Part shown: positions 1 to 32,664 of the stretch, in pieces | How positions within the stretch are numbered: position 1 is the stretch's first letter | How the letters are laid out: each line of letters starts with the position of its first letter | Notes under the pieces: model-generated | Told to the model about the DNA's origin: nothing | Database searches by the model: none | Seen by the model: only the letters and a program-made list of their open reading frames with translations | Program-made: the position numbers and the translations under genes | Assembly: GCA_964200075.2 (NCBI GenBank) | Contig: CAXNAA020000038.1 | Coordinates: 1-32,664, forward strand | DNA length: 32,664 nucleotides | Origin: Sphacelaria rigidula | Lineage: Eukaryota | Direction of reading: 5' to 3'

Positions 1-1302
1 TCCCATTTCGATTTACGTGAAGATTTCGGCTCCCAAAACCATGCACTTTTTTGGGGGGGGGCTATCGTAGAAAGTGTCAACTCTGCCTGTAAGGGTGCGC
101 GAATCCTGCAGCCTATCACTGGTTCATCCTGCCAGTAACGATTCGAATCGGAGCTCGCGGAGTGGATGGCTGCATGCATTCCACAGCAGCAGCTCTACAC
201 GCAAGGTTAACGGTGGTACCAAGGGGTATGCTCACATGTTGTTCGGCCCGTCGCATCAGCACAAATGTGTTGCTTTCACTATAATTAGTTCGAGTTATGT
301 TGCAAAATCGTCAACACAGGAGAAAGCTCCAGGGATACTGTCGTCCTGTGGTGTCTTGATTGTCGTAAGATGCCGGTTCAAGACGTTTCGAAACAGCAGA
401 TACCGTTACGCTCCCGGATGTAGCCGAGAAAGTGGACTTCGTTTCGAACGCCCGAAGTGGCTGTCGGGTTCAGACAGTAATTATGAAGTTGTGCTTGAAG
501 ATCGTCTCGGGAAGTAGGAACCGTTTTCAAACGACACTAGCAAAATTACCTTCCTTGTGAACCCGCCGAGGATATTAACGTGGTCACAATGTATCTTCTA
601 AGCATATTGCCGAAGGTACAGCATACCAGAAGAAGAATGGATTGATTCCCAGCGCCTGGTATCCCAGAGGGGATATTGGAGACTGGGTTGTGATACAGAG
701 AAAACTCGGAAAATTAGTGCTCGTGCTGAAGCTGTTGGTGTATGACTTTGACCACGGAGGCGGTCAAGCTGGGCATATCAACGCCAACGTCGCTGACATG
801 GCCGGTTCGAATTTCGACAGATGTATCTCTTGGGCTGAATCTGGTTCGCGTTGTGGAAAGCGTAAGAAAGCGTGCGGCGAGACAAAACGTTGATCAAAAT
901 TGTACGGGGTGCAGCATTACCGATACAACGATCAACGATAGTATGACAAGTGTGTACTAGGAGGTAGATTAGTTGATTCGGAAGACTACGGACTCACCTC
1001 AACGAAGGCGGTTGGAGAGGGGGTTCAAATCTTTGACGAAAAGCGAGAGGTATCTCTGAAGTGTTCTGCTGGGAATACGCGCGCGATTCTGCAATCGCGA
1101 GGCCAAATGCAGTTCCAGTTCATGATGGGCGCATTTCTTATCTTGTCTGGGACAAGTCCCCGTGTGCTCCTTGAGAGTTTTTTCAAAACACAACTTGCTC
1201 GCAACGGGAAAATCTGTTGAGGTAACAAAATCTACAAAATATATTACATAAATCGCGTTTTGGCGTCTTGAAGACACACACGTCGTCGCAAATCGTTCCT
1301 AC

Positions 1303-1500
1303 CTGGCCACGTGTCGGCCACTCCACTGAGACCAAAGCCTCGATCACCAGCGGCCAGGTTAGACTCAACGCGTCGCAATGGGAAATTTTGGGATCTTCCC
1401 AGATACGTTGTGCGCCTTCCTCTCTTGCCACCAGCGACCCTTCTCGTTCCCGTCGAGTTTGGTTGAGCGCGTCCGCATAATGTCGCGTCAAGCGTATTAT
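1303..1500 (-). CDS. Candidate downstream exon of the large minus-strand gene (IIRLTRHYADAL...LTWPLVIEALVSVEWPTRGQ)
   Basis: Acceptor gtacttgtAG| at 1501, donor CAG|GTAGGA at 1302; 198 nt open, phase 0/0. LTWPLVIEALVSV resembles the closing helix of the gene's other helical repeats. Linkage to the gene is inferred. Confidence 0.35.
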
Positions 1501-1769
1501 CTACAAGTACATCGTGATCCCCACCTAATTTCGGGTTAGGGTCGAGGATGCGGTTGGCGTCAGAGGGTAACCTTGGAGCATATGGTTTAAGTTTCAAGAC
1601 ACAAGTCGATACTATCACCGTTCGCACCACATTATTAGATGAAGATGAGGGGTCAAAGTTATGTTTCAGCGGTCTGTCTCACGCTCTGTATCGCATACTC
1701 GTCTTATGCATCAAAGAACATCGCTAGGAATAAATCAGGGTGGCTACGATCAGGCTTCAGGGTAGCATA

Positions 1770-2036
1770 TCATTCGTAGATGCTAAAGGCTGGGGCCTGA
1801 AGCTCACGATCAATATTTTTGTCGGCTTCACCTAATTTCGACGCGATATCCGCGTCTGCTGTGGATACAGCTGAGGCTGTAGGGATGTCGAGCCTGCTCT
1901 CTTGAGCAAGGGTACGCACATCAGCCGCACGGCTCCGCGGTGGTGCACTTGTGCATCTCTGGTGTGTAGACGGCAATGGTGGATGAAGGTAGCCGACCTC
2001 TGCATCTGTGAGCCCTAGGACTCCCGGGAAAGCAAC
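1770..2036 (-). CDS. Candidate exon: either terminal (to TGA at 1770) or a 39-nt exon 2036-1998 spliced to 1500
   Basis: Acceptor aaaatacAG| at 2037, phase 0, matching the GCG|GTAGGA donor at 2172. An alternative donor GAG|GTCGGC at 1997 gives VAFPGVLGLTDAE-IIRLTRHY. I cannot choose between the two. Confidence 0.35.
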   Translation of the reverse strand, partial: VAFPGVLGLTDAEVGYLHPPLPSTHQRCTSAPPRSRAADVRTLAQESRLDIPTASAVSTADADIASKLGEADKNIDRELQAPAFSIYE

Positions 2037-2172
2037 CTGTATTTTACAACCCACAAAGTGCATCAAGTACTGATTCAGCCGGGCATTTGACACCAACACA
2101 CGAAGTTGCTTTAAATGACGACTTGAGATGTCAATGAGGATATTGTCCGCCTTGGTCCCGTCGCGGTCCTAC

Positions 2173-2329
2173 CGCATCTACTCTGGTTAGGGCTGCGTCC
2201 TGTAGTACTATTATTAGAGACTCCGGGTCTGTCTGGGGCAGTTGCGGGGCTGCTTTTCTAACAACATTTTTGTTGCAGAAACTGCAGAAACTCCTGACTT
2301 GAAATAAATCTGAACGCATCTGGAGGAGT
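2173..2329 (-). CDS. Exon completing the second helical repeat (ISSQEFLQFLQQ / NVVRKAAPQLPQTDPESLIIVLQDAAL); apparent +1 frameshift
   Basis: Acceptor gactttttcAG| at 2330, phase 0, matches the previous exon. As given, the frame stops at TAG 2258-2260. Removing one base from the T5 run at 2267-2271 joins it to the 2131-2346 frame up to donor GTAGGA at 2172. Confidence 0.55.
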
Positions 2330-2994
2330 CTGAAAAAGTCGCACATGTTTCAGACTCAAGGAAGCATAATCGACACCAACATCGAAACTCACGCGCATAC
2401 GGGCGGAACGAACGTGTTGACGGGATTTGTCACTACGAAATTTCGTGTGCCTTTGTGTACCGTTTGCCTCGTAAGCCCGATTTTGTGCAAGTACCCAGAA
2501 CCTAGCCGGCTGAGTGATGATTAAAACATTCCCAAGCTTTGCGTGTAAGGATAAGGAGTAAACACGTTGTTTAGGCATGTATACCGCCCGGCACCCACTA
2601 CTCGAAAATCTGAATCAGATGTTGCATTTTGTCTGTCACACTAGTGCTGTAGTGCATGGCTGTACACACCTCCTTTCTCACGTTTACGAGCGAGCGGGGT
2701 GAATTGGTCGTCGAAATGGTGCATGGCCGCTGTTTGCGCACGATTTGCAGAAAATTGCACTAATCCGTCAAGGCAGCACTAGATCTGCCATAACCTTTCG
2801 GTCACTGCACGGACAACCCCGTGAGGAGGCTACGGCATCAGTTGCTCCCAAGTATTTGCATTTCAATCTAGCCCTTGTGCCGTAGTAACACACTGATTCG
2901 TCCAATCACAGCTTGATGTATGTATGGCCTGAAGCATGCTCAAGCCAGATGTCGATTGGGCATACGTAGAGACGTGCACGTCCGAGCGCGGTAC

Positions 2995-3091
2995 CTCCTT
3001 GTAGGCATTGAGGATCTCCCTGGTTGTCACTAGGCCCTGGCGAAGCTCGAACGAATCACAGAACCGAAGTAGATCTGGAAGAGTCATCTCC
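2995..3091 (-). CDS. Exon of large gene: EMTLPDLLRFCDSFELRQGLVTTREILNAYKE (p25-alpha/EF-hand-like repeat core)
   Basis: Pyrimidine-rich acceptor ...atcaaacAG| at 3092, donor GAG|GTACCG at 2994; 97 nt, phase 2/0. Splices in frame to the 4099 donor, giving LNVAFEAYARLLASGGR-EMTLPDLLRFCDSF. Confidence 0.75.
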
Positions 3092-4098
3092 CTGTTTGAT
3101 ATATTGAAGGCAAGTGCGGGAAATAAAGTCAACAACATTGTACGCGTTAGCGCGCGTGAGACGGAAGCGATGATATCACGCCCCAGAAATGTTGCTGGCA
3201 ACGATTGGCTTTCTCGGCGAAGTGCGCACACTTGTGTGCAGCACACATCGAACAGAGCTTTTTAAAATATCGAAGGGTCGAGAAGGAAACAGATAGTCAC
3301 AAAGCATCTCGTGGTAGTTTGCGTGAAATATGCGAATCGTGGGAGCCAAGGTCAAGGAGTTGTTTTCGTCGAGTGACTCAGGTGGCGAGCAAAGCACCCA
3401 CTAGATTCAAGCAATACAGTCCGGGGCTGAATTAACCGCAATCAACGTCTTGGTGGGTGTCATGACGATTATATAAAAAGTGAATCCGTGAATGTAAATT
3501 CCCTTTCGTTGGGTGCACGATACAAGAATTATTCGACTGTTATAGCCTATGTACGGGGCAACTGTGCAGGAATCGAACCAATACGCGATTGTGCAGACAT
3601 GAACCCATGAAGATGCGTGCCGGACACGACATGCAAGCGGGAAAAGCTACCAAAACATTGTACAAACAACATGGATGAATCTCAACTCACCACACAGTAC
3701 GCAACTCTGCTATTCATTCTCTACGCGAGTAGTTAAAATGCAGAGAACGTGATGGAAGTAACTATTTTTGCTATCAAAGAGACTCATGAAGCTAAAATCC
3801 GAGTACGGATTGCGAGGTATAAGTCTCACGAGATCAAAGGAACGATAAGCATGAGCAATATCAACGAGGCCTGAAATATTATGCTTTTAATTTCATTGGA
3901 TGTGGTGTCAACAACTTTGCTGCGTCAGGTACAAGTATATTCATCACACTGTTCGTAGGCAAACGCCGCAACACTCCATCAAGTTGCACCCGGTACAACT
4001 ACACAGAGCACACTAGCTACTCTTCTGTTACAACGCCTTCTCTCCAAACCAAATGCAGAGGGAACAGGGGGGGGGGAGATATGTGTCTAGCTGCTTAC

Positions 4099-4326
4099 CT
4101 GCCGCCGGAGGCCAAGAGACGAGCATACGCCTCAAATGCGACGTTCAAGCTGACTCTGTTCCTGTCCAAAACCTGCACGGACGATTTTTCGGGCCATATT
4201 GATAATCTCCTTGTTTCAGGGGGGCTTCTTGGTATCAACGAAGCAACCCTTCCTTCACTCCACGCTAGGTTGTCGGACCTTGAATAGCACTTCCGCAGCT
4301 CGTCAAATTTCGTCGGAGATATTGTC
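4099..4326 (-). CDS. Exon of large gene ending VQVLDRNRVSLNVAFEAYARLLASGG(R); 5' boundary uncertain
   Basis: The ORF 4095-4361 stop is part of a strong AG|GTAAGC donor (4093-4098), phase 2. The in-phase acceptors I found are weak AAG sites. Confidence 0.6.
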
Positions 4327-4881
4327 CTTGCAAATATTATCCCGCTTGTGGACGGCGGCAAGCGGAATCATGCAAAGTTTGTCTACAGCAGCAAATTGCA
4401 CTTCACAAAATACAACCAAGGTGTTGGGGTGACAGTTTGATCACTAAGGTGAAGGACAATCAGGCCTACTGTCAAGTCTTATTCCATCAGCGGAAGCATG
4501 AGATCAGCATGGTCTCTATCTCCTTGTGCCGGTAAGTGATGTATCATGCTTTCGTGTATAGGTGCGTATGTCGGCGTTCGATATTAAAATCCACGAGAAG
4601 CGGTACGATACGTGCGATCTCACTCGCAAAAACGACGGACACAAAAACTACGTGAAGCGTTCGGTAAAGATCAACGGTTCGGACCAAAGCTGTGCTTTAC
4701 ATATTTTCTTGAAAATGGAGTGTGTAAATATTTTGTGGTAACAAACTCAGAGACGTCTTCACAGTCGTGGGTGGCCGAAATCGCCAACTAGTTCGCTCTT
4801 ACTGAGAATAAGACTGGATAAGCCTGGCACTGCCGGGGATGGTGTGAAAAGCCTTGCGTCGTGGGAAAACAGCCATAGTAC

Positions 4882-4970
4882 CTCACATTATCAAATTTAC
4901 GCAATTGCGCGGATTTTTCCCCTGCTTCCAACGTCGACAGGTGTTCACCATCACAATACGGAAACGTATC
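4882..4970 (-). CDS. Candidate small linking exon (DTFPYCDGEHLSTLEAGEKSAQLRKFDNV)
   Basis: tttcgtacAG| at 4971 and AG|GTACTA at 4881; 89 nt, phase 0/2, which is the phase change needed between the flanking exons. No homology support. Confidence 0.3.
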
Positions 4971-5390
4971 CTGTACGAAACATCTGTAATACCTGCTGCG
5001 CAGCGATACAGCATGAACGTCGACTACTCCAACACTGACTAGAGTATGTGGGGTCGATTCGAGAATTGCTCAAAAATTGAAAACCGTGTTGGCTTCAAGG
5101 CTTTAAACGTGAAAACGCGGTAGTGAATTTGAGTCCACGTTTGACAGTACCTGAATTACTACTACTGTCTCAACCTTGGCATTCGTCTCTGAACAGTATT
5201 GGTTTAAGGCCGCCAAACTTTACGCGGTCAAACAGAGCCAGTGTACGCTTGGAAATGCAGCCTGCGACATGGCCGCACAAATACAATATAGTTGCAAGTG
5301 ACACGACAGTTCTGGTTGTTCGGCATCAACCGAGCAACGTGTTTGTTCAACTTCATACTTCTTTTTTGTTTGAAAGGGAGAAAAAGTCAC

Positions 5391-6615
5391 CTTCTCAACG
5401 CCCTTCCGCATCAGTCTGGAGCTCGCCATCCGCGCTGTCTGTACCGGGCTAGAGCACACAAAACTGGGTCGAGATGAAGCAGCTGCTTCTCGCGATGCAA
5501 GTGCACTCGTGGGGTCACCGCCCGCAGCACTATCGATACCATTCTCCCCACCCCCGCTGCTGCCACCCTTACCCGCACCCGCTCCCCTCGTATCACCAAC
5601 ATCACCAACATCACCAACATCACCACCATCACCACCGTCACCACCAACACCAACACCAACACCAACACCAACACCCCCAACCCCAATACCAACACCACTA
5701 CCGCTACCGCTACCGCTATCAATCTCATTTCTTGGGTGTATGGTTTCCGTATCGCGCTGGATAATGGTGCCTGCAGCAGATCTCACGGCACCAGGAATAC
5801 CAGTGAGTTTCGGAGCAAGTGATACCTGTTGCAGATGCAAGGAAGATCTTGCACGAGAACACAAGCGCGAAAACTCACACGGCATTTCTTCTTCGTCATA
5901 ATCTGGAAATGCAAATATCTCGCTAGTCTCTCGCAACAGCGTACCGGACTCTTGGCGGGATGACACTGACGTTTGCGCAGCTCGCGGATTTGCGTCATAT
6001 CCACCAATTTCTTGCCCTCGAGATGTCCGCGGACTCACTTCTTCCGAGCCGAACGGCGATTCCACCTGCCCTGATCTCGCCGAAATCATATGAGATAAAG
6101 ACTCGTGTCCCAGAGGCTCCTGCGCCACATCGGGCGCTGATGATGATAGTTGCCGTACCGGTCGGTCAAGCCCAGGGCCGCTGTCTTGGACGCCACGACT
6201 TGTCTCAATTAAGTCAGAGTCCCGCTTGGTAGGTTCGATCAAGCAACTCAGTTTGGGCTCGTTGATCGTCAAACTCGAATCCAGTGCAGATGATGCTGCG
6301 AGTGACGCGAGCGACAAAATAGATGATGCCCGTGGGGATCGCTGCGGTACTTTTGGGGTAGGTGAGGGCTGAGCATTCCGTACCACAACCGAGTCATCAA
6401 CGAGAGAGGGTCGATGCCTAGGCCCGCCGCTCTGTGATCCCGCTGGTGCTTTCCTTGCGCTTGATGTGGGTATTTCCGGGACTACTGGTTGGTCTGTAAG
6501 GGCTAGTAGAATGCTGCGGACTGCGGATGCATTCACAACAACTTTATGTGCTGCCCGCGGAGGGCGGCGAACCGTCTGTTCCGGAATCGTTTGCGCCATC
6601 GCTGGCACCGACTGC
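5391..6615 (-). CDS. Large exon, Ser/Pro/Gly-rich disordered region with a Gly-rich repeat
   Basis: Lies within the 510-aa ORF 5220-6752. Acceptor tatttcaccaatacAG| at 6616 (phase 2, matches the 7247 donor), donor AAG|GTGACT at 5390; 1225 nt. An extra small exon near 6.7-6.9 kb is not excluded. Confidence 0.65.
5593..5720. repeat. Compound coding microsatellite (CACCAACAT, ACCAAC and ACCGCT units)
   Basis: Directly visible; encodes GSGSGSGVGIGVGGVGVGVGVGVGGDGGDGGDVGDVGDVGD on the minus strand. Confidence 0.95.
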
Positions 6616-7246
6616 CTGTATTGGTGAAATAGCGATGGAGCACGGAAGAACACGTCGAAGCTTCTGATCCTTGCTTCACAGAACAGTGTACTGGTATGGC
6701 TGACCGTATGACCAATCTCGTGTCTAGTGCCGAGTTCCCGGTTCGGGTTCACTTCATGTTTGATGTAAGACTGCCAAAATCGCTCGGCCGATCCCTATGC
6801 TGTTATCATGTGCGGGAGACCTGGTGATGGCAGGCAAATGAACGGCTACATGCCAGAGCGAGGTGCTGCTGACGCCAACATTTTCGTCCAATCCCCGGAC
6901 TCCTCGGCTCTAGGGGATACGTTCAGGGAGAGGGACAAGACTTGATCGAACCTTCCCCGAAGACACTCATTTATGAAACGTGCTTAAAACGGTGTCTTCG
7001 GGAGGTTTGAGAGCAGAAATGCAATACAAACTTCTTGTTGACAAAATCCCCCGGGTCTCGATAAGGTCAAGCATCGACCTTGATGGTGTTTCAAAGGAAC
7101 AAGACACAGTTCAGGCGTACAACCCATACCACTCACCGAAATAAACCGCATAATTACGATGAAGAAAGTATTTTTGTCTGTTCATCTCAACAAGGCGGGG
7201 GGCAGCCTCACCACGATACCACAGTAATTTCCGCAGAGTACCATAC

Positions 7247-7420
7247 CTTAATCGCGTTTGAGCGGAGCTAGCGAGCGTAAAGAGCACGGCGAAAAGTCCT
7301 TCCACGCCCACTCTTTCCTCTCTCTGATGCTGGGAACAGAGAAAGCCATCAGGAGCCCCCCTGCCGGCGCGGGCATAATCTACGCCAACCGCGAGCCGTC
7401 GGCACTCTGGTCGCCCACAC
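7247..7420 (-). CDS. Exon with a second, degenerate EsV-1-7-like motif (CGRPECRRLA...FLCSQH) and the closing helix of the first repeat (VGVEGLFAVLFTLA)
   Basis: Acceptor acacaaacAG| at 7421, donor AG|GTATGG at 7246; 174 nt, phase 2/2. Splicing gives ...GMTDTSPR-CGRPEC, the usual spacing between tandem EsV-1-7 repeats. Confidence 0.7.
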
Positions 7421-7826
7421 CTGTTTGTGTACATAGTAGTTCAAATTTCTGCGTAGCGGCGTTTCAGCGATGCTACGACTACCCACAGCGGAAATGTTTT
7501 TCGCAGCTCTACGCATTATTGTCTGGCCGACGCAGGAAAGCTATATTGGGGAACGACGCGCTACTCCTCGTGATGAAGGCACTCTTGTTCAGCCCAACAT
7601 AAGCCGAGGGAACATATCACGAAGCGAGAACCTCACGATGGAGGGAAGGTTTCGCAGCCATCGTTCGACATCCCAAAGGATCTGAATTGAGTGGGAGGTG
7701 CATCTGAGCCCGAAACCCTACAGATGCCTCGTCTAGTGACTCATAATGACTTTTCTGGACGTATCTCATTATGTTCAAGGATAGTGATAGATAGACTTTG
7801 CGTACCGGAATGTGTCTTTATCTCAC

Positions 7827-9225
7827 CTCGGACTCGTGTCCGTCATGCCATCCAGGCGGTGCTTGCGGCAATACATCGCCTTTGACGCTAGTCCGATAGT
7901 TCCATATCGTGCTGCTTCCGAGCACCCAACGGCTATGCACAGCCTCAACCGGACCTCTCCTCCCTGTGATTTTTGTTCCACTTTTGATCCCGGTACAGGA
8001 TATATCCCACTCGCGATATCAGCACAAGCCAAGAACTTTGTCAAAGGTGGCATTTGTGCCTTTTGGGTGGACCGACTGTTTGATAACGCATCCGTACAGG
8101 CAGCTGTCGCAGACACGGCGGCGTCACTTTGTGTGCGATCGATCGCTTCCCACCACTTCAACGCGAGATCCACGTCAGCGTCGAGAACGGTGACTCCGTC
8201 AACCAGCTTACACGTTTTCACAAATTTCCGTACTCGTAGTAGGGAGACACCGAGTTCTGTCTGCCGGACTCCTGTAGCACCCTCTGCTTCGCCAGGTATA
8301 GCGCTCCGTTTGTTCTCACGTCTATAGTATGGGCGTATACTAGCAGAATCACGGGTGTGGAACGACGAAAAAGAATACCGCTGCGCTCTGTCTCGGAATA
8401 TTGTGGCCACCGTCGCCATTCTTTGACTTTGAGGCGCTAACATCCAGAGTGAGGCTTCAAGCGCGAACACAACTTTCTGGGATAGATGGTCGTCCCATCC
8501 TCCGGACAGTCCACCCCAACGTAAATCTCTCTTCGCTGCATCGACACCGCATACCTCAAGATCCGACACACCCCGCCCGTGTTCTGCCTTTGCATTAATC
8601 GCATTCTTGGTTGGCATCAGCTGGATAGTCCCTGGCAGAAGAAGCTTCCTCACGTGACCTCGCAGATAGGAAGCAGATCGTCCGGATCCCAAGCATTTCC
8701 AATTGTCTGCACCCAGGATACGTCGCATCCGTGCCATCCACACCTCCACACTCCCCCACTGTTCTATCGTTAGTCTACCCGCCTGAGCGGCAAGCTCCTC
8801 GATGTCCACACTGCCCTCCTCGTCTGTATTGATGGCAGGTTCCGCAGAGTTTAATAGTGGCCCCGCGACAGATGGCGGGTGAGATGACCGCCGTGCTCGC
8901 ACCGAAGGGGTAGGGAGCGCCGAATTCTCCTTTGACTCCCCTGGCAATTCCATGGCGAGGACTGAAGCCTGTCCAAGCTGCACTGTCTCTTCCTCAGCGC
9001 AGTTGATAGGCTCAATGTTGGCTGCTGCTGTTGCTGCTGCGTTGGTTCTTGCCGCTGGTGCAAGCTTGGTCATTTTTTGACCAGCTGTTGAACTTTGCGT
9101 GTCGGTGCCGAGTCTACGGAAGCACGTTTTGGTACGTCGCGGTTTGGTGGGTGAGCGTTGCCTGACCAGTGCGGGGTGCAGGGCATCGATCAGCGCGCAA
9201 CGCCGCTTGATACCCGGTGTGTAAC
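7827..9225 (-). CDS. Large exon with a p25-alpha/TPPP-like segment (RKFVKTCKLVDGVTVLDADVDLAL, 8150-8248) and an EsV-1-7 motif (CIAVGCSEAARYG...KAMYCRKHRLDGMTD, 7838-7939)
   Basis: Lies within the 559-aa ORF 7823-9502, whose stop is part of the AG|GTGAG donor (7822-7826). Acceptor catgacAG| at 9226 (alternative at 9359). Motifs recognised by eye from remembered consensus; no HMM run. Confidence 0.75.
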
Positions 9226-9560
9226 CTGTCATGGGTAAATATATATGGCTTACTGTGAAGGATACACAGAGTCTTTCATCCATAGGACTAGTATCGAGCG
9301 CGTCATCTGCTAGGGTTCGGGTTAGGTGAGTCACACTCGGTTTGAAGCCTTCCGACTTCTGACAGCAGGAAAAAACTACGCGATATGTCTTGGTGAATGG
9401 ATCACGAACATACGACGCATTTCGATTATCCACTAAAAGCCCCCAATCCGCGACAAGCATTATGGAACAGTTTGCGATATGCCTACCTAGCCGGTCGACC
9501 ATATATTCATCTGAGTTAACATAAATTACAAAATCAAGCTATACTGCCCGCTACACTCGC

Positions 9561-9664
9561 CGGCCAGATCCCGTTTCTTGTTGGTATTTTCTGGACACAA
9601 TCGTTTGAAGCCCGGAGGGTGGTGGCTCCTGGCAGGTAGGGATATGGCCCCTGCGTTGGTATCC
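9561..9664 (-). CDS. Candidate 104-nt exon with a GC donor
   Basis: Acceptor tattgtttcgcAG| at 9665 (phase 2 matches the 9926 donor). The donor CCG|GCGAGT at 9560 gives phase 1, matching the acceptor at 9226. Confidence 0.4.
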
Positions 9665-9925
9665 CTGCGAAACAATATTTCGATGACAACGAGGCACGAT
9701 ATCGATGAAGTGTCGAGTTGCGGCAAACAAAACAAAAAAATGAATGTTGAATTTCCAGCGTGGGCAACCTCTGCGAATCGATTATTTGTTACCAAACACT
9801 ACGGGAAAACGCAGGTTCAAGGTACAAACTCTGTTCCCTGCGAGCTGCAACGCAAGTTGGGGGAAAGCCGGGACCAGAAAAAATGGGGTCAGTTGCCTAC
9901 TTGTATCTCGGTTTTTGCCACTCAC

Positions 9926-12900
9926 GGGAGAGACGACTGCTCAGCATCAGATTTTGACTGGGTGGTGCTCTTTCCACGTTGCGATCGGTCATGTTCCCGT
10001 AGACTGCCGGTCCCGCGTGCACTCGCTTCCATGGAAGCGTGTATCCTATCGTCATTTTCGACATTAGAAGTCCCGATACGCGGAGCCTCCTCCCCGACTT
10101 CGCTCAACTCGTGTTTTTCGCCAATGGTCGTAGTTTGTCCTTCGCAAATATCCGCATTTTGGAGACTGTGGCCAAGCTCGATAGCATCTGTAGACATGCC
10201 AACAATAGTCGGTCGATCATGAACCCGTCCTGTCTCTCCGATCATCTTTTCTCGCAAATCGCCGACGTCCTTGGCGTGGTAAACACGTCGCTCTGCCTTG
10301 CAGCCACTGGGCTCATTTGCACTACCAACAGGAGCGATCGCAGGATCTACTGTGGTACAATGCGACGGATTTCCGCCGGGAATGTCGAAGGAGGATCCAT
10401 CCCACGCCATGTGAAACTCGTCCATCGTCTCCATTGTATCCATAGTATCTCCTCCGACGGAAACGCTCGGTGAAGAATCCTCGGCGACCGGGTTGTGTGG
10501 CCTGGAGTCGTTGTGCAGGATATTCTCGTCCGCGGATGCCTTCACTGTACCGTCGACTGGCGGCGACTTTCGTATTTCGTTGCTTGTTCGGCCGCTACCG
10601 AAGCATTCATCTTCCGTACTATGTGCTTTTTTCGCACCTTGTAGGAAACGATCACTATCCAGCTCAATGATATTGCTCCTCAACGCCTCGTCCATCAGAA
10701 TCTCCTTGTCTTCCAAGACTTGCTCCGTGGCGTCATCTGAGGGCTCCTCTCCAGCACACTTGGTTTCATCTTCTCCTACGGAGGAGGCCGCTTGCTGCCG
10801 TCGTGTTTCATTGTTGCTGCCCCCTTTCCAAAACCAACTACTGATCTTCGAGAGCACCCCATTGGTAGTGTCATGTAAACATGCGGACGATCCACAGCTA
10901 CTTGCACTTCCTCTCTGCGAACCTGACTGACTTCCCGCACCCGATCCATAATCTTCGGCATTTCCCTCTCCTCCCCTGACATCCACCGCTACTCCTTCCA
11001 TGATACTATCCTCCACGTCCCGTTGATCAGCCAACCTAGCCCGCGGATGAGTTTTCGTCAAACCTTCGAGCGCCCGAAGCATCTGTCTACCGGCGTCTGG
11101 CCCCGCGGCACGAGACGCCAGCTCAATCAGCGATAATGTGGCCTCGACATGGTCATAGTCAATCACTTCAGGTGTCGGAACAGTGCCCTCGGATGCCGAG
11201 CGCGCATCTCGATTCGCTCCCGGTTTATACGCACGTCGAGGTTTGGGAGAAACGGTGTGCCCCCGTGCCCGGGCAAGCGCACCTCGAGCATCTTCCGCTG
11301 CACGCAAGACTATACCTTCCCGCGTAAAGGAATCGATTTCCCCTCGAAGTTTAACGAGGATGTTATCATACAGGCCTTGTATTCCGTCGACACTGTGTGG
11401 TCGCTGTGAAATTGGCGGAATTGTTTCACCATTCGATGGCTGTTGCGGCGCTGTCATTTTTTCGTTTCTCAGCATTATCCTTGAGGACAATACGTTAGCC
11501 TCCTCCTTTGTTTCCGTTCCGCTGTCCGGACATGCACCCTGGATCTGGCCGGTGACACCTTGTTGACGAAACCGCACTTCATCGCTCCCAGCAGCAGGAT
11601 GCGCTCCGACGGATAAACATGGAGTGTCGACAGATACTATCATGCAGCGCTTACTGTCATCGCCAGGTCCGTTCATTTCGTCTCCCCTGTCCACAACCCA
11701 GGCCCCTTGTGACAATGGAGTGTATCGCAAGCGATCCTGGAAGAACCGTACATCAATGCCTTCCGATTGCCCAGGTGCTGCCTTGTCACCGACACCACTC
11801 AGCGCACAGTCGATTTCGCCGGACTTGCGACGTCTCATACGCGAATCCACTTCTTTCCAAGTATCGACGGGTTGCGTAGCATCCTTTACCGCGTTCCCTC
11901 GACGTCCCCCTGTAGGTTTAACATTACAACTCTGCTCTGATCTCTTCGCTTTTCCTGCCGTACTATGTCTGAAGCTCTTCGTCGGCTTCATGAAGCTTTT
12001 GCGCTGCGATTGGTGCACCGTATCCGTTTTATCCCACAATTCAGAACCATCCTCAAATTCCTCTCGAAATTGCCGCATCCATCCCGCCTCGAAATCGGGG
12101 CTATCACCAGGCGCTCTAACTGGCATTGATTTTCCTCCGGACCCATAAAAAAAGCTCTGGTTCACCAAAAGCCCTCCCGCAGTTTCTCGACTTGGTGACT
12201 GTGCCCACGGTGAAGGGCGGTGCGTCTGATTTGAATCCGGCGTGTTTTGAGGCGAACGTGGTGTTGAAGGGGCGGTTTCCATCTCGGCTCGACCCGCATC
12301 ACCTTCGATTGTGTTGGCGACGCCGAGCTTGCTAAGTGGCCGCTTCATGTTAGTTCTCCAGGGGCGGGAGGTATGTCGCACGGAATTCGTCCCAAGTCGA
12401 CGAGACAAGTTCCAGAACATGGATGATTGTTGATGTTGTTGTTGTTGTTGGATCATCTGACAGCCACACCAGGTGGACACGGCTAATGACGGTTCTGGTC
12501 CCGAAGTCGCGTCCGGAACAACGGATATGCTCGAATTTCTGCGTATTTCTGACACTGCCTTCAACATTTTCGCAGTATCTGACCCCCAGGTATTATTATT
12601 CTTGGGAGCATTTGACGAACACTTCCTGTTCATCATAAGGGGTTCGGCTGTCCACGACCTCAATGCTTGCCAACGTGCCAGCGTGGCAGGGTCATTCGTT
12701 CCGCCAGGCATGCGTCGATGCGATGTGCTCGACCGCATACGCCCCTCTGCGTTCGACACTTTGTCTTGGTCACCTCCCGCATCACTCGCAAACGCTGCGC
12801 TACCCTCTCCTGGCGATACAGCAGTTTCGGTGGGCACCTTCTCATTAGTACCCGTATCACCGTCGATAAGGTGGGTCGCAAAGTTGTTGGTGGATCTGTC

Positions 12901-13042
12901 TGCGGCTTCCTTGATGCTGCGTGCTACTTCGTCTCGCTCTGCTGCGTCCTCGAGGTTTTTCTCCCAGGTAGCCCAGTCTTCTAGCATGGCAATTATTGCG
13001 GCATTGCTCTGGTCTTTGATGTGTACACTCGACCCGCCCAAC
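9926..13042 (-). CDS. 3,117-nt exon encoding ~1,039 aa of mostly disordered S/G/D/E/R-rich protein with a short polyQ tract
   Basis: 1061-codon ORF, far beyond chance length. Acceptor cattttccatcacAG| at 13043; the ORF stop is part of the donor GTGAGT at 9925. Phase 2/2. Confidence 0.75.
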
Positions 13043-13984
13043 CTGTGATGGAAAATGGTGATGTTCGGGCGCTGGATTCTCTGTACTGCGCAGGGACATT
13101 GGTACATTCAAACCTATGCACCAAGTTCGGCTTCGGCATGAATAGCTCGAAACTACCCGATTCTCAGAAAAGGAGTAATTCAGTGCTATCTGTTGGCTAA
13201 GCAACACAAACGGGAAAGCTCGCAACTAGTACAGCGGAGTAAAAGGTGCTCGTAGATCACTTGGAAGCACCGATTATATCAGCGTTGACTCAATCGACAC
13301 CTTCTGACGGTTGGATCGTGTTTCGAAGTTAGGTGCAGTCACTCGATCTCGGATTTTTTTCACACCATGTCCAACAGTGGAGAGCGACTATGTCGTGGGT
13401 ACACAAACTCGACTTCACGGTCGACAGGGCAAAGGGGCCGCTGAGCCCCTCTCGAGATTAAAAAAAAAGGCAAGCACCGCAAAAAGAAGAGGGGGCACTG
13501 TAACAAAAGAAAAAAGTTTAAATCTCCAGTGTTGGCCTTCTTCCTGTGTGACCCTGGCTGATGCGCCCACATGTCGTACACCGAAATGTGTAGACTGGCT
13601 TCCAGAATAGATGGGACGCAACACAACATATACATGCGTCGTGTAACCTTGAGGTCACAGAGCACTCCTGGCGACGTTGAAGGAAATATTCGTAAACTTG
13701 CCTCTTGGTGCCGACGGTGGCCTAGGCTGTACATACTCTTACCAACTCCACGGAAATGAATCTACGCAAGGAAATCCGAGGGTGTCCGTCCGGTCTTAAG
13801 CGAAGGCGCAGACCGTGCGGCAATCGGCAGGCTGCTTCAGATCATACCGATGGGCTTGTTCGGCAAAAATGGCCCCTGACCAGGGACGCCCGGAGGGCCG
13901 CCGGAGGCGAGCTTACGGGGGTATAAGCACACCTTCATCATGAAATCATTTGAAAACATGAAGAAGTAAAATTCGACCTAGAAC

Positions 13985-14508
13985 ATTTCCTCGCCTGAGA
14001 CCGTTTCTGACGATTGGTTTGGGGGAAGAGGGGAGGAGCGGATTTTTCAGTTTGGGGATACTTGTTCCAGTCTTGGACCCCCGAATAGGAATATCGCCAT
14101 CAAACGTCTTGAACACTTTGCGTCGCTCCACCGAAAGGAGTCTAGCCCACGTTTACGATCCGCCTGGCTCCGAGGTTTCGATAATGGCCTCTCAACAAAA
14201 ATCCAGCTGGACATGAAAACATGTGAGCACGATGTGGAAGATCGAAAATCGCTACAGAAAACGGTAGGTACCGCACATTCTCTTGTCCAGTCGGTTCTGT
14301 TCAGAGACCATTCTCGAAACCTCGGAGTCAGATGGATCAGAAAAGTGCGCTAGACTCCTCTCGGTGGGGTGATGCAAAATGTCGAAGACATGCGATGGCG
14401 GTATTCCCTGTTTGGGAGCCAAAGACAGAATCAAGTATCCCAAAAACGAAAAATCCGCCCCCACCAAACAAACAATCGTAAGAAATGATCTGAGATGGCG
14501 AGAAAAAA
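13985..14508. mobile_element. Foldback/MITE-like element: ~240-bp imperfect inverted arms with a ~48-bp spacer
   Basis: Arm 13985-14225 aligns to the reverse complement of 14274-14508 along its length, e.g. perfect CTCCGAGGTTTCGA 14168-14181 vs TCGAAACCTCGGAG 14314-14327. No TSD identified. Confidence 0.75.
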
Positions 14509-15861
14509 CGGACCCAATTGTTTTCGTCACCTTCGGCGATTTGGATCGTTCTGCACGTTTTTCCCTTGCGGCGAAAATTATGCACTGCAAAGTTGCTTGG
14601 TGCGGCAAGCCGTGTATGCCACATTGCAAAACACTACGGTGCAAAGCGTGAGCTTTGTTCTCATTTTCACTCCGCCTAGTGGGGAGCTGCAGGAATGCAA
14701 CACCTATCTGAAGCTCTGGCGTTCATCCATGCAACGTACACGTGTCCTAGAATATAGTCGGATACGTACTCGTAAGCACAATCAACCCTGGTACGCCGTG
14801 CATCTGGACACCTCACAGGCAAAGCGTCTCTACTGCGATCATAACCCATGGGCCCTGCAGGTTGTATCGCGCCGAGTATTGTCGTCGGTTGAATCTTTGC
14901 CGTCAATAGATTGTCTACCTGTGCAGAATCCACGAACTGTGCTGCAACATACATCACACGCTGAACGAGAGTGCCTTTGCAGATTGCGAAACGCTGAGAA
15001 ACAAAGCAGAGAACTGAAGAGGAAACGAAAAATGGGTGTGGACTAGGGTGCGGGTCGGAGACGAACGCTGCACGATACTTGCTCCGTGGTAGCTACGACA
15101 GTACGACTGGGGTGCGGTTCTACTGCAGTAGCAGAAAAGGATCCAGGAAAATTCCATATCTCTACTTCATGCGGCGAAAAATAGCACAGAGTAGACGACC
15201 TTTAGATATGGTATTTATTCAATCGGCATTGTTTCACAGAGGATTCGTCACCTTAACTAAAGAGTTCAAAGGTCGGTCGGCATTGGAAGAAGGTCGTCCG
15301 CAGGACATATTTCCCAACTTTGTGTTGTCGGAGCGATACAGAGTAAAACCCTGTTCATCGAGGGGGTGTTATTGACCTCATGTGGGCGAAGAACATGGCT
15401 TTTCGTTTGTAGCTACATAAATATATATCGATAAGACGGAAAACCTGGAGCCATGGAATTGTTCATTATAACCGTCCGGATCGGTTCGGTCGAGGGAAAT
15501 ATCGAAAAGCGAGAACCTGGGGATGTACACTTGTAGGACCCACAAAGACCGGTGATCCCATATCCCGTTCAAAATTGGTCGTAGATGATACGTTTTTTTC
15601 GAAACCTGTGTCGGGCACTCAAATCTCGATTCCGAAGGTTTGGGAACAAACAGAAGCCGTGACGAGTCGTGGTAACCGGAAAACCTGAACAATCGCTTTC
15701 AATCGAAAGTGCGAAGTTTCAAGTTTGATGTCTGTACTACAACATCACAAATTAAAAACATTTTAAAGCGAGTGACGCTTCGCTTACCCTACAGCAGAAT
15801 ATAGTACCGTGAGAGTCAAACACAGAGAGGTGTGCGTGATCAACCTCTCGATCTCCCTTAC

Positions 15862-16121
15862 ATTTCTCGGCAGATCGTTTGAGAATTGGCTCCCACATCT
15901 TCCTTCCGGGGCACATTCCTCTCCGTGTTGTTATCCCTGTTGTTGCAACTCCTGTTGCCACTAGAGGGCGCTCCTGCTTCCCCATCTCGCTGGAGCTCGC
16001 CACCGTCAGCGGTGATTACTACTCCACCAGCAATAACATTTGTCGGCGGGCTTCGGTTGTTGGTGGTGCTACGTTCTGCGTCGGACACAGGGCCGCCCGC
16101 TGGCATCCCAGATATCCCTCC
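15862..16121 (-). CDS. Candidate upstream exon of the large gene (GGISGMPAGGPVSDAERSTTNNRSPP...)
   Basis: Acceptor ctcattagcAG| at 16122, donor AT|GTAAGG at 15861; 260 nt, ends in phase 2, compatible with the 13042 acceptor. Composition resembles the other disordered exons. Confidence 0.35.
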
Positions 16122-17284
16122 CTGCTAATGAGACCCAAGCACCGGAAAAGACCTGGCTCAGGACGCTGCAGGTCGTATGTGCAGGTCAAGCCACACTAGT
16201 TCACTCTTTTTAGCGATCGGATGCGGCAGCATAATATATTTCGAACGATGCAGCGGCTGGCACTAGCGTAGCCCACCTCACGGTTTTTCATTCACGACTG
16301 ATGACTCGTGCAAGAGAAAGAATGCTATGATCCGTCTCCAGAAAGAAATGCAGTACGCAGCAGAGAGAGTATTCCGAGAAACAGGATCCTAGGGATTGAA
16401 CCCTCAATTGGCTTGGTTAATCGTCAGCCTAGTTCTTCTAGTAGCATATGTAAACGTCGCGTTCTGCTAGTGCGTCCTGCTCGCTGTACCATACTTTTTG
16501 GTTTAAGGTGCAGCCCATGCTGAGGTCGGTTCAAGTGCGGACTCTTCACAGGGAGGACGTTACGCCGCAAAACGCGGTGGAATACGCCGATATGACGTAG
16601 TATTACACCCATTGTCATCAGTGTCCAAGCTGTTAGAGGAACACTGTATGGCGGCGAAGGTGATCAACAGTCTTCTGTTGACCGGTGAGGTGCACGGATA
16701 TTTTTTTGATCCTGCGAGGCATGACTTGTTTTTATTTCCTAGATACGATCTGCCTGGTGGACGCAGTGCAGGATTGACTCAGGCGTAAATGATGTGTTGC
16801 CCCACTCACTGGCCGCGGTGTGTGCTTTTTTTGCGTCATCAACAGCGATAAGTTCATCACTCTGACCGAGAACTACTGAGCTGTCCCAACACAGTGCACA
16901 GCAGCAGCAGTAGCAGCGGTAGCGGCGATGAATTCCTGTCTTGCTTGCCGCAGCTCCGCGGCTGATTTGGTGTCACGTGCTTTCTCACCCCCTGGAAACG
17001 CAAGCACCGAATGGGGTCAACACAATCAATGAAGCACGCACCTGCACAAAATCTAATATGCAGTTATGGATATCTCTGCAGTCTTCCAAGGCCCCTGTCT
17101 CCGTTTTGTCCATCATGAGGTATTTGCGGTACAACTCGCTAGAATTGAGTTCCTGCCAACCCGAAAGCCATTTCCGTTCTCGCCCTCAGAAACACGATCG
17201 TGGTGTTGGGTCTGGTTTAGTGTCACGGTTTATACCACCCCTCCAAAAACAAGGCACGGTGGAGTCAACAGAGTCGATGAAGCA

Positions 17285-17650
17285 GACATTACTGTACTGA
17301 TGTAGTGTCCTGCACTGTATTACCCTAGGGTACCAAGGTACGACACCGTACTCGAAGGACTATCGCCTGCCTGCTCTTCGGCTTCATGCACGAGTACGCA
17401 GTACCACATTCATACAGAAAATGACCGTCTGTGTATAGAACCGTTCCACAAATTTGTGATACTGTACTGTCTGTACCATAAAACGGTCACCCCGATTTTT
17501 AGTCCTCGAATTTGACTCCCCTCGTTTTTTTTCAAAATCGGGGTCCCGAAAAAATCGAGGTTTATTGCCATAAAAGTGGGTCTTACGTCTACATTCAGGG
17601 CGTGTCTTCGCACTTTTTTGCGGTCGTTTTTTTTTGCCGATCTGATAGGT
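17285..17650 (+). repeat. Left copy of a diverged inverted repeat pair
   Basis: AGGGTACCAAGGTACGAC 17327-17344 matches the reverse complement of 25629-25646 at 17/18. TGCCTGCTCTTCGGCTTCA 17368-17386 matches that of 25583-25601 at 18/19. Colinear similarity continues to ~17592. Confidence 0.8.
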
Positions 17651-18465
17651 CCCCCGCATTCATGTTTCTAGAAGTCTAAGACACAGGCCTGCGGACAGCA
17701 GGTGTGACTTATCTAACCCGGACGATAGTTGTGTTTAGGTGGTAGTTTCTCACTCGGTGAAAGGGTACGGAGTGTGCGGAGCCGCAACGTGGACTTGAAC
17801 CGGACGGACTTTGCAAGGCAGGGCTTGGGTTGGAACTCAGTGTGGCCGGGTTGGGGGGCTCCGGACGGGAAGCTTCACAGACGGGATTATGACGAGCCCA
17901 GACTGGGGATTGGAGGATGACATTCCCAGAGTGACAGGCCCAGGAAGACGGTCCGGGTTGACTAGCCCGGAGTTGTTAGTGAGCGGGTCGGGTCATATAG
18001 AGGTCATAATACCCCCCCAGCTACAGCAGTGTTAACGCGCGACTCCGCTGAACCTAAATAGAGAGTGGGATTTCAACCTCTAGGGACAAGACCTGACGAG
18101 TTTAGTAACATCTAATCCACTAATGTGGCATGAGGCGTTCCACGAGATGTTGTGGAGATATGCGCACATCGGATGACACTTACAACGGAGGAGCAAACAT
18201 ATAAATATTTGTAGTCAGTTTGACAACGAAGCTGCAGGGTTTTGACAGATGTATTGGCGGACATACGGGTATGTGGGGCAGAACGATTTTTGCCCAAACA
18301 TGGAAACTTGTGACAGACGTGTGACTGCTGAAAAATAATTTACTGAAGTGTGGTGAAAGACGGGACTTAAAACCATGACGGTTTCAACTTTGGCCGAAGA
18401 CATCAAAATTTTCCACCACTACTTGGAGCATGGTTGTAGTAACTTGACAAATGACTAGACGTGAC

Positions 18466-19498
18466 TGTGACGAGATACGACGAAGATTTGTACAAATGAC
18501 GGGTACATGCAATGATGTGCGCAAAAATAATGTTCGCCGGGGTCTTCATCCATCAGCATAGTACATCGAATTTTCCCTGTAATTGATCCATTAGTGAACG
18601 TGGACATTTCTGAAATTTCCTCCATGTGTCATTCCAACAACCTGGGGTCCTAATCCAGCAGGTGTGTAATGTCAACACTTCGGACTCGTCAAGAATTGTC
18701 AGAGATTTCATTTCGTTTTGACGAAAGTGGACACGAGTCGAGTGCGGGTGATGTTTCAAAATTGCTGGGTTTACCAACACTCAAATGACAACCATGACGG
18801 ACGACACTCAACATTTTTTTTATTAGTGAAGGTGACATCAAGTGGTTACGGACTATACGAGCACACAACATGGCAACCGGATGGGGCCCTAATCCATCAG
18901 TGGTGTGGTGTTGGTGTACGTTTTCCAATTATATGCTCATCTTCGACAACGAAGAGTGTAGTTGACAATGCCCAAAAGAAACAGTATTTAATTCGCTGAA
19001 CTGACGAGTATAAGCAAGAAGCGCTTGGCTTCGTCGATACCGTCGAAGACGTTTCCGGTGAGTGACCAGTCCAGGGAACCAAACTGGGGTAGCTCAACAC
19101 GGAAGAACAGTGAGCCACTGTTTACGGGGACGTGATCATGTTGAACCAGCATAAACGGTGCCAACATGGCAATTCAATACATATCGTAAAAGAGTGCACA
19201 AATCTGTACGAGAGACAGTGTGACGCACGCAATTATGATGGACACAACAAAAGCATCCTGCGGACGATGACATAAAAGCAAACAAGAGATGCGGGATAAA
19301 GTGTGCATAACTATGCTTATTGATGTAATCAGTTTCGAGTGATGTGTAAAGCACTCGGAGACGTGAGTGGGCCTTTTCCAAATTTTCAAATATGAAAACA
19401 AAATTGGACACAAAGGTAGACTGACGAAATGCCATCTCGAGAACAAGACGTGATAGCAATTGCACAGATCGACTACACTGAAATACATCCTCGTATCA
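18466..19498 (-). repeat. Putative 3' LTR of the Gypsy element; start at 19498 supported, far end uncertain
   Basis: The minus strand reads G14 then TGATACGAGGAT, i.e. PPT followed by TG. The best imperfect terminal inverted match seen is TGTGACGAGAT at 18466. No second LTR copy was found to confirm. Confidence 0.35.
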
Positions 19499-19512
19499 CC
19501 CCCCCCCCCCCC
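19499..19512 (-). other. Polypurine tract (G14) of the retrotransposon
   Basis: C14 run on the plus strand immediately abutting ...CGTATCA, ~450 bp downstream of the pol end. Confidence 0.6.
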
Positions 19513-19974
19513 TGCTAGATCACCAGGAAAGAGACTCAAAAGACACATTTGAAACGCGACAGCTAACGAAGGCGGTCGGCTCGAGAGGTACAGATCGCAT
19601 ACATGAGGACGTATGTACACACTCAAGTCCAACTGTAGGGCGCCGTATATCACCCCAGTTGACGTACACACACAAGTGAAGAAGCATGTTCACTTGAGGT
19701 TCGGACACAAGAACCAAGACGAGGTGCAGAATACACCGGTACACCTATGGCGAACGACGCGTGCCGACAACTAGCATGTACACACGGCACCAAAACGTGA
19801 CGAAACCACGAACTTGCCAAAAACATAAAAGGTGTACGGACATAGCTATTGGTAGTCCCCACGGAGTTGCTACTTTTTGCTGTTCAACAATGCGGGGAAC
19901 ATCGAAGGCTCACGAATCATTCGATAAAGTGATGACCCGATAAGATTCCACCATCTCCCGACACTGGAGAACCT

Positions 19975-21300
19975 CTCAATGATGCTTCCAGATGCCAATC
20001 GCTGGTGCACGACCTTTCAACATGGTACTTGAAGTTGTTCGAAGACGCACTGCCAACGCCTCGCTCATGACCATCGATGGCATCGACCATATAGGGACCC
20101 TGCTTGGCAACAGCAGGGGAACCTTCGAGGGCTGGGACTGGTGACGGATGCACTTAAAACAAAATGTCGTCCCGGGCTGCAAAATCGGGGACAGACAAGT
20201 TGAGGGTGAAAGGTACATTTTCAATCTTCCGACGAAAACGGTGATATGACTTATATCGCCGTCTTTACTGACGCAAGATATGACTGGGGACAACTCTGCA
20301 CGGACCGTACATGAACCGCGCCACGGGCTGATTAGTTTGGGATTTGGACCATCAGTCGCCGTGCAGGGACGGTGGAGCAGTACTTGCTCTCCCATGTTCA
20401 AGTGGGAAATGACACATTAGCTTTGACGGATGCTTGTGAATCAGCTCGCTCTTTACGATTACGTCGGGCTAACTTGTACACAAGTTGTAACCGCTCGACC
20501 GCTCGACGGTCTGCCTAGAATACTCCGACGATGACTGTGGAGCCGATGTTGACGGGACACCGAGAATGACATCTACTGTAACACTGCAGGGCAGCCAAAC
20601 ATGACGAAGTGGGGCGTTTCTTGCAGCGTAGTAAAGTAGGCAGTATTATATGCGAATTGGCAGAAGGGCAAAAAATCAACCCAAATGCGACATGCAATAT
20701 CGTTGTACATAGCGAGCATGTTGTAGACGGTACTGTGAACACGCTCAGGGACGGAGTTGCCTTGGGGACGATAGGCAGGTGAGAGTTTTTTGTACCCAAA
20801 GACAGTTTGAAGTTATTTGACAAGTTGATCTTCAAACTCTTTGGTTGGTCTGAACGTGACGGTCCTGATGGACTGAAGACAGAAATAACATGTGTGACTA
20901 GCTGAAGGGTCACGATAGTCGCGAGCTTGTCAGGCTCCGTTATTAAAATGACAAACCGAGTTAAGTGGTCAATGATGGACAAAATGTACCGGTTACCCCG
21001 AGACAGGGTTTGATACTCGACTAAGTCCACTGCTACACGCTGAAAGACGCAAGTGACTTCTCGGTGTCCCGTGGGGAGCTGAGGTATGCGGCGAGACATT
21101 TTACGGTGTTGACAAGACTGACAATGGTCGATATGCTGTTGCACATCGGAATGGATAAAGAGCCACCAGTACCGGTCTCTAATGCTATCAAAAATGCTTT
21201 GAAGGAGAGGTGACCGCCTGACGCGGGTAAATCATGACACGCATGAATGACTAACGAGCAAAGTACGATGGGTACTACCAGCTGATCACGGGAATCCGAT
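19975..21300 (-). pseudogene. Integrase (HHCC, DDE core, GPY/F module) plus chromodomain-like tail, frameshifted
   Basis: ACHDLPASGGH...HCQSCQ; FQRVAVDLVEY...NRYILSIIDHLTRFV...SDQ; GEQVLL...PKLISPWRG; YMVDAIDGH...FKYHV...W. Confidence 0.9.
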
Positions 21301-21649
21301 CGCTTTCGCAAATTACCCGGTAGGTATTACCCGAAAAGCCGCCCTTCAAGAAGGAAGAAATGACTCATCGTGTACTTGTTTTCATAACGTGGGAGTGGAC
21401 TAGACTCTGGTTTACGCAGGTACGCAAAATATTGACTGTACTCTGCTTCCTGTTGGGCGGTAAACGGGTCGGGATCAACAAGGGGGAACACTGACACAGC
21501 ACTCGCAATCACTCTCTACGGGAGCGATATTGTCCAAGTTGTGAGCTGAGACCTCAAAACTCACGGGGTCACGGCGAATGATACGGTTGATCGTCAGGGA
21601 CATTCCGATATATTGTCGCAAGGCGAGGTTTCGAGACAACATCCTCGCC

Positions 21650-23040
21650 GTGAGTACCGCCAAGCAAACGTGACATCGCGTCGTGCACGACATTTAATTC
21701 ACCCGGGACATGCTTTACTGTAAAATCAAAGCTTTGCAGTTGAATCGACCAATGGGTCAGCATGTTGCTGGTGTCCTGCATCCGATGAAAATGACAGAGC
21801 GCTTGATGATCCGTGTCGACTGTAAAATGTCTTCCCCACAAGAACGAACGGAAATGCATGAGCGTCGAGACTACGCCGCAACATTCTTTGTTGGGTGGGC
21901 TAGTGTGAGGCTGAGAATTGGAAAAAATATCTACTAACGTACGCGATAATACTGACATCATCGAGGAATTTAGAGTTCGGGGTGGTGTCACCCAGAAGAG
22001 CACCCAGAGCAACCTCTGAGGCGTCTCTGTGCACTGCGAACTCTTTCGTGAATCTGGCAATTTCAAGGCTGGTGCACTGGTCAACATACGTTTGATGGGG
22101 TCAAAAGCTGCAGACTATTCAGAGCCCCGAGCTTCCAAGAAGTTATGTTTCTTTTCACAACCTTTTTTTGTGAGAGCGACGAGGGGACCAGTGATTCCGG
22201 CGTAACCTTTGATGAAACGCCTGACAAAAGTCATCATGCCCAAGACTGCCAGAAGTTATTTGATTGACTTGGGGGGCTCGAGGTCGCAGATGGCTGTCAT
22301 GCGGTCTTTACCGATGGAGACACCGTCGGTAGTGATGACGTGACCTATGACTTTCTTAGGATCGAACTGAATTTTGGACGGTTTGAGGATCAGACCTGCT
22401 GCTTGTAATGCGGACAGTATGAGACGAAGGGACTTGAGGTGATCGTCGAATGTATTACTGGTGCACAAAATATCAAACATGTAACGCAGCATACCAGAGT
22501 CTGGACCCAAATGTCCGAAGACGATAGGCATCATACATTCATGCAACGAAGGGGCAGGCATGACACCAAACGGCTTGCGTAAAAATACATATCTACCGGA
22601 CGGGGTAGTGAAACGTGTCTTGTCTACATCCACAGCTGCAGGAAGTTGCCAGAAGGCCGACATGATGCCCGCGACAGGGATAAATAAGCACCGCCTACAG
22701 CGTTCGAACACGTATCCATATTGAACATAGAATACGATTTACGGATTAGATACTCGTTGAGAGTGTTGAGATAACCAGCGCAAATTCTCGGTGAGCCATC
22801 TGCTTTTTTCGCGACGGTACATGACGGAGAACCCCAGGCGCTAGGGCGCTCTGCGATGATCTTCAATTCGAGCATATCTTTGACACACTTCTCGATGGCT
22901 TCGGCTGTACAGGGGTTGGAACGGTACGGTGGTTCGTCGACTGGGATAGTATTTTCGGGGACGCGTAAAGCGTATGGTGCAAGTACCAAGCTCGTGCATA
23001 GACAATGAAAACACCAGCCGGGATTCGGCTCACAAGTCAC
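21650..23040 (-). pseudogene. Reverse transcriptase and RNase H, frameshifted, catalytic YxDD mutated to YMFD (22472-22483)
   Basis: PPYR...PSAWGSP...KKADGSPRIC; AFWQL...KTRFTTPSGRYVFLRKPFG; LTSAPAL; FLWGRHFTVDTDHQAL...WSIQLQSFDFTVKHVPGELNVVHDAMSRL. In-frame stop at 22256. Confidence 0.95.
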
Positions 23041-23589
23041 GAACACGGTCTTGCTGTTCTACTGTGAAGGTGGTATCACGGAAACATGAGACAGGAGTTC
23101 TTGGAGATCATCCTTAGCCTTAACTCGACAGGAGTATGGGGACTTTTGGCTACTGCATTTACGTGCACTTGAGCAGGATCGAATTTAGTGACAGTGTACC
23201 AATTACCAAGAACTAAGCCTGTGGGTAACGACACGGCTTCAGACGATGTGTTTGCAATTTGGACTTCAACAGGACAAGAACTGACCAGTGAGACAAAGTA
23301 CCTGCGACTATCCACGACTCAAAAACGACGGGACGGCCTACTGTTGACATTTGATCCGGTGTGACCAATCGAGGTTCAACAACGACGGCACAGGCACGGA
23401 TAGGGCGACAGACTGTAAACGCTAAAAGGAGCGCCTCGTGAAAAGGTTCGACAGTGACGTGTTCTAGCAAGGGGCCAGATATTTGTGGAGGATCAACCTG
23501 CACTGCTGCTACAGTATACTGTGTTCTGCTTGAAGGTGGGACTGACTGTTGACTACGGTGTACTGCGGCAATAGTAAAGTATCCCGTTG

Positions 23590-24290
23590 AAAAGGACAAC
23601 GTTTGGTTTGACCAGTTCAGTGTGGCGCCGAACTTCGACATGCAGTTGCTGTCAATAAGTAGAGAATCCTGATGGGGCAATAAGTGCTCAGACACGACGG
23701 GTGACATTACCGAGGGTTATTAGAAACGCCACAAACCCAAGGTCATCGATTGGCGAACAATTTGCTGCACGGAGCGAAATGGCCGCCGGGGGTACAGGAG
23801 GCAGGCAATTTCTGCAGCATGGGGTGGGACTTCAACCACGCGGCGGAACAGACTGAACAATCAGTTGCAGTGTCTACGGTAATATCGATAACCTGAACTG
23901 GACCAACTGATCCTGAGATGCGGACGGGTCTCGAGGAAAACGCAAGTGACAGAGGTCCATGCTGTGTACTCAGCGAGGAGATGTACCAAGGTATGTGCGT
24001 ATCATCTTTATTGGCAGGATCGGGCGCGGACGGCGGACGATCTAAGGGGTCATGCGCAAGCGCGGCAGGCGAGGCTACAGTGCCAGTTCTTGGCTTCTTC
24101 CGAGGTGGACTAGACGAAACAGCCACGTTTGACGGAACGGCTAGTGTAACAGTTGTAGCAGATGATACATGAGACGAGCCAGATGTGACAGAGCGACGTG
24201 GCGTGCACGCTGATGGACAGTGCAGGCAGTTCAAAGCTGCACGTTGCTGAAGTTATCTTCACGTTCGCAATGTAAGCAGAGAGACCCGAT
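23590..24290 (-). pseudogene. Gag C-terminal zinc-knuckle remnants and aspartic protease
   Basis: LCLHCEREDNFSN and NCLHC/HATSLC (frameshifted CCHC-like). Protease ITVDTATDCSV and LLIDSNCMSKFGATLNWSNQTLSF. Confidence 0.75.
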
Positions 24291-25414
24291 AGTCCTGGGC
24301 TGTGTGCACCGCACGTTGCCCGCTTCTCTTTTATATCCTCCTGTATGAAACACACACAAACTCAAGACACTGCCTGTTAGCAGTGCAGATAGTACAGACT
24401 GTACTGTACACGAGTGGCCATGTATCGTTTCACGAATTCCACTGTTTTTTTTCGATCGAAACCTTGGAAATTCATCTGGACCCAACCACATCAAAACGAG
24501 AAAAAATTGCTCAAATCAATCCCACCGCCCCATCTGTTCGATCGGGAAAAAAAAATGCTCAGACACGCCCTCACTACGCACACAAACGGAACACACTAAC
24601 AGCCATCATTCACGTCCACCGTTATTCTCGTATCGTCGCGATAATGTTGCGATGTTTCATCATCGTGAGTTCGTCCAGACGTTCACCATTTCAACTATCA
24701 TAGCGGCAACGGTACATCACCTTGAAACGTGGGTTTCTAGTTGGTATCCATCTTGGCTCTCCTAGCAAGTATTTTTTGTGTTTGTGGCTGTGTGCCTAAA
24801 TGCATCGCAAACTCTGTGCGGGACGTTTGAGCATCAGCGATGCGGCCGAATAGCCTACTGAACCCAACAAAAAAGCACGCATGGCCCTTGCTGGCGAATT
24901 CAAGTGTGCTGGACCTCGTGCAATACCCACGGTGTTCATTTTTGTTACATGTTGCGGGGAAGGCATTATCATGTAATTTGTGTCGATAGGTACGCAGTGT
25001 ATTTCGTCGACCAGCTCTACCAGCCTTCCCTTCGCGTTTGGAAGTCAGTACAACACGTTTCAGTCAGTTCACAGGAAAGGGGATTATAATTTCACGTCCA
25101 AAAATCGGCAAGGTTGTCTAACTTCTGTGGCGCCGTTTAACTTTCGGTATGATGTAACTCCCGTCAAATCTATTGCAATAAAATGCTCATGATCCGTAGG
25201 TGATGCGCGTACTTCTTGTTCTCATAGACCACAAAACGCAAGAGATCCCAACATGTGATGTCAACACATAGGTCACCACAAAATATAGGCGTAAGCATGG
25301 TTTGTACTGAGGTGAAGCCAAAACTCGATTATCGAGCCGTTCACTTGACGCTATCGGACTTCAACCAAAATCTTTTGTTGAAAAGGTTTTATATGACCCC
25401 GCCAAATTCTTTTC

Positions 25415-25690
25415 AGTAGGACGTTAGACTGTTTCCTATGGTGATCACTCCCGAATCTGGCGGGGCCCCAATCTGTGCCAAACCGGGGAGACTCGAATTC
25501 GTGAAACTCGGATCCGTGTGTAACCCTTTGTGGTTAGTTCTGTAAACAGGGGGTCGCTTTCTGCAGGGGTGTGGTATCACAGTGAAGCCGAAGAACAGGC
25601 ACGCAATTAATCAGTCTTCAATGGCAGCGTCGTACCGTGGTACCCTTGGGCATGCAGCACACTCCACCATCACAGTACACGATAATGCCG
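25415..25690 (-). repeat. Right (inverted) copy of the 17285-17650 repeat
   Basis: See the left copy; colinear inverted similarity with indels. Confidence 0.8.
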
Positions 25691-25860
25691 TGTGCTAGTA
25701 CGTGATGGTACAGTCCGTATTGCGAGAATCGTGAACAGTGTGCGAGAAGACTCAGGTAGTGCAGTGCCGTTCATCACCCTTCAAGTACAGCGACAGCAGA
25801 AAGTAGGATAGTACAGTACCGTTCGTGATGGTGGTACATACAGCAACGCATTGCCGCCGC

Positions 25861-25934
25861 GCCCCGGTGGTGTAATGGTCCGACTGTCGACATTAGGTTG
25901 GGGAGAACGAGGCTTCGATTCTCGATGTGTCGGG
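25861..25934 (+). pseudogene. tRNA-like sequence (tRNA pseudogene or tRNA-derived SINE head)
   Basis: GCCCCGG followed by an A-box (TGGTGTAATGG) and a B-box-like GGCTTCGATTC inside a CGAG/CTCG stem at tRNA-like spacing. The acceptor and anticodon stems do not pair. Confidence 0.55.
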
Positions 25935-26045
25935 TTTTCTGCGTACTATCTAATTTCCACCCTGGAAAGCGTGAGAACGGGAGTAAACCAAGTAGTAGGC
26001 TGCGTTTGTTTGACGTGAAATGACGCGGTGCGGGAGTAGTGCTGA

Positions 26046-26060
26046 CCCTAACCCTAACCC
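26046..26060. repeat. Interstitial telomere-like (CCCTAA)2.5
   Basis: CCCTAACCCTAACCC directly visible. Related GGTTAGGG motifs occur at ~1534 and ~31626. Confidence 0.7.
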
Positions 26061-28685
26061 AAAATGCAAGGCGTGTATCGGGGGAGAGATGGAATGATCC
26101 TTTGAGATCACGGACTTGTCCCGAGGAAGGGGAGGGGTTCAGAGTACGATAAAAAAAAACGAAATGCAGCTAAATATATTACCCTCGCCGCAGGGTACGG
26201 CATCGACACTTCGTATCTGCTTGTCAAACCCCGTGCGAAGCTGCTCCAGCAGCTGGCGCTGGCAGGCACGGCCCGTTCTGTCACGAGACTGTCTGCTACT
26301 GCGGTTGCAAAAATATCAAACGCCTGTTGCCCTATCACCGTGCGTCGATGTAACTACGTCACTTCCGACAGATTCGGGGGACCTCGATTTTCCCCCGACC
26401 TGGGCTCAGATTCGGGGAAACCATTCTCGTATCGTGACATACGAATCTGAGCTTCCCCGATTTGGGCCAAGTTGGGGTCCATGACAGGCGTTTCCTGATT
26501 TGAGTTCACCCGATCTGCGTACAGATCGAGATCGGTGACGGCCATGAAAAATGGTCATAGAAATCCCAAAACTACGGGCGTCACCTTGGCGATGTAGAGA
26601 TCGATGTATTGCGAGGGCAGCTGTCAGTCTCTCTCAAGACCATGATTCTTGTTCGCCCCGGTATGGTGAGCACTAACCCTTACATAGCCCAGTTGAGCAA
26701 GTGGCCTTCTGTTGGCCTGGCTATTCAGGGGTTTCGGAATGGTTGTTTAAATTAGGGACAGGATGCCTACATCGAAACAGGGGGGTCCGGGCCCACCGAG
26801 CCGTAGCCGCCCACATCTATATGTCCGTGTCGTCGTGGGTACAGCACAGGCTATGCAGTACAGACAGTACCGTGCATTCATTTCGGGTGAATCGAGACCA
26901 TCATGAGAGGTGGCCGTGCTACCACCGCATGTGGTATGGCATGTACGAAGGCCTTCCAAGCCGGAGTCTATACGGGTGCGCCGCTGTGAGACTCCTCGCA
27001 GAAGCCACAAGGCGCCCCACAACTTGAACCTGCGTGCTCGACCGTGAACATACCGCCATTGCTACACTCGCCATGATCCAAAGGAAAAAAGTTTGTATTT
27101 TTGTCTGATTCAGCTCCCGAGAGCCGTAAAAGGGCCATTGACACATGGGATTGACATACTCCAAATATTTGCGCGACTGTAAGGACGTGTTTTCGGAATA
27201 GAAAGCGCTGTGTACCATGAGGGTCGAAGGTACGATAGCATCCGACCTATCTCGTCCCATGTAACCTCATTTCTCCCCAAAATGTCAATTGTACTTTACC
27301 CTTCAACCATAGAACGCACTAGAAACGTTCTCACGATCGTTTCACTCGCTGCGTGCTGTATTTTGCCTCAGCACAATGGACGTCAAGTGTGCAGTATCAA
27401 ACTCTGAAATCGGTCATTTCATCATCATCTACGAGAACGCGAAGGGGTGCAAAAGTCCTTACGATGTGTAACGTAAACCTGTAAAATACGTCCAAACTGA
27501 TGAATATTTTGCAAAAGTGGGCACAACAGACACACGTCTAGCTCAAACACAATGGTTATCTTCCACTCTGACATCTGAAACATGATTGAAGTCACTCTGT
27601 ACCCCCTGACGTATTCTCTCACTGAAACGACAAGTGGGACACGCTAGCAGCCATCGCTCAAGGTCAAGGCTGTGCTCTTTACCTCATCCAATACCATGGT
27701 GGATCTTTGTTGATCATGGTTGCGTCTTGACCTAGCTGCCTAGCTGTTTTATTTGCGGAAGCGATGTGTCAAGTTAGTGCTCGGTGCATCCGAATATATT
27801 GTGTCTCGGCGATCCATCACATAGGATTCGCTTCAAGAGATACCGTGTGAGCAGAAGCATCAACTCTGTGCCAGATATTTGAGCATAGAAGTCGCGGCCA
27901 AAAGGATAACTGACAGCAACATGGTGAGCTCGGTGGTTCCGCATCACATGGCTCTTTTCGCCGAGGTTTATCCGAATCCGCCGAACCTTCCGCAACAAAA
28001 CGATGACAATACTACTCTTTTGGGTCACGGGGATCGCATCAGTAGCGAAGGAAGAGATGTAGCAGGCGATGTTTCGCAAGAACAGTCGTTGCTCGCAACC
28101 CCACGGGGACGATTCGTGCGCGATAGGAGGAGAGGGGGGGGGGGAGGGGGGCGAACATCAAAGCAGCGACAAGTGCCGCCTTCCCTTGCCCGGCACGATG
28201 TCATCTGCGTCAAAATGTCGATTACACTTTGGTCTTCACTTGATGAATGTTGCAATCGTTCCCAAAACCGGCCATACTCGCCGCGTGATGCCAAGTGGCG
28301 GGGTCAAGCGTGCCTCGTCCAGCAGGGAAAAAAGGCGATTGTCGTCGTAATCGACATGCGGAAGCACTTGAGGGTCGACATGAAAGACGGGGACAGGGCA
28401 GGGCGGAACACTGTGTCTGTGTTGCGTCAGCCACTTTTATCTCATTGTATGCATTTTTGAGCGCCTTCGTTAATCCTTTTGGCACTGGCATTGGAAAATT
28501 GTGACATATGGTTGAGTATTTACAGCTTTCACGCAAAACTAATAGCCCGAGGTGTGTTTCTCAGACCCGTATGAAAATATGCCCCAGCGCCGCACGGGAC
28601 TCCGTATATACAAAATAGACAGGTGGTGCCGATATTTTTTTCACTCCTTGGAAAGTACAGTATCTTTCCAATGTAAAGTAGTCGA

Positions 28686-29064
28686 TTATATTGCAATGTG
28701 ACGGTATATTGCCGCCGTGGAACTGCCAACATATTGTCCGCCTAATATATATTGGTACCATAGGGCTGCACATATTTTGTCTCATCAAGATTCGTTGGGG
28801 CCATGTGGGCGACGACATGATGGATGAGCAGTATATGTTGGGGTCTCATTCGGGTGATGGCAACATATTGGCAGGTCGATATATATTAAGCTCGTGTGGG
28901 TGACAACACGTTGACGTTGCCCGGTTAACATATACTTCGAAGTATTGGGGTTGTGGGGGTGATAACATATTGCCCGACCAATATATGTTGAGGCTGTACA
29001 GGTGACCACATATTGCCCGACCTACATCTATTGTCGCCGTATGGATGACGACATATTACCGAGC
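28686..29064 (+). repeat. Degenerate ~43-bp tandem array (block L) of ACATATTG-N6-CAATATATRTTG plus a 17-nt linker
   Basis: 12-mer positions 28700, 28743, 28786, 28829, 28877, (irregular unit), 28979, 29022, plus a half-site at 29051. Confidence 0.8.
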
Positions 29065-29545
29065 GTATGCAGCAGTATATTACTCCGGTACTCTACTCTG
29101 CCGGATCCTGGAAGTCATCTCGTCCAAAGACTCTCCCATTCAATGCATACCAATATGTAAATATTTTTTTGGTATGCGTGCTGTTCAGTGCCAGATCCTG
29201 CAAATATTCTGGAAGTAGAGGTGCTCAGGGTACAATGCAAAGTCTCTTGTCGCAACGCGCTTTCGCTTGCTTGCGATCCCGGCAAGGCGTGAAACATACG
29301 TTGTTGAATAGTACATACGTTGTTGAATGTATACATGCGCAACATATATATACGTCGTTGGAACCCTGATACTATAGCTCCGACAAGTCTTGCAAGGTAC
29401 AGCAGACAGTACGTGATATTTGTACTGTACCGAATGTCGACCCGCCGGAAGTTTGCCATGCATACGATATATGTATTGGCCGGAAGACATGCAATAAGAG
29501 GCGAACCGGTGTATCTGCCCATCACACCATGAACAAAACAATATG

Positions 29546-29691
29546 AATTATATATTGCCTGCCTAATATGTTGACAAATCGCGTCTTCAATATTTATTGC
29601 CCGAGCAATCCACCCAGACGTAGATCAAAACATATTGTGATCAATATGTGAAAGCTCGCGATATGCAATATACATCCGCCGAACAATATAC
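29546..29691 (-). repeat. Same motif in reverse orientation (block M)
   Basis: AATTATATATTG-cctgcc-TAATATGT at 29546, CAATATTTATTG-cccgag-CAAT at 29588, further copies at 29626 and 29666. Confidence 0.65.
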
Positions 29692-29899
29692 ACCTTTTGA
29701 TACCTATCCGGCCACCGGTGCGGTGCCGCTTATCCCCTTCACAATATGTATTTTATATTGGCCAAAACGTACGACGATAGGAAAGGTGGCTCGATACGTG
29801 CCTTTTGGTACCCCTCTCGACACCGATGCTGGGTTGCTTTTACCCTGGACATACAATATGTTCCAATATGATATCAATATTTTATACTGGAAACTGCTC

Positions 29900-30983
29900 A
29901 AGCATTGTCCTCTCAATATATTTTGTGTTGAGACGTCCTTGGAGATATTGAACCAACAATGCAGCACACATTTATTGTGCCTTGATCGCGAAGTGATGCA
30001 TGCCAATATATATCGGACATGCATTTGCTCCGGGAACAAAACGTTCAATATGTATTGGTCCTGCCGGCCGTTTATGTATTGAAGTGTCAATATATGTTGA
30101 GTCGAAGCGGCGCGTAACATATTATCGCCATAATATATATTGAACTCGAACCATGCAAAATTATTGTTTTTTCAACGAACATATTGTGTTCCCCTCTGTC
30201 CAAACAATACAATCCAACCATCCATCCATCCATCCAACCACCCATCCTCAATCAACCTTTGAATAATTAATTCATAAGTTAAAAAAAATACGATACAACC
30301 ATCCATCCATCCATCCATCCAACCAACCATCCAACCATCCATCCTCAATCAACCTTCAATTTATTAATTTATTTATTATACATGTATATATTGTGCACGC
30401 TCACCGCGTAGCTATTGTTCAACCAATATATATTGGACACGCTCGCGGAGGAATGTATTGAGCGTTTTCGGGATCTGGTGGCACACTTTCCAATTGGCAC
30501 ATGCGAACATGAAAGTGCCCGCCACACTAGTTCCTACGCACTTTCCAATATACATAGTGAGTCAGTGATATATTTATATTTGCTCCCCCAATATATATTA
30601 TGACGATCGATTCCCTCGGGTTTTGTTCGCCCAATATATATTGGACGAACTGACGGCACGACGTGTTGGGGCGGCAATATATATTGGCGCTTCCGGTGTT
30701 GAGTGTATAGAATCGTCAACATATATTGACTTCGTGTGGCAGCGAATGTATTACTCGACAAATAAATATTGGCGCCTTACCGCACCAACATACTACTCGA
30801 TCAATATCTATTGAAGTGGCGCGTGTCGTGACATACTGTTCGGCCGATATATGTCGCACGTTGCGAGTCTTCACATGTTGACCGCACACTATATATTGAC
30901 CCGTCTCTGGTGCCATCATATTGCTCGGCCAATATGTATTGAACAAGAAAAACGTTGACATATTGGGCGGGCAATATATGTGC
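29900..30983 (+). repeat. Phased 42/43-bp repeat-spacer array (block R)
   Basis: 12-mer starts at 29914, 29957, 30004, 30046, 30088, 30131, 30173 | 30382, 30424 | 30546, 30589, 30632, 30675, 30717, 30760, 30802, 30845, 30887, 30930, 30972. Confidence 0.9.
30206..30372. repeat. Tandem duplication (~81-bp offset) containing a (CCAT/CCAA)n microsatellite
   Basis: AATAC.AT.CAACCATCC...CATCCTCAATCAACCTT..AAT.ATTAATT occurs at 30206 and 30287. Confidence 0.9.
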
Positions 30984-31222
30984 ATGTATCATTTCACTTT
31001 TTTCATCACTTTTGCCGAGTTCTCTCTGTCGACAAGGCATCTTATCACGCGCTTTTTTTTGCAGTGCACGGAGAAGGCGCAGCGGTACATTACCTTTCAG
31101 GTTTGGGTGTCATGTGATACTTGTGGCGCGTGTTCTGGCCATCGAAAGTCGCCCGCACTGGCTCTTTTTCGCCGGGTCTCGATCCCGAACCACAAAAGCT
31201 TTCCCAAGTTCATGAAAACCTT
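30975..31222 (+). repeat. Copy A of a ~250-bp dispersed direct repeat
   Basis: Aligns to 32271-32509. By hand count, 35 mismatches in a 183-nt gap-free core (~81% identity). Confidence 0.9.
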
Positions 31223-31559
31223 CAAGCAGCAGGATGATTGTTGCGGGGTATTTCCCCCCCGTGTTTCTCTTCGTCGGGTTCTCGTTCATTTGGGAGCAAG
31301 ATTACACCGCTCATACCGCCACGAGAACATGAGAGCAACGTAGTTGAACACAATTGAACATTGCCTTGGCCTTAGTCAGCAGCAAACACCAGACCGTGCG
31401 GTGAGCCTTTGATGAGGTGAACAAGGCACACACGTCGGCAAACGTCCCCACTGTGGGTTGACCAGTAGAGGGCGGTGCCGAGAACCCCGTGATCATGCAA
31501 CCCGTAGGATGCACTTGTGAAATACAGGCGCAGGGATATCCTTGTGACAGGGTTGACAG

Positions 31560-31749
31560 TGTAATGTGTGAGAGAACCGCGTGCTTAGAGGACCGCATCG
31601 GACTTTGAATATTCCTACGAGGTATGGTTAGGGTCAGTGTCCGGGTTATGGTCAGGGGCGTAGTATCTGCAGGGGCTGGCCCGATTGGTTTTGAAAAACG
31701 TCGATACTGAGGTGTTTTGAACTACGGCGCGGTCCTCTCACGCATTACA
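31560..31749. mobile_element. 190-bp non-autonomous element with TGT...ACA ends, 22-bp TIRs and a probable 5-bp TSD
   Basis: TGTAATGTGTGAGAGAACCGCG (31560-31581) matches the reverse complement of 31728-31749 at 20/22. Flanks are GACAG (31555-31559) and GACAT (31750-31754). Confidence 0.75.
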
Positions 31750-32270
31750 GACATGTTTGTCCTTGTGACAGGAGTGACAAGGAGAATCATACGAGTACGC
31801 ACCTCATGTATCTTTCGACGGCTTAGTACAGTATTTTCAGTACAAGTCAAGTGTCACTTTGCTTGTGGATTTCTGCGCCGTGTCTGAACGAACCACCCTG
31901 AAAATTGGCATAGAGGTAGACCACAACACAGACAGCATATTCCTGTATCGGCGGCACGTTTTACGTGGTGCGCCAGACGCACGAAGTGAATACGGATTCT
32001 AGGCAATGTCATCGATGCGCTCTCAACACGGACTCCCCTCGGCCCAGACTGTGTGAGACGTCAGTAAACGCATATGTGGACACGCAGATGCGCTCACTTC
32101 CACACGATGACCTGCTGGGTGGCTCCTGCCCCGGCAAACCAGCATCGATCCGTATTGGGTGCACTCTGGATTTTGTCATTCTACGCAATACCTATCTTGG
32201 TATCGCCTGTAGAGGTACTCACTTCAGGAGGCACGGTCGTGCAAGCGCTGTCAGTGCTTTTACGCGCAAT

Positions 32271-32509
32271 GTATATTATGCACATGTATCATTTCACCGC
32301 TTTTGCCGAGTTTTCTCTGGCGGCAAGGCGTTGTTTCCCACACGTCCTATTGCGGCGCACCGACAAGGCTCAGCGATACATTACCGTTCAGGTTTGGGCG
32401 CCATCTGATACCTGTGGCGCGTGTTCTGGCCACCGAAAGTCGCTCAAACTGGCCTTTTTTCGCGGGGTGTCAATCCCTAACCACAACTCTTCAAGATCGT
32501 GGAAAACTT
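32271..32509 (+). repeat. Copy B of the ~250-bp dispersed direct repeat
   Basis: See copy A. Confidence 0.9.
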
Positions 32510-32664
32510 GACAAAATATATTTTCGACTTGCGTCACCCGCGGGAGGCCCGTACCAACCTCCCGAAGGAGAGCCGTGTATATATGTAGAGAGAGCAATGG
32601 ACTAGAAAAGGTATACCTTCTCGTTTTTTGCCCAAGAAAGGTACGAAAAATGGCCAAAAACGCG

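What the first reader, a model, noticed from the sequence alone, without database searches (positions are those of the whole stretch)
7247..8420. Virus-associated EsV-1-7 Cys/His motifs inserted inside a p25-alpha/TPPP-like repeat
Seen after splicing 7827 to 7420: VATIFRDRAQRY...VSLLRVRKFVKTCKLVDGVTVLDADVDLALKWW-[linker]-CIAVGCSEAARYGTIGLASKAMYCRKHRLDGMTDTSPR-CGRPECRRLA...LCSQH-QREERVGVEGLFAVLFTLA. Known: EsV-1-7 repeats were named from Ectocarpus siliculosus virus-1 and occur in an expanded brown algal gene family that includes IMMEDIATE UPRIGHT; p25-alpha/TPPP domains bind tubulin. Inference: two EsV-1-7 motifs sit in the loop before the repeat's closing helix. A second uninterrupted repeat (AFEAYA...MTLPDLLRFCDSF...EILNAYK...ISSQEFLQFL) lies downstream. 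This would link the EsV-1-7 module to a possible microtubule or flagellar scaffold, an architecture I do not recognise.
Basis: partly seen in the sequence, partly recalled or inferred. Interest (0 to 1): 0.7.

Follow-up and report, generated by a model that had tools for sequence, protein, structure and literature searches.

The report
EsV-1-7 zinc-motif pair in giant gene
This stretch is two spliced exons of a very large, mostly disordered algal gene that carries one typical and one degenerate EsV-1-7 cysteine/histidine motif, while the proposed tubulin-binding (p25-alpha) framework around them could not be confirmed.

Summary
The sequence and the 7827-to-7420 splice are real. Spliced contigs in 3 of 3 RNA-like runs skip 7421-7826, and the DNA run does not.

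The region is exons C and D of a minus-strand gene of at least 8 exons. It is colinear with Ectocarpus siliculosus hypothetical protein Esi_0020_0141, 2695 aa.

- **Motif 1** is a canonical EsV-1-7 motif: Pfam 24.1 bits against a cut-off of 25, and 38.2 bits with my own repeat model.
- **Motif 2** keeps only the Cys-Cys-Cys-His skeleton, which is conserved in all 6 annotated orthologs checked.
- **Upstream domain D1** is shared by 21 of 57 database relatives. It matches no p25-alpha profile or solved structure.
- **Downstream module D2** gets lead-level support as p25-alpha-like from language-model features: score 0.94, 8 of 30 hits.

Both structure models were too poor to judge (pLDDT 51 and 54).

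Verdict: a new member of the EsV-1-7 family with a conserved, undescribed architecture. The idea of an insertion inside a p25-alpha repeat is unproven. Interest is moderate to low.

The parts
9926..13107 (-). Exon A: a 1061-codon open frame. Its 5' limit is not determined.
   Evidence: ORF. The splice 9926 to 9664 (GT..AG) is seen in 2 of 3 RNA-like runs. Colinear with P0018 residues 76-851.
9561..9664 (-). Exon B (104 nt), followed by a GC-AG intron at 9226-9560.
   Evidence: Joint 9224/9560 is seen in 3 of 3 RNA-like runs.
7827..9225 (-). Exon C. It encodes the family-specific domain D1 and EsV-1-7 motif 1. Conserved blocks lie at 9155-9217, 8651-8782, 8387-8503 and 8135-8260.
   Evidence: Frame is open across the joints. 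21 of 57 relatives share D1. Alignment. Block coordinates were worked out by hand.
7838..7939 (-). EsV-1-7 motif 1 (C-x4-C-x17-C-x2-H ... GM.D), canonical.
   Evidence: Pfam PF19114: E 3.2e-5, 24.1 bits, cut-off 25. My HMM from 232 repeats: 38.2 bits.
7421..7826 (-). Phase-2 GT-AG intron between motif 1 and motif 2.
   Evidence: Skipped in contigs of X1, X2 and X3, not in X5. 13 genomic-ORF homologs end at this same point.
7247..7420 (-). Exon D: degenerate EsV-1-7-like motif 2 (7327-7419, C-x4-C-x21-C-x2-H) followed by a conserved hydrophobic helix (about 7252-7302).
   Evidence: Translation. The Cys/His skeleton is kept in 6 of 6 annotated orthologs checked and in the window. HMM score is only 3.7 bits. 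One X2 contig ends at 7246, next to the predicted donor.
5391..6615 (-). Exon E: a low-complexity linker. Its acceptor at 6615 is inferred.
   Evidence: Donor 5391 to 4172 is seen in 1 of 3 RNA-like runs. Acceptor 6615 keeps the frame and fits the contig cover. Matches P0018 residues 1945-2031.
4099..4172 (-). Exon F: first helix of module D2.
   Evidence: Joints, translation, alignment with orthologs.
2995..3091 (-). Exon G: core of D2. Its acceptor at 3091 is inferred.
   Evidence: Donor 2995 to 2036 is seen in 2 of 3 RNA-like runs. 75% identical to P0018 residues 2238-2269. The atlas lead to p25-alpha was obtained on the ortholog.
1989..2036 (-). Start of exon H: end of D2.
1319..1471 (-). 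A later coding exon of the same gene.
   Evidence: tblastn against P0018 residues 2488-2525: 79% identity, E 3.5e-12.
2276..2302 (-). It is intronic and not part of the observed transcripts.
   Evidence: It lies within the skipped stretch 2037-2994. It is not colinear with the orthologs.

Best explanation
Positions 7247-8420 are the end of exon C and all of exon D of one very large minus-strand gene. The gene has at least 8 exons and encodes about 2200 residues or more. It is the ortholog, in a relative of the brown algae, of the uncharacterised Ectocarpus siliculosus protein Esi_0020_0141.

The protein is mostly low-complexity sequence with a few conserved islands. The island examined here has three parts:
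- D1, a family-specific helical domain.
- One canonical EsV-1-7 motif followed directly by one degenerate copy, with a conserved intron between them.
- A conserved hydrophobic helix after the second motif.

Inferred mechanism: each motif binds one zinc ion through its Cys-Cys-Cys-His ligands. Together the pair forms a small rigid docking module, held between conserved helices, on a long flexible scaffold. The partner is unknown.

A separate C-terminal module, D2, is probably (about even odds) a short, divergent p25-alpha-like helix bundle. D1 is not demonstrably p25-alpha.
For: Shown:
- Six splice joints with GT-AG or GC-AG ends occur on the minus strand in RNA-like contigs. None of them occurs in the DNA run.
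- The frame stays open across all the joints.
- The window is colinear with P0018 residues 76-2525.
- P0018 is named Esi_0020_0141 / CBN74420.1.
- Motif 1 scores 24.1 bits in Pfam and 38.2 bits with my own HMM.
- PF19114 is found in 20 of 21 aligned family members.
- In the Ectocarpus stretch Pfam reports 2 EsV stretches.
- The motif 2 ligands are invariant in the 6 orthologs checked and in the window.
- D1 is shared by 21 of 57 relatives.
- For D2 of the ortholog P0009, the atlas top hit is a p25-alpha cluster: score 0.94, 186 of 256 features shared, 8 of 30 hits.

Inferred: zinc binding and the docking role.
Against: - Motif 2 is almost invisible to profiles. It scores 3.7 bits in the window and 4.4-9.5 bits in orthologs on isolated peptides, and it is not reported in the whole protein.
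- Motif 1 falls 0.9 bit short of Pfam's cut-off.
- The D-to-E splice and the acceptors at 6615 and 3091 are inferred, not seen.
- No run is on record as RNA. 'RNA?' is the tool's guess.
- For D2, Pfam gave 0 families at E<=10.
- The PDB sequence search with D2 gave only two irrelevant hits, E 0.37 and 0.93.
- No zinc-binding or partner data exist.
Confidence: 0.62

Rival explanations
1. D1 is a p25-alpha/TPPP-type repeat. The two EsV-1-7 motifs are inserted in its last loop, and the helix after them closes the bundle. D2 is a second such repeat, which would make the protein a microtubule or flagellar scaffold.
For: - The local pattern in block d (K-F-x-K-x-C-K-L-x-D-G-V-T-V-x-D-x-D-x-D-L) resembles the p25-alpha core as I recall it. 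This is recalled and was not tested against a profile.
- D2 of the ortholog has a p25-alpha lead.
- The hydrophobic helix after motif 2 is conserved in all annotated orthologs.
Against: - Pfam p25-alpha matched 0 of 21 members at E<=10, and nothing in the window fragments.
- Sequence and profile searches of solved structures, run on the whole Protein Data Bank chain set, gave 0 hits.
- The atlas gave no usable hit for D1.
- D1 versus D2: probability 0.3%, P 0.2.
- No conserved GxGxGxxGR motif.
- The closing helix named for D2 is intronic.
Confidence: 0.12
2. D1 is a helix-turn-helix or Myb-like nucleic-acid-binding unit. Together with the zinc motifs it would make the protein a nuclear regulator or chromatin scaffold.
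For: - Weak Pfam HTH_23 hit on block d of the Ectocarpus stretch: E 0.021, 15.1 bits against a cut-off of 24.6.
- The block d pattern L-G-V-S-L-x-R-x-R-R-F looks like a recognition helix (my reading).
- The EsV-1-7 family is discussed in the literature as possible zinc fingers and developmental regulators (passages of 10.1101/2024.02.19.579948).
Against: - HTH_23 is seen in only 2 of 21 members at E<=10.
- Structural matches to homeodomains are Z 3.5-4.7, were obtained on the low-confidence D2 model rather than D1, and lie within the noise range the tool describes.
Confidence: 0.13
3. Neither D1 nor D2 is related to any known domain. Both are lineage-specific helical islands, and the p25-alpha resemblance is the generic look of short amphipathic helix-loop-helix segments.
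For: - Every statistical test against known families was negative except EsV-1-7.
- The tool states that shuffled proteins reach an atlas score of 0.9 or more 4 to 10 times in 100, and that none of this was measured for parts of proteins.
Against: Its shared-feature count (186 of 256) is typical of same-family hits by the tool's own calibration.
Confidence: 0.3

Closest known systems
Ectocarpus siliculosus hypothetical protein Esi_0020_0141 (CBN74420.1, UniProt D8LHY9; P0018). Its orthologs include unnamed proteins of Scytosiphon promiscuus, Hapterophycus canaliculatus and other Ectocarpus species.
   Same: - Same order of conserved islands over residues 76-2525.
- Same D1, same pair of motifs, same helix after them, same D2.
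- Pfam annotates only PF19114.
   Different: - Only 26-37% identity in exon C.
- The window protein sits in a separate 5-member clade, support 99/97.
- The motif 2 loop is 21 residues in the window against 16 in Ectocarpus siliculosus; other orthologs have 18-19.
- The disordered linkers differ in length.
EsV-1-7 repeat proteins of brown algae and phaeoviruses, including IMMEDIATE UPRIGHT (Pfam PF19114).
   Same: Motif 1 has the same Cys-Cys-Cys-His skeleton and the GM.D tail. Motif 2 starts at the spacing typical of tandem repeats.
   Different: - Typical members listed have 2-8 matching stretches (most have 4-7), and the two I scanned in Pfam have 5 and 9. This protein has one canonical motif plus one degenerate one, inside a protein of more than 2000 residues.
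- It also carries further conserved domains that the multi-repeat proteins lack: 36 of 57 relatives match only the motif.
TPPP-like multidomain proteins with a short or truncated p25alpha domain in stramenopiles (Orosz 2012, PMC3498115).
   Same: D2 is a short helical module in a long multidomain protein of a flagellated stramenopile lineage, next to zinc-binding motifs. Orosz lists Ectocarpus proteins that combine a short p25alpha domain with B-box zinc fingers (passages).
   Different: - The ortholog CBN74420 is not among the Ectocarpus entries in the passages I read (CBN75312, CBJ49059, CBN76131).
- There is no Pfam PF05517 match.
- There is no conserved Rossmann-like GxGxGxxGR motif.

Membership tests
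EsV-1-7 cysteine-rich motif (PF19114) | Match to the Pfam model at or above the gathering score of 25 bits. | tested here: inconclusive
   - Window motif 1 scores 24.1 bits, E 3.2e-5, just under the cut-off.
- 11 of 19 D1-family relatives scanned reach 25 bits or more. 7 lie below it and 1 has no hit.
- The Ectocarpus stretch scores 33.8 bits with 2 stretches.
EsV-1-7 cysteine-rich motif (PF19114) | C-x4-C-x(15-17)-C-x2-H ligand skeleton. The spacing was taken from 232 repeats of relatives: x16 in 137, x15 in 65 and x17 in 14. | tested here: met
   Motif 1 has x17. Motif 2 has x21 in the window and x16 in Ectocarpus. Ligands are invariant in the 6 orthologs checked and in the window.
EsV-1-7 cysteine-rich motif (PF19114) | Tandem array of several repeats. 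| tested here: not met
   Only two adjacent motifs are present, and the second is degenerate at 3.7 bits. Multi-repeat relatives listed have 2-8 stretches (most have 4-7), and the two scanned in Pfam have 5 and 9.
EsV-1-7 cysteine-rich motif (PF19114) | Zinc binding (proposed in the literature, not shown). | not testable with these tools
   Needs metal analysis of recombinant protein.
p25-alpha / TPPP (PF05517), region D1 | Match to the Pfam p25-alpha model. | tested here: not met
   0 of 21 members at E<=10. The window fragments gave none. HMMER's filters drop most matches above about E 0.1.
p25-alpha / TPPP (PF05517), region D1 | Fold like solved TPPP structures, with the helix after the motifs closing the bundle. 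| tested here: inconclusive
   The model has mean pLDDT 51.4 and pTM 0.25. The structure search aligned only residues 4-56, best Z 5.8.
p25-alpha / TPPP (PF05517), module D2 | Match to the Pfam p25-alpha model. | tested here: not met
   0 families at E<=10 for the ortholog's 111-residue D2 stretch and for the window's exon G.
p25-alpha / TPPP (PF05517), module D2 | Resemblance by another independent method. | tested here: inconclusive
   - The atlas top hit is a p25-alpha cluster, score 0.94, 186 of 256 features, 8 of 30 hits. This is a lead only and is not calibrated for parts of proteins.
- The model has pLDDT 53.6.
- Foldseek's best hit has E 1.3.
- The wide structural alignment search gave a best Z of 4.7.
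p25-alpha / TPPP | Rossmann-like GxGxGxxGR motif of long and partial p25alpha domains (Orosz 2012, passages). | tested here: not met
   None in the window model or in P0009. In P0018 it occurs only inside glycine runs. Short-type domains lack this motif anyway.
p25-alpha / TPPP | Tubulin or microtubule binding. | not testable with these tools
   Needs a co-sedimentation or localisation experiment.

The most novel reading that the evidence does not exclude
D2, and more remotely D1, are true but very divergent p25-alpha-type modules. This conserved gene, which appeared once per assembly contig in my searches (copy number per genome was not tested), would then couple an EsV-1-7 zinc module to tubulin or flagellar structures. 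Because it carries conserved cellular domains that the expanded repeat family lacks, it could also be the ancestral cellular home of the EsV-1-7 motif. The brown-algal expansion and the phaeovirus copies would then derive from it.
Probability: 0.12. Interest if true: 0.65.

Novelty: new member of a known kind. Interest (0 to 1): 0.35.

Why it matters
EsV-1-7 proteins are the most expanded gene family of brown algae. One member, IMMEDIATE UPRIGHT, controls early development, yet no biochemical function is known for the family. A 2026 preprint states that no Ectocarpus EsV-1-7 gene carries any other Pfam domain (10.64898/2026.04.27.720984, passage read).

This gene is different. It keeps one canonical motif next to conserved non-repeat domains across brown algae and a sister clade. 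That makes it a natural place to look for what the motif binds. If D2 proves to be p25-alpha-like, it would give the first mechanistic link from this family to the cytoskeleton.

As it stands, the result is a solid, RNA-supported gene model and a conserved but uncharacterised architecture. It is not a new kind of system.

Tried and rejected
- **Whole genome:** none is held.
- **Rfam:** 0 matches in the window.
- **RNA runs:** no RNA holder is listed. X1-X3 are only guessed to be RNA.
- **Structure prediction:** D1 (ortholog stretch, 21-row alignment) gave mean pLDDT 51.4. D2 (10 rows) gave 53.6. Both are too poor to judge packing.
- **Structure searches:** Foldseek on D2 gave 0 matches at E<=0.001. 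The wide structural alignment searches gave a best Z of 4.7 for D2 and 5.8 for D1. No TPPP chain was listed in either answer.
- **Complex prediction** of the D1 core against motif 2 plus helix of P0018: 'no answer', score 0.01.
- **PDB sequence searches:** 0 hits, 2 irrelevant hits and 0 hits.
- **Atlas on the window's D1:** no usable hit.
- **Scans of viral contigs and metagenome contigs** with the D1 alignment: pattern matches, but none confirmed.
- **The third homolog search** with D2 ('longer'): only the two known orthologs.
- **Earlier scan notes:** nothing relevant.
- **Papers:** no paper holds the Ectocarpus ortholog's identifiers. Macaisne et al. 2017 is not held.
- **p25-alpha profile:** I could not bring a p25-alpha profile or sequence into the session, so no profile-profile test against PF05517 was possible.
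- **Coordinate script:** I derived the coordinates by hand instead.

Full report
**1. What is in the sequence**

The window is eukaryotic DNA of about 50% G+C. No whole genome is held for it.

A 571-codon open frame (7826-9538) ends in ...TSPR, directly before GTGAGA. A second frame resumes at 7420 after ...ACAG.

**2. Splicing**

I laid contigs of three runs that the tool guesses to be RNA (X1-X3) and one DNA run (X5) on window 1-13300.

The joint that removes 7421-7826 is present in 3 of 3 RNA-like runs and in 0 contigs of X5. X5's long contigs run straight through (records 26-28).

Five more joints with GT-AG ends on the minus strand were seen:
- 9926/9664, in 2 of 3 runs.
- 9561/9225, in 3 of 3 runs.
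- 5391/4172, in 1 of 3 runs.
- 2995/2036, in 2 of 3 runs.
- 4099/2036, in 1 of 3 runs. This is an exon-skipping form that shifts the frame and stops after 7 codons.

The reading frame stays open across every joint.

The link from exon D (donor at 7247) to exon E was not seen. I infer the acceptor at 6615 for three reasons:
- It keeps the frame.
- It has the ...ACAG look of the other acceptors.
- It fits the contig cover, which starts below 6660.

The acceptor of exon G at 3091 is inferred in the same way.

**3. One large gene and its ortholog**

A search of 1.84 billion representatives with exon C gave 57 proteins at E<=0.001.
- 21 of them share the region upstream of the motif, which I call D1.
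- The other 36 match only the Cys/His motif, in 2-8 stretches each. These are ordinary multi-repeat EsV-1-7 proteins.

Three long hits are annotated brown-algal proteins:
- P0018 is Ectocarpus siliculosus hypothetical protein Esi_0020_0141 (CBN74420.1, D8LHY9), 2695 aa.
- P0015 is from Scytosiphon promiscuus.
- P0009 is from Hapterophycus canaliculatus.

Five more Ectocarpus orthologs were found.

A local tblastn shows the window to be colinear with P0018 residues 76-2525, from 12999 down to 1319. So the finding lies in the middle of a gene of at least 8 exons. My model up to 1773 gives 2173 residues, and at least one more exon follows at 1471-1319.

In a tree of 21 rows, the window-like protein falls in a 5-member clade (support 99/97). 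That clade is separate from the 16-row clade that holds the named brown algae. Rows left out of the tree were:
- P0010, because my start pattern failed on it.
- P0011, which is truncated.
- P0059 and P0060.
- The near-identical P0061-P0064.

**4. The Cys/His motifs**

*Motif 1 (7939-7838).* It matches Pfam EsV_1_7_cys at E 3.2e-5 and 24.1 bits, just under the 25-bit cut-off. A model that I built from 232 repeats of the multi-repeat relatives gives it 38.2 bits. Of 19 D1-family relatives scanned, 18 hit PF19114 and 11 reach the cut-off.

*Motif 2 (7419-7327).* It has C-x4-C-x21-C-x2-H. My model does not report it in the whole protein. On the isolated peptide it gives only 3.7 bits, and 4.4-9.5 bits in the 6 orthologs.

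Four points still argue that motif 2 is a degenerate EsV-1-7 copy:
- It begins at the usual tandem spacing, five residues after GM.D.
- Its four ligands are invariant in the 6 annotated orthologs checked and in the window.
- Its tail (R-V-[DG]-V) mirrors the M-V-D-V of motif 1.
- In the Ectocarpus stretch Pfam counts 2 stretches.

The skeleton pattern occurs only at these two places in the 2173-residue model. It appears in 21 of 5000 shuffles of that protein.

The intron between the motifs is conserved. 13 genomic-ORF homologs end at exactly this point. 7 others run on into unrelated read-through sequence, and 1 stops earlier. The three spliced annotated proteins whose sequences I read in full (P0018, P0015, P0009) continue directly with motif 2.

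**5. The p25-alpha idea for D1**

No test that I could run supports it.
- Pfam reports no p25-alpha match for the window ORFs at E<=5.
- It reports none for the window's 47-residue core or for exon D at E<=10.
- It reports none for any of the 21 members of the family alignment at E<=10. The only other weak family there is HTH_23, in 2 of 21 members.
- Sequence and profile searches of all solved structures gave 0 hits.
- The protein atlas gave no usable hit.
- The AlphaFold model of the ortholog's D1 plus motifs plus helix has mean pLDDT 51.4 and pTM 0.25. It cannot show whether the helix after the motifs packs on D1.
- The structure search aligned only a helical hairpin, Z 5.8.

The helix itself is conserved in every annotated ortholog.

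**6. The downstream module D2**

In the RNA-supported model D2 is encoded by three exons: F 4172-4099, G 3091-2995 and the start of H at 2036. It is 69-75% identical to the orthologs in its core.

It has no counterpart in the orthologs.

For D2 of the ortholog P0009, the atlas's feature search puts a p25-alpha cluster first. The score is 0.94, 186 of 256 features are shared, and 8 of 30 hits belong to that family. The tool says it is not calibrated for parts of proteins.

The other tests on D2 were negative or uninformative:
- Pfam gave 0 families at E<=10.
- The PDB sequence search gave 2 irrelevant hits.
- The model has pLDDT 53.6.
- Foldseek's best hit has E 1.3.
- The wide structural alignment search gave a best Z of 4.7.
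- No conserved GxGxGxxGR motif is present.

**7. Literature**

I read passages, not whole papers.
- The Phaeoexplorer preprint (10.1101/2024.02.19.579948) calls the EsV-1-7 domain a possible new class of zinc finger. It describes the family's expansion in brown algae.
- A 2026 preprint (10.64898/2026.04.27.720984) states that none of the Ectocarpus EsV-1-7 genes has another Pfam domain.
- Orosz 2012 (PMC3498115) lists Ectocarpus TPPP-like proteins CBN75312, CBJ49059 and CBN76131 in the passages I read. CBN74420 is not among them.
- No held paper contains the ortholog's identifiers.
- Macaisne et al. 2017 is not held. I know it only through citations.
- Supplements, where family lists may include this gene, were closed.

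**8. Verdict**

The EsV-1-7 reading is right for motif 1 and reasonable for motif 2. The reading of a p25-alpha repeat split by an insertion is unproven for D1, and D2 has only a lead.

The gene is a conserved, already deposited but uncharacterised member of the EsV-1-7 family. Its architecture differs from that of the expanded repeat proteins.

Noticed in passing
window 1-78: A very high-copy stretch. Summed contig depth in the DNA run X5 is about 346,000, against about 67 for the rest of the window, and about 2,800 in X1-X3. Many contigs break off at 47-49 and 78-82. It contains a T6G8 run. Its nature is unknown (sequence).
   Followed up: no
window 9226-9560 (minus strand): A GC-AG intron (donor GCGAGT) in the same gene, supported by joints in 3 of 3 RNA-like runs.
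   Followed up: partly
window 4099 to 2036 (minus strand): An exon-skipping isoform that leaves out exon G, the core of D2. It was seen in 1 of 3 RNA-like runs. It shifts the frame and stops after 7 codons.
   Followed up: partly
window 5592-5702: A coding microsatellite (period 6/9/18) that gives Gly-Val and Gly-Asp runs in exon E. The tool skipped reads there as a repeat.
   Followed up: no
window 20518-22738 (minus strand): Remains of a Ty3/gypsy-type retroelement. Integrase_H2C2, RT_RNaseH and RVT_1 are found in separate broken frames.
   Followed up: partly
window 8320-8420 and 17 other places in 1-13300: Contigs of X1 and X2 differ from the window at 22 listed places, while X3 and X5 show none. 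P0001 (99% identical) also differs from the window protein at residues in this stretch. I did not map those residues to the listed places. This suggests a second allele or strain.
   Followed up: no
window 1319-1471 (minus strand): A strongly conserved short block (79% identical to Ectocarpus) far downstream in the same gene. It has no known family and may be another functional island.
   Followed up: no

What the first reader, a model, noticed from the sequence alone, without database searches (positions are those of the whole stretch)
29900..30983. Helically phased palindrome-spacer array: fixed 42/43-bp period with variable spacers
Seen: a ~26-bp motif ACATATTG-N6-CAATATATATTG (three ATATTG half-sites; N6 usually centred on CG) recurs with steps of 43,43,43,42,43,42,43,42,43,42 from 30546 to 30972. 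The 16-17-nt spacers are largely dissimilar: GACGAACTGACGGCACG, GCGCTTCCGGTGTTGA, ACTTCGTGTGGCAGCGA, GCGCCTTACCGCACCA, AAGTGGCGCGTGTCGTG, CACGTTGCGAGTCTTC, ACCCGTCTCTGGTGCCA, AACAAGAAAAACGTTG. A neutrally decaying minisatellite should erode motif, spacer and length alike; here motif and spacing are kept while spacer sequence is not. Inference: ~42.5 bp is about four helical turns, so this may be an iteron-like platform for a dimeric DNA-binding protein, such as subterminal transposase sites of an unrecognised element. Alternatively it is a source of processed hairpin-plus-spacer RNAs, since each unit can fold ATATTG/CAATAT. I do not recognise it as a described family.
Basis: partly seen in the sequence, partly recalled or inferred. 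Interest (0 to 1): 0.8.

Follow-up and report, generated by a model that had tools for sequence, protein, structure and literature searches.

The report
Phased palindrome array in mobile element
The strictly spaced palindrome array is real, but it belongs to a mobile DNA element present in hundreds of copies in this alga-like genome, and it most likely serves as a row of docking sites for a DNA-binding protein of that element.

Summary
Eleven copies of CAATATATATTG-like palindromes start at 30546-30972 with steps of 43,43,43,42,43,42,43,42,43,42. Each is preceded by ACATATTG plus a 6-nt linker. Pairwise identity is 0.79 for the palindrome and 0.24 for the 16/17-nt spacers, which equals the shuffle level of 0.25. 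The array is larger than reported (28729-30983, four sections, one of them inverted).

It is not a locus-specific structure. Contigs of three DNA runs pile on 29669-32600 at hundreds of times single-copy depth, with spacers included. Where other copies differ inside a palindrome, they restore the consensus.

The last four units have an inverted copy 1.1 kb upstream. Between these homologous arms the motif is 58/80 identical and the spacers 26/54. Hairpin pairing shows no covariation.

Best reading: a repeat-built end region of a non-autonomous transposon, with the 26-bp tripartite site kept by element-level selection as a multi-site protein landing pad. Protein binding, superfamily and true termini are inferred, because no genome, transposase or target-site duplication was available.

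This is a known kind of structure: curated Ectocarpus KDZ, EnSpm and DNA9 elements are annotated with tandem-repeat or palindrome-rich termini. Interest is moderate to low.

The parts
30532..30983 (+). Section C, strict run: 11 units of 8-mer (ACATATTG-like) + 6-nt linker (..CG..) + 12-mer palindrome (CAATATATATTG-like) + 16/17-nt spacer; period 42.58 bp
30410..30531 (+). Proximal part of section C: one good unit (30410-30435), then degenerate units
30176..30414 (.). Insert rich in (CCAT)n and AT, made of two similar pieces; absent from 1-2 contigs at single-copy depth in each of three runs (joint 30175>30415)
29900..30190 (+). Section B: about 7 units in plus orientation; palindrome steps 90, 42, 42, 43; high-copy in the runs
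29529..29703 (-). Section B': about 4 units in inverted orientation; left arm of an inverted repeat with 30826-31005. Paralogous contigs stop aligning at 29522 (two contigs) and at 29549 (one contig)
30826..31005 (+). Right arm of the inverted repeat: the last 4 units of section C plus 22 bp beyond the last palindrome
28729..29058 (+). Section A: about 8 looser units (steps 43-53); mostly low-copy in the runs; no spacer homology to B or C
30971..31225 (+). About 250-bp segment that directly follows the array. It is repeated at 32263-32510 behind a single degenerate unit and has about 5 times the depth of the array in the runs
32263..32510 (+). Second copy of the 250-bp segment (79-81% identical), preceded by one degenerate unit; lacks 9 bp present in copy 1 at 30997-31005

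Best explanation
The array is the repeat-built end region of a multi-copy mobile element that is non-autonomous as far as this window shows. Each 42/43-bp unit carries a 26-bp tripartite site: ATATTG, then 6 nt centred on CG, then CAATAT|ATATTG. Selection at the level of the element keeps this site, while the 16/17-nt spacers are free to drift in sequence but not in length.

The most likely function is a row of equally phased docking sites for a sequence-specific, dimer-forming DNA-binding protein supplied in trans. This would be the family's transposase or an accessory end-binding protein, which coats the element's end co-operatively.

Diverged spacers would also protect the array from collapse by recombination between units.

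Shown: the array, its phasing, its multi-copy dispersed nature, the excess conservation of the motif, the inverted arms, and the lack of hairpin covariation.

Inferred: protein binding, the identity of the protein, a role in transposition, and the recombination-protection idea.
For: 1. Multi-copy. At 80% likeness or more, 14,295, 14,326 and 15,576 contigs of runs X1, X3 and X4 lie on 28400-32600. The contig identical to the window (28519-29870) has depth 30.6. Array bins from 29669 to 30937 have summed depths of 3,187 to 20,744 in X1, and 50-70 contigs cover single array positions. Paralogous contigs align across spacers, for example 30580-30814 with 40 other letters and 4 gaps.

2. Other copies have better palindromes. 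Of the 7 listed variant positions inside 30410-30983 (40 of 639 rows were shown), 2 lie in a palindrome, and both restore CAATATATATTG in most of the depth. These are 30808 C>A (16,846 of 17,217) and 30720 C>T (1,905 of 3,454).

3. Constraint between units: palindrome 0.79 against spacer 0.24, with a null of 0.25. Yet all 10 steps are 42 or 43.

4. Constraint between homologous inverted arms: 12-mer plus 8-mer 58/80 identical, linker 19/24, spacers 26/54 (Fisher p 0.006). This is not a base-composition effect: A/T sites are 46/54 identical in the motif against 13/25 in the spacers (p 0.004). Spacer CpG is not depleted, with 18 observed against 11.9 expected.

5. The inverted repeat 29529-29703 / 30826-31005 has BLAST E 6e-13. 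Two paralogous contigs stop at 29522, near its outer edge.

6. The sequence is conserved as sequence, not as pairing.

7. Precedent in brown algae. [quoted passage not shown]

8. The locus is stable. Contigs of two other samples span 30472-30920 and 30442-30703 with 4 and 1 other letters and 0 gaps.
Against: No transposase or other DNA-binding gene was found in the window. Pfam scans of 108 ORFs gave only degenerate Ty3/gypsy domains and one EsV-1-7 motif.

No target-site duplication or known terminal motif could be read at the edges of the inverted repeat (sequence).

The left arm (29528-29668) has a depth of only about 195, roughly 6 copy-equivalents, so the inverted repeat is not the family's common form.

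The 250-bp segment that follows the array crosses the outer edge of the right arm and is about 5 times more abundant than the array. The true terminus is therefore unresolved.

Depth rises towards the right, which would also fit a 5'-truncated retroelement.

Summed contig depth is only a rough proxy for copy number. The arm comparison rests on 4 unit pairs.
Confidence: 0.5

Rival explanations
1. A neutral minisatellite carried inside a transposable element. In this reading the motif looks conserved for non-selective reasons: the AT-rich core is renewed by slippage, or there is short-tract conversion between palindromes or a mutation bias. The array would then have no function.
For: Tandem arrays inside TEs are common. 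The Ectocarpus table lists 'internal tandem repeat' for Copia-11, Copia-12, Copia-N3, Ngaro-1 and Ngaro-N1. Tandem-repeat-containing MITEs are described in PMC3879986 (search listing only). One contig joins 30643 to 30911, which is a copy with fewer units, as unequal exchange would give. No binding protein was identified.
Against: The spacers are at random level while the palindrome is at 0.79. By my estimate, from a Jukes-Cantor correction of the identities and not a tool result, this needs a rate difference of more than ten-fold. A/T sites in the motif are far better kept than A/T sites in the spacers between homologous arms (46/54 against 13/25). The consensus G/C positions 8, 15 and 26 of the motif are each kept in 81% of 21 units. 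Spacer CpG is not depleted. No indel occurs in 10 consecutive units despite saturated spacers. Conversion tracts would carry spacers along (inference).
Confidence: 0.2
2. A TE-borne array of sites for a host DNA-binding factor. It would act as an enhancer, insulator or chromatin-nucleating module carried by the element, rather than as a transposase platform.
For: This shares the same evidence for sequence-level constraint and phasing. Arrays of host-factor sites with variable spacers inside mobile elements are known; the Su(Hw) site array of Drosophila gypsy is recalled, not checked here. The array is about 1.1 kb long, which is more than end recognition usually needs (inference).
Against: No host factor or motif match was tested. 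The association with an inverted repeat and with the edge of paralogous contigs points to an end function.
Confidence: 0.15
3. A source of structured RNA. Each unit would fold as an ATATTG/CAATAT hairpin, and the transcript would be processed into hairpin-plus-spacer or phased small RNAs.
For: The 409-nt run folds better than its shuffles on both strands (z -3.46 and -4.64). A run guessed to be RNA (X6) holds a 188-nt contig of a paralogous array.
Against: The minimum-energy folds pair palindromes of different units, not the unit hairpin. Unit hairpins average -2.0 kcal/mol against -1.4 for shuffles, and 5 of 17 units do not fold. There is no covariation: 78.0% paired against 77.4% shuffled, with 177 of 500 shuffles as high. 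In X6 the array bins are among the weakest relative to the DNA runs, and the RNA label is a guess.
Confidence: 0.05
4. A single-locus host or viral structure, such as an iteron-type origin, a partition site or a phaeovirus repeat region.
For: The architecture resembles origin or partition site arrays. The window encodes an EsV-1-7 motif ORF.
Against: The array is dispersed in many copies. No viral contig holds two palindromes 42-43 bp apart (0 loci). A relaxed single-unit pattern gave 6 loci with one hit each. The long ORFs have no close relatives in viral contigs.
Confidence: 0.03

Closest known systems
Repeat-built termini of brown-alga giant and non-autonomous DNA transposons (Ectocarpus KDZ-3, KDZ-4, KDZ-5, KDZ-N1, EnSpm-N1, DNA9-N3; PMC12477816 supplementary table, read)
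   Same: Same lineage-type genome. [quoted passage not shown] They are often gene-less.
   Different: None of the terminal pentamers listed for these families could be recognised at the edges found here. No 8-, 9- or 2-bp target-site duplication was seen. The library sequences could not be read, so identity with a curated family is untested. The published notes do not mention a fixed 42/43-bp phase or a tripartite site.
Subterminal repeat regions of CACTA (En/Spm) and hAT elements, which bind TnpA or the transposase at many short motifs
   Same: Many copies of a short motif, in direct and inverted orientation, near an element end. The motif is conserved and the intervening sequence is not. Dimeric or oligomeric binding is involved.
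   Different: Those motifs are irregularly spaced over 200-300 bp. Here there are 25 or more units over about 1.1 kb with a strict 42.58-bp period and a composite 26-bp site.
Tandem-repeat-containing MITEs (DTC84 of the clam Donax trunculus, PMC3879986; only the search listing and the start of the abstract were seen)
   Same: A high-copy non-autonomous element that carries a short tandem array next to a microsatellite and is flanked by inverted repeats.
   Different: Those core repeats are described as repeats of whole units. Here only a 26-bp motif is alike between units and the spacers are unrelated.
Arrays of protein sites with variable spacers, such as the Su(Hw) site array of gypsy and the EBNA1 family of repeats of EBV oriP (recalled, not checked here)
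   Same: Works-like analogy: multiple phased palindromic or short sites with a conserved motif and freer spacers, which load many copies of one protein.
   Different: Different organisms, motifs and periods. No evidence of an insulator or origin function here.
CRISPR arrays
   Same: A superficial repeat-spacer look with a partly palindromic repeat.
   Different: This is a eukaryote-like genome. The spacers are 16-17 nt and are conserved between the element's copies, so they are not acquired sequences. No cas genes are present. The array is not a member.

Membership tests
Dispersed transposable element (any class) | Many similar copies at different genomic places | tested here: met
   50-70 contigs per array position in each of 3 DNA runs. 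Summed depth is 3,187-20,744 against 30.6 for the contig identical to the window. Paralogous contigs are 80-87% alike and diverge from the window at 29522 and 29549.
Class II (cut-and-paste) DNA transposon | Terminal inverted repeats at both ends | tested here: inconclusive
   Inverted arms 29529-29703 / 30826-31005 (E 6e-13). However, the left arm is present in only about 6 copy-equivalents, and the 250-bp segment crosses the right edge.
Class II (cut-and-paste) DNA transposon | Target-site duplication flanking the termini | tested here: inconclusive
   No direct repeat of 2-9 bp could be read at 29528/29529 and 31005/31006. The copy is old (arms 71-76% alike), so decay cannot be excluded.
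Class II (cut-and-paste) DNA transposon | Transposase gene, or a known autonomous partner | tested here: not met
   Pfam scan of 108 ORFs of the window: only RVT_1, RT_RNaseH, Integrase_H2C2 (a degenerate Ty3/gypsy at 20.5-22.7 kb) and an EsV-1-7 motif. A partner elsewhere in the genome could not be sought because no genome is held.
KDZ / EnSpm / MuDR-like superfamilies | Superfamily terminal motif (for example CACTG/CACAG for EnSpm) and TSD length (2-3, 8 or 9 bp) | tested here: not met
   The edges read ATGAAC... and ...TTCAT. No CACTG-type end and no matching TSD were found, compared with the termini listed in PMC12477816. The true termini may lie elsewhere.
Ordinary (neutrally decaying) minisatellite or 85-bp dimer satellite | All columns of the unit decay alike; odd and even units keep their own homology | tested here: not met
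   Palindrome 0.79 against spacers 0.24 (null 0.25). The 17-mers score 0.235 and the 16-mers 0.219 among themselves. The gapped test gives p 0.21.
Structured-RNA or hairpin repeat | Base pairs kept by compensatory change | tested here: not met
   78.0% paired against 77.4% in shuffles. Two pairs have a double change, against a shuffled mean of 1.4.
Protein-binding site array (iteron-like) | Sequence-specific binding of a protein to the repeated motif | not testable with these tools
   No candidate protein in the window. This needs EMSA or DAP-seq.
Curated repeat family (Repbase, Dfam, Ectocarpus library) | Sequence match to a library consensus | not testable with these tools
   The library FASTA files of PMC12477816 cannot be read here. 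Rfam gave no match. Full-text search for the 12-mer found 0 papers.

The most novel reading that the evidence does not exclude
The element carries a self-stabilised protein 'zipper': 25 or more tripartite palindromic sites held at exactly four helical turns, with spacers recoded to block recombination. A TE-encoded oligomerising protein would spread along it. That protein could be a transposase filament, or a ParB-like or methyltransferase accessory protein of the kind reported on Ectocarpus Sola1 elements. The result would be condensation or epigenetic marking of the transposon end, which would be a mode of end recognition or self-regulation not described for eukaryotic transposons.
Probability: 0.1. 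Interest if true: 0.65.

Novelty: new member of a known kind. Interest (0 to 1): 0.33.

Why it matters
If the 26-bp site is a real docking site, this family offers a clean natural example of how a transposon keeps many binding sites in phase while letting the DNA between them drift. It would also give a defined motif with which to find the cognate transposase or accessory protein in brown algae, whose DNA transposons are abundant but poorly classified.

There is a practical point too. Tandem Repeats Finder misses the strict run, so such arrays are likely to be left unannotated or split in automated repeat libraries.

Tried and rejected
- Whole genome: none is held for this window, so copies, termini and an autonomous partner could not be collected.
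- Earlier scan notes: four look-ups by place, sequence and words gave nothing relevant.
- Metagenome scan for two perfect palindromes 42-43 bp apart: 2 loci, both ordinary perfect 21-bp and 42-bp tandem repeats in AT-rich contigs, unrelated.
- Viral contigs: 6 single chance hits and 0 hits.
- The 1061-aa and 524-aa ORFs have no relatives in viral contigs. The protein atlas gave no lead for the 1061-aa ORF (best score 0.78).
- Protein search with the ORF over 30900-31340, hoping for translated paralogues: none.
- Rfam on 25000-32664: one sub-threshold chance hit. No tRNA genes.
- RNA evidence: no RNA holder is listed for the stretch. Run X6 is only guessed to be RNA.
- I tried reading the 250-bp direct repeat pair (30971-31225 / 32263-32510) as LTRs of a miniature retroelement. 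No primer-binding or polypurine features are visible, and the contigs continue consistently beyond the second copy, so I dropped this.
- A 20-nt inverted match, 28405-28424 / 31924-31943, is at chance level and was dropped as a terminus.
- I did not search the 16-17-nt spacers in large collections, because chance hits are expected at that length.
- Literature: searches for the 12-mer (0 papers), for brown-alga centromere and tandem repeats and for phaeovirus repeats gave no description of this array. The TE library FASTA supplements of PMC12477816 could not be read and may hold this family.

Full report
**Observation**

The region was read directly. Twelve-mers like CAATATATATTG start at 30546, 30589, 30632, 30675, 30717, 30760, 30802, 30845, 30887, 30930 and 30972. 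That gives steps of 43,43,43,42,43,42,43,42,43,42, exactly as reported. A line fit gives a period of 42.58 bp with a maximum residual of 0.64 bp.

Each 12-mer is preceded by an 8-mer like ACATATTG and a 6-nt linker. Over 21 units the consensus is ACATATTG-nnCGnn-CAATATATATTG, and CG sits at the linker centre in 12 of 21.

The 12-mer with up to 2 mismatches occurs 29 times in the window against 0.93 expected. None of 100 shuffles reached that, and 23 of the 29 lie in 28743-30941. A 26-mer weight matrix at 14 bits or more gives 20 plus-strand hits against 0.08 expected.

Tandem Repeats Finder does not report the strict run. It reports only a 43-bp period with 2.2 copies at 28965-29057.

The array is therefore real, far beyond chance, and larger than stated. 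Its layout is:
- Section A, 28729-29058, plus orientation, steps 43-53.
- Section B', 29529-29703, inverted units.
- Section B, 29900-30190, plus orientation.
- A CCAT-rich insert at about 30176-30414.
- Section C, 30410-30983, plus orientation.

**Motif against spacer**

In the strict run, mean pairwise identity is as follows:

| Part | Mean pairwise identity |
|---|---|
| 12-mer palindrome | 0.79 |
| 8-mer | 0.54 |
| Linker | 0.38 |
| Spacers | 0.24 (shuffle null 0.25 +/- 0.017) |

The 17-nt spacers among themselves score 0.235 and the 16-nt spacers 0.219. The 85-bp dimer reading therefore leaves no trace except the alternation of lengths. Gapped alignment of the spacers is also at null level (p 0.21).

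Spacer CpG is not depleted, with 18 observed against 11.9 expected. Deamination of methylated CpG therefore does not explain the loss of spacer similarity.

A uniform-rate decay is excluded. If spacer similarity was lost by substitution alone, indels should also have accumulated over that time. Yet all ten steps stay at 42 or 43. The indel expectation is my inference from usual indel-to-substitution ratios.

**The array is part of a dispersed repeat**

No genome is held for this window, so I used public runs that hold the stretch and laid their contigs on 28400-32600 at 80% likeness or more.

- All 4 runs could be laid, with 14,295, 14,326, 15,576 and 595 contigs.
- The contig identical to the window (28519-29870, 0 differences) has depth 30.6 in X1, which I take as roughly single-copy.
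- Bins 28823-29668 have depths of 39-195.
- From 29669 rightwards the summed depth jumps. It is 3,187-17,294 over section B and 5,907-20,744 over section C.
- It reaches 35,420-108,234 over 30938-31360, and up to 439,188 over a nested MITE.
- Single array positions are covered by 50-70 contigs per run.
- Contigs at single-copy depth align across several units, spacers included, at about 83-87%. Two examples are 30580-30814 (40 other letters, 4 gaps) and 30387-30621 (30 other letters, 7 gaps).

Summed contig depth is only a rough proxy for copy number, but the conclusion is robust: the array with its particular spacers exists at many places in the genome. The spacers are unlike each other within an array, yet they are inherited between copies. 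They are not acquired or hypervariable.

Contigs from two other samples span the same locus, 30472-30920 and 30442-30703, with 4 and 1 other letters and no gaps. The locus is therefore not length-polymorphic there.

One contig joins 30643 to 30911, so copies with fewer units also exist.

**Other copies carry better palindromes**

One search shows 40 of 639 variant rows. Seven of those lie in 30410-30983, and 2 of the 7 fall inside a 12-mer.
- 30808 C>A, in 16,846 of 17,217 depth.
- 30720 C>T, in 1,905 of 3,454 depth.

Both changes turn this copy's deviant 12-mer back into CAATATATATTG. The window's copy is thus a slightly decayed member of a family whose consensus keeps the palindrome.

**An inverted repeat built from units**

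A self-BLAST of 27000-32664 against the window found that 29550-29689 is an inverted copy of 30833-30979 (71% over 149 bp, E 6e-13). MAFFT and local alignment extend this to 29529-29703 against 31005-30826. Here the spacers are recognisably homologous, so the two arms allow a like-for-like test:

| Part | Identical between arms |
|---|---|
| 12-mer plus 8-mer | 58 of 80 |
| Linker | 19 of 24 |
| Spacers | 26 of 54 |

Fisher's test for motif against spacers gives p 0.006.

The difference is not due to base composition. A/T sites are identical at 46 of 54 in the motif but at 13 of 25 in the spacers (p 0.004). Within units, the consensus G/C positions 8, 15 and 26 are each kept in 81% of 21 units.

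Two paralogous contigs stop aligning at 29522 and one at 29549, close to the outer edge of the left arm.

**What speaks against a simple TIR element**

- The left arm has only about 6 copy-equivalents of depth.
- I could read no target-site duplication at 29528/29529 and 31005/31006.
- A roughly 250-bp segment that follows the array (30971-31225) crosses the right edge. It recurs at 32263-32510 behind a single degenerate unit (79-81% identity). It is about 5 times more abundant than the array.
- Copy 2 lacks the 9 bp at 30997-31005 that end the inverted arm.
- Depth rises to the right, which could also reflect 5'-truncated retroelements or many short derivatives that share one end.

The true termini and the class of the element therefore remain open.

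**No coding partner in the window**

Pfam scans of 108 stop-to-stop ORFs (16, 92) found the following:
- RVT_1, RT_RNaseH and Integrase_H2C2 on the minus strand at 20.5-22.7 kb, which is a degenerate Ty3/gypsy element.
- One EsV-1-7 cysteine-rich motif in the 571-aa ORF at 7823-9538.

The EsV-1-7 motif, together with runs labelled as an algae metagenome, points to a brown-alga-like genome. ORFs over the array have no family.

**The RNA or hairpin alternative**

The 409-nt strict run folds better than shuffles on both strands (z -3.46 and -4.64). However, the folds pair palindromes of different units, as any array of palindromes would.

The proposed unit hairpin is marginal. It averages -2.0 kcal/mol against -1.4 for shuffles, and 5 of 17 units do not fold.

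On 21 aligned units the 8-bp helix is 78.0% paired against 77.4% in column-preserving shuffles (177 of 500 shuffles as high). Only 2 pairs change on both sides, against a shuffled mean of 1.4. The motif is kept as sequence, not as pairing.

**Comparison with what is known**

The supplementary table of the curated Ectocarpus TE library (PMC12477816) was read, and passages of the main text. The table annotates:
- KDZ-3, KDZ-4, KDZ-5 and KDZ-N1 with 'complex termini featuring tandem repeats'.
- EnSpm-N1 with 'complex palindromes in subtermini'.
- KDZ-1 and EnSpm-2 with tandemly repeated termini of variable copy number.

Repeat-built transposon ends are thus a described feature of brown-alga mobile elements. 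The library FASTA files could not be read, so I cannot say whether this very family is curated.

None of the terminal pentamers listed there is recognisable at the edges found here. The fixed 42/43-bp phase and the tripartite site are not mentioned in the parts I read.

Subterminal motif clusters of CACTA and hAT elements, and protein-site arrays such as the gypsy Su(Hw) array or the EBV family of repeats, are functional analogies recalled from general knowledge. They were not checked here. Tandem-repeat-containing MITEs (PMC3879986) were seen only in a search listing.

**Verdict**

The structure is best filed as a new, or possibly already curated, member of a known kind: a transposon end region built of tandem units. 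It has an unusually strict phase and a clear signature of constraint on a 26-bp composite site.

Protein binding, the identity of the protein, the element's termini and its superfamily are inferences. They need the whole genome and bench tests.

Noticed in passing
window 31560-31749: A 190-bp MITE with 22-bp terminal inverted repeats (2 mismatches) and an apparent 5-bp target-site duplication. Its centre is a degenerate telomere-like (TTAGGG)n tract, and other copies carry intact TTAGGG runs (loose ends). It is by far the most abundant piece of the stretch, with summed depth 360,000-440,000 against about 30 for single copy. Contigs lacking it join 31556/31559 to 31755.
   Followed up: partly
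window 30176-30414: A (CCAT)n/(CCAA)n microsatellite plus an AT-rich block, present as two similar pieces, interrupts the array. One or two contigs at single-copy depth in each of three runs join 30175 to 30415 without it.
   Followed up: partly
window 28400-28822: A separate high-copy stretch (summed depth 2,257-3,868 against about 30) lies directly left of array section A. Its relation to the array family is unknown.
   Followed up: no
window 5220-13107, minus strand: Three long stop-free frames in a row (524, 571 and 1061 aa) are unusual for an intron-rich alga-like genome. Only the 571-aa frame has a Pfam hit (EsV-1-7 cysteine-rich motif, E 3e-5, just under the curated cut-off). None has a close relative in viral contigs, and the protein atlas gave no lead for the 1061-aa frame.
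   Followed up: partly
window about 19000-25000, minus strand: A degenerate Ty3/gypsy retrotransposon: RT (22256-22738), RNase H (21569-22114) and integrase zinc-binding domain (20515-21231) lie in separate broken frames. No LTR pair was detected in the window.
   Followed up: no
window 14035-14461: A large imperfect inverted repeat (arms 14073-14200 and 14295-14422, 128 nt, 77% complementary, flanked by a second 55-nt pair). It looks like a foldback or MITE-type element.
   Followed up: no
window 5592-5718: A coding-frame-compatible 9/18-bp tandem repeat (ATCACCAAC-like, about 10 copies) lies inside the 524-aa frame.
   Followed up: no
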